A stretch of 43,648 nucleotides of DNA from an uncultured Spirochaetia bacterium. GTDB taxonomy: Bacteria > Spirochaetota > UBA6919 > CAYUUC01. The notes under the pieces were generated by a model that did no database searches, had not been told where the DNA came from, and worked only from the letters and a program-made list of their open reading frames with translations. Within the stretch, counting starts at the first letter, position 1, and each line of letters starts with the position of its first letter. The stretch is taken from contig CAYUUC010000002.1 in the NCBI GenBank assembly GCA_964447635.1, positions 1 to 43,648 on the forward strand, read 5' to 3'. Below, piece after piece: positions 1 to 43,648 of this stretch. Both the position numbers and the translations under genes were made by a program.

Positions 1-30
1 AAGAAAATATTAATTAATTTTATAGGAAAC

Positions 31-58
31 TTGACAAATAGTTGGTTATTATTATATT
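31..58 (+). promoter_or_regulatory. Candidate sigma70-type promoter of the metal ABC operon (TTGACA at 31-36, 16-nt spacer, TATATT at 53-58)
   Basis: Consensus -35 hexamer and a near-consensus -10 read directly. It lies just upstream of the palindromic operator and the first gene. AT-rich DNA produces -10-like hexamers by chance. Confidence 0.4.
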
Positions 59-61
59 TAA

Positions 62-82
62 TGAGATTGAGATTAAATCTCA
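62..82. promoter_or_regulatory. Metalloregulator operator: perfect 7-1-7 palindrome TGAGATT-A-AATCTCA (68-82), preceded by an extra TGAGATT half-site (62-68)
   Basis: Perfect inverted repeat read directly. It lies between the candidate -10 and the RBS, 19 nt before the ATG at 102. The same motif recurs at 26260-26274 and 26562-26576 in front of feoA and feoB. Confidence 0.6.
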
Positions 83-101
83 TTTAAAAAGGGAGGATAT
101 T

Positions 102-1034
102 ATGAATATGGATAGAAAAAGATTAATAGTAATACTGCTTGTGATAGCTTTATTTATGGTTTTATTTGCTTGTAGAGAACAAGAAGCTGAGGAGGGGGGT
201 AAACCCGTGGTAGTAACTACTACCGGGCAAATATGGGATGCTGTAAGGAATATTGCTGGGGATGCTGTTGTTGTATACAATCTATTGGGACCGGGGATAA
301 ACCCGCATTCCTATATACCCACGGAAAGCGATATGAGCCTTTTTGCACGGTCTGACATTATCCTTTGGAATGGTTTATTCTTAGAAGCTAATCTCACAAA
401 GGTGCTAAAAAGCATGAATAAGGCATATGTGGTCAATAGTGAGGTTCCTGAACAGATGTTTATAGGATGGGAAGGAGAAGAAAAGGAGTATGACCCGCAT
501 ACATGGAATAACCCTGAGATATGGACCTATGTGGTTAAGTATATTACCAAAAAGTTATCCGGGTTAGACCCTGGGAATGAAGAATTGTTTAAATCAAACT
601 CTGAGAAATATATACAGCAAATCGAAGATATGGATATTTATATACAATCACAGATAGAGAAGATACCACCAGAAAGAAGGACTGTTATAACATCACATGA
701 TGCTTTTAACTATTATGGGGATAGATACGGCATTGATATGCGTGCTATTCAAGGAATAAGTACCGAGACCGAAGCAGGGACTAAGGATATAGCCGATTTA
801 GCCAAACTGGTGGTTGAAGAAAAAGTCCCGGCTGTGTTTGTGGAGACCTCACTTAGTCCCAAACTCATCCAAGCATTGGTCGATGCTGTTAAAGCACGGG
901 GATATGCTGACTTCAAAGGGATAGGAGGGGAGTTATACTCAGACGCCCTTGGTGAGAAAGGGACAGAGGCGGAGTCTTATCTTGGTATGTTAAAACATAA
1001 TACCGATACCATCGTAAAGGCATACACTGAATAA
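102..1034 (+). CDS. Metal (Mn/Zn/Fe) ABC transporter substrate-binding lipoprotein, TroA/ZnuA/MntC cluster-9 family
   Basis: Lipoprotein signal ending in the lipobox LFAC. Family motifs NPHSY, DPHTW and SHDAFNYYGDRYG. I prefer the ATG at 102 (GGGAGG at 91-96) over the ORF-track start at 42. Confidence 0.9.
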   Translation: MNMDRKRLIVILLVIALFMVLFACREQEAEEGGKPVVVTTTGQIWDAVRNIAGDAVVVYNLLGPGINPHSYIPTESDMSLFARSDIILWNGLFLEANLTKVLKSMNKAYVVNSEVPEQMFIGWEGEEKEYDPHTWNNPEIWTYVVKYITKKLSGLDPGNEELFKSNSEKYIQQIEDMDIYIQSQIEKIPPERRTVITSHDAFNYYGDRYGIDMRAIQGISTETEAGTKDIADLAKLVVEEKVPAVFVETSLSPKLIQALVDAVKARGYADFKGIGGELYSDALGEKGTEAESYLGMLKHNTDTIVKAYTE

Positions 1035-1124
1035 GAGGTTAATCTTATCTATATTATTGTCTATACACGGTAAAACCATTACACTTAATATAAATATCTA
1101 TCAATTCAGGAGTAAGATGAAACC

Positions 1125-1889
1125 ATGAAAAAGACTGAAAGTGCTATTTATATAGAAGATATGACAGTAGCATATGATGTAAAGCCTGTCCTATGGGATA
1201 TCGACCTGGAAGTCCCTCATGGAGTATTGATGGCAATAATAGGACCGAATGGCGCAGGTAAATCCACTATGATTAAGTCTATTCTTAATATCATACCTCT
1301 ATCCACCGGTATTATCCGGATTTTTGGGAAGCCATATAAATCGGTAGCTAAACAAGTAGGATATGTCCCGCAACGTAACTCAGTAGATTGGGATTTCCCA
1401 ACCACTGTCTTTGATGTGGTTATGATGGGCAGGTATGGTCATCTAGGATGGATTAAAAGACCGGGCAGGAAGGATAAAGAACTTGTTGGAGAGGCTATTG
1501 ATAAAGTTGGTATGAGTGAGTATAAGAATCGACAGATTTCCGAACTATCCGGTGGTCAGCAACAGAGGCTCTTCCTAGCCAGGGCTTTAGTTCAGGACGC
1601 TGAACTATACCTGATGGATGAACCATACCAGGGGGTGGATGCAACCACAGAAAAAGCTATATCTAATATACTGAAGGAATTCCGTAATATTGGAAAAACC
1701 ATTGTCGTCGTACATCATGACTTGGAGACTGTCAAAGACTACTTCGATTGGATAACCATCCTTAATGTCAAGCTAGTAGACAGCGGACCAATGGATGATG
1801 TTTTTACCGTAGACAATCTGAAAGAGGCATATGGCGGTTCTATCTCTACATTAGAAAAGAAAGTAGACAATTTAAATGTAAAACAATAA
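1125..1889 (+). CDS. Metal ABC transporter ATP-binding protein (TroB/ZnuC/MntB-like)
   Basis: Walker A GPNGAGKST, signature LSGGQQQR, Walker B LYLMDEP, H-loop VVHHD. AGGAG RBS upstream. Confidence 0.93.
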   Translation: MKKTESAIYIEDMTVAYDVKPVLWDIDLEVPHGVLMAIIGPNGAGKSTMIKSILNIIPLSTGIIRIFGKPYKSVAKQVGYVPQRNSVDWDFPTTVFDVVMMGRYGHLGWIKRPGRKDKELVGEAIDKVGMSEYKNRQISELSGGQQQRLFLARALVQDAELYLMDEPYQGVDATTEKAISNILKEFRNIGKTIVVVHHDLETVKDYFDWITILNVKLVDSGPMDDVFTVDNLKEAYGGSISTLEKKVDNLNVKQ

Positions 1890-1901
1890 GGGATTATATC
1901 G

Positions 1902-3026
1902 ATGGAAGGATTATTAGAACTAATATACAACCTCTTCTTTGATTATACATTAAGGACTGTAGCATTAGGCGGTATCATCATTGGCATAACTGCTGGTGCT
2001 CTGGGTTCTTTCCTGGTTTTGAGAAGGCAGAGCTTATTGGGAGATTCCATCTCTCATTCGGTCTTACCTGGGGTCATACTTGCTTTCATGGTTTTTAATC
2101 AGAAGGAGCCTTTCATATTAGTAGTTGGAGCTTTAGTCATGGGTTGGTTAAGCACTCTTTTTGTGATGTGGGTAACAAAAAGCTCCAGAATCAAGGATGA
2201 TAGTGCTTTAGGTATAGCCTTATCCGTGTTCTTCTCGCTGGGTATAGTGTTATTGGTTATGTTAGAGAGGATAGGATACAGTTCAACTGCTGGTTTGGAT
2301 GATTATATATTCGGAAAGGCTGCCGCTATAAGGATGAATGATGTATATATAATCACAATCTTCGGTGGTATAGCGATTATCATGTTAATATTGTTCTGGA
2401 AGGAGTTTAAGCTGTTAGCCTTCAATAGGGAGTTCGGGGAGGCTAATGGTCTACCGATGAACCTCCTGGATGTTGTTTTAACTACTGTGATGGTTATAAG
2501 TATTGTAATCGGGCTACAGATGATGGGTGTGGTTCTAATGAGTGCTATGCTTATCGGTCCAGCTGTTTCGGCAAGACAATGGGTAAACAGTTTAGGAGCA
2601 ATGGTTATCTTAGCTTCGGTCTTCGGAGCTATATCTGGTGTTTTCGGGGCTGTGATTAGTTACATGGGTAGTAATCTTCCCACTGGTCCTTTTATCACTA
2701 TTGTGATAACGGTTATTGTGATTATATCCATTCTTTTCGCTCCTAAACGTGGACTATTTTTTAAGCTTTCTACGAGGATAAACAACCGTAATCGATTTAA
2801 GCAAAACACGATGTTAACCCATTTATACCACCATAGAGATACTGTTTATAACTATTATTACCCGATGTCGTTTTTCGAAATAAGCGAAAAAGGTGTTGAG
2901 CAGAGAGTTATGACTAAAATTATTAATAAAGGTTATCTTAGTAAAGAGAAGGATGGTTTTGTCCTTACAGAAAAGGGAATAGAAAAGGCAAGAGATGTAT
3001 TAGAAAGGATGTATGATAAGGATTAG
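1902..3026 (+). CDS. Metal ABC transporter permease (TroC-like) with a C-terminal ~85-aa DtxR-type winged-helix extension
   Basis: Polytopic ABC-3 permease body ending at FAPKRGLF. A soluble tail follows (aa 290-374) with the pattern KINKGYLSKEKDGFVLTEKGIEKARDVLE, typical of iron-dependent repressor N-domains. Confidence 0.85.
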   Translation: MEGLLELIYNLFFDYTLRTVALGGIIIGITAGALGSFLVLRRQSLLGDSISHSVLPGVILAFMVFNQKEPFILVVGALVMGWLSTLFVMWVTKSSRIKDDSALGIALSVFFSLGIVLLVMLERIGYSSTAGLDDYIFGKAAAIRMNDVYIITIFGGIAIIMLILFWKEFKLLAFNREFGEANGLPMNLLDVVLTTVMVISIVIGLQMMGVVLMSAMLIGPAVSARQWVNSLGAMVILASVFGAISGVFGAVISYMGSNLPTGPFITIVITVIVIISILFAPKRGLFFKLSTRINNRNRFKQNTMLTHLYHHRDTVYNYYYPMSFFEISEKGVEQRVMTKIINKGYLSKEKDGFVLTEKGIEKARDVLERMYDKD

Positions 3027-3031
3027 ATATT

Positions 3032-4195
3032 ATGGATTATATCATTAATGTTCAGATTCTCTCTGTGTTAACGGGAATAGCATGTGCTTTGCCCGGAGTC
3101 TTCCTTGTATTAAGGCGGATGTCGTTAATAAGCGATGCCATCGCTCATTCAGTCTTACTCGGTATAGTGTTAAGCTTCTTCATCATTAAGACCCTGGATT
3201 CCCCATTACTATCCATAGGAGCGAGTATTACCGGGGTATTGCTGGTAGTAGTAATCGAGCTCATCCAGAAATCCAATCTGATAAAGGAGGATGCGGCTAT
3301 CGGCATCGGGTTCACTGCTTTCTTTGCTATAGCTATCATTCTTATCACGGGTTTCGCTGAGAATGTTCATTTGGACATGGATATCGTATATGCTGGTGAC
3401 TTATCTCTATCAGCCTTCGTTCAGGTAGAGGTTTTTGGATTCTCCATACCGGTAGGGTTTATCTCTATGGGGATTGTTTTGGTCTTTAACCTAATCTTTA
3501 TAGGGCTTTTCTACAAGGAGCTGAAGCTATCCACATTCGACCCTGCTTTATCTTATACATTAGGATTTTCGCCTGCCATCATCAATTATGCTTTGATGGG
3601 ATTGGTGTCTTTTACTTCGGTTGAGGCTTTTGACCTGGTTGGTAGCATATTAGTGGTTGCATTGATGATTGTACCGGCTGCTTCGGCCTATCTACTGGTT
3701 GATAAGGTATCACATATGTTAATCATAGCAGCAATATTAGGTGGGGTTAGTGGTATATCGGGCTATTGGGTAGCTAACCAATTCAACACTAATATATCGG
3801 CAAGTATTGCAATAGTAACCGGTATTATCTTTATGATATCTTTCCTTTTCTCACCCAAAAGAGGTTTTGTATCGAATATAATACAAAGAAAAAAGCAGAA
3901 GAAGGATTTCCTAATACTCACTATTATATTCCACCTTCTACAGCATGAAGACACCGATAGACAAAGACAGGAATCTAATCCCAAAACCATTCACCAGCAT
4001 CTTAACTGGAGCAGAGACTTTACTCTAAATCTATTGATAGAAGCGGAAAAGCGTAACCTAATTAGAGAAGATGATGGTATACTCAAGCTAACTCCTAAAG
4101 GACATAAGAGGGCTTATGAATGCCGAGTTCACCCACGGAAAGACCATCTCAAAGTTAAACTTCAGGAAGCTAATATTAAAGTAAAAAACCAATAA
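3032..4195 (+). CDS. Metal ABC transporter permease (TroD-like) with a C-terminal ~105-aa DtxR-type winged-helix extension
   Basis: ABC-3 permease body ending at FSPKRGFV. The tail (aa 281-387) contains ...IEAEKRNLIREDDGILKLTPKGHKRAYE, which matches the DtxR wing and recognition-helix pattern. Confidence 0.85.
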   Translation: MDYIINVQILSVLTGIACALPGVFLVLRRMSLISDAIAHSVLLGIVLSFFIIKTLDSPLLSIGASITGVLLVVVIELIQKSNLIKEDAAIGIGFTAFFAIAIILITGFAENVHLDMDIVYAGDLSLSAFVQVEVFGFSIPVGFISMGIVLVFNLIFIGLFYKELKLSTFDPALSYTLGFSPAIINYALMGLVSFTSVEAFDLVGSILVVALMIVPAASAYLLVDKVSHMLIIAAILGGVSGISGYWVANQFNTNISASIAIVTGIIFMISFLFSPKRGFVSNIIQRKKQKKDFLILTIIFHLLQHEDTDRQRQESNPKTIHQHLNWSRDFTLNLLIEAEKRNLIREDDGILKLTPKGHKRAYECRVHPRKDHLKVKLQEANIKVKNQ

Positions 4196-4344
4196 AAAAT
4201 TATAACCATATTAAATTTTTAAGCATCTCTATCCGTTAATTAATTATCTATCTATAATTATTACCAAACTGTCAATAATGTATTATCTTAATATATAGAA
4301 CCGTATTGGGAGGGGGAAATATGACTTAAAAGGAACGCTATAAA

Positions 4345-5085
4345 ATGATTACCCAATACGGAATTGCTGAATTAGAAAACCATAGAAAGATAAATAAAGC
4401 TTTTAATAATCTGAACCCGGATTTTAAGAAACCAAGGCTATTTGAACCTTTACGAATAAGGCTAAACAAATCAAAACCATATATCGCTGAGGACCATGTA
4501 TACCGCTGGAATGAATTTAAAGAAGCCAAACCACTAAAGGATTTGATGAAAGGTCTACCTGAATATATGCTTGAGGTTGGCTATGAGTTCGGAATAGAGG
4601 TGGTGAGTCTTACCCGTAAACAGATTTACGATAAAGTGATTAATTTTCGAGGAAAGAGAATCCGCATACAGATAGAAAACTTTATGGAATTGGAGCAAGC
4701 GGGGTGTTATGAGCCAGGAGCAAGGCTGGTTACGATAAATAATAGATATCTTTCGGAAAAAAACCGCAATCCATATAATCCAATGACATACTTTATGGGG
4801 AAGGCATTCCAGCATGCAATCCTCAGCAATCCAAACCTACTCAAAGTCCCCGAGCATCTAATATCCTATGATAATCGATTTCTACCATATTATGTAATCA
4901 GGTACGCTCTTAGAAAGGGTAGGAATTACTTTTCACTCTCTGTGGAAGAGTTCCTTAGTGAAAATCGTTGGCAGAAGCTGAAAGAAGAAGACCGGCCGAT
5001 GTTCCGATTCCTGGAAATGCTTTTTGGGAAGCATGAATCCACAATCCATGAAGAAGAACTTACCGGAATCGAATATATACATTAA
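4345..5085 (+). CDS. Hypothetical protein (246 aa), no recognisable domain
   Basis: Long ORF with a weak AAAGGAA RBS. No motif I can assign. It is preceded by an in-frame 2-codon mini-ORF with a much stronger SD (see findings). Confidence 0.6.
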   Translation: MITQYGIAELENHRKINKAFNNLNPDFKKPRLFEPLRIRLNKSKPYIAEDHVYRWNEFKEAKPLKDLMKGLPEYMLEVGYEFGIEVVSLTRKQIYDKVINFRGKRIRIQIENFMELEQAGCYEPGARLVTINNRYLSEKNRNPYNPMTYFMGKAFQHAILSNPNLLKVPEHLISYDNRFLPYYVIRYALRKGRNYFSLSVEEFLSENRWQKLKEEDRPMFRFLEMLFGKHESTIHEEELTGIEYIH

Positions 5086-5093
5086 TGATACAA

Positions 5094-5747
5094 TCAACCT
5101 ATTGGAGGGATTTTAAGAGAGCTTAATGGGCTAACTTCCATATCTGCTGGATTGATCGAGTATTCCCTTTTTAGATGGTTTATGGCGTTATCCTGGTTAT
5201 TATAGAACTCGATGTATGTATCTATTGCGTAATCGATTGTATCATCTGTTTCCTTTCCGGGTTTGATTATATGAATCTCACCAGCATATACCTTATTTGA
5301 ATCATCATCAATATTGAGTAAAGCCCCTGTAGGAATGATATGTATATCATCATCAATTCCTAAATAAAGATAGATAAGCGAATGCGGTTCTCTATCCATC
5401 TCAATCATAAAATAGCCATCATTGTCCAAAGATACATCATAGAAAATAGTCTCATCTGCACGGTTCTGAGGGGTTAACAGCTTATCTAATGATATGAAAC
5501 CCAGCTGTATCGTCTCTTTATCCAAAATTTGAGGTGTATTTTCGATATAGTAGACCACTCTGGAAATGATTACAGCTTTGTCCCGGTTTATATCACTTAA
5601 ATCTATCTCTCCAACATGGACTACACGCCGACCATCCTCTAACTCTTCCTCAATTGATGTAATGTGGTCTGTTCCAGTACAATCTAAGATAAGTAAGAAG
5701 GCTAATAACGAGGTCAGTATTAGATATACAATGTATTTATCTTTCAT
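5094..5747 (-). CDS. Hypothetical secreted protein or lipoprotein (217 aa)
   Basis: N-terminal signal peptide MKDKYIVYLILTSLLAFLLILDC with a Cys at the end of the hydrophobic core (atypical lipobox). It lies 38 nt downstream of the 5786-7165 gene on the same strand. Confidence 0.6.
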   Translation of the reverse strand: MKDKYIVYLILTSLLAFLLILDCTGTDHITSIEEELEDGRRVVHVGEIDLSDINRDKAVIISRVVYYIENTPQILDKETIQLGFISLDKLLTPQNRADETIFYDVSLDNDGYFMIEMDREPHSLIYLYLGIDDDIHIIPTGALLNIDDDSNKVYAGEIHIIKPGKETDDTIDYAIDTYIEFYNNQDNAINHLKREYSINPADMEVSPLSSLKIPPIG

Positions 5748-5785
5748 ATTGGTAACCTAAATATAGTTTTTATCGTAGATAATAG

Positions 5786-7165
5786 TTATGGCTTTTCTAT
5801 ACTTCGATTCTCGACTTTATTCAATGTATCCCGAATGATGGTTTGGTCTTGAATTTCTATCTCCTTTAGTATCCGCTCCAATTTTTCAACATCATCTATT
5901 CTCCTTGCCAGGTCTATCTTTCTTTTATCGATGAATTCGTTTAGACTTTTAGTTGATACGGCAACAAAGGAGTTTTCCTCATTGTTATCCGAAGATGAGA
6001 CGAGTGTTCCAGCAGTATCATCCATGTTTTCCAGTAAATCCTGAGCCAACATAAGGCTGGCAAGAGCTTCTTCGCTTTGTCCCAGACGATTATAAGCAAT
6101 AGATAGGTTTTTATATACTTCAGGGGATTTTGAATACAGGTCTGACGCCCCTTGAAACATCATTAAAGCATTCCTAATCTCACCCATATGATAAAGCAAT
6201 ACACCGTTATTATTGAGTAATTGCCATAATTGGGTGTCTTCATCTATGCTTCTGGTATAGATATCTCTTATTTCGTTCTTTCCATCATTGTTTATGAACA
6301 TCGCTGTTCCTAATATGAAATTAGCAGGAGGAAAATCCTTATACTCGTCTTGAGATACAATCTGACTGGTTATTTTAATCGACTTCTGTTCTTCACCATT
6401 CAATAGACTTAGGTTTGCTGTAATTAAGTCAGACCTAACTTTGTTTGATATTGGATAAGAGCGTATATCATTTCTCGCATCCCTTACCAGTACAAGTTCT
6501 TCCAGGTCTTTAGCAAAATCTTTCAAATATCCCAGTTCATCTGCTGCTGTTCCGAATATGTATCTCGATAAGTCTCCTAAAACTGGTGTGCGGGGGAAAA
6601 CCAAACCAACAACTATCGAGAATATGAATAAGATTATCACAATCCCTATTATCGAAAGCAATGTGGAAAGGCTAGAGCGTTTGACCTTAACATTCGTACT
6701 CTCCTTATAGAAATGGTTTAACACTTTCTTATGATTGTATAACAGTTTTTCGATTCTATTAGCATCCCAGATTTCCAGCTGTGGGACTTTAAGTCCCATT
6801 TTTTTTGCTTCCTCTTTCATGAATAGTCGTTTCTTTTCGCCAACTTCGCTTGATGTCATAATGACAAAAGCATCTGGCTTTATACCATCTTCGACTGTTT
6901 TTTCTTTTAGCAACTGAAGTATCTTTTGGATGTCACGATTGGATAAGTCTCGGTATCGTTTAACCTGAAAGTAGTATAACTGTTTCCCTCTCTTAGCCGA
7001 TATATCAACAGCTTTAGTGTTTTGTACGCCAATCTGATGTACGCTCTTATACTCCGGCATATCATCTATCAACCAATAGCACATGTTTTCAAACTCATCA
7101 CCGGAAAGTGCATTGAAATCGATTTTCATGGGTTTATAACTCAAATTCCTTTTCTCTTTTGTCAT
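5786..7165 (-). CDS. Membrane-anchored restriction-endonuclease-fold (Mrr_cat-like) protein with a C-terminal TPR-like domain
   Basis: N-terminal FENMCYWLIDDM...AVDISA...YYFQVKRY matches the Mrr_cat D...QxK core. One TM helix (LSTLLSIIGIVIILFIFSIVVGLVF). TPR-like C-terminus (PEVYKNLSIAYNRLGQSEEALASL). I prefer the ATG at 7165 (AGGTGA 5 nt upstream) over the GTG at 7174. Confidence 0.7.
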   Translation of the reverse strand: MTKEKRNLSYKPMKIDFNALSGDEFENMCYWLIDDMPEYKSVHQIGVQNTKAVDISAKRGKQLYYFQVKRYRDLSNRDIQKILQLLKEKTVEDGIKPDAFVIMTSSEVGEKKRLFMKEEAKKMGLKVPQLEIWDANRIEKLLYNHKKVLNHFYKESTNVKVKRSSLSTLLSIIGIVIILFIFSIVVGLVFPRTPVLGDLSRYIFGTAADELGYLKDFAKDLEELVLVRDARNDIRSYPISNKVRSDLITANLSLLNGEEQKSIKITSQIVSQDEYKDFPPANFILGTAMFINNDGKNEIRDIYTRSIDEDTQLWQLLNNNGVLLYHMGEIRNALMMFQGASDLYSKSPEVYKNLSIAYNRLGQSEEALASLMLAQDLLENMDDTAGTLVSSSDNNEENSFVAVSTKSLNEFIDKRKIDLARRIDDVEKLERILKEIEIQDQTIIRDTLNKVENRSIEKP

Positions 7166-7392
7166 GGTTTTCACCTATTATCTATTAAAAAATTCTTTGT
7201 AAATAGTCTAAATTTATTTTTTTATTTTCATTCCGTCAAGTCAATATCAATTATAAATCCCGGTTTTTATTTAATTAACAGGCTTTATGGAGATAATAGA
7301 AATTTAAGTCAATTTTGCTAAAACATATTATTTTATAAATTTGGTTAAATATCGTCTTATTAGTTAGACCAGTATAGATGTAGGAGGTGTAA

Positions 7393-8295
7393 ATGAAACA
7401 TAAATCTTTATTAGCCTATTTCATTATATTAATCACATTGTGTTCCATTTTTGTTATCCTAATGAAAGTCTTAGGTCAATCGGGTGTGTATCTTGCCCAG
7501 GCTTATATGCTGACACCAGCGATAGCAGCATTGCTAACACGGGCTTTATTTTATGATAAAGGTTTTTCAGATGCTAACCTTCGTTTTGGCAAACTCAAGC
7601 ATTACCTTATCTTCTGGCTAATCTCACTCGGTATTACAGCGTTATCATACATGATGTACACCGTTCTCGGTGCGGTGAGTTGGGATTTCACCGGAGGAGC
7701 TCTCCTGAGTAAGCTTCAAGAGCAGTTTGCCATGACCGGTCAAAACATAGATGAGACTTTACCACCGGGTTTTACACCCCAGATGATGATAATACTCTTT
7801 ACAATAGGTGGTTTAACCGTTTTCAATTTACTTCCGGGTATAATAACCGGTTTTGGTGAAGAATTCGGGCATCGTGGCTTCATGTTCCCACAACTGTACA
7901 AGATTAAACCCTGGTTTGCTTTTATCATTGGAGGTACGATTTGGTTTGCTTGGCATTTGCCTCTGTCTTTCGTTAGTGGTCAAGAGATAACGATTAATCC
8001 TGAATATTTCCTTAATCTGCTTATCTTGCTTGCAGGGAGTCTATGCACCTTCTTCTACCTTGCTTATGTATATGTTAAGACTGAGAGTGTTTTTGTGACG
8101 GCGATAGCACATATTGTTATGAACAACTCCGCTGCTTCCTTCTCATACTATGCTGTTATCGAAAACCAAACCTTAGCCAATCTCGGTTTAACCTTGACTA
8201 TGGTCTTCGTTGGGTTAATGATTTACTTGACTGGAGAGCATCGGGAATTTGAAAAATACTTTAATACTGATGGTATCGAAAATCAACAATATTGA
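7393..8295 (+). CDS. CPBP family intramembrane glutamic endopeptidase (CAAX protease-like)
   Basis: Polytopic membrane protein with motif 1 EEFGHRGF, then FAWHLP and AIAHIVMN. AGGAGG RBS. Confidence 0.85.
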   Translation: MKHKSLLAYFIILITLCSIFVILMKVLGQSGVYLAQAYMLTPAIAALLTRALFYDKGFSDANLRFGKLKHYLIFWLISLGITALSYMMYTVLGAVSWDFTGGALLSKLQEQFAMTGQNIDETLPPGFTPQMMIILFTIGGLTVFNLLPGIITGFGEEFGHRGFMFPQLYKIKPWFAFIIGGTIWFAWHLPLSFVSGQEITINPEYFLNLLILLAGSLCTFFYLAYVYVKTESVFVTAIAHIVMNNSAASFSYYAVIENQTLANLGLTLTMVFVGLMIYLTGEHREFEKYFNTDGIENQQY

Positions 8296-8328
8296 TTGTA
8301 TAGATTAGCTTTTGATAAGGGGAATTAT

Positions 8329-9258
8329 ATGAAATATACAATTTTTTATTTCTCTGGTACTGGCAATACAAAAATGATTACACGAAATCTTAAGAAAGAC
8401 ATTGAACAAAATGGTTATAATGTTAATCTCTACTCAATTGAGGATTTGGATGAGTATTCAAGTATCGCTTTAAAAGATACTGTAATTGGTATTGGCTTCC
8501 CTGTTTACAAATTCACATATCCCAGAATATTAAGTAAAGTATTTCCATTGTTGAGAAAAGCTGTTGAAGAAACATCAGATACGAAACTACCGTTTTTTGT
8601 TTACTCAACTTATTGCAGATTTGCTGCTAACAGTCTTCATCTTATGGCTAAGGATGTGGAGAAGTTAGGATATTCACTCATAGCTAAGAAGAGCTTCAAG
8701 TCCCCCTCTAACGGTATCGCCTCCATGAAAAACCCGGATGGCTATGAGTATAGGACGGTTATGTACTTTGAAAACCGCATTAACCTTAGTGTTAATGAGT
8801 TCTCTAAGGTTATAGAATCAAATGCGGTCAAGTTTTATAAATATGGTTATACTGAAAAGCATCATGGAAGTCCTTTAGATAAGCTAAGGATACATATCGT
8901 GGGTAAAATAGAAAAATCAAGATATCCTAAGCTCCAAATTGACTATTCGGCTTGTATTAAATGCGGAGTATGTGTAAAGGGTTGTCCTGATGATAACCTT
9001 GTGATGGATAGAGATGTGGTTATCAAGGATGATAGAAACTGCTTGCATTGCCTCAGATGTATGCATGGATGCCCAAAGCATGCGGTGACTTTTGGTAAAT
9101 TGACCAAAGGTCCATTGCGATATTCGAAAGATATCCGTGAAAAGCTTTATGAGAAAGCTATAAACACACCCATAAACTCACCAACACCTGATAATAAATG
9201 GATTAGGATAAAATGGACATTAAATAATATTAAATATTGGTTGTTAAAGAAGAATTGA
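8329..9258 (+). CDS. EFR1-family ferredoxin: flavodoxin-like domain fused to a 2x[4Fe-4S] ferredoxin domain
   Basis: N-terminus MKYTIFYFSGTGNTK (flavodoxin-like). Two CxxCxxCxxxCP motifs (CIKCGVCVKGCP, CLHCLRCMHGCP). I prefer the ATG at 8329 (AAGGGGA RBS) over the TTG at 8296. Confidence 0.8.
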   Translation: MKYTIFYFSGTGNTKMITRNLKKDIEQNGYNVNLYSIEDLDEYSSIALKDTVIGIGFPVYKFTYPRILSKVFPLLRKAVEETSDTKLPFFVYSTYCRFAANSLHLMAKDVEKLGYSLIAKKSFKSPSNGIASMKNPDGYEYRTVMYFENRINLSVNEFSKVIESNAVKFYKYGYTEKHHGSPLDKLRIHIVGKIEKSRYPKLQIDYSACIKCGVCVKGCPDDNLVMDRDVVIKDDRNCLHCLRCMHGCPKHAVTFGKLTKGPLRYSKDIREKLYEKAINTPINSPTPDNKWIRIKWTLNNIKYWLLKKN

Positions 9259-9499
9259 TGTCTATTTAAAAATCTTTTGATAGAATTTGAATATATTATT
9301 TTAGAAATCCTTTTCTCTTTTTCACTTTTATTTAATCCCATCTATTGATATCCATTTTATTTTTATTATTATATCAAAAAAGTAGCTTAATATTTGGTTT
9401 ATGGTTTTCAAAGGAAAAAATCATTATTTTTATACAATTTACACATTTGAGAAAAGCATAAACATATTTTAAAAAGTATAAAATTTAGGAGACAAATTT

Positions 9500-10666
9500 A
9501 TGGATATAAAAATACCTTCAGACATACTGCCTGATTCTACTTTTACATGTGGTCCAAGTCAGGGCCACCCGGAAATAAGAGAAGTTAAACTAAAAGATAC
9601 GCTTTTTGAAAGAAGCCATAGAGCATCTGATATAACAAAAAACGGTATGATAAAAGAGGCTACCGAGAACCTACGGGAATTACTTCACATTCCCAAAGAC
9701 TATGTCATCATGTTCTTCCTCGGTGGAGCTACCCCTGCACTCGATTCTGTATCATGGGGATTAACCAAGGATTCGATATCAGGTTTGAGATTCGGTTCTT
9801 TCTCGAATCTATGGGGGAAAAAGATTGCGAATAATCTTGATGAAAGTATAAAAAAGACATTTTACGATGCTGAAGAAGAGGGCAAGTTCCCCAGCCAAGA
9901 CCCGGACTGGAATGCAAGCCTGGTTCTATTGACCCCTAACGAGACGTCCATGGGTTTACATACTCCTAACGACTATCTGGAGATGGCATGGAGCAAGAAA
10001 GGTAAGGATACACTAATCGCTTGGGATTGTACCTCATGTGCTGGTGGGAGAGACCTTCCCCATGATAAGTACGATGCAATGGTCTTCTCACTGCAGAAAT
10101 GCTTCGGTGTCCCAGGAGGGACTGGTGTTCTTATATTAAGTCCAAGAGCCGTTGAAAGAGCAATGGAAGTAAAGAAGACACGAAATATACCATTCTGTTT
10201 AGACCTGCAGGAGCCAATCAAAAGGGCTACCGAGAAGTATCAAACCCTTAATACTCCATCTAACACTAATATATGGGTTATGAACGAATCCTGTAAGTGG
10301 ATGCTGAAAAATGGAGGGATTAAAGGTATGGACAAACTCTCCAGACAGCATTATGACTATATGATGGACTTCATCAAAAAATCAGACTACCTTGAACCTT
10401 ATGTTAAAGATGAGCGATTCCGTTCTTATGTTACGCTGACTATAGAAATCACTGACCCGAAGATTGAAGACACTACTCTGAATGGTTTTATTATGGCATC
10501 AGGTAAGGAAAACCTAAAAGACGGCATCAAAAAGTATAGCTCTGTTAAGACTAATTCACTGAGGGTTGCATGCTTCCCATATGTTGATATTAACGGTGTT
10601 GGGGAGTATGAAAAGTTGACCAAAACCATAGATTATATTGTAAATGAGATTAGAAAACAAAAATAA
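9500..10666 (+). CDS. serC: Phosphoserine aminotransferase (class V aminotransferase fold, long SerC type)
   Basis: PLP-lysine context FSLQKCFG. About 390 aa, typical of the long SerC type. Immediately upstream of a D-3-phosphoglycerate dehydrogenase gene. AGGAG RBS. Confidence 0.75.
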   Translation: MDIKIPSDILPDSTFTCGPSQGHPEIREVKLKDTLFERSHRASDITKNGMIKEATENLRELLHIPKDYVIMFFLGGATPALDSVSWGLTKDSISGLRFGSFSNLWGKKIANNLDESIKKTFYDAEEEGKFPSQDPDWNASLVLLTPNETSMGLHTPNDYLEMAWSKKGKDTLIAWDCTSCAGGRDLPHDKYDAMVFSLQKCFGVPGGTGVLILSPRAVERAMEVKKTRNIPFCLDLQEPIKRATEKYQTLNTPSNTNIWVMNESCKWMLKNGGIKGMDKLSRQHYDYMMDFIKKSDYLEPYVKDERFRSYVTLTIEITDPKIEDTTLNGFIMASGKENLKDGIKKYSSVKTNSLRVACFPYVDINGVGEYEKLTKTIDYIVNEIRKQK

Positions 10667-10683
10667 ATTATGGAGAAGAAAAA

Positions 10684-11637
10684 ATGAAAATCTTATTAGC
10701 TGATAAATTTCCTGAAAAATACCAACAGGTGCTTAAAGATAATGGTCATGATGTTACTTTCGACCCATCACTTAAAGAAAACACACTACCAGATGCTATA
10801 AAGGATAACAATGTCCTGGTGGTTCGTAGTACAAAAGTGACAAAACAAACCATAGACTCCGCTTCAGACTTAAATCTAATCATTAGGGCTGGGGCAGGAT
10901 ACAATACCATCGATATCGATTATGCCAAGGAAAAAGGCATACCGGTCTGCAACTGTCCGGGTATGAACTCTCTTGCCGTTGCAGAACTGGCTATGGCTAT
11001 GATATTGTCCTTAGATAGAAGAATCTATCACAATGTGAGAGACCTCAGAGCTAAAAAGTGGAATAAGAAGGAATACAGCAAAGCGGATGGTATCTATGGT
11101 AAATCAATCGGGGTTATTGGACTGGGACACATCGGAAGAGAGGTAGCCAGGAGAGCTGAAGCATTCGGTATGAAATTGCTTGGTTATGACCCATTCCTGA
11201 CTGAGGAAGACTTCAAGAAGATGAATGTTAAAAAATACGATGACTTATACAAAATGGTGCAAAATGCGGATATCATAACCATACACTTGCCTGAGAATGA
11301 ACATACGAGAGGATTAGTTGATGATAAGTTCTTCTCAAATATGAAGCAGGGAGCAACCATCGTGAATACCTCTAGAGGCGGTATCGTAAAGCAGGATGCA
11401 TTGCTTAAAGCAGTCAAGGAAAAAGACATAAAAGCAGGTATCGATGTCTACGAAAACGAACCAGATGCTAATGATAATGTATTCGACGATGAGATAACCC
11501 AAGTTGAGAACATCTATGGAACACATCACATCGGTGCTTCCACCCAACAAGCACAGAATGCTGTTGCTGAGATGGCAACTGAGATTATAGAGAAGTTTGA
11601 TAAGACCGGTGAAGCAATGAATAGAGTAAATCCATAA
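10684..11637 (+). CDS. serA: D-3-phosphoglycerate dehydrogenase, short form (D-isomer 2-hydroxyacid dehydrogenase family)
   Basis: NAD-binding GVIGLGHIGREVARR, catalytic region TSRGGIV...HHIGAST. 317 aa with no ACT domain. Adjacent to serC. Confidence 0.8.
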   Translation: MKILLADKFPEKYQQVLKDNGHDVTFDPSLKENTLPDAIKDNNVLVVRSTKVTKQTIDSASDLNLIIRAGAGYNTIDIDYAKEKGIPVCNCPGMNSLAVAELAMAMILSLDRRIYHNVRDLRAKKWNKKEYSKADGIYGKSIGVIGLGHIGREVARRAEAFGMKLLGYDPFLTEEDFKKMNVKKYDDLYKMVQNADIITIHLPENEHTRGLVDDKFFSNMKQGATIVNTSRGGIVKQDALLKAVKEKDIKAGIDVYENEPDANDNVFDDEITQVENIYGTHHIGASTQQAQNAVAEMATEIIEKFDKTGEAMNRVNP

Positions 11638-11652
11638 TAGCAAAGATTGACT

Positions 11653-11685
11653 GACCGATGGTTTATTTCACATCGGTCTTTCTCT
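11653..11685 (+). terminator. Rho-independent terminator after serA
   Basis: 8-bp perfect stem GACCGATG (11653-11660) / CATCGGTC (11671-11678), 10-nt loop, followed by TTTCTCT. Confidence 0.75.
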
Positions 11686-11750
11686 ATAAAGAGTTATTAG
11701 CATAAACATAGATGATATAAAGATATACACAAATGTAAAAGGAGAAAACC

Positions 11751-12989
11751 ATGATTGATATAAAGCCATTTAAGGGATTAAGACCGAGAAAAGAGTATGC
11801 CGATAAGGTGGCATCTCCTCCTTATGATGTTATTAACTCACAAGAAGCGAGGGAGATGGCTAAGGATAATGAATACAGCTTCTTACATGTAGTCAAACCG
11901 GAGATAGACTTGCCTGAAGATATAAGCCTATATGATGATAGGGTCTACCAGAAGGGAAAAGAGAACCTTGATAAACTGGTCAATAAAGGGATCATGTTTC
12001 AAGAAGATAAACCATGCTTCTATATATATAGTCAGAAGATGGGAAACCATGTTCAATATGGATTAGTCGCCGGGGCTTCGGTTGAGGATTACGACGCTAA
12101 CCTCATCAAGAAACATGAATACACACGAAAAGTTAAGGAAGAAGACCGAACCAAGCATGTTAAAACCTTGAATGCTAATACTGGACCGGTATTCCTTACT
12201 TATAAGGATAATAAGGTAATTGACAATGTGGTTAATGAAATCATCAAAGGTACTCCTGAGTATGAGTTCACTTCACCTGATAGCATTAAGCATACTTTAT
12301 GGGTGGTGAGTGATGATGAAAAGATAAGACTCATCCAAGATGAGTTTAAGAAGATGGAAGCATTATATGTGGCTGATGGACACCATCGATCCGCTTCTGC
12401 TTCCAATGTGGCAAAGAAAAGGAAAGAAGCCAATCCTAACCATACAGGTGATGAAGAGTATAACTACTTCCTATCTGTCATCTTTCCCGCAAGTCAAATG
12501 TATATTATGGACTATAACAGGGTGATTAAAGACTTGAACAACAATTCAGAACAGAACTTTATCAATAAGCTAAAGCTGGACTTCGAGGTAGATAAAACCG
12601 GAGTAAAAAAGCCCAACCAGAAGCATGAATTTGGAATGTATCTCGGGAATAAGTGGTATACACTACATGCTAAAGACGGTTCTTTCGATGAGAATGACCC
12701 AGTTAAAAGACTCGATGTTAGCATACTTCAGGAGAATGTGCTAACCAAGCTTCTAAACATAACAGACCCCCGTACAGATAAGCGTATAGAATTTGTAGGC
12801 GGTATTAGGGGAGTCGCAGAGTTGGAAAAGCGTGTAGACAGTGGTGAATATGTCTTGGCATTCTCCATGTTCCCTACTTCTATCACAGAGTTGATGGATG
12901 TTGCTGATAGTGGAAATGTTATGCCGCCGAAGTCCACATGGTTTGAACCTAAGTTGAGGAGCGGTCTCATCGTTCATCAGTTAGATTAA
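11751..12989 (+). CDS. DUF1015 family protein
   Basis: Characteristic N-terminus MIDIKPFKGLRPR...ASPPYDV and the internal ADGHHR motif. About 410 aa, typical for the family. Confidence 0.8.
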   Translation: MIDIKPFKGLRPRKEYADKVASPPYDVINSQEAREMAKDNEYSFLHVVKPEIDLPEDISLYDDRVYQKGKENLDKLVNKGIMFQEDKPCFYIYSQKMGNHVQYGLVAGASVEDYDANLIKKHEYTRKVKEEDRTKHVKTLNANTGPVFLTYKDNKVIDNVVNEIIKGTPEYEFTSPDSIKHTLWVVSDDEKIRLIQDEFKKMEALYVADGHHRSASASNVAKKRKEANPNHTGDEEYNYFLSVIFPASQMYIMDYNRVIKDLNNNSEQNFINKLKLDFEVDKTGVKKPNQKHEFGMYLGNKWYTLHAKDGSFDENDPVKRLDVSILQENVLTKLLNITDPRTDKRIEFVGGIRGVAELEKRVDSGEYVLAFSMFPTSITELMDVADSGNVMPPKSTWFEPKLRSGLIVHQLD

Positions 12990-12996
12990 TCGATGG

Positions 12997-13260
12997 TTAC
13001 ACTTTCCAATAAGCAGAGCAGTCCCGCTCCCTCTTCAAATGACCTTTCATGATTAGTTCTCTTCTCAGAAGACATGTATCATTAAAAGTATGGTACTTAT
13101 TAATAATTGAATCTACTTCTTTCTGGGTATATATCTTATTTTTCTGAAATTGTTCTGATAGGTAATCCAGCACGATTAGCTTTTTGCTATATTTTGAAGG
13201 CCATCTTATAACCTGCTCTTTACTATTAAGATGGGTTTTTATCTTGCTAAGGTTTGGCAT
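12997..13260 (-). CDS. DUF2087 domain-containing small protein
   Basis: 87 aa containing YTQKEVDSIINKYHTFNDTCLLRRELIMKGHLKRE, the DUF2087 pattern usually found at the C-terminus of ArsR-like proteins. Confidence 0.65.
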   Translation of the reverse strand: MPNLSKIKTHLNSKEQVIRWPSKYSKKLIVLDYLSEQFQKNKIYTQKEVDSIINKYHTFNDTCLLRRELIMKGHLKRERDCSAYWKV

Positions 13261-13412
13261 ATCATTTTCTCCTTAAAACCAAATGTTTAACTAAATTAGA
13301 CGATAGGAAAAATGTTAATTACCATTTTATAAAGAATATTTTACGATTAACTAAAATTATCTAAAATTATTGATTATCTTTTTATGATATATAATAAGAT
13401 TGGAGGGTCTAT

Positions 13413-15146
13413 TTGAAATTTAAACTAAAGTCATGTCTTATCATCGTAATAATAGCTGTATTATTCTTATCATTATTCTCTTGTAGACAGTTTAAGACAG
13501 TGGATATAAAGGATATTGTACAAATTGGGATAGAAGAGGATACCAGTAAAATCCGTCTGGAGAATGTATTCCCAATGTTAGATCCATTCCATAAAGTTTA
13601 TGAACCGAGAGTTGATCTGGAATTTCCGGAAGGGGAAACTTCTATGGATATCTCCGAGGTAGAGGATGAGGATATCGTAGCTATATATTACCCATTAGTC
13701 AGCAAGCAGGAAAAGAATGAATTCTATCGAAACAGATATGGTTCAGGAAGGGCGTTAAACATCAAGATTTTCGTGAGACAGAGCAATTTCGATAAAAGAC
13801 TTATCAGAAACGATTATTGGTACCCATATTACAATGGTGTAACCATAGAGGGAACGATTGAAGAGTTGCCTGAATTGGTTTTGAATGATTATAAATACTG
13901 GGAAAATAACCCCAATATCGATTTGCCACCATTCATTATTGATGATAACCCGATTCTAATCAATGCTGAAAGGGTTATACCTAATCGTGTGGATAGCTAT
14001 GATATAAAAGTTGGAGCAATCATAGAGAAAAAAGACTATATCTATCCAAATGATGTAGAGAAGGGTTTAAGACAAGCTCTGGAATATACTCTGGAAGAAG
14101 CTAAAGGTATATTTGATACGGAAAGGGATATGAAAATCATAATCAAAAAAGTAGACGATACCGAAGAGGCAAAAACCGCATTGAAACAATTGTATACTGA
14201 AAATGATGCTATCTTCGCAACCGCCTTTACCAGCAATGAGACAGCTAAACAGTTGCTTCCCATCGCTGAATCACATAAAAAGCTTTTGTTTATCGATACG
14301 GCTTATGATGATGAGATTACCGGTACTCTCTGGAATAAGTATATATTCAAGGTATCACCAAATATCTACCAACGAGCTATGTCAATCGTTCACTCCATTG
14401 AAGAGGAGACGGTAAGAGCAATCGTTGTAACACAGGATAATCCGAATGGAAGGATAGCATATCGGGCTATTGAAGAGATGATAGAAGAGAAAGAGTATAG
14501 CATCGTCGAACACTATACAATTAACAGCGGGGATGAGATTGATTATCCTTTTGCCGAACTGAATGATATTCATAAGTTAGGAGCAACTCATATAATTGTA
14601 TTTTGGGATATAATGGAATACCCACCACAGGAGGCGATAAGATACTCACCTGTTAATGTATTATTGAGTGAGGAATGGGAAGAACAGATGCAAGACCTAC
14701 AATTAGTCTTTGAGATACCTCCTACCGAGGTTCTATCCTCAATAGAGGGTGCATCTGGCTCTAGAGGAAGCACCTATTACCACTATCAGCTTGCTGATAC
14801 ACATTTAAACGACTTCATGAAGGAAAAGGTGCGGGAAGATGAAAGCATTAATCACCCTACTACAGGCATGTGTCAGGGCTTCACTTCCGGATACATTGCT
14901 CTTAGTCTAATAGGCAGGTCTAGTGGGAACTTCGATATTATAAATCTGATAGAGCTTTTAGAGGATAGAGAATACATAACCCCAAAAGGTTTTATAAAGT
15001 TCAGAGAGATTGACCATGTGAGTCTACAATTTATGTTCCCTGCTAAGATTATAGATAGTGAAGAACCAATAGGTTATGATATGGAAGTAATAGGAAGGGG
15101 AATGCTGAGACATGCTGATACAGAACCTCCTATTATAAAGTATTAA
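13413..15146 (+). CDS. Lipoprotein with a type-1 periplasmic-binding-fold (LivK/Peripla_BP_6-like) domain and a ~190-aa N-terminal extension
   Basis: TTG start 5 nt after GGAGGG. Signal peptide with lipobox LFSC. The central and C-terminal region (FATAFTSNETAKQLLPIAESHKKLLFIDTAY...YIFKVSPN) resembles branched-chain amino acid binding proteins. Confidence 0.65.
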   Translation: MKFKLKSCLIIVIIAVLFLSLFSCRQFKTVDIKDIVQIGIEEDTSKIRLENVFPMLDPFHKVYEPRVDLEFPEGETSMDISEVEDEDIVAIYYPLVSKQEKNEFYRNRYGSGRALNIKIFVRQSNFDKRLIRNDYWYPYYNGVTIEGTIEELPELVLNDYKYWENNPNIDLPPFIIDDNPILINAERVIPNRVDSYDIKVGAIIEKKDYIYPNDVEKGLRQALEYTLEEAKGIFDTERDMKIIIKKVDDTEEAKTALKQLYTENDAIFATAFTSNETAKQLLPIAESHKKLLFIDTAYDDEITGTLWNKYIFKVSPNIYQRAMSIVHSIEEETVRAIVVTQDNPNGRIAYRAIEEMIEEKEYSIVEHYTINSGDEIDYPFAELNDIHKLGATHIIVFWDIMEYPPQEAIRYSPVNVLLSEEWEEQMQDLQLVFEIPPTEVLSSIEGASGSRGSTYYHYQLADTHLNDFMKEKVREDESINHPTTGMCQGFTSGYIALSLIGRSSGNFDIINLIELLEDREYITPKGFIKFREIDHVSLQFMFPAKIIDSEEPIGYDMEVIGRGMLRHADTEPPIIKY

Positions 15147-15183
15147 CTTAAAGAGTCATTTATCAATTGATTAATTGTTAATT

Positions 15184-15759
15184 CTATTCTGAGTTTATTC
15201 GTTTAGCCATTATAATATCAGGTTTCCCTATTCCGTTAGCATCCGGAACCACACCAACAATAGAATATCCTAACTTCATGTAGAATTCATAAGGATGTCT
15301 TTTTAGATTTTTAATTGATTGAACATGTTTCCATACATCAGGATATAGGTTTTTGCCGGATAGACTGGTCATAAAATCTTCATCATCTGTTCCTAATAGT
15401 ATTGTATATGCTCCTTTTGTCTTTACGATTTCCTCAAAGTCCATGACTAATTTTTTTCCTATTCCATGGTTTTGATATTCTTTTTTAACCACCAGAGGGT
15501 GTAATTCCCAAACATTACCATTATATTGGGGTATTCCACCAATCCATCCTAAAATTTCTTCTTTATTATTGATAGCTATTCTATTGATTTTATCTTCTGT
15601 TAATGATTCGTTTACTTCTTTTAAAGCAGATTCCATATCAGTCCATGCTTCTTTCCAATGTTCTTTAAATCCTTCATATAATATCTTAGCGGATTGTTTA
15701 ATATAATTTGGTTGGTCCTTGTTAAGATTTATTATTGTAGAATCACTTCCTAACTCCAT
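15184..15759 (-). CDS. GNAT family N-acetyltransferase (AAC(6')-like subgroup)
   Basis: Acetyl-CoA motif A region LHPLVVKKEYQNHGIGKKLV. About 190 aa. AAGGAG RBS. Confidence 0.8.
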   Translation of the reverse strand: MELGSDSTIINLNKDQPNYIKQSAKILYEGFKEHWKEAWTDMESALKEVNESLTEDKINRIAINNKEEILGWIGGIPQYNGNVWELHPLVVKKEYQNHGIGKKLVMDFEEIVKTKGAYTILLGTDDEDFMTSLSGKNLYPDVWKHVQSIKNLKRHPYEFYMKLGYSIVGVVPDANGIGKPDIIMAKRINSE

Positions 15760-15775
15760 TATATTACTCCTTATT

Positions 15776-16783
15776 TTACAAAGGCCAATAGATACGGGTT
15801 AGAGGTATGATGAACTTGGTTTGTGAGTCTAATTCTTCATAGTGCTGGGTTAATAAATTTACCATTTGTTCTAAATCGATGAATTTAATATTATTCTTCT
15901 CTGCTTCTTTCAGTATTTCATCTGTATACCTTCCGAAAACAGTGATTAATCCCTTGTTTTCATTTTCTATATGTGGTTCTAATTTAGATATATCTTCTAA
16001 TCTGATTGGCTTATCCTCAGGTATTATTTTAACTATAGTGATTTTATCGTTAAAACCAAAACCATCCTTGCTGGCTTCAAGGTCATAGTCTCTATTCTGA
16101 TATGGTAAGAAGTATTTAATCTGATATCCCATAGCTTTTAATATCCCAGCAGTTAAATCTTTTAAGTCTTTATGAGATAGATGCAGGACTTTATCTTTGA
16201 TGAACTCTGTAGCATTGGCGATGATATCATTCTTTATCTGATTAAGTTCGGTACTGTTATCCAGCTCTTCTACAACCTCTACATAATCATCTATGGTCTT
16301 TCCATCATTATCCAGTATGTATAGTATTTCTTCTTTCTGTTCCTCAGGTATCTCGAACATGGTCATAATGACACCAAGTGAGTTTTTAGTTGTAGTTGTA
16401 AGCATATCTCTTGGTATTAATTTCAACCATTTTATCTGTCTGGTATGTGGATAATCCGGGATTAGATTCTCATTGTATTTATAATCGCCAATAATTTCTC
16501 CAACCAGATAATTTCTATGAGTGGGGTCATAGGTGATTATATAGTCATTGATATTCATAACGGATTTGAATCTATACAATTGCCCAGCCATTATGCTTAT
16601 TTGTATTAGCGAATATTGTGGGTAAAACTGTTTAGCTATGATTTTTATATCGTCAATATTAGAATATTCGGTAAGGTTCTGTTTTACACCATAACCAATA
16701 GCTATTACCTTCTTGTTGTGGTATTCATCAAAAAGATAACCATCAGACCCTGCTCTAACCATCCACATATTGTTATTTTTCAT
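15776..16783 (-). CDS. Mrr-like restriction endonuclease (Mrr_N plus Mrr_cat architecture)
   Basis: N-terminus MWMVRAGSDGYLFDEY...IAIGY is the typical Mrr N-domain. The C-terminal LTAGILKAMGYQI...DYDLEA...ITIVKI...KGLITVFGRYTDE aligns to Mrr_cat. The true start may be the internal MWMVRAG Met. Confidence 0.75.
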   Translation of the reverse strand: MKNNNMWMVRAGSDGYLFDEYHNKKVIAIGYGVKQNLTEYSNIDDIKIIAKQFYPQYSLIQISIMAGQLYRFKSVMNINDYIITYDPTHRNYLVGEIIGDYKYNENLIPDYPHTRQIKWLKLIPRDMLTTTTKNSLGVIMTMFEIPEEQKEEILYILDNDGKTIDDYVEVVEELDNSTELNQIKNDIIANATEFIKDKVLHLSHKDLKDLTAGILKAMGYQIKYFLPYQNRDYDLEASKDGFGFNDKITIVKIIPEDKPIRLEDISKLEPHIENENKGLITVFGRYTDEILKEAEKNNIKFIDLEQMVNLLTQHYEELDSQTKFIIPLTRIYWPL

Positions 16784-16894
16784 TGTAAAACCCGATTTTA
16801 AAGATTTTATTAATCCATAATAATAAAATGGAGAAAATAATCAATAGCATTATAATGATTACATATAATAATTATGTTGGTTGATAATGGTATA

Positions 16895-17515
16895 TTAGGT
16901 CAGATTTGAATAATCAATTTCTTCTTTGCCAAATCCGATAATGTATGTCTCTTTGCTTTCTTTACGGGATGATTTTGGCTTATAGACCTTGTGTTTGGAG
17001 AAGGATGCTTTCACCGTATCCAAGAAAGCTTTAAAGTCTTCCCCCATGAATATTTTAACGATGAAATCCCCCCCATTTTTCAGGAAAGCATCTGCTACTT
17101 TTAGAGCCTGAATACAAAGTTCATATGATTTATAAGCATCAACATCTTTCTGACCGGTGGTATTGGGTGCCATATCGCTCATCACCAGGTCGAACTTCTC
17201 GGGTAGGAATTCACTTTGTTTTATGTTGGTTTTCATAGCATCGAAGTCGAAGATATCACCTTGCATTAATATTACATTAGAAGGGAATGACTGATTAACT
17301 TTATTAAGGTCAATACCAAAAACCGAACCCTTTTTACCCACTTTTTTTATAGCATATTCAATCCAGGAACCGGGTGCACATCCCAGGTCTATTATTGACA
17401 TACCGTTTTTAATGATTTTATACTTTTTATCCATTTCTTCCAATTTATATATGCTTCTAGCGGCATGGTTTTCTTTTTTTGCTTTTTTGAAATAGAAGTC
17501 ATGTAGTTTCTTCAT
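16895..17515 (-). CDS. rlmE: 23S rRNA (uridine2552-2'-O)-methyltransferase RlmE/FtsJ
   Basis: RSIYKLEEMDKKYKI, DLGCAPGSW and SDMAPN motifs. About 206 aa. Confidence 0.9.
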   Translation of the reverse strand: MKKLHDFYFKKAKKENHAARSIYKLEEMDKKYKIIKNGMSIIDLGCAPGSWIEYAIKKVGKKGSVFGIDLNKVNQSFPSNVILMQGDIFDFDAMKTNIKQSEFLPEKFDLVMSDMAPNTTGQKDVDAYKSYELCIQALKVADAFLKNGGDFIVKIFMGEDFKAFLDTVKASFSKHKVYKPKSSRKESKETYIIGFGKEEIDYSNLT

Positions 17516-17546
17516 GGTTGAATAATTCCTTGTTTATGAGTAGTAT

Positions 17547-18212
17547 TTATTTCTTATTTTTCAGTATTTCAATTTGTCTTTTAATTTCGGAAGCTCTTTC
17601 ATAGTCCTCTTCGCGGATAGCTTTTTCTAATGCTTTATTTAAGATTTCGATTGATGGTGTAGAATCGCTATCGAGGATGAATTTTTCGATATCTTTTTTA
17701 TTAATCTCAGGGTGAAATTCCATGATGATATCATAAAATTCTTTATAATTCTTTTCCAGGAATATAAGGAACTTAGCGAATAGTGAATAGGATAGTAATA
17801 TAGTTTTGAGTAAATTTTTTGAAAGATTGTTTAATTCACTAAAATCCGATATTATATTATCATTAATTTTAAGTTTTATAATATCTTCTATCTTTTTAAT
17901 ATCTTTAATCGATGAGAATTTGATTATATCCAGTAATTTGAATACATTCCCATTTATCTCTGTAAATGTAGGCATTTTAAACAATATGGATTTCCTATCT
18001 AAACCTGCTTTATCCGGTATCCTGCTATATGTAATTTTCATAGATATATTGGCGTATTTTAGCTTTAATTGCTGGTGGTTTTCCGAACGGGTATAAGTAG
18101 CATAATATTTATTAAATAGACCTTTCCATAAAAGTATTGAGCTTTCATAATCATAATGTATTTTACAAGTATTTTTATATTTATGTGCTAGTTTTTGAAT
18201 TTTTGCATACAT
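17547..18212 (-). CDS. Hypothetical protein with a C-terminal UVR (UvrB/UvrC-type) motif
   Basis: No recognisable N-terminal domain. The C-terminus EDYERASEIKRQIEILK matches the UVR helical hairpin motif. Confidence 0.55.
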   Translation of the reverse strand: MYAKIQKLAHKYKNTCKIHYDYESSILLWKGLFNKYYATYTRSENHQQLKLKYANISMKITYSRIPDKAGLDRKSILFKMPTFTEINGNVFKLLDIIKFSSIKDIKKIEDIIKLKINDNIISDFSELNNLSKNLLKTILLSYSLFAKFLIFLEKNYKEFYDIIMEFHPEINKKDIEKFILDSDSTPSIEILNKALEKAIREEDYERASEIKRQIEILKNKK

Positions 18213-18218
18213 AGTTTT

Positions 18219-18785
18219 TTATTTATTGGCTTGTTCTTGTTCTATTTTTTTAATCTCATCTCTAAGTTGTGCTGCTTCTTCATATTGTTCCTTTTTAACC
18301 GCTTTATCTAGTTTTTCTTTTAGTATTTCAATCTGAGATTTGGTTTTAGTCTTTTCATCTTTCAGGAAGTTATCTTCAATAGGATATGATGCACTATTCA
18401 TAACCTCGTTACTTACATATATAGGAGCATTGAATCTTAAAGCTAGGGCTATGGCGTCACTTGGTCTGGAGTCTATCTCATAGTTCTCCCCTTTGTAGGT
18501 AAGAGAGATGACAGCATAATATATCTCATTCTTTAATTCAGTTACCACAACCTTTTTAATCTCCGCATCCATTATAGATAAAGTATTTTTAACCAGGTCA
18601 TGTGAAAGTGGAAATTTGGTTTTAGTACCGTTTATTTCCACGATAATGGCTTCAGCCTCAGAAAGACCGATAACCATAGGTAGTACTCTATTATCCTGTA
18701 GACTCTTTAGAACTATTGTATAGGATACGCTTTTATTATAAATATCCTGAGAATGAGCAACACTAAAAACAACAACCGGCACCAT
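18219..18785 (-). CDS. Bifunctional nuclease (DUF151/BFN) family protein with a C-terminal UVR motif
   Basis: LPMVIGLSEAEAI...SRPSDAIALALRFNAPIYV is the BFN core. The C-terminus is EQYEEAAQLRDEIKKIE (UVR). Confidence 0.8.
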   Translation of the reverse strand: MVPVVVFSVAHSQDIYNKSVSYTIVLKSLQDNRVLPMVIGLSEAEAIIVEINGTKTKFPLSHDLVKNTLSIMDAEIKKVVVTELKNEIYYAVISLTYKGENYEIDSRPSDAIALALRFNAPIYVSNEVMNSASYPIEDNFLKDEKTKTKSQIEILKEKLDKAVKKEQYEEAAQLRDEIKKIEQEQANK

Positions 18786-18916
18786 ATATTATAACTCCCG
18801 ATTTGATTATTCATTATATAATTAAAGGTATTAATTAATCACTCATATGTCAAGCTAACACTTACTGGTTTCAACTTGCTAAATAGATATAGGCTGTTGT
18901 AGAGAGGGGATTTATT

Positions 18917-19903
18917 TTAATATTTTATCAAATTGGCAGCATAAGTTAAACCTGCACCGAATCCTACGGTGATGATTATATCACCTTTTCCTATCTTTCC
19001 TTCTTCTATTGATTCTTCTAGTGCTATTGGAATTGTAGCTGATGAGGTATTTCCATATTTGTGTATATTCATATAGAACTTGCTTATATCCACTTTAAGC
19101 AGTTTAGCGGCAGATTCGATTATTCTTGTATTGGCTTGATGAGGTATGATTAGCTTAACATCATCCAGTGTCATATTTGCTCGTTTAAGTAATTTCTTAA
19201 CAGCTGTTGGTATTACTCTTACTGCGAATTTGAATACATCCTGCCCATCCATTCTTACAAAGTGTTGTCTATTCTTTAGGGTCTCTTCAGTAGCAGGATA
19301 TTGAGACATTCCCGCTTCTAATCTTATAGCAAGTGTTTTTGATGCATCTCCACCTACCACCGAGGTTATGATACCGCTATCGTCTTCTTCATTTTTGGAC
19401 ACTATAGTAGCGCCAGCACCATCCCCGAATAATACGCATGTATTCCTATCTTCCCAGTCAATAAGACTACTCAATCTTTCCACACCTATAACAGCTATGT
19501 TTTCATACCTGTTTCCATTCTTTAATAAACTATCAGCTATATCCAGACCATAGCAAAAGCTTGTACAACCCGCTTGCAGGTCAAACCCGGGTCTATCCTT
19601 AAGCCCGAGTTGGTTGATTATCTTCATGGCGGTAGCGGGGAAAATCATATCAGGAGAATTAGTTGTACAGATGATATAATCTAGTTTGCTATATTCTAAT
19701 CCGGCTTTCTCACAGGCGATTTTTACTGCTTCAGCACCCATATAGCTTGATGTTTCATCTTGATTGGCTATCCTCCTTTCTTGAATTCCCGTTCTATCTC
19801 TAATCCATTGGTCAGATGTTTCCACCATTTTTTCTAGGTCATGATTGGTTAAGACCTTTTCTGGTATATATTTTGATACACTTTTGATTTTACTGAAAAC
19901 CAT
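18917..19903 (-). CDS. fabH: 3-oxoacyl-[ACP] synthase III
   Basis: Catalytic triad contexts AGCTSFCYGL (Cys), PHQANTRI (His) and YGNTSSATIP (Asn). 328 aa. Confidence 0.93.
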   Translation of the reverse strand: MVFSKIKSVSKYIPEKVLTNHDLEKMVETSDQWIRDRTGIQERRIANQDETSSYMGAEAVKIACEKAGLEYSKLDYIICTTNSPDMIFPATAMKIINQLGLKDRPGFDLQAGCTSFCYGLDIADSLLKNGNRYENIAVIGVERLSSLIDWEDRNTCVLFGDGAGATIVSKNEEDDSGIITSVVGGDASKTLAIRLEAGMSQYPATEETLKNRQHFVRMDGQDVFKFAVRVIPTAVKKLLKRANMTLDDVKLIIPHQANTRIIESAAKLLKVDISKFYMNIHKYGNTSSATIPIALEESIEEGKIGKGDIIITVGFGAGLTYAANLIKY

Positions 19904-20535
19904 AATTACCTTCTCACATATAAAAATTTTATAAACAATAAAATAATATAAATAATTATAATCAACTAGTTTTTATAATTTTTTTAGAAAGATTTAATAT
20001 CAATATTTATCATGTTTTTCATTTATGTTTGCTAATATAATAACATTATGCTATATCCATATGGACTAAATTTTTTTATGTATCTGGATTAGTTTTTTAT
20101 GAAAAAACCTATATCAAAGAGTTTTTAGAAAAATATCACTTTTTTTTATAAGATCTTTCATTAATTCTTAGGTTGTAAGTAAAGAGTGAAATAAAAAAAA
20201 TTAACTAATATATTATTAATATCATGAATCAGTCCTACCGATGTGGTTTATAAAATACAAAATAGTAGATATTATTAATAATAATTTAAGTTCATAATAA
20301 ATTATATAAATTAATTATAAATTTATTGCCTATTCTTTATAAATAATTAAGATTGCTGATTTATTATTTTGGTAATCCTGTTAACTTAGTAAGATTTACT
20401 ATAAATTATAAAACAATTTCTTTATATTTTATCTATTATTTACTATTATTATAAATGATATTATTTGTTATTTTCTATATAAATGAAGGGAATAAATGTA
20501 TTTCCAGCAGTATAATATACGATTGAGAGGTTTAA

Positions 20536-21258
20536 ATGGCTTCTGATAAAGTAAAAAGGGTAGCAATGTCCTTTGAGGAAATAGTAAAAAGAATCGATAA
20601 GCTAGTAGAAAACGGTCATAAAATTTCTGTAATTACATATTCATTACCTGATGACGCAGAAAAAAAAATCGATATTATTATCGAAAAAATTCTGGAAAAA
20701 TATGGAAAACAAAATCTAAAATCTGCCCTATACACTGCTGTGAAAGAACTTGCCGTTAATGGAACTAAAGCGAATATGAAATCCATATTCTTCGAGGAAA
20801 ACAGTTGGGATATGAATGATCCTCATGATTATGAAGTCGGAACCAAAAAGTACAAGGAATTCTTCAGTGAAAAATGGGCTGCCGAATATGGAAGAAAAAG
20901 TGCTAAAAAGGGGAGATATGTTAAGTTAACTTTTACTCATAGCAAAGATGGATTTTGTGTTGAAGTTGTCAATAATACACCAATATCTAATATCGATGAA
21001 AAAAGACTCCGCGAAAAACTCGCCAAAACAATGAAATACGAAGATATCGTCCAATTCTATATGGAACAGTCAAGCGATTCTGATGAGGGAGCTGGAATGG
21101 GTATAGCTCTTATTGTTATGCTCCTGAAAGGTGAAGGTATTGACCCCAATTACTTTAGAATCGGTATCGTAAATAGAATCACTACATCACGTATAGAAGT
21201 CCCTTTTACCAGCGATTATATCTTCGTCAGAGACCGAAAGAAGGCTAATCAAGAATAG
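20536..21258 (+). CDS. Hypothetical protein with a histidine-kinase-like ATPase (GHKL/anti-sigma-kinase-like) fold; no DHp or sensor domain
   Basis: N-box-like ELAVNGTKAN and G2-box-like DEGAGMGIALI. No clear G1 DxGxG. GAGAGG RBS. Confidence 0.45.
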   Translation: MASDKVKRVAMSFEEIVKRIDKLVENGHKISVITYSLPDDAEKKIDIIIEKILEKYGKQNLKSALYTAVKELAVNGTKANMKSIFFEENSWDMNDPHDYEVGTKKYKEFFSEKWAAEYGRKSAKKGRYVKLTFTHSKDGFCVEVVNNTPISNIDEKRLREKLAKTMKYEDIVQFYMEQSSDSDEGAGMGIALIVMLLKGEGIDPNYFRIGIVNRITTSRIEVPFTSDYIFVRDRKKANQE

Positions 21259-21264
21259 TAAAAT

Positions 21265-22995
21265 CTAAAAATCTCGGATGATAGAATCTTTTCTACTAAA
21301 GTAATCTTCCTTATCCATGGTTAATAGCTCATAATCAGAAGAAATCTGTGGGGTAATATTGTCAATCCAGTACTTACATACAGAGTGTTTCCTATCATCT
21401 TTAGTCGAATCCTCCAAAAATAGCAGAGCGATTATGACCATATTAGCCATATCACATACTCTTCTGGCATTGTAGTCGAAATGGTCTTTATCCTCTACAT
21501 CTTTCATATATATGACCGATTTCTCGAAGATATTGGTCAACCTTTCCACCTTATTCAACAGCTTTATGTCTATGTTATCAATATAGCGGAGGGTCTCCAT
21601 CATTTCGTTCATCCAGTTATAAGCTATACCTTTCATGATTGGTCCGATTGCGGCTACAACCTGAAGTTGTGATGTTCCTTCATAGATATTGGTTATCCTT
21701 GCATCTCTGTAGAACCTTTCTACGGGGAAGTCCTTCATGAATCCCGGTCCACCATGGATCTGTATCGCATCATATGCTACCTGGTTCGCCATCTCTGTTG
21801 TATATAACTTACACAGAGGGGTAAACATCTCGGAAAGCCGGGAATACTTCTTATAACCTTCTTTAATCTCTGGTGACTTGTTGTTATAGTGGTTTAGATG
21901 GATATCATAGTTGTGATAGTAGTCTACATAGTATGATGTGAGATAAAGGAGTCTTCGACCCGCTTCCTCTTTGATTTTCATATCTGTTAGCATGGAATAG
22001 ACAGCAGGGAAATCAATTATATACTTACCGAATTGTTTCCTCTCGTTAGCATATTTGTAAGCCTCATAATATGCAGCTGAAGCTATACCGACAGCTTGAG
22101 CCGATACACCTAGTCTAGCACCGTTCATCAAACTCATTACATATTTAATCAATCCTCGCTTCCTCTGCCCTACTAGCTCACACTTTGCGTTATTGAACTG
22201 TAACTCGCATGTTGGTGAACCATGGATACCTAATTTGTTTTCGATACGGCGTATCTTCATGTTCTCGTCTCTTCTGTATAGGAACATAGATAAGCCACGA
22301 GCATCATGTGTTCCCTCCTCTGAACGTGCAAGAACTAGTGCCACATCGGCTAGTCCATTGGTGATGAAGCGTTTCATGCCGTTTAGCTTCCAATGACCTT
22401 CTTTGTCATCGTAGGTTGCTTTTAACTTTACTGATTGTAGGTCTGAACCAGCTTCCGGTTCGGTTAATGCCATAGAACCGGTGACCTCTCCCTTACAGAA
22501 TAGAGGTAGATAATGCTCCTTCTGGTCTTCATCTCCGAAGAAGTATATCGTCTCACCTATCTCCTGAAGACCGAAGATGTTCATGAGTGATGCATCAGCC
22601 CTGCTTATCATCTCTACTGCTATGGTATAGATGGAAGTAGGGCAATTGAGACCACCATATTTTCTAGGTATTGTGAAGCCCATCAATCCAGCCTGCTTGA
22701 GCCTTTTCATGTTATCCTGGGTTCCTTTAGCATAGGTAACATCTCCATTTTCATAATGAGCACCTTCTTCATCGACGGACTCTGCCCTTATCGATATGTA
22801 GTTGCCGCAGATGTCGCCCATTACTTCCAATATATGATGATAGTTGTCCATTGCTTCTTTATAGTCTTCAGGTGCGTAATCTATGTTATGTTTATAATAA
22901 TCTTCAAAATCTTTCTCTTTTAATCTTACTATTGTGCTTAAATCCATATTCTTTAGATTAAAAAGAATATCCTTGTTTTCTGTAAAGTAGTTCAT
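21265..22995 (-). CDS. Acyl-CoA dehydrogenase family protein (long, 576 aa)
   Basis: ALTEPEAGSDL and the C-terminal IYEGTSQLQ motif. Immediately downstream of etfBA on the same strand. Confidence 0.88.
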   Translation of the reverse strand: MNYFTENKDILFNLKNMDLSTIVRLKEKDFEDYYKHNIDYAPEDYKEAMDNYHHILEVMGDICGNYISIRAESVDEEGAHYENGDVTYAKGTQDNMKRLKQAGLMGFTIPRKYGGLNCPTSIYTIAVEMISRADASLMNIFGLQEIGETIYFFGDEDQKEHYLPLFCKGEVTGSMALTEPEAGSDLQSVKLKATYDDKEGHWKLNGMKRFITNGLADVALVLARSEEGTHDARGLSMFLYRRDENMKIRRIENKLGIHGSPTCELQFNNAKCELVGQRKRGLIKYVMSLMNGARLGVSAQAVGIASAAYYEAYKYANERKQFGKYIIDFPAVYSMLTDMKIKEEAGRRLLYLTSYYVDYYHNYDIHLNHYNNKSPEIKEGYKKYSRLSEMFTPLCKLYTTEMANQVAYDAIQIHGGPGFMKDFPVERFYRDARITNIYEGTSQLQVVAAIGPIMKGIAYNWMNEMMETLRYIDNIDIKLLNKVERLTNIFEKSVIYMKDVEDKDHFDYNARRVCDMANMVIIALLFLEDSTKDDRKHSVCKYWIDNITPQISSDYELLTMDKEDYFSRKDSIIRDF

Positions 22996-23015
22996 CTTAT
23001 TTACTCTCCCATTAT

Positions 23016-24026
23016 TTATTTAAGATGTTTCTTATATGATTTAATCATCATCGGAATAACATCAAACAAATCGCCTATGATGCTATAATGTGCCAGCTGG
23101 TGGATTGGAGCATCAGGGTCATGGTTTATGGCTATTATTAGTTTTGAATCGCTCATCCCAGCGGTATGCTGAACAGCTCCGGATATGCCACACATTATGT
23201 ATAACTTGGGTCGAACAGTAACCCCGGTCTGTCCGATTTGATGGTCTTTGCTTATCCATCCGGCATCCACTGCGGCTCTACTTGCACCTACAACTCCGCC
23301 TATGGTATCAGCAAGCTCTTTTATCAGTTTGAAACCATCTTTGCTACCAACACCATATCCACCACCTACGATGATTTGCTCTGAAGTTAGATTTACACTT
23401 TTCTCCTTGGTGTGTTTATCCAGGATTGACACGATGAAGTCTTTATCTGATACTTCATAGTTAAGCTCTTCCACCTTGCCTTTCCTTTTGGAATCAGGTT
23501 CATCTAATTTCATTACACCTTCTCTAACTGTCGCCATTTGTGGCTTGGTCTGGGGATTTACGATGGTTGCGATGATGTTACCACCGAAAGCTGGTCTGAT
23601 TTGGTATAGTAAGTCCTTGTAATTCTCTTTGTTAGTTTCGTAATCGCCAACCACTAATGATGTACAATCAGCAGTTAAGCCGCATTTAAGTGTAGAAGCG
23701 ACACGGGGGGCAAGGTCTCTACCATTTACACTTGCACCAATAAGCATTATCTGTGGTTTCTTCTTTTTTACCAGCTGAACTATTATGTTTGTGTAAGGTA
23801 AGGTGAGGTATTCTTTTAATCTATCATCAGTGTGGGTATAGATTATATCCGCTCCATAAGCGATAGCTTCTTTAGCCATGCTTTTAACTGAAGTGTCACC
23901 GATGATTAAAGCTTCAACTTTAACTTTTAGGATATCAGCAAGTTCTCTTGCTTTAGATATAAGCTCCAGCGAGACTCTTGCTATAGAATCATTTGATTTT
24001 TCACAAAAAACTAATACATTATTCAT
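23016..24026 (-). CDS. etfA: Electron transfer flavoprotein subunit alpha
   Basis: FAD-binding C-terminal motifs GVGSKDGF, GASRAAVDAGW and GISGAVQHTAGM. Confidence 0.92.
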   Translation of the reverse strand: MNNVLVFCEKSNDSIARVSLELISKARELADILKVKVEALIIGDTSVKSMAKEAIAYGADIIYTHTDDRLKEYLTLPYTNIIVQLVKKKKPQIMLIGASVNGRDLAPRVASTLKCGLTADCTSLVVGDYETNKENYKDLLYQIRPAFGGNIIATIVNPQTKPQMATVREGVMKLDEPDSKRKGKVEELNYEVSDKDFIVSILDKHTKEKSVNLTSEQIIVGGGYGVGSKDGFKLIKELADTIGGVVGASRAAVDAGWISKDHQIGQTGVTVRPKLYIMCGISGAVQHTAGMSDSKLIIAINHDPDAPIHQLAHYSIIGDLFDVIPMMIKSYKKHLK

Positions 24027-24038
24027 TTTAATAATCTC

Positions 24039-24911
24039 CTAGCCTATGATATGTTGGTCAATTAATTCTCTCATCAGACTATCAATATCATTAATGCCTG
24101 CTCCTATCTTCCTGTTATCCTTTACAGTGAGGACGACGGACTCAATCTTCTTTACTTTGGTCGGTGAGCCTTTAAGTCCGATACTGGTTTCATCCACTTT
24201 AATGTCTGATGCGGACCATTCCTCGATTAACAACCCTTTATCCTGAAGTTTAGACATTTCGGAATAGTCATCATATTCACTTTTTACTTCTGATACAGAT
24301 TTAGCTTTCTTATATTTAAGTAATAACTTAACCTGAGGAGGTCTTGGTTCATCTTCTGTATCGAGCATTGTTATCAATACCGGTGTTTTGGTTTCCAATA
24401 CTTCAAAACCATTCCCGATATTCCTTCTAGCTCTAACTTTTCCATTTTTCACTTCTTCCACTTTTTCAATGAATGTAAGTTGTGGTATGCCTAGCTTCTC
24501 AGCAGTTTGAGGACCAACCTGAGCGGTATCTCCATCGATAGCTTGATGACCGCAGAATACAAAGTCATAATCCCCTATCATTTCTATAGCCTTAGAAAGG
24601 GCATAACTCGTTGCGAGGGTATCAGCCCCGGCAAATTTCCTATCAGTGAGGAGTATTACCCTATCAGCCCCTCTATAAAGAGACTCACGAAGGATGTCCG
24701 ATGCTCTGGGGGGACCCATAGTTATAACGATGACTTCCCCACTATATCTATCTTTCAAGTCAAGGGCGGCTTCTAGAGCGAACATGTCCTCTGGATTGAA
24801 TATAGCGGGGAGTTCTGCCCTATTCACCGTTCCATCTTCCTTCATAGCACTACCAGTAATATTTCTGGTATCAGGTACCTGTTTGGCAAGTACTATAATC
24901 TTATAGCTCAT
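24039..24911 (-). CDS. etfB: Electron transfer flavoprotein subunit beta
   Basis: N-terminus KIIVLAKQVPD, then DRVILLTD and GHQAIDGDTAQVGP. 290 aa, about 25-30 aa longer than typical at the C-terminus. Confidence 0.92.
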   Translation of the reverse strand: MSYKIIVLAKQVPDTRNITGSAMKEDGTVNRAELPAIFNPEDMFALEAALDLKDRYSGEVIVITMGPPRASDILRESLYRGADRVILLTDRKFAGADTLATSYALSKAIEMIGDYDFVFCGHQAIDGDTAQVGPQTAEKLGIPQLTFIEKVEEVKNGKVRARRNIGNGFEVLETKTPVLITMLDTEDEPRPPQVKLLLKYKKAKSVSEVKSEYDDYSEMSKLQDKGLLIEEWSASDIKVDETSIGLKGSPTKVKKIESVVLTVKDNRKIGAGINDIDSLMRELIDQHIIG

Positions 24912-25090
24912 AATTACCCAACCTTATAATATTTTTTAAGATATTTAATTGATAATATAAGTTAAAAAATATTAATAAAAACATGGGGGATGTCAATTAT
25001 AAATGAATTTCGCTAAAATCTTATTAATATCTTTTTGCTTAGTAATTATGTTTTTAGATTGGTTTTACTTATTCGAATTCTTAAAAAGTT

Positions 25091-26050
25091 TTATATTGAT
25101 ATCTTTCTAATTTCTGTTGTATAATTAATATTTAAGTTTCCTAAATCTAACATAGTAATTGGTCTTCTATTAATCTTATACTTTGATGCTGGTAGATACT
25201 CTTCTATAAATGGAAGACCCGGTGTATAGTAAAATGAACCACCAATTCTAAGTGATTTTAATATTTCCATAAACCTTAGCATGTACTTTTCAGGATTACC
25301 ATTTAAATCATAATGATTATTTATGAAATGGTTAGAAAAGGACATATGCGATATGATGGTTCCCCAGGTATTCTCCTCAAGAGGATAATCGAACCAATCC
25401 TCTTCGATTAGATAGGGAGAATCTTTAACCAGTCGGTCGATGCCATATACTCCATCAAAGCCTCTATCAGTAATGTATCTAACCAAATTTCCATTTACAC
25501 CGCATCCAATATCCAGAATCGGTCCCCTTAATCTACTCATATCAATTCCTAGCAATCCAAGCTGGAATTCAGGACTATATTCGCTACATACTTTACTGGT
25601 AAGAATCGTTTTGCCATATATAGAAAGCATATTTGAAATGAAAGCTTTATGGTTTAAAAAGTGGTTCCTAAGAAGGTTTTCCATATTATGCTTAATCTGG
25701 GTGTTAGTCGAAGGTTTAGATAGAATGCTTTGGATTTGGTTTATGTATTCATTATATAGGGTATACAATCCTTTTTCTGTTCTATCATCTATGCGTATAA
25801 ACTGGTTATTGTTATATATGAACAGCTTTGTTGACCTTACGAAAAGATTGATCAGTCTTCTGATGGTATTTTTGTCGGATAATGATTGATAGATTTGTTC
25901 TCGATATAGGGTATAAGCATTGATGATATCATCTTCTGCGGTGATAAAATCATTATCCAGGTTATATACTTGGATTATAGATTTATCGGAAAATCTGGTG
26001 TATCGATTTTCAATTAATTTTTGTATCAAGTGGTTGATATTATGTTTCAT
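25091..26050 (-). CDS. Class I SAM-dependent methyltransferase with a ~170-aa N-terminal domain of unknown function
   Basis: Motif I ILDIGCGVNGNL in the C-terminal half. The N-terminal half is not recognisable. Confidence 0.65.
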   Translation of the reverse strand: MKHNINHLIQKLIENRYTRFSDKSIIQVYNLDNDFITAEDDIINAYTLYREQIYQSLSDKNTIRRLINLFVRSTKLFIYNNNQFIRIDDRTEKGLYTLYNEYINQIQSILSKPSTNTQIKHNMENLLRNHFLNHKAFISNMLSIYGKTILTSKVCSEYSPEFQLGLLGIDMSRLRGPILDIGCGVNGNLVRYITDRGFDGVYGIDRLVKDSPYLIEEDWFDYPLEENTWGTIISHMSFSNHFINNHYDLNGNPEKYMLRFMEILKSLRIGGSFYYTPGLPFIEEYLPASKYKINRRPITMLDLGNLNINYTTEIRKISI

Positions 26051-26259
26051 GGTTTAATATGGTTTTTATAAGATTAGTTAAATTTAATAAAATTCCTCCC
26101 ATTTGGTTCTATCTATCTGATAAAAAATATTAATTTAGGTGTTTCTATAAGTGAGTATATATAGTGAGAATAGAATTTATATACGATAAAATTTAGGATG
26201 TATCTCAAAATACTTGACTTATTACAATTATTAGATTACCTTAATATATGTAATGTAAT

Positions 26260-26274
26260 TGAGATTTAATATCA
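26260..26274. promoter_or_regulatory. 7-1-7 operator copy upstream of feoA (TGAGATT-T-AATATCA)
   Basis: One mismatch in the right arm relative to the perfect palindrome at 68-82. Ends 27 nt before the feoA ATG. Confidence 0.55.
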
Positions 26275-26301
26275 TAATTAATCATAAATAAAGGTATATA
26301 T

Positions 26302-26514
26302 ATGAGTTTATCAGAAACCAAAACTGACACTATTGTCAGTGTTACAAAAATTAACAGCAATCCATACCGTAATAGACTTATGGAGATGGGCTTTTATCCT
26401 GGAGCTAAGATAAAGATAGCCAAAAACTCAAAGATAGACCCGCTTGTTGTTATAGTTGGGGAAAGTAGATATAGTTTAAACAAGGAGCTAGCACATCATA
26501 TAATCGTTGATTAG
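26302..26514 (+). CDS. feoA: Ferrous iron transport protein A
   Basis: 70-aa SH3-like FeoA pattern (RLMEMGFYPGAKIKI...VIVGESRYSLNKELAHHIIV). Directly upstream of feoB. Confidence 0.9.
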   Translation: MSLSETKTDTIVSVTKINSNPYRNRLMEMGFYPGAKIKIAKNSKIDPLVVIVGESRYSLNKELAHHIIVD

Positions 26515-26561
26515 CAATTAAGTGGGTAAAATGGGTAGGTTATATTTTTTTCAATATAAAT

Positions 26562-26576
26562 TGAGATTTAATCTTA
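26562..26576. promoter_or_regulatory. 7-1-7 operator copy in the feoA-feoB intergenic region (TGAGATT-T-AATCTTA)
   Basis: One mismatch in the right arm. Ends 25 nt before the feoB ATG. Confidence 0.55.
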
Positions 26577-26601
26577 ATATCAAAAAGGATAAAATAAGAA
26601 G

Positions 26602-29028
26602 ATGAATAAGATCAATGTTGCGCTAGCTGGTAATCCTAATTGCGGTAAAACAACATTATTCAATAATCTTACCGGGTCTAACCATAAGATAGGCAATTGG
26701 TCTGGTGTAACTGTTGAAAAGAAGGTAGGATGGTTATATCATAATCATAACCAAATCGAATTCGTAGACCTTCCCGGGACTTATTCCCTTTCTTCAAGAG
26801 CGATTGATGAAAAGATAGCCCGGGATTACATTATCGGAGAAAAAGAACAATCCGGGAGAAACCATAGACATCGAAAAAGGATGCATAATCGTATGCGGAG
26901 ACATGCTCATCGTGGTGATATGACTGCTTTTTATCCTAACCACCTTTCTGTAAATGACATTAAATCCCAACCGGACATTATCGTTAATATTGTAGATGCT
27001 TCTAATCTGGAACGACACTTCTATTTAACCACTCAGATACTGGAGATGAAAATCCCAATGGTTATCATATTGAATATGACAGATACTGCGAAGAGTAAAG
27101 GGATTGAGATTAACGCATCTAAACTATCTGAAAAGTTGAATGTACCAGTGGTTGAGATGGTTGCATCCGCTAATGTAGGTATAGATGAGTTGAAGGAAGC
27201 CATCACTGAAGATAAGAAAATCAATACTGTGAGATATGATTTTGATGGGCCTATAGAAAAGGCAATCAGCGAGTTATCCCCTCTATTGGAGTTCTATTCT
27301 GATAAAATCGGTTGTAACCTTAGATGGCTCTGTATAAAGGTTTTAGATAAAGACCCTGATATAATGGGTAAGATTAGCAAGATTGATTCTAAAATCGTAC
27401 CTGGTTTAACAGATATAGTCTCTCAGCTTGAGAAAGAGATGGGAGAAGACTCTGATATACTTATAGCAGACGGAAGATATCGCTTTATAAGGGATATCTC
27501 CCACCAGGTGCAGAAGAAAAAGAGCGAGTTTTCAAAGACTCTATCAGATAAAATTGACAACATTGTTTTAAACCGGATTTTCGGCATTCCAATATTCCTG
27601 CTAGTACTTTTTGCCATGTTCTGGATATCAACGGAGGTGGCTTCTGCTGGTATAGACTTTATGGATGCTCTATTCCATGGAGGGGATCTTCTATACTGGA
27701 ACTTTGATGGAATCATACCCATGCTAGGAAATGTGTTTGGGGAAGGGAATTGGCTAAACATTATTCTTTTACAAGGGGTTCTAGGCGGAGTTGGAACAGT
27801 CCTTACCTTCCTACCCATATTGTTCTTGGTCTTCCTGATACTATCTTTCCTGGAGGACTGGGGTTATCTTTCCCGTGCGGCAACGGTTATGGATAGGTTT
27901 ATGCGGTTTATCGGTTTACCGGGAAAAGCTTTTATCAGTTTTATTTTAGGTTTTGGGTGTACCGTACCTGCGGTTATGTCTGCTAGAACACTTGAAGACC
28001 CGGATGAAAGATGGATGACCATCATGCTGGTTCCATTTATGTCGTGTGGGGCAAGGTTACCTGTATATGTGTTCTTCGGTGCCATCTTCTTCGCTAGTTG
28101 GGGCGGGGCTTTGATATTCCTATTATATTTAATTGGTTTGGTACTGGCGGTTATTATTGGTCTGATACTAAAAAAGTGGAAGATGAAAGATAAAGAAGTA
28201 TCAACTTTCGTTATAGAACTGCCCTCATATCATATACCATCTATCAAGAGTGTCATGCTTACTGTATGGAAAAGATTAACCTCATTCCTGAAGAATGCAG
28301 GATTTGTCATAACCATTATTGTGGTGATATTAACAATCATGTCTAATGTCCAACTCTACACACCGGAAAACGCAGGTGAAGATTATGAGTTCCATCCTAA
28401 TAGCAAGGAATCATTGCTTGGTTCTATTGGTCATGGTATCAGTATCCTATTTAGACCTTTGCGGTTTGGTATTGTCCAGAAGGGAGAAAATGAAGGTGAT
28501 ACCAACTGGCGTGCCGGTGTATCGGTATTCACCGGACTATTTGCTAAAGAAGCCATCGTTGGGACTTTCGGAGCTTTGTATAACTTGAGTGGAGAAGAGA
28601 GTGAAGCCCCTCAACTTCCATCCATCGTTAAAGCTATACTAGACAGAGCGGGTATAGATATTAAGATAAACACCAAGTCAAGTTTGAAGGAGATAGACAT
28701 GGTTATAGGCAGATTAAACGCTTATATGGTTCTATCATCTGATACTAGGGATAATATCATTATCAATGAATATCTAAAAGGTTTGGAAGCCTTGAAAGAC
28801 TGGAAGCTATTGGAAGGGAAGATATCACACGATTTTGATTCCTTTTCTGCATTCCTGTTCTTGCTCTTTGTATTGCTTTATACCCCATGTATTGCGGTGA
28901 TAGGAGCTACTTACCGTGAGTTGGGGGCTAAATGGGCTATCTTTCAGGGATTAGGTCTGTTTATATTGGCTTATTTTATTACATTGGTTATTTCTGTGGT
29001 TGGTGCTTTGTTTATCGGATTTGTATAA
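26602..29028 (+). CDS. feoB: Ferrous iron transporter FeoB (G-domain plus polytopic permease) with a ~45-aa His/Arg-rich insertion in the G-domain
   Basis: G1 GNPNCGKTT, G3 DLPG, G4 NMTD. C-terminal gate-motif membrane domain. The insertion is aa 79-123. Confidence 0.93.
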   Translation: MNKINVALAGNPNCGKTTLFNNLTGSNHKIGNWSGVTVEKKVGWLYHNHNQIEFVDLPGTYSLSSRAIDEKIARDYIIGEKEQSGRNHRHRKRMHNRMRRHAHRGDMTAFYPNHLSVNDIKSQPDIIVNIVDASNLERHFYLTTQILEMKIPMVIILNMTDTAKSKGIEINASKLSEKLNVPVVEMVASANVGIDELKEAITEDKKINTVRYDFDGPIEKAISELSPLLEFYSDKIGCNLRWLCIKVLDKDPDIMGKISKIDSKIVPGLTDIVSQLEKEMGEDSDILIADGRYRFIRDISHQVQKKKSEFSKTLSDKIDNIVLNRIFGIPIFLLVLFAMFWISTEVASAGIDFMDALFHGGDLLYWNFDGIIPMLGNVFGEGNWLNIILLQGVLGGVGTVLTFLPILFLVFLILSFLEDWGYLSRAATVMDRFMRFIGLPGKAFISFILGFGCTVPAVMSARTLEDPDERWMTIMLVPFMSCGARLPVYVFFGAIFFASWGGALIFLLYLIGLVLAVIIGLILKKWKMKDKEVSTFVIELPSYHIPSIKSVMLTVWKRLTSFLKNAGFVITIIVVILTIMSNVQLYTPENAGEDYEFHPNSKESLLGSIGHGISILFRPLRFGIVQKGENEGDTNWRAGVSVFTGLFAKEAIVGTFGALYNLSGEESEAPQLPSIVKAILDRAGIDIKINTKSSLKEIDMVIGRLNAYMVLSSDTRDNIIINEYLKGLEALKDWKLLEGKISHDFDSFSAFLFLLFVLLYTPCIAVIGATYRELGAKWAIFQGLGLFILAYFITLVISVVGALFIGFV

Positions 29029-29040
29029 TGGATTGGAGGT

Positions 29041-29235
29041 ATGATGTTTAAAAAAAGACCTAAGGTTATGAGTGAAATTATAGCTATCTTTATTTTGATT
29101 TTTATATTGATTTGGTTTTTTTTAATTAATTTTGACCCATTGAATATATCTTTAACGGCTATAGTATCAGGACTTATATTAGTATTGGCTGTTATATGGT
29201 CTGTGATTAGCATATTAAGGTTTATTAGAGTTTGA
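29041..29235 (+). CDS. Small two-TM membrane protein (64 aa), part of the feo cluster
   Basis: GGAGG RBS 2 nt before the ATG. Two hydrophobic helices. Wedged between feoB and feoC with 12-16 nt gaps. No Cys, so it is not the usual FeoB-associated Cys-rich peptide. Confidence 0.55.
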   Translation: MMFKKRPKVMSEIIAIFILIFILIWFFLINFDPLNISLTAIVSGLILVLAVIWSVISILRFIRV

Positions 29236-29251
29236 TTTTACGGAGTGATTG

Positions 29252-29506
29252 ATGGTTATAAGGATACTTGAATTGCTTAAAGAGAGAAAATGCATGAGTT
29301 TGAAGGAATTAAGTATATCATTGGATATGCATAAAGACGCAGTAGAAGACATGTTAGAGATGTTAATCCGTAAAGGTAAGGTTAAGAAGATTGATACGAA
29401 AACATCAGAAGCTGTATGCCCTTCTAACAAAGGTATTAATTGTAAGGATTGCTTCTTTGTCAAGGATAAGGGTTACTTTAAGTTTTATACTCTAGCAGAG
29501 CATTGA
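29252..29506 (+). CDS. feoC: FeoC-like winged-helix protein
   Basis: LLKERKCMSLKELSISLDMHKDAVEDMLEMLIRKGKVKK wHTH followed by the Cys cluster CPSNKGINCKDC. ATG at 29252 after GGAG. Confidence 0.75.
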   Translation: MVIRILELLKERKCMSLKELSISLDMHKDAVEDMLEMLIRKGKVKKIDTKTSEAVCPSNKGINCKDCFFVKDKGYFKFYTLAEH

Positions 29507-29520
29507 ATGAATGAATCATG

Positions 29521-31689
29521 TCAATCCATTGTCAGGAAAGCCATTCTGAGTATCCTCAACTCACCATAATCTATCTCTTCGTTTAACTCCTCGAATATCG
29601 GCTTTAGTTTTCGACATCCAAGTTTGGTAAAAGCATTAAACACTCTACCCCTTCCATCTTCGTTTAGGAATGAGTAATTCAAGAAGCCATCCGACCTGAT
29701 CCGGTTTCCTTCACCATAGTATTTATATAAATGGGAAATCACAGTCTCCTGGGCTATTCCATACTTCTTCATTAAATCATCAATTGAATAGCCTTCATTA
29801 TAAAGTTCTCCTATGGTGATATACCTCTTTTTCAGCTTTGATTTAGCCTTTTGTTTGGGTGATTTGGATATCTTTTTGGGTTTCTCTACAAGGTTGTTTT
29901 CAGAACAGTATTCCGAGATTATGTCCATAAAAACCTTTCCATACTTATCATACTTGGTCTCACCTAAACCAATCATATTAAGCATTGATTGACGGGATTG
30001 GGGGTAATAATAGGACATTTCGATAAGTGAAGTATCATGGAATATTGTATAGGGGGGGATCTGGCTGGTATCGGCTATCTCTTTTCGCTTCTTCCTTAGT
30101 ATCTCGAACAACACCTTATCATATTCAACCTCCTCTTGCTTCTTTTCAATCGGTTTGACATCTATTTCCTCTAGCTGGGTGCCTAAGAATCTATCTTCAC
30201 CTCTGAATAGCTTCCACGCATCTCTTGTCAATTTGATACTTCCATACTCCTGGTCTCTTATCATCAGTCTTTCACGTAACAACTGCTGACCGATGTGTTT
30301 CCATTGCTTCTTAGTAAACTCCTTGCCAATACCATAAGTAGAAAGTTTATCATGTTGATTATCCATAACCTTTTTCGCAGTAGAACCCCGTAAGACATCG
30401 ATTATATGGTTAATACCGAAAAGTTCTCCCGTCCTCTTTACACATGAGAGGAACTTTTGAGCTGGTATCGTAAGGTCGATAAGCTCTTTACTACCTCCCA
30501 AACAATTATCACACATACTACAGTTACTATTATTATAATCCTCACCGAAGTAGTTGAGCAATTGTTTCCTGCGACAACCTACAGTTCTGGCAAAGTAAAG
30601 CAAGGACTCCAGGTGTAGCTTTGCTACATCCCTTTCATGTGGGTCAGACATGTTATTGATGAAGTATTCAATCTTCTTTACATCACCATAACTGTATAGG
30701 AGAAGACAATATGATTTAAGCCCATCCCGACCTGCTCTGCCTATCTGCTGATAGTAGCTTTCAAGGTTCTTTGGCAGGTCGTAATGAATGATGTATCTAA
30801 CATCCGGTTTATTGATGCCCATTCCAAAAGCTACTGTGGCGACAATGATGTCTATATCATCCTTAATAAACAATTCCTGGTTCAAAGCCCTTTCATCATG
30901 TTCCAGTCCGGCATGATAGGGTCTTGCTGAGAAACCTGCTTGGTTTAGTCTTTCGGCAAGTTCTTCCACCATTCTTCTGGTTAAGCAGTATATGATACCG
31001 GATTGGTTCGGGAACTTCTTGATATATTCGATGGTTTGGCTAGTTGAATCATTCTTAGGCATTACCTGTAGGAAGAGGTTTTTACGGTCAAAACTAGCTA
31101 TAAATTGGTTTGGGTCTTTGAAGGATAGTATATCTATAATATCATCCTGAACTCGAGGGGTGGCTGTTGCTGTTAGTGCAAGACATACCGCATCTGAAAA
31201 CATCTCCCGTACTTCCATAAGCTGACGATAATCCGGTCTGAAGTCATGCCCCCATTCCGATATACAATGAGCTTCGTCTATCGTTATACAGTCTACTTTA
31301 AGGGATGATAGAAAAGATGCAGTCTTCTCCTTAAGCAATCGTTCCGGAGCAAGATATAACAGTTTAGCTTTACCGGATAGTAAACGATTTATGTTGAGTC
31401 TGTATTCTTCAAGGGATAGAGAACTGTTAAGCAAAACAGCATCGATACCTATCTGGTTCATCTGTTCCACCTGGTCTTTCATAAGTGAAATGAGAGGTGA
31501 TATGACTATGGTTATACCCTCGAATATCTGGGATGGTATCTGATAACATATGGACTTTCCGCTTCCAGTAGGCATTATGGCAAGTGTGTCTCTTTTATTC
31601 AACACATTATTGATGATTTTTTCCTGAAGTGGGTGGAATTCTTCATAGCCAAAAGTCTTTTTTAGTATTAGTTTTGCCTGGTTTTTCAT
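29521..31689 (-). CDS. recQ: ATP-dependent DNA helicase RecQ with HRDC and an extra C-terminal HTH-like extension
   Basis: Motif I MPTGSGKS, motif II DEAHCISEWGHDFRP, Zn-binding CRRKQLLNYFGE...CSMCDNC, HRDC (PPYTIFHDTSLIEM). 722 aa, about 100 aa longer than E. coli RecQ. Confidence 0.93.
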   Translation of the reverse strand: MKNQAKLILKKTFGYEEFHPLQEKIINNVLNKRDTLAIMPTGSGKSICYQIPSQIFEGITIVISPLISLMKDQVEQMNQIGIDAVLLNSSLSLEEYRLNINRLLSGKAKLLYLAPERLLKEKTASFLSSLKVDCITIDEAHCISEWGHDFRPDYRQLMEVREMFSDAVCLALTATATPRVQDDIIDILSFKDPNQFIASFDRKNLFLQVMPKNDSTSQTIEYIKKFPNQSGIIYCLTRRMVEELAERLNQAGFSARPYHAGLEHDERALNQELFIKDDIDIIVATVAFGMGINKPDVRYIIHYDLPKNLESYYQQIGRAGRDGLKSYCLLLYSYGDVKKIEYFINNMSDPHERDVAKLHLESLLYFARTVGCRRKQLLNYFGEDYNNSNCSMCDNCLGGSKELIDLTIPAQKFLSCVKRTGELFGINHIIDVLRGSTAKKVMDNQHDKLSTYGIGKEFTKKQWKHIGQQLLRERLMIRDQEYGSIKLTRDAWKLFRGEDRFLGTQLEEIDVKPIEKKQEEVEYDKVLFEILRKKRKEIADTSQIPPYTIFHDTSLIEMSYYYPQSRQSMLNMIGLGETKYDKYGKVFMDIISEYCSENNLVEKPKKISKSPKQKAKSKLKKRYITIGELYNEGYSIDDLMKKYGIAQETVISHLYKYYGEGNRIRSDGFLNYSFLNEDGRGRVFNAFTKLGCRKLKPIFEELNEEIDYGELRILRMAFLTMD

Positions 31690-31811
31690 ATATATAAATC
31701 AAGTCTTTTATAATGTTATTTAAAAAAATAAAAAAAATTTCAATTATACAAATGTTTTAGTGAAAGAAATTTATTAAATTTTAGTCAATATTCATATGAT
31801 GAGAGAGTATT

Positions 31812-32540
31812 ATGCATGTAATCGAAGTATCTGGTTTAACAAAATTCTCACGAAGAGAGAAAATTATTGATAATCTTGACCTTATTGTGAAAGAAGGTGA
31901 ATCTTTCGGAATTATCAGCAAGAATCAATCCCAAATATCCACTCTATTTAAAATCCTGCTAAATTATGCCTATCCATCAAAAGGTTTAGCGATGGTCTTC
32001 GGAATGAACTCGGTAGTATATAGTAAAGCAATAAAGCAGTGGGTAGCTTATGTGCCTTATGATATAAAACTTAAGGGGAATATATCTGCGGAAACTCTAT
32101 TGAAAGATGTATCAAAGTTCTATAGAAAAGATGACCAGTCACTTGAGGAAGAGATATCTACTATACAATTTATACTAGACATAGACTTAAATTTAAAGTT
32201 AAACCAATGTTCTATGGTAGACCTTCGTAAAGTATGGATTATTAAGACACTCATTACCTTACCAAGTCTGGCTGTTTTAGACCATCCAACAATCGGTCTA
32301 GACCCGGTGATGAAAACCAGAGTTATAGAACTATTCAAGGATTATAAGCAACAAGGGAATCATATCCTCATTTCCTCCAATGATATTGACTGTTTATTAA
32401 ATCTATGTGATAAGATAGGTATGATGAAAGATGGGAGTATAAAGCATATCTTAAAAATAAAAGACATCTATTCTCATAATAAGTCAAAAATGAGGAAGGC
32501 TTTTCTAGATAAATATAAAAGGATTATGTATAATGAATAA
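31812..32540 (+). CDS. ABC transporter nucleotide-binding-domain homologue with degenerate catalytic motifs (probable pseudo-ATPase)
   Basis: Overall ABC NBD layout (DLIVKEGESFGI..., ...VLDHPTIGLDP...). However, Walker A reads GIISKNQSQIST, the signature CSMVDLRK, Walker B AVLDH and the H-loop SSN. Confidence 0.7.
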   Translation: MHVIEVSGLTKFSRREKIIDNLDLIVKEGESFGIISKNQSQISTLFKILLNYAYPSKGLAMVFGMNSVVYSKAIKQWVAYVPYDIKLKGNISAETLLKDVSKFYRKDDQSLEEEISTIQFILDIDLNLKLNQCSMVDLRKVWIIKTLITLPSLAVLDHPTIGLDPVMKTRVIELFKDYKQQGNHILISSNDIDCLLNLCDKIGMMKDGSIKHILKIKDIYSHNKSKMRKAFLDKYKRIMYNE

Positions 32541-33291
32541 TTTATATCTTAGGCAATTATCAGATAACATTATTTACTTCATAGTAGGGACAATAATAAC
32601 CGTATTACTTACCAGCATCTTTATGATTACCAATATCTTTATTACCGGATTTATGTTCGAAACAACATCCCTACCGTATGAAACAGGAATATATCGAATA
32701 GAAGAGGTTATACCTATGGCGGGTCCTTTGATTATGCTGGTGAATATGATTTTCTGCTTTGGATTGGGTTCTCGAGCTATGACAATCCAGAATGGGTACC
32801 AAAAGGAGAATATATTGCTTGGTTTGCCTATAAGCAGGTTAGGGATAACCTTAAGCCGAATATTATCATCATTTACTCTTTTAGGGGGTTATTTCTTTAT
32901 AGTTTTCTTAAATCTGTTTATATTACTGGAGATTTACAGTAATCAATTAGGTTATAGCTTTTCAGCATTAGTATCAGTGAGTGTTACTTTATTCTTTACC
33001 GGATTAGTTATGTTTTCCCTGGGATTGATATTGTCACTTTTTATTAAACGGTATATAGTAAACATAATAGGTCTTTCTTATATTGTAATAATGCTATTGG
33101 TTAATATTCTATCATTAACGAGGAATCCGGTTCTGTTAATCTTAAATGCTATTAACCCTTTCAGATATATTATATTTCAGGTGATTATCAGCACGGAGAA
33201 GATTAATTCATTGGTCATACTCGGTTTCGGTTTAATCTCACTAGTGATGGTTTTCATAGGCTTAATTGTTTACAATAAGAAGGATTTTTAG
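32533..33291 (+). CDS. ABC-2 type transporter permease
   Basis: Six predicted TM segments. Start overlaps the upstream NBD gene by 8 nt (ATGAATAA), suggesting translational coupling. Confidence 0.65.
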   Translation: MNNLYLRQLSDNIIYFIVGTIITVLLTSIFMITNIFITGFMFETTSLPYETGIYRIEEVIPMAGPLIMLVNMIFCFGLGSRAMTIQNGYQKENILLGLPISRLGITLSRILSSFTLLGGYFFIVFLNLFILLEIYSNQLGYSFSALVSVSVTLFFTGLVMFSLGLILSLFIKRYIVNIIGLSYIVIMLLVNILSLTRNPVLLILNAINPFRYIIFQVIISTEKINSLVILGFGLISLVMVFIGLIVYNKKDF

Positions 33292-34133
33292 TCAACAAGC
33301 TCTTTAACAAAGTTTGGTAAGGCGAAACATGCTTTATGTATATCTTTGTTATAGTATCGAGTGTTTTTTGCTATCATATCTGCTTTCTCTATGATTAAAT
33401 CATTCTTCGGGTGATACTTCTTAGAACCCACTCCGAAAGACCACATCCCCATCGGATAATCTGGAATGAATGAGAGATAAAGCGAACTTATATCAAAAAG
33501 CTGCTCTAATCGTTGATGAAAAACATCCCTGATTAAGTCTTTATGAAGGAAAGGTGATTCAGACTGGAATACCAGCATCCCATCATCGGATAAAGCATCA
33601 AAGCATAGCTGGTAGAAGTCCTTCTCGAATAGTTTAGCACCTTCACCTATGGGGTCTGTCGAGTCGACCAATATGATATCAAAGTTAGAGTGGTTATCTT
33701 TTAAATATTTAAAACCATCTTGAATACTGATATCCACCTTCGGATTATCGAGTTGTGATGAAGTAAATGGTAGATACTCTTTCGATTTATCTATCACCTC
33801 TTTATCAATCTCACAAAGGACTGCTTTCTTGACTTGATCATGTTTAAGTATTTCTCGTATGGTTCCGCCATCTCCCCCTCCGATGACCAATACTCTTACA
33901 GTATTGGGATGGACACATAATGGAATATGGGTAAGCATTTCATGGTATACAAATTCGAACTTTTCGCTAACCATGATTAAGTCATCCAGGGTTAACATTC
34001 TTCCTTGTTCCTCAGTCTCATATACATCTATCTTCTGGTATTTGGAATAACCTGAATATATGGTTTCTTTAATTCTGAAACCTATCCTTTGGTTTTCTGT
34101 TTGTTGTTCGTAGAACCAGTCTTTATGTCTCAT
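33288..34133 (-). CDS. speE: Spermidine synthase / aminopropyltransferase
   Basis: VLVIGGGDGGTIREILKH, CEIDKEV and DSTDPIGEGAKLF motifs. 281 aa. Confidence 0.9.
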   Translation of the reverse strand: MRHKDWFYEQQTENQRIGFRIKETIYSGYSKYQKIDVYETEEQGRMLTLDDLIMVSEKFEFVYHEMLTHIPLCVHPNTVRVLVIGGGDGGTIREILKHDQVKKAVLCEIDKEVIDKSKEYLPFTSSQLDNPKVDISIQDGFKYLKDNHSNFDIILVDSTDPIGEGAKLFEKDFYQLCFDALSDDGMLVFQSESPFLHKDLIRDVFHQRLEQLFDISSLYLSFIPDYPMGMWSFGVGSKKYHPKNDLIIEKADMIAKNTRYYNKDIHKACFALPNFVKELVD

Positions 34134-34172
34134 ATTACTTCACCTCCGTTTATGGCTGGATTTATTATTAAA

Positions 34173-34640
34173 TTAATACCATAAAACACAACATGCAAAC
34201 ACAGCTCCAGTATGTTCTACCTTATGAGAAGTGGATTTTGCTTTTATTACCTTTATTTCTTCGTTTCTGCTTTTCATTGCTTCTATAGCCATATTTTTGA
34301 CGATTTCTTCGGCTTCTTCTTTATGAGATGATGCTGAGTATTCCATGATAACCCCGGGTTTAGTGCTGTCTTTAGGTATGGCAACAGCGATAGCAGCACT
34401 GATGATTTCTCCTGGTAATTGGCTGACTTTGGATGCATATGCTGTAGGGACTAATGCACCATATGGGAAGCTTATGTCTTTGACTTCCTGACATAGTGGA
34501 GGGATAATGCTTGACATTCGAACCAGGTTCGTATTACCCACTTTGGAATTGAGTAATGCGTTATCGAAAGCATTAAGCGGGGACCATCCCTCTGCAGAAC
34601 CTGCTGTGATGAAGTATTTAGTAGGAATGTTAACCATCAT
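34173..34640 (-). CDS. pdaD: Pyruvoyl-dependent arginine decarboxylase
   Basis: 155 aa. Self-cleavage Ser-Ser site in NLVRMSSIIPP. ITAGSAEG N-terminal motif. Confidence 0.88.
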   Translation of the reverse strand: MMVNIPTKYFITAGSAEGWSPLNAFDNALLNSKVGNTNLVRMSSIIPPLCQEVKDISFPYGALVPTAYASKVSQLPGEIISAAIAVAIPKDSTKPGVIMEYSASSHKEEAEEIVKNMAIEAMKSRNEEIKVIKAKSTSHKVEHTGAVFACCVLWY

Positions 34641-34826
34641 GATAATTATTACCTCTGAATAAAAAATGGATTATATTTTAATATATAATATTTATCAAAA
34701 TGCGGAAAAAAATACTGATTTTGACCAATTTTTTGTTATTTATTAATAAGGTTTAATAAAAAGTAAAAAAATATTGGTAGTGGTATATTTATAACTGATT
34801 AGTAAGGACACTTAGTTCTTCTCAAA

Positions 34827-34904
34827 GGAACATCGAGCAAGCATCGAACTGTTTGTATTCGCCATCTAGGATGGTGTGGTCATTTCGACTTCGCTCTTAT
34901 GACC
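34827..34904 (+). other. GC-rich structured element, copy A (candidate cis-regulatory leader RNA or palindromic repeat)
   Basis: Shares GGRACATCGAGC ... YCGAA ... GTCRTTTCGRCT ... CTC ... YGACC with copy B at 43324-43385. Two helices are supported by compensatory changes. It stands out as a GC island in a 336-bp AT-rich intergenic region. Confidence 0.45.
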
Positions 34905-34976
34905 TGATTAATCACAAACAAAATAACCATTACAAAAATATTAAATCATAAATGATAACCAAAGGAACGCAATTAT

Positions 34977-36722
34977 ATGGCAACTGAGAGAAATATAGCT
35001 GTTTTTCTTGATTTTGATAATATAAAGCTTGGTCTTGAAAAACAAAATATACAATTCGATATAGAACCTGTCTTTGATTATCTCAGTACAAAGGGTAAAA
35101 TCATCCTCTCTAAAGCTTATGGAGATTGGGATAAAATGTCTAATATCTCATATGAAGAACTCCAGGACAAAAAGAATATCAAAAAAAACCATATGCGTGA
35201 TCTTAAGAAGATTAAAGACCCCGAAGAAAAGGAGAAGAGGAAAAACCAGATAAAAACCAAGTTTAAAAATGTGGTTGACAGCATCAGAATTAAAAAGTCA
35301 AATACAATAAGAAAGATTAAAAGGCAACTGATTGAATATAGCTTCGATATCGTTGATATGCCTTCCAGAAGAAGCGGGAAAAACTTTTCCGATATACAAC
35401 TGGCGGTGGATTGTTTAGAGACCAGCATCTTTAATAAATCTATTGATACAATCGCTATTATATCCGGTGATAGCGACATGACACCGCTTATAAAAAAGAT
35501 AAGATATTATGGTTTGGAGGTTATTATTATTGGTGCTGAGGAGTCCACCAGTAGGATGCTTTCATCAGTGACGGATGTCTTTCGTTTTTTTAGCTTCCTT
35601 AATCTTAAAAAGATAGAGCCTTCTGTTATGAGGGAATCGCCATATCTTATATTGTGTAAGGCTTTAACACTATCAAGGTTAATATCCGGCTCGGATGTTC
35701 TTGAAAAAGGATTGGTAAATGAAAAGTTTAGACTATTGTCTCCAAAGAGCTATGGCAGGTATTACCCATTTGAGGGGCTTTTAGAGGATTTAGTAAAACA
35801 GCAGATAATCAAAATCTCCCTTTTGAAGGGAGATAAGCTAAAAGTATATGAGGATTCAAGTCTTGAACTACCCGCTATTAAACATCTTAAGTTTAATGTT
35901 TATTATAAGAATATTAAAGAGTTAAAAGAATATATAAAGCCATATCAGGAATTATTAACTGAATTTGATAATAATAAAGAAAAGCTGAAAAATTATATAA
36001 ATTCATTAATTATTGATTTGATTAATTATTCTCTTCTACCAGAGGATTATGAAAGTGTAATAATGGAAGGTTTCTTAAAATTGAACGAGAGTGATAGTAA
36101 TTATGATGATGCTTTGGAATTAGTAAATGATATATTAAACCATATGATTATGAGTAAGAAAATAACCTTTGAAGAACATGAAAAGATATATATCCCATAT
36201 TATCCAGAATATAACCAAAATAATACCATATACTTATTGAATAGAGAAATAGATAAGTTGAATAAGACTGTTAAAGAAACAGAGAAAGAGAAAAATATCC
36301 TAAAAAGCAAGATAGAAGATATAGAAGATGATAAAGAACTGTATAGAAAGTTAATTCATTCGATAAATATTATCCAGATGAAAGATAGAGACCTGCATCC
36401 CGCGATAGAAGAATTGACCTATCTATCTCAAATTCATAAATATCGAAAAGCGGCAAGCCTCTACTTGGGAAAAGCATATATGAAAATTGGGGAATATGAA
36501 AAAGCCATAGAAGTATATAACAAAATGGTAAATCATGGTGTAAAAAATACATATGTATATAATGTCTTGGGTACTGCTAATGTTAAGATAGGAAATTATA
36601 CCTCAGCTATGGAGAATTTCCAGAACTCGCTTATGCTAATACCAGACCAGCCAAGGATATTACATTATGTTAATGAATTAAGCCGATATTTCTCCGATAA
36701 TAATATGGTAAGCACTAATTAA
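34977..36722 (+). CDS. NYN/LabA-like (PIN-fold) nuclease domain protein with an OST-HTH/LOTUS-like segment, coiled coil and C-terminal TPRs
   Basis: NYN motifs IAVFLDFDNI, AYGDW, SDIQLAVD and IISGDSDMTPLIKKIRYYGLEVIIIG. C-terminal TPR (ASLYLGKAYMKIGEYEKAIEVYNKM...GNYTSAMENFQNSL). Confidence 0.75.
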   Translation: MATERNIAVFLDFDNIKLGLEKQNIQFDIEPVFDYLSTKGKIILSKAYGDWDKMSNISYEELQDKKNIKKNHMRDLKKIKDPEEKEKRKNQIKTKFKNVVDSIRIKKSNTIRKIKRQLIEYSFDIVDMPSRRSGKNFSDIQLAVDCLETSIFNKSIDTIAIISGDSDMTPLIKKIRYYGLEVIIIGAEESTSRMLSSVTDVFRFFSFLNLKKIEPSVMRESPYLILCKALTLSRLISGSDVLEKGLVNEKFRLLSPKSYGRYYPFEGLLEDLVKQQIIKISLLKGDKLKVYEDSSLELPAIKHLKFNVYYKNIKELKEYIKPYQELLTEFDNNKEKLKNYINSLIIDLINYSLLPEDYESVIMEGFLKLNESDSNYDDALELVNDILNHMIMSKKITFEEHEKIYIPYYPEYNQNNTIYLLNREIDKLNKTVKETEKEKNILKSKIEDIEDDKELYRKLIHSINIIQMKDRDLHPAIEELTYLSQIHKYRKAASLYLGKAYMKIGEYEKAIEVYNKMVNHGVKNTYVYNVLGTANVKIGNYTSAMENFQNSLMLIPDQPRILHYVNELSRYFSDNNMVSTN

Positions 36723-36759
36723 TGATATTAGTTATATTCCCACTTTTAACGGAGTAAAT

Positions 36760-39700
36760 ATGCAGGAGTCCAAAAACCATCTCCAACAAAGGGACAAAGA
36801 TAAAAAGAGAGCTTCTACTCCACTATTAAAAAGTTTTATATCATTCATACCACAAGACCTGGTAAGAAAGATACTACAAAATCCTAATATAAAAATCATC
36901 GAAACATCGGAATGGATTGAAGGAGCTATTCTCTTTTCCGATATTAGCGGATTCACCAATATGAGCAAATCATTATCAAATTATGGACTTCGTGGAACTG
37001 AGATGATGGGTAAGATATTGAATACATACCTATCAAAAATGTCCGAGCTTATATACAAACATGAAGGAATAATCCAGAAAATAGCTGGTGATGCTCTTAC
37101 TGTCTTCTTTGAAAAGAACACAAATGTTCAATGGAAAATTTCTATACTAAAAGCAATTGAATGTTCTTTTAATATGCAGAAACTAATGAATAGCTTCCGT
37201 AGGATAAAGACAATAGCAGGTGAGTTTGACTTAACAATGAAAATCGGTATTAGTTCGGGGAGATTATTCAGCGGGGTTCTGGGGTCTTATGATTTTGGAA
37301 TAGAGCCATTCCTTATCGGTAAAGCCATAGACCTCGCCGTGGGAGCGGAACATCAAGCCTCTCCCGGGGAAATATGGATAGAAGAAGAAAGCTTTAAGCG
37401 TGTAGAAAACTATATTAAAGTTATCCGGCATAAAGATAAATATTATAGAATAGCTCATAGATTAGTTAATGAACCTCCAGCAAAAAAGGTTGAAGAGAAT
37501 AAGTTTTCGTATAAACTTACCCATGAAGAGAAACAAACCATTATAAACGAAATCAGTAGTTGTGTCCCTTCGCCAATCGCTAAGAGATTGGAATTAGGCT
37601 ATCATGAGTTCTTGGGGGAAGACCGTAAGACGACTATATTATTCATAAATTTTGAAGGTTTGAGAATGGATGATGAAGACTTTGAAGATAAGCTTCGTTA
37701 TTATTACAATTCCATGCAAAAAATCATCACCCAGTATCGAGGCTTTCTTTATGAGTTTGAAAGTGGTGATAAGGGTTATAAAATCATCGCTGTTTTCGGT
37801 AGTCCTACTTCTACGGAGGATAACGAAGGATATGCTGTTCAGTGTGCTAATGCGATAATCCAGGCTGGTAAAGACATATCATGGATAAAGTCCCAAAACA
37901 TAGGAATAACCACCGGGGATGTCTTTGCTGGACTGATTGGAACTCCTCTGTTGAGAAGGTACGCTCTGATAGGTGATAAGGTTAACCTCGCCGCACGGTT
38001 AATGTCTATAGCAGAGGATAATACCGTCTTAGTAGATGAGGTTACTTATAGACTAACCAGGGATAGGTTTGTTTATGAAGCTCTTCCACCAAAAAAAATA
38101 AAGGGACAGGAAGACCTGATTAATACATATATATATAAATCCATCAGAAGTACTGAAAAAAAGAAGACCGTCAAAGAGTTATCATACATGGTTGGTAGAG
38201 AAGAAGAGTCGAAAAGGTTCATTCAGCTTTACTCTGAAGTTGCGAATAATAATGGTCAGATCGTTTCGGTAATAGGTGAGATGGGAATGGGTAAGCGGTC
38301 CTTAATCAAAGCCTTTACCAATATGGCTGAGAAGGATGGTATTAAACCATATGAGGCTGTATGTTATAATTACAGCAGGCAAATTCCATATTTCGGCTGG
38401 ATAAAGATATTTAATGATATAACAGGGATCAAGGATTCCGATTCCAATCAGGATAAGCTGGAAAAGTTAAGGTCTACTTTAAATGAACTTGTCCCGCAAG
38501 AGGTGAACAAAACTCCAATCCTCGCCAATATGCTGGGGATAGATATGGGTGAGAATGAATGGAGCAAGAACCTAGACCCAGCTGTTAGAAAGTCTAACCT
38601 TATTGATTTAATGAGTAATGTTATTATAAATCTATCCAAGAAAACTGTAGTCTTTATTATATTATATGACTTACATTGGAGTAACTCATCTACATTAGAT
38701 TTCTTGCTGTTTTTGTCCCGTAATATAAAGAATGAACGGGTAATGATAGTTACTTCCTACAGACCCTTTACCGACAAGCCCCCTGAGAAGCTGATGGAGC
38801 TGAAGAAAACCGACTATCATAATACTATTGTATTAAATGAACTCAATTCTGAACAAACCATGGAATTTATTCAGAATAAGTGGAAGATTCAACAAATTCC
38901 AGATAGTTTCAAGAATATTATAAAGAAGAATGTGGGTGGGAATCCCTACTTCATAGAAACTCTGATGACTTCCCTTATTAATACAAAACAACTACTATAC
39001 AATGAGGAAGAAGGACAATACTACTTCCCCAAGGGTAAATCAGAAGATATAGACATACCGAATAACATGCAAAACCTTATCATTAGTCAGATGGATAGGT
39101 TGGATGAGACCAGCAAACTATTGCTAAAAGTCTCATCAGTAGCTGGTATGAACTTTAATAGACAGCTTATAAAATGGATATCACCAATTAAGATAGACAC
39201 TAACATACTTGAGGATAAACTATCATATCTTTGTGAACAAGGCTTACTGGAGAGGGAGAAGAAGGATGGAGAGATTGCTTATTCCTTTAGAAACGAGTTA
39301 ACCTTAGAGACTGCTTATAGTACTTTACCCTTCTCACAGAGGAAACACCTTCATGAAGCAACAGCAGAAACATACGAGAAGATATATAATGATAGATTGG
39401 ATGCATATTATGAAATACTTGCTCATCATTATAGTTTCACAGAGAACATTGAAAAACAATTACGATATATAAAGTTAGCTGGTAAGAAGGCTAGGAATGC
39501 TTATGCCAACAAAGAGTCCATCGAATACTTCACTCAATTATCCGATATAATAGAGAAGAAGCTGAAATCCCTTTCCGATGCTACATCAGCATACTGGGAG
39601 AATATGATAAGGGAGGCTTTCGACACTGCTATTGAGCTTTCCGATATAAAGAGGTTTATGGGAGAAATGAACCAATCTAAGGAATGGCTGGAGAAAGCAG

Positions 39701-40959
39701 AAGATATACTGGTTAAGATAACCGATGAACCAAGGAGATATACCTTATTAAGAAGCTTTGGTGAATGGTTTGAGTTTTCCGACCATTATATACAAGCAAT
39801 GGAATACTACCTTAGAGCTTATAAATGTATATCCCAACAGAATGATATTGAGAAGACCAGCTTATCAGCAGGACATCTAGGTAACCTCTATCGAACTATA
39901 GGTGTCTACGAAAAGGCATTGAACCACTATAAGGAAGCCGCTGATCTAGCAAAAAGTGTTGGTGATATTATGATGAGAGGTAGATGGCTAGGTAATATTG
40001 GGATAATAAAGTCCAACCAGGGTGAATATGATGGGGCTTTGGAATACTACTTTAAGGCTTTGAAGATATCTCGTGATGAGAATGACAAATCCAGAGAAGC
40101 GGCATGGTTATCTCTCATTGCTGAGGTGTATGTAGCACGAGCTAGATATGATGAAGCATTGAAGTTCGGTAATAAGTCTTTGGAAGTGGCAGAGGCTATT
40201 GGATATAAGAGAAGCATAGTTATGACCTTAAACACTATCGGGAATACATACCGGTTCTTAGGTAAGTATTCAGATGCATTACAAGCTCATCAAAAAGCAT
40301 TGGACATCGCTAGCCTTATAGGTGCGATAAACCTTGAAGTTATATGCAGAGGGGAGATTGGCGAGATTTATCGATTCCAGCAAAACTGGGATGAAGCGAT
40401 GGAGTTTTATAAGAATGCCTTTAGCATGGCGAAGTCACTAGGTGATAGATATAACCAGGCATTATGGGAAAGAGCGATAGGTATTGTCCTTTATCAATCA
40501 CCTAATTCAAAAGTTAAGAAAGCAAGACAGCACTTAAGCAATGCCCTGGAGTTGGCTAAACAGATTGGTCATCGTAAGTTAAGGGCAGAGATAGAGATAC
40601 ATTTCGGTAATGCTATTGCTGTTGATGGTGAGTTGGATGAAGCAGAAAGGATAATCAGGAATGGACTTATTATGGCACAAAAGATAAAGCATCCCGGTTT
40701 AAGTATATGGGGAAAGCGGATGCTAGGTATAATACTGATAAAGTTAGGCAGGAAAAAGGAAGGGGCACAGGAATTGCTTGATGCTCTTAAAGAAAATGAA
40801 AAATTAGGTTTGACCAAGGATATAGCAGAATGCTCCTTGGAGTTAGGAAGGGAGTTAAGAGACCGAAGCTATCTGGAAAGAGCATTGAAATTGTTTAAAG
40901 AAATTGGTTTGACAAAGAGTATGAAGCAGGTTGAGGAATTCCTTACAGAATTGGATTAA
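36760..40959 (+). CDS. Tandem class III adenylate/guanylate cyclase, AAA_16/STAND NTPase and TPR protein (1399 aa)
   Basis: Cyclase domain 1 (ILFSDISGFT, KIAGDALTVFF). Cyclase domain 2 (ILFINFEGL, YALIGDKVNLAARLMS). P-loop GEMGMGKRS, Walker B FIILYDLHW. About 500 aa of TPR repeats at the C-terminus. Confidence 0.85.
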   Translation: MQESKNHLQQRDKDKKRASTPLLKSFISFIPQDLVRKILQNPNIKIIETSEWIEGAILFSDISGFTNMSKSLSNYGLRGTEMMGKILNTYLSKMSELIYKHEGIIQKIAGDALTVFFEKNTNVQWKISILKAIECSFNMQKLMNSFRRIKTIAGEFDLTMKIGISSGRLFSGVLGSYDFGIEPFLIGKAIDLAVGAEHQASPGEIWIEEESFKRVENYIKVIRHKDKYYRIAHRLVNEPPAKKVEENKFSYKLTHEEKQTIINEISSCVPSPIAKRLELGYHEFLGEDRKTTILFINFEGLRMDDEDFEDKLRYYYNSMQKIITQYRGFLYEFESGDKGYKIIAVFGSPTSTEDNEGYAVQCANAIIQAGKDISWIKSQNIGITTGDVFAGLIGTPLLRRYALIGDKVNLAARLMSIAEDNTVLVDEVTYRLTRDRFVYEALPPKKIKGQEDLINTYIYKSIRSTEKKKTVKELSYMVGREEESKRFIQLYSEVANNNGQIVSVIGEMGMGKRSLIKAFTNMAEKDGIKPYEAVCYNYSRQIPYFGWIKIFNDITGIKDSDSNQDKLEKLRSTLNELVPQEVNKTPILANMLGIDMGENEWSKNLDPAVRKSNLIDLMSNVIINLSKKTVVFIILYDLHWSNSSTLDFLLFLSRNIKNERVMIVTSYRPFTDKPPEKLMELKKTDYHNTIVLNELNSEQTMEFIQNKWKIQQIPDSFKNIIKKNVGGNPYFIETLMTSLINTKQLLYNEEEGQYYFPKGKSEDIDIPNNMQNLIISQMDRLDETSKLLLKVSSVAGMNFNRQLIKWISPIKIDTNILEDKLSYLCEQGLLEREKKDGEIAYSFRNELTLETAYSTLPFSQRKHLHEATAETYEKIYNDRLDAYYEILAHHYSFTENIEKQLRYIKLAGKKARNAYANKESIEYFTQLSDIIEKKLKSLSDATSAYWENMIREAFDTAIELSDIKRFMGEMNQSKEWLEKAEDILVKITDEPRRYTLLRSFGEWFEFSDHYIQAMEYYLRAYKCISQQNDIEKTSLSAGHLGNLYRTIGVYEKALNHYKEAADLAKSVGDIMMRGRWLGNIGIIKSNQGEYDGALEYYFKALKISRDENDKSREAAWLSLIAEVYVARARYDEALKFGNKSLEVAEAIGYKRSIVMTLNTIGNTYRFLGKYSDALQAHQKALDIASLIGAINLEVICRGEIGEIYRFQQNWDEAMEFYKNAFSMAKSLGDRYNQALWERAIGIVLYQSPNSKVKKARQHLSNALELAKQIGHRKLRAEIEIHFGNAIAVDGELDEAERIIRNGLIMAQKIKHPGLSIWGKRMLGIILIKLGRKKEGAQELLDALKENEKLGLTKDIAECSLELGRELRDRSYLERALKLFKEIGLTKSMKQVEEFLTELD

Positions 40960-43226
40960 GGTTGTGAATATTTCTCCTGTAGTTCCGCAGATTCAAAAGT
41001 ACAATTTTCTAGACCACCAATGACTTCATTTTCTTCAATCTGGTTTTCCATTGTTTCCACCTTAGCGAGGATTTGAGGATAACCAGGGTATGTACTGGCT
41101 ATCTTCTTGGCAAGTTTCTCGGCATTCCAATAAGCCTCAAAAGCGGAACACAAGTCACCTATTACCTCATATGCTTTTCCCATAAGCAGGAACATGTTAG
41201 TATATATAGAGATATCACTAATGCTGGTTGGTTTATATATCTGATTTATTTCATTATAAGCTAGGGTAGCTTTTTTCAGATATTGTATAGCCTTTTCATA
41301 TTTAGATTGGTTTATGGAGTATATTCTACCGATTTCGCTGTTAATTCTAATATATAGTTTAGTATAGCGGATTCTCACTGTCTCATATTCATTTAATTCC
41401 ATATCCTTAACTTGATTAATATAGTTATTAAATATTAAATAATCATCGAGTATCTTATTACTTTGTATAGGTGGATATTCGCTATTAGAGAGCTTTGATA
41501 TATGTGATAATACTCTACTGTCGATATAGTTATATATATGAGTGAGGTAATCTTCTATTATATAGCTTTTGTTAATCAATTCTGCACCAAGATAATCCAT
41601 AACCCTTAGCTGGGATGGACTCTCCAGATTAATATTATCTAATGCTTTAATTAATAGGATTTTCCCATCTATCAATTGATAAAGACCTTTTTCTTCATTT
41701 AGTAAAGTGTTTTCCCTCTCATCTAGTGTTTCTTCGATAATACTGAGAATTTTTCCCGCTTCTGAGTATCGATTAAACTTCCATAGATAATCATATAAAT
41801 CGGGATAAATATCGAATATTTGTTTTGTGGTAAGGATTTGAGGCTTTATATCCATGAGAATAGTGACTCCCGCGTCTTCTTTGCCCGTTCTAAAATATGA
41901 ATAGCCGATGAAGTATCTAAACTCAATCACTTCAGGGGAAGTAAGGAATTCAAATGAGTAATCCATTGACTCATAGGTTTGAATTAACTCTTTATATTGG
42001 TTTTGGTTGAATAACTCTCTTAGTCTAACATAAGAGTCATTAAAAATCTCCGAAGGAGTTGGTGGTGTTTTAGACATCTCAGAGGATAATGAATTGGATA
42101 AAATAATGATTGCGATTATTGAAAGTATCAGAACAGGTATAAGTATATAGTTAATAACTTTTATATTTTTTATTTGTAGTATTTTTTTATTTAGTTTGGT
42201 CTTTTCATCCTTGCTCTTTATCTTTTCTCTTATTGTGCTTCTAACAGCATTGAATATAGCATCAAATTCTGTATCTATTATTTTTTCCTGTTGTTTGTTT
42301 TTATTCTCCAACTTGGCTTTCTCATCGGTAAGCTTTTCTATTTTACTTTCCATATTGGTTTGCATCTTTTCTCTATCATGCAATCTTTCAATATCAATTT
42401 TATGTTCTTCGATAATCTTTTCATATTCTTGTCTGGTTATGGTTAGTTTGGATTCAAGCTCTTCTTTTTCTTCTTTAAGGCTATCGATAATTTTTTGATT
42501 ATCGTATGATTTATCAATATTAGCGGTTTTATATTTACTTTGATATTTTAGTATTTGATAGGTTCTTTCTGTTTCTGGAGTTAAAACAGAATCTATGGGT
42601 AGATTTTGGTTTAATAGGAAATGGAATAGTAGGAATAAATCTTCCTGAGAGAGTTTTTCATGATGAGGTGCTTTCCTTTGCTGGTAGAATTTTTTGAAAA
42701 GGCTGGCCTTAAGTTCCTTTCTATGTATGATATTCATCTGTTTGTGATGAATAATATCTTCCAGCTTTAATTCTTTTTGTGGAGATACGATGCGGTAGTT
42801 ATCATTGCTTATAACAACCATTCCCCATATACCAAATTTGAGGTCAGTCTTTTTGTATAGATGGTTACTTATCTTCCCTTCTCTGAACTTATCCAAGAAC
42901 CAATTTTTAGCTAGATTTGGATATTCAATAGCTCGGTATAAGGGGTCATATTCATCTTTATTCTGTGATTGGAAGATTAGATTATTATGTTCGCTTTTTA
43001 TCAAGGATACATTTTTAACTTCGAGGAAAAAGACACCGTATTGGTTAATAATTACAAAATCTATCTGTGTACCGCGTATTTTCTTATTGTTTTTAATGAA
43101 TGAGAAATATGTATCTTTATCACCGCATATACACAACCAATTTTCTGGTAAAGATGTTAGTACTTCTGCTGTACTTCTTTCTTCAGCTGGGATTTTACTA
43201 TTTTTAGAAAGTGGTGTAACAATCAT
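40956..43226 (-). CDS. NERD domain, coiled coil, single TM and TPR-like domain protein (756 aa)
   Basis: NERD core RGTQIDFVIINQYGVFFLEVKN. Lys/Glu-rich coiled coil (aa ~245-350). TM VINYILIPVLILSIIAIIILSN. TPR-like C-terminus (YEKAIQYLKKATLAY..., MGKAYEVIGDLCSAFEAYWNAEKLAKK). Confidence 0.75.
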   Translation of the reverse strand: MIVTPLSKNSKIPAEERSTAEVLTSLPENWLCICGDKDTYFSFIKNNKKIRGTQIDFVIINQYGVFFLEVKNVSLIKSEHNNLIFQSQNKDEYDPLYRAIEYPNLAKNWFLDKFREGKISNHLYKKTDLKFGIWGMVVISNDNYRIVSPQKELKLEDIIHHKQMNIIHRKELKASLFKKFYQQRKAPHHEKLSQEDLFLLFHFLLNQNLPIDSVLTPETERTYQILKYQSKYKTANIDKSYDNQKIIDSLKEEKEELESKLTITRQEYEKIIEEHKIDIERLHDREKMQTNMESKIEKLTDEKAKLENKNKQQEKIIDTEFDAIFNAVRSTIREKIKSKDEKTKLNKKILQIKNIKVINYILIPVLILSIIAIIILSNSLSSEMSKTPPTPSEIFNDSYVRLRELFNQNQYKELIQTYESMDYSFEFLTSPEVIEFRYFIGYSYFRTGKEDAGVTILMDIKPQILTTKQIFDIYPDLYDYLWKFNRYSEAGKILSIIEETLDERENTLLNEEKGLYQLIDGKILLIKALDNINLESPSQLRVMDYLGAELINKSYIIEDYLTHIYNYIDSRVLSHISKLSNSEYPPIQSNKILDDYLIFNNYINQVKDMELNEYETVRIRYTKLYIRINSEIGRIYSINQSKYEKAIQYLKKATLAYNEINQIYKPTSISDISIYTNMFLLMGKAYEVIGDLCSAFEAYWNAEKLAKKIASTYPGYPQILAKVETMENQIEENEVIGGLENCTFESAELQEKYSQP

Positions 43227-43323
43227 CTATTATGGTAACTCCATTTAGTATATATATTTTGGAACGCTTTTATATCAAATGTTGTTGAAAGTAAATAAAA
43301 CCTTATCCTGATATATTTTCTAT

Positions 43324-43385
43324 GGGACATCGAGCTGGAGCCGAAGGGAACATGGGATATGTCGTTTCGGCTATTCTCAACGACC
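43324..43385 (+). other. GC-rich structured element, copy B
   Basis: Same conserved blocks and helices as copy A. 6-bp hairpin GTCGTT (43361-43366) / AACGAC (43379-43384). AGCCGAA (43339-43345) pairs with TTCGGCT (43366-43372). Confidence 0.45.
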
Positions 43386-43648
43386 GTTTATAAGAAATTT
43401 TTTAGATTATCAACAACAATTCACTAAAGAGCGTTTAGAAATTATCATTCTATATAAGATTAATGCATTTATATGGGATACAAAATATGCAAATAAACTG
43501 ATACTAATTAATTAATAAACATTTAATATGTTTAATATGGATAAGTTAAGCTTAGATTAGAAAATATTAATAAATAATTATTGGAATATAATAACAAGAT
43601 TTTCATATATAATGTGTATTATTCGTATATAATTATAAATAAGATTAT

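Follow-up and report, generated by a model that had tools for sequence, protein, structure and literature searches.

Proteins that join tandem cyclase domains to an AAA module and TPRs are common in prokaryotes, where more than 1300 homologues share this architecture. STAND proteins that act in defence need an intact NTPase. Cyclic-nucleotide (cNMP) cyclases are recurrent components of NTPase-based conflict systems (PMC7159879), and a P-loop at residues 516-523 together with TPR motifs has been reported in full-length mammalian soluble adenylyl cyclase (sAC, ADCY10) (PMC3475452). Here we analyse a locus in which a protein of this architecture is encoded beside two predicted nucleases, in a 43,648-nt stretch of DNA (the window) from an uncultured Spirochaetia bacterium. 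An earlier note on this DNA had described a three-gene cassette, and its three open reading frames, the 37-nt spacer between the first two and the TTAA stop overlap between the last two are all real (Table 1). We propose, tentatively and at slightly less than an even chance, that the first two genes form a lineage-specific cAMP/RNase regulatory pair, a two-gene operon of a small clade of uncultured Spirochaetota.

Table 1. Coordinates of the genes, protein segments and repeat elements of the locus
Feature	Nucleotides	Strand	Residues	Remarks
GC-rich element copy 1	34816-34905			same orientation as copy 2
NYN-TPR gene (protein 1)	34977-36722	+	581 aa	ORF confirmed
Lys-rich helical insert splitting the NYN core			aa ~56-122	65 aa
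Two winged-helix-like modules			aa 222-293, 334-407	alpha-beta-alpha-alpha-beta-beta each; AlphaFold model
Coiled coil of NYN-TPR protein			aa ~436-467	
Three C-terminal TPRs of NYN-TPR protein			aa ~474-575	
NYN-cyclase spacer	36723-36759	+		37 nt; GGAG ribosome-binding site 8 nt 5' of ATG
Cyclase-STAND-TPR gene (protein 2)	36760-40959	+	1399 aa	ORF confirmed
Cyclase homology domain 1, C1-like	36910-37434	+	aa ~51-225	aligned with human sAC 37-191
Cyclase homology domain 2, C2-like	37615-38139	+	aa ~286-460	aligned with human sAC 282-460
STAND module (AAA_16 and helical/winged-helix part)	38167-39639	+	aa ~470-960	degenerate NTPase motifs
TPR array of cyclase protein	39640-40959	+	aa ~961-1399	Pfam TPR_12 7e-38, TPR_MalT 2.4e-12
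NERD-TM-TPR gene (protein 3)	40956-43226	-	756 aa	ORF confirmed
NERD domain	43226-42867	-	aa 1-120	cytoplasmic part
Coiled coil of NERD protein		-	aa 241-345	cytoplasmic part; model
TM helix of NERD protein	42173-42075	-	aa ~352-384	single hydrophobic segment
TPR-like superhelix, predicted periplasmic	42056-41022	-	aa ~391-735	
GC-rich element copy 2	43313-43395			same orientation as copy 1

Gene order and its conservation

A terminator scan of the spacer between the NYN-TPR and cyclase genes (36723-36759) returned no terminator-like site, and the two genes are probably co-transcribed. The cyclase and NERD genes are convergent, their stop codons sharing the 4-nt TTAA at 40956-40959, and are therefore not co-transcribed. 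To the left lie genes for a pyruvoyl arginine decarboxylase and spermidine synthase, the polyamine genes of the earlier description; the ORF-free AT-rich region that it placed on the right is instead where a 667-nt divergent intergenic region begins, beyond the NERD gene; this region is cut by the window end and followed in the full contig by a DUF5312 gene. Two copies of a GC-rich element are present, as had been observed, but neither the structure nor the bracketing role ascribed to them held: on the plus strand their structure is not significant (z -0.9 and -0.6), with no covariation and no Rfam match, relatives lack them in the orthologous intergenic regions, and in locus L004 a related copy precedes an unrelated MCP gene. 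We therefore rejected them as cassette boundaries.

The sample for comparison comprised about seven lineages, all MAG or metagenome contigs. An NYN-TPR gene precedes the cyclase gene, with a short spacer, in six of six informative contigs; the tight co-directional arrangement recurs in L002, L004, L016, L017 and L018, and the pair is found behind three different left flanks (arginine decarboxylase, LVIVD or hpf/NDK) and ahead of varying downstream genes. The NERD gene adjoins the cyclase gene in three loci. In L007 it adjoins the NYN-TPR gene with no cyclase gene between, an adjacency that hints at linkage of all three genes after all. It is unlinked to NYN and cyclase in L099, and no NERD gene lies downstream of the cyclase in L004 or L016. 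The conserved linkage is firmly one of two genes, NYN-TPR then cyclase, with the NERD gene as a frequent but separable neighbour; of the cassette first described, the NYN-cyclase linkage stands and the fixed membership of the NERD gene does not.

All three families are tiny (about seven members each, or ~8 for full-length NYN-TPR proteins) and confined to one Spirochaetota clade. Identities among the seven cyclases of the clade are 59-79%, dropping to 35% or less beyond it, and a NERD family profile search of 1.84 billion representatives gave 11 matches. Probable co-transcription of the NYN and cyclase genes in a handful of related genomes may owe something to common descent. Around the nearest outgroup cyclase (35% identity) there is neither an NYN nor a NERD gene, no ORF at ~80-84 distant cyclase-STAND loci matched our in-house NYN or NERD profiles, and when 79 directly adjacent genes at 60 of these loci were scanned with Pfam, neither NYN nor NERD was among the 25 commonest families. 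What lies beside distant cyclase-STAND genes varies; sAC-like STAND cyclases of another lineage are paired with a cNMP-binding patatin.

Such a distribution bears on a reading that we consider unlikely, in which three (or four) lineage-specific genes are neighbours by descent, with no functional coupling, and the cyclase is a stand-alone sAC-like signalling protein. It would accommodate the restriction of all instances to one narrow clade, the synteny of the right flank (DUF5312, HEAT, FecR and PadR) between the window and L002, the separate transcription of the convergent NERD and cyclase genes, the isolation of distant NERD-TM-TPR relatives and the varied surroundings of distant cyclases. 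It accounts poorly, however, for an NYN-cyclase order that survives three left flanks and changing downstream genes, for the matching, extremely narrow distribution of the three families, for the NERD-NYN adjacency kept in the rearranged L007, and for a clade-specific loss of NTPase motifs that coincides with the NYN partner.

A division into two modules, a cytoplasmic NYN-cyclase pair and an abutting envelope-sensing pair made up of the NERD-TM-TPR protein and the divergently encoded DUF5312 protein, seems to us distinctly unlikely. In four of four loci with context (L005, L002, L003 and L007) the NERD gene is indeed flanked on its far side by a DUF5312 gene, the separations in L099, L004 and L016 suit such a division, and so does the predicted periplasmic location of the NERD protein's C-terminal domain. 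The NERD gene nevertheless adjoins NYN or cyclase in four of five family loci, its distant relatives have no DUF5312 neighbour, and DUF5312 is without known function, so that the pairing explains little.

Domains of the three proteins

Protein 1 matches Pfam NYN (3.3e-27) and TPR_1/2/8/11/19. Six family members all carry the acidic motifs FLDFDN, SDIQLAVD and SGDSD unchanged, the NYN core is under strong constraint (mean pairwise identity 0.77), and PDB entry 2qip, an NYN/LabA-like protein, matches at 2.7e-4. With these acidic residues intact, protein 1 is a predicted metal-dependent RNase of the NYN family, and the coiled coil and TPRs first read behind the NYN domain are borne out by the AlphaFold model (mean pLDDT 78; top Foldseek matches, TPR proteins). 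The OST-HTH/LOTUS segment proposed alongside them fared less well, with no Pfam match even at E ≤ 10 and hhalign probabilities of 0.3-3% against real OST-HTH regions. Because two winged-helix-like modules are modelled there despite this lack of sequence signal, OST-HTH is a possibility at the level of fold only.

For protein 2, Pfam supports each assigned domain, with Guanylate_cyc in two stretches (3.2e-25), AAA_16 (6.6e-16) and TPRs. The likeness of this central protein to mammalian sAC had been missed: aa 51-209 and 281-457 are colinear with the C1 and C2 domains of human sAC (E 6e-32), and the P-loop lies at aa 506-513. Domain 1 has the metal-binding Asp residues D61 and D111 together with K107, and lacks the Asn/Arg pair; domain 2 has no metal Asp and has K338 (DKG), A402 at the sAC Thr405 position, N409 and R413. 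D61, K107, D111, K338, N409 and R413 are invariant in the clade, and the mean pairwise identity of the cyclase domains is 0.68-0.69. Among 116 family members, the Thr405 position is T in 73, G in 21 and A in 17. Judged from these residues, the two complementary domains give one complete active site, and a Lys together with a small residue at the positions for specificity points to a cyclase of the adenylyl class IIIb type. By its sequence, the protein is of a known kind, the bacterial counterpart of full-length mammalian sAC.

The Walker A motif of protein 2 reads GEMGMGKRS and its Walker B motif FIILYD. Across the clade these are GK[R/G/K] and [Y/N]D, the Ser/Thr and the first acid being lost; distant homologues keep GK[S/T] in 93 of 97 cases and [E/D]D in 61 of 65. 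This loss is clade-specific and goes together with an NYN partner. The STAND module is the least conserved portion of the protein, and the TPR array (mean pairwise identity 0.69, 48% invariant columns) equals the cyclase domains in conservation.

Protein 3 scores above the Pfam NERD cut-off (1.7e-7; 32.1 bits against 22.1), so that both nuclease-related assignments, NYN and NERD, are supported by profile. Its PD-ExK-like motif, D56...E69xK71, is invariant in the family and the NERD core is under strong constraint (0.77); the NERD domain itself is poorly modelled, and there is no solved relative. The profile match, the model and the hydrophobic segment agree with the order NERD, coiled coil, one TM helix and TPR-like C-terminus given before. 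The C-terminal alpha-repeat is modelled confidently, its best PDB folds being the TPR domains of LGN/Pins and APC (Foldseek). In all seven family members, 4-7 Lys/Arg precede the hydrophobic segment and 0-2 follow it; by the positive-inside rule, the TPR-like domain is predicted to lie in the periplasm, and would therefore have no contact with the cytoplasmic TPRs. All three proteins do end in TPRs, as had been noted, but one of these arrays is predicted to lie across the membrane from the others.

Evidence bearing on defence

The earlier note had suggested a CBASS-, Pycsar- or Avs-like logic. The locus would be a three-component anti-phage or abortive-infection system in which the STAND-TPR part senses an invader, the cyclase produces a cyclic nucleotide, and the NYN and NERD proteins serve as effectors. 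The cyclase-STAND-TPR protein is indeed encoded next to two predicted nucleases whose catalytic motifs are intact, the NERD gene stays beside the cyclase or NYN gene through the rearrangement in L007, and both the recurrence of cNMP cyclases in conflict systems (PMC7159879) and the patatin-linked cyclases of another lineage speak for such a role. PADLOC matched the cyclase domain to PycC models (6.5e-19) and the NYN domain to the defence-candidate models PDLC01154 and HEC-09. All its matches were generic (cyclase, TPR or NYN); it identified no named defence system, and there was no match to Avs, CBASS or Pycsar effector models. Phage family phrog_25255 matches the second cyclase domain and STAND part, and none of the phages and plasmids searched carries the architecture. 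The PycC, defence-candidate NYN, HEC-09 and phrog_25255 matches leave room for a conflict role.

We regard the anti-phage reading as improbable. No cNMP-binding, CARF or SAVED domain was found in the three proteins (Pfam), in agreement with the first inspection, nor any cNMP receptor domain in their neighbours, and both Walker motifs are degenerate, contrary to the intact NTPase of STAND defence; the proposed chain from sensor through cyclase to nuclease effectors finds no support here. Further, the TPR array read as a sensor shows the same degree of conservation as the enzymes, the NERD protein's TPR-like domain is predicted to lie in the periplasm, and the NERD gene stands apart in L099 and is not found after the cyclase in L004 or L016. 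The locus is surrounded by housekeeping genes and has an unremarkable GC content, with no mobile-element genes in the neighbourhood. Between L002 and the window, the cassette genes diverge by 70-79% and the right-flank genes compared by 46-79%, a range that includes that of the cassette.

A candidate regulatory pair and its relation to known systems

In the regulatory pair that we favour, the STAND-TPR part would no longer be an NTP-hydrolysing switch and may serve a conserved partner in the cell as its scaffold or receptor; the NYN-TPR protein, probably encoded on the same transcript, is the leading candidate for this partner. Synthesis of cAMP and the cleavage or processing of RNA would be linked within one NYN-cyclase complex, and receptors from other parts of the genome would respond to the cAMP. 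Such a module would be vertically inherited and lineage-specific rather than a mobile defence island. The NERD protein would be separate from this pair, a membrane protein with one TM helix whose PD-ExK-like domain faces the cytoplasm and whose TPR-like domain is a sensor in the periplasm; by a weaker link, it may pass a signal from the envelope to this pathway.

Like other NERD proteins (PF08378), protein 3 exceeds the profile cut-off and keeps an invariant D...ExK; it differs in joining the domain to a coiled coil, a TM helix and a predicted periplasmic TPR-like domain, and in the great rarity of its family. Protein 2 shares with MalT/AfsR-type STAND regulators an N-terminal output domain, an AAA_16 NTPase and a MalT-like TPR region, and has partial NCBIfam matches to AfsR and to a TOMM kinase/cyclase fusion protein, all under cut-offs; its output is a cyclase, however, not a DNA-binding domain, and its NTPase motifs are degenerate.

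The order of N-terminal enzymatic domain, STAND and C-terminal TPR recalls Avs/AVAST proteins, yet no Avs model was matched in PADLOC, the N-terminus is a cyclase rather than a cell-killing effector, and a degenerate NTPase, a highly conserved TPR array and a housekeeping context set the locus apart. As in Pycsar and CBASS logic, a class III cyclase domain with matches to PycC models has predicted nucleases and a membrane protein beside it. Protein 2 is, by contrast, a tandem pseudo-heterodimeric cyclase fused to STAND-TPR and not a single-domain PycC, and the locus has neither an effector with a cNMP-binding domain nor a CD-NTase.

Outside its own family, the closest homologues of protein 1 are NYN + OST-HTH proteins. 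It shares with LabA/limkain/MARF1-like members an NYN core with all acidic residues and, in its model, two winged-helix-like modules after it; it differs in having no detectable OST-HTH sequence signal, a Lys-rich insert inside NYN, a C-terminal coiled coil and TPRs, and a gene with an obligate cyclase-gene neighbourhood.

Protein 2 resembles sAC in its tandem cyclase domains in one chain, colinear with C1 and C2, in a predicted composite active site with the metal Asp in C1 and Lys/Asn/Arg in C2, and in a P-loop ~50 aa past C2 followed by a helical/TPR region (PMC3475452). The position of the bicarbonate-binding Arg176 of sAC is Val in protein 2. Among sAC-type proteins, this clade alone has lost both the Ser/Thr of Walker A and the first acid of Walker B, and it is here, and not at the ~80-84 other sAC-type loci, that a probably co-transcribed NYN-TPR gene accompanies the cyclase.

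Gene order at the locus and among its relatives

Three long open reading frames lie where an earlier note on this DNA had placed them (see the table), and Pfam upholds the NYN, cyclase, AAA_16, TPR and NERD domains that it had called. The convergent stop codons of the cyclase and NERD genes do overlap in TTAA. The 37-nt spacer between the NYN-TPR and cyclase genes contains a GGAG and no terminator-like site (sequence and terminator scan), and these two genes probably form one operon.

Coordinates of genes and GC-rich elements in the window and on contigs of relatives
Feature	Sequence	Position	Strand	Basis or setting
NYN-TPR gene	window	34977-36722	+	ORF; Pfam NYN, C-terminal TPR
Cyclase-STAND-TPR gene	window	36760-40959	+	ORF; Pfam Guanylate_cyc, AAA_16, TPR_12, TPR_MalT
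NERD gene	window	40956-43226	-	ORF; Pfam NERD
GC-rich repeat, 80-90 nt	window	34816-34905		upstream of NYN gene
GC-rich repeat, 80-90 nt	window	43313-43395		between NERD and DUF5312 genes; orientation same as first copy
Shorter relative of GC-rich repeat	L004	14330-14389	-	upstream of unrelated MCP gene
DUF5312 gene	L005 (same locus, full contig)	7310-9334	-	divergent from NERD gene
DUF5312 gene	L002	15131-17158		divergent from NERD gene
DUF5312 gene	L003	7016-9001		divergent from NERD gene
DUF5312 gene	L007	2-307		divergent from NERD gene

The cyclase protein has four full-length relatives at 59-79% identity, followed by one at 35% and others at 29% or less; three further cyclases of this clade were found on contigs carrying NYN genes. 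The NERD protein family has seven members and the NYN-TPR family about eight, one of them labelled Spirochaetota; the only taxonomic label obtained was "Spirochaetota bacterium", on P0132. When the NERD family profile was run against 1.84 billion representatives, it matched only 11 proteins.

The NYN-TPR gene lies directly upstream of the cyclase gene in all six contigs with context (the window and its full contig L005, and the relatives L002, L004, L016, L017 and L018), and the left neighbours of the pair vary between contigs. The NERD gene is linked less tightly. In the window, L002 and L003 its convergent neighbour is the cyclase gene, and in L007 it is the NYN-TPR gene, with no cyclase gene between; in L099 it stands beside a peptidase gene and truB, in L004 and L016 other genes come after the cyclase, and more distant NERD-TM-TPR relatives occur alone among housekeeping genes. 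Of the three-gene cassette that had been proposed, a conserved NYN-TPR/cyclase core of two genes therefore stands, but the NERD gene is only a facultative neighbour. A two-module reading of the locus strikes us as quite improbable. In L004, a gene for an 1181-aa protein (7349-10894, minus strand) is convergent with the cyclase gene; this protein matches nothing in Pfam or PADLOC and resembles neither the NERD nor the DUF5312 proteins.

Scanning genome contigs with the clade alignment yielded only 4 loci, all distant (Solirubrobacterales, Bacteroidetes), and scanning metagenome contigs yielded 80 distant loci at 22-29% identity without returning the clade itself. The distant cyclase-STAND loci of the metagenome scan served as a negative control for the NYN/NERD neighbourhood: no NYN- or NERD-like ORF was found near the closest outgroup cyclase or in about 84 distant cyclase-STAND loci, and the immediate neighbours of the distant genes are diverse. 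At three of these loci (L050 8746-10422, L052 7494-9167, L058 9745-11415), a gene combining cNMP_binding with a patatin phospholipase lies next to the cyclase on the same strand. These sAC-like cyclase-STAND proteins share 23-24% identity with the window protein, and their lineage pairs a cyclase with a recognisable cyclic-nucleotide-receptor effector, a pair absent from the window locus.

The earlier note had further described structured GC-rich elements bracketing the cassette. Both copies are real, but their structure is insignificant (no significant fold of the plus strand, no covariation in a three-copy alignment) and they do not mark cassette boundaries. Known riboswitches and sRNAs were ruled out by Rfam, which gave no match across the whole window at the gathering threshold, nor in either intergenic region when scanned permissively. 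The idea that the elements are attachment sites of a mobile cassette was likewise rejected, because the right flank, from DUF5312 onward, is syntenic in relatives without the elements. Relatives lack the element in their orthologous spacers, and it is probably a dispersed intergenic repeat.

The cyclase protein and its candidate NYN-TPR partner

The central cyclase gene belongs to a known and abundant kind, the sAC type, since more than 1300 prokaryotic proteins share its tandem-cyclase/STAND/TPR architecture. What is new here is an obligate NYN-TPR partner and a decayed NTPase in the cyclase protein. Among all solved structures, the best match to the first 462 aa is human soluble adenylyl cyclase (sAC, ADCY10); phmmer against the PDB matched 4cm2/4clf at E 6e-32 with both domains colinear (aa 51-209 with sAC 37-191 and aa 281-457 with sAC 282-460), and Pfam Guanylate_cyc matched in two stretches at 3.2e-25. 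Aligned with sAC, the first cyclase homology domain (CHD1) keeps the two metal-binding aspartates (D61, D111) and K107, the equivalent of Lys95, and the second (CHD2) lacks the metal aspartates and keeps the substrate residues K338 (DKG), N409 and R413. All six residues are invariant across the clade, and the two domains are predicted to make up a single composite active site like that of sAC. The position of sAC Thr405 is Ala in the clade, a residue often seen there across the wider family (T 73, G 21, A 17).

Downstream, Pfam matched AAA_16 at 6.6e-16, TPR_12 at 7e-38 and TPR_MalT at 2.4e-12, and by profile this protein combines an NTPase domain with a C-terminal repeat region of the STAND type. 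Walker A reads GxxGxGK[R/G/K] in all seven clade members and Walker B hhhh[Y/N]D in the four where it is readable, whereas distant homologues have GK[S/T] in 93 of 97 and [E/D]D in 61 of 65. The NTPase motifs are thus degenerate, and specifically so in this clade. Conservation within the protein is lowest in the NTPase module, where mean pairwise identity is 0.53, and reaches 0.69 with 48% invariant columns in the TPR array, a level equal to that of the cyclase domains. This combination of a decayed NTPase and a conserved TPR array fits a scaffold for a conserved partner and is at odds with a switch that is driven by NTP and whose sensor evolves fast.

The NYN-TPR protein matches Pfam NYN (PF01936) at 3.3e-27 (96.2 bits against a cut-off of 24.2), and its acidic motifs are in place, as the earlier note had it, with D12, D14, N15, D139, D145, D165 and D167 invariant throughout the family. 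The probable OST-HTH/LOTUS segment assigned to the same protein found no sequence support: Pfam OST-HTH (PF12872) gave no match at E<=10 in four segments of the family, and hhalign of the family against the OST-HTH-containing parts of P0134-P0137 gave probabilities of 0.3% and 2.9%. Only the predicted topology is compatible, the AlphaFold model (mean pLDDT 78) containing two alpha-beta-alpha-alpha-beta-beta winged-helix-like modules. Foldseek searches with the whole proteins mostly picked up the TPR parts and were uninformative on these modules and on the NERD part of the membrane protein.

The NERD membrane protein and DUF5312

The NERD assignment is upheld by Pfam (PF08378, 1.7e-7, 32.1 bits against a curated cut-off of 22.1) and by a PD-(D/E)xK-like D...ExK motif (D56, E69, K71) that is invariant in seven NERD-protein sequences. 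A PDB sequence search with the family profile returned nothing meaningful, and AlphaFold modelled the NERD domain poorly, at low confidence. The rest of the architecture described in the earlier note was recovered: the AlphaFold model, built on a seven-sequence alignment, has a long coiled coil at aa 241-345, a hydrophobicity scan places one TM helix at aa ~352-384, and the C-terminus is modelled as a confident alpha-repeat whose best PDB matches by Foldseek are the LGN/Pins and APC TPR domains.

In each of the seven NERD proteins there is a single hydrophobic segment, immediately preceded by 4-7 Lys/Arg and followed by 0-2. This asymmetry predicts a cytoplasmic location for the NERD domain and coiled coil and a periplasmic one for the TPR-like domain, which would then be unable to touch the TPRs that the NYN-TPR and cyclase proteins have in the cytoplasm. 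The proposal that the three proteins are coupled through their TPRs thereby loses one leg.

On the far side of the NERD gene, a divergently transcribed DUF5312 gene is present in all four loci with context, followed in the window's genome and in L002 by HEAT, FecR-like and PadR genes. The copy just past the window end encodes a Lys/Glu-rich protein of 674 aa with no TM helix; a literature search found no mention of DUF5312. In L007, 3-4 tandem copies of a ~27-nt unit, ATGTTGAGTAAGAACTGATTAGCTTTATT, lie upstream of the NERD gene at about 1740-1860, in the spacer that separates it from an LRR-protein gene.

A proposed regulatory module and its relation to known systems

We weighed the view that the locus is an anti-phage or conflict system, which we consider unlikely. 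One observation in its favour is that a phage family of unassigned function, phrog_25255, matches aa 286-924 of the cyclase protein, the CHD2 and STAND part, at 1.5e-53. However, tblastn found no homologue of the protein in 50,697 phage records at 1e-10, and no phage or plasmid record has the cyclase-STAND-TPR architecture. No cNMP-binding, CARF or SAVED domain was found in the three proteins or their neighbours, and PADLOC recognised no named system, giving only generic PycC, TPR and NYN matches and none for the NERD protein or the flanks. The rest of the window is housekeeping (FeoB, ETF, acyl-CoA dehydrogenase, FabH, RecQ, an ABC transporter, polyamine synthesis) and has no GC anomaly, and the identity of the cassette genes to L002 (70-79%) lies within the range of the flanking genes (46-79%). 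Together these lines favour a vertically inherited regulatory module. The RecQ gene (29521-31689, minus strand) was rejected as DpdF: its PADLOC match at 1e-224 is a defence-model match due to housekeeping homology, the NCBIfam RecQ equivalog cut-off is passed, and the RecQ neighbours scanned, part of the window, gave no hint of a Dpd system.

Catalytic motifs are intact in the NYN, cyclase and NERD domains, the NTPase is degenerate and the TPR array conserved. On this basis we tentatively prefer, with a little less than even confidence, an NYN-TPR/cyclase operon in which the cyclase would make cAMP at its single active site and the STAND-TPR tail would act as a hydrolysis-independent scaffold holding a conserved partner in the cell, for which the co-transcribed NYN-TPR RNase is the most plausible candidate. 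Cyclic AMP output and RNA cleavage could then be coupled within one complex, with the cAMP read by receptors encoded elsewhere, and the NERD membrane protein, with DUF5312, would be a looser associate that could supply a periplasmic signal. A stronger version, which we regard as distinctly doubtful, would functionally tie the NERD protein, with its periplasmic TPR sensor, to a TPR-mediated complex of a non-hydrolysing STAND scaffold cyclase and the NYN RNase. The result would be a hitherto undescribed signal-to-nuclease pathway, possibly for abortive infection or stress suicide, in which protein contacts with no canonical cyclic-nucleotide receptor link cAMP synthesis to RNA/DNA cleavage. That the genes have no functional coupling at all seems a minor possibility.

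Soluble adenylyl cyclases of mammals and bacteria carry a large STAND/TPR tail for which we know of no established role. This clade offers a handle on it, having decayed NTPase motifs and a strongly conserved TPR array, and the TPR-bearing RNase always encoded just upstream is a concrete candidate partner for the tail. If the two proteins interact, cAMP synthesis would be coupled to the cutting of RNA with no need for a cNMP receptor domain; failing that, the locus is just another lineage-specific neighbourhood of a signalling protein that is very common. The earlier observation was largely right, and a literature search found no description of the NYN-TPR/cyclase pairing.

Pycsar systems have an adjacent cNMP-binding effector with a TM or TIR domain, whereas no cNMP_binding match occurs in the NYN, NERD or flanking genes here; PycC models do match CHD1 (6.5e-19 and weaker), but these are models of class III cyclases, and the best structural relative is sAC. 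Unlike CBASS and type III CRISPR, the locus has no CD-NTase, Cas10, SAVED or CARF match by Pfam or PADLOC. Avs/AVAST proteins have an N-terminal cell-killing effector and a working NTPase, whereas the cyclase protein of the window has an N-terminal cyclase and degenerate Walker motifs, and PADLOC finds only TPR and PycC models in it. Of Lys95 and Arg176, which we take to be the bicarbonate site of sAC, with Arg176 presumably binding bicarbonate, the clade keeps the lysine (K107) but has an invariant Val194 in place of the arginine. Full-length human sAC is reported to have TPR motifs downstream of a P-loop that spans residues 516-523 (PMC3475452); the cyclase protein of the window, compared by position only, has its P-loop nearby, at aa 506-513, together with AAA_16 and TPR regions.
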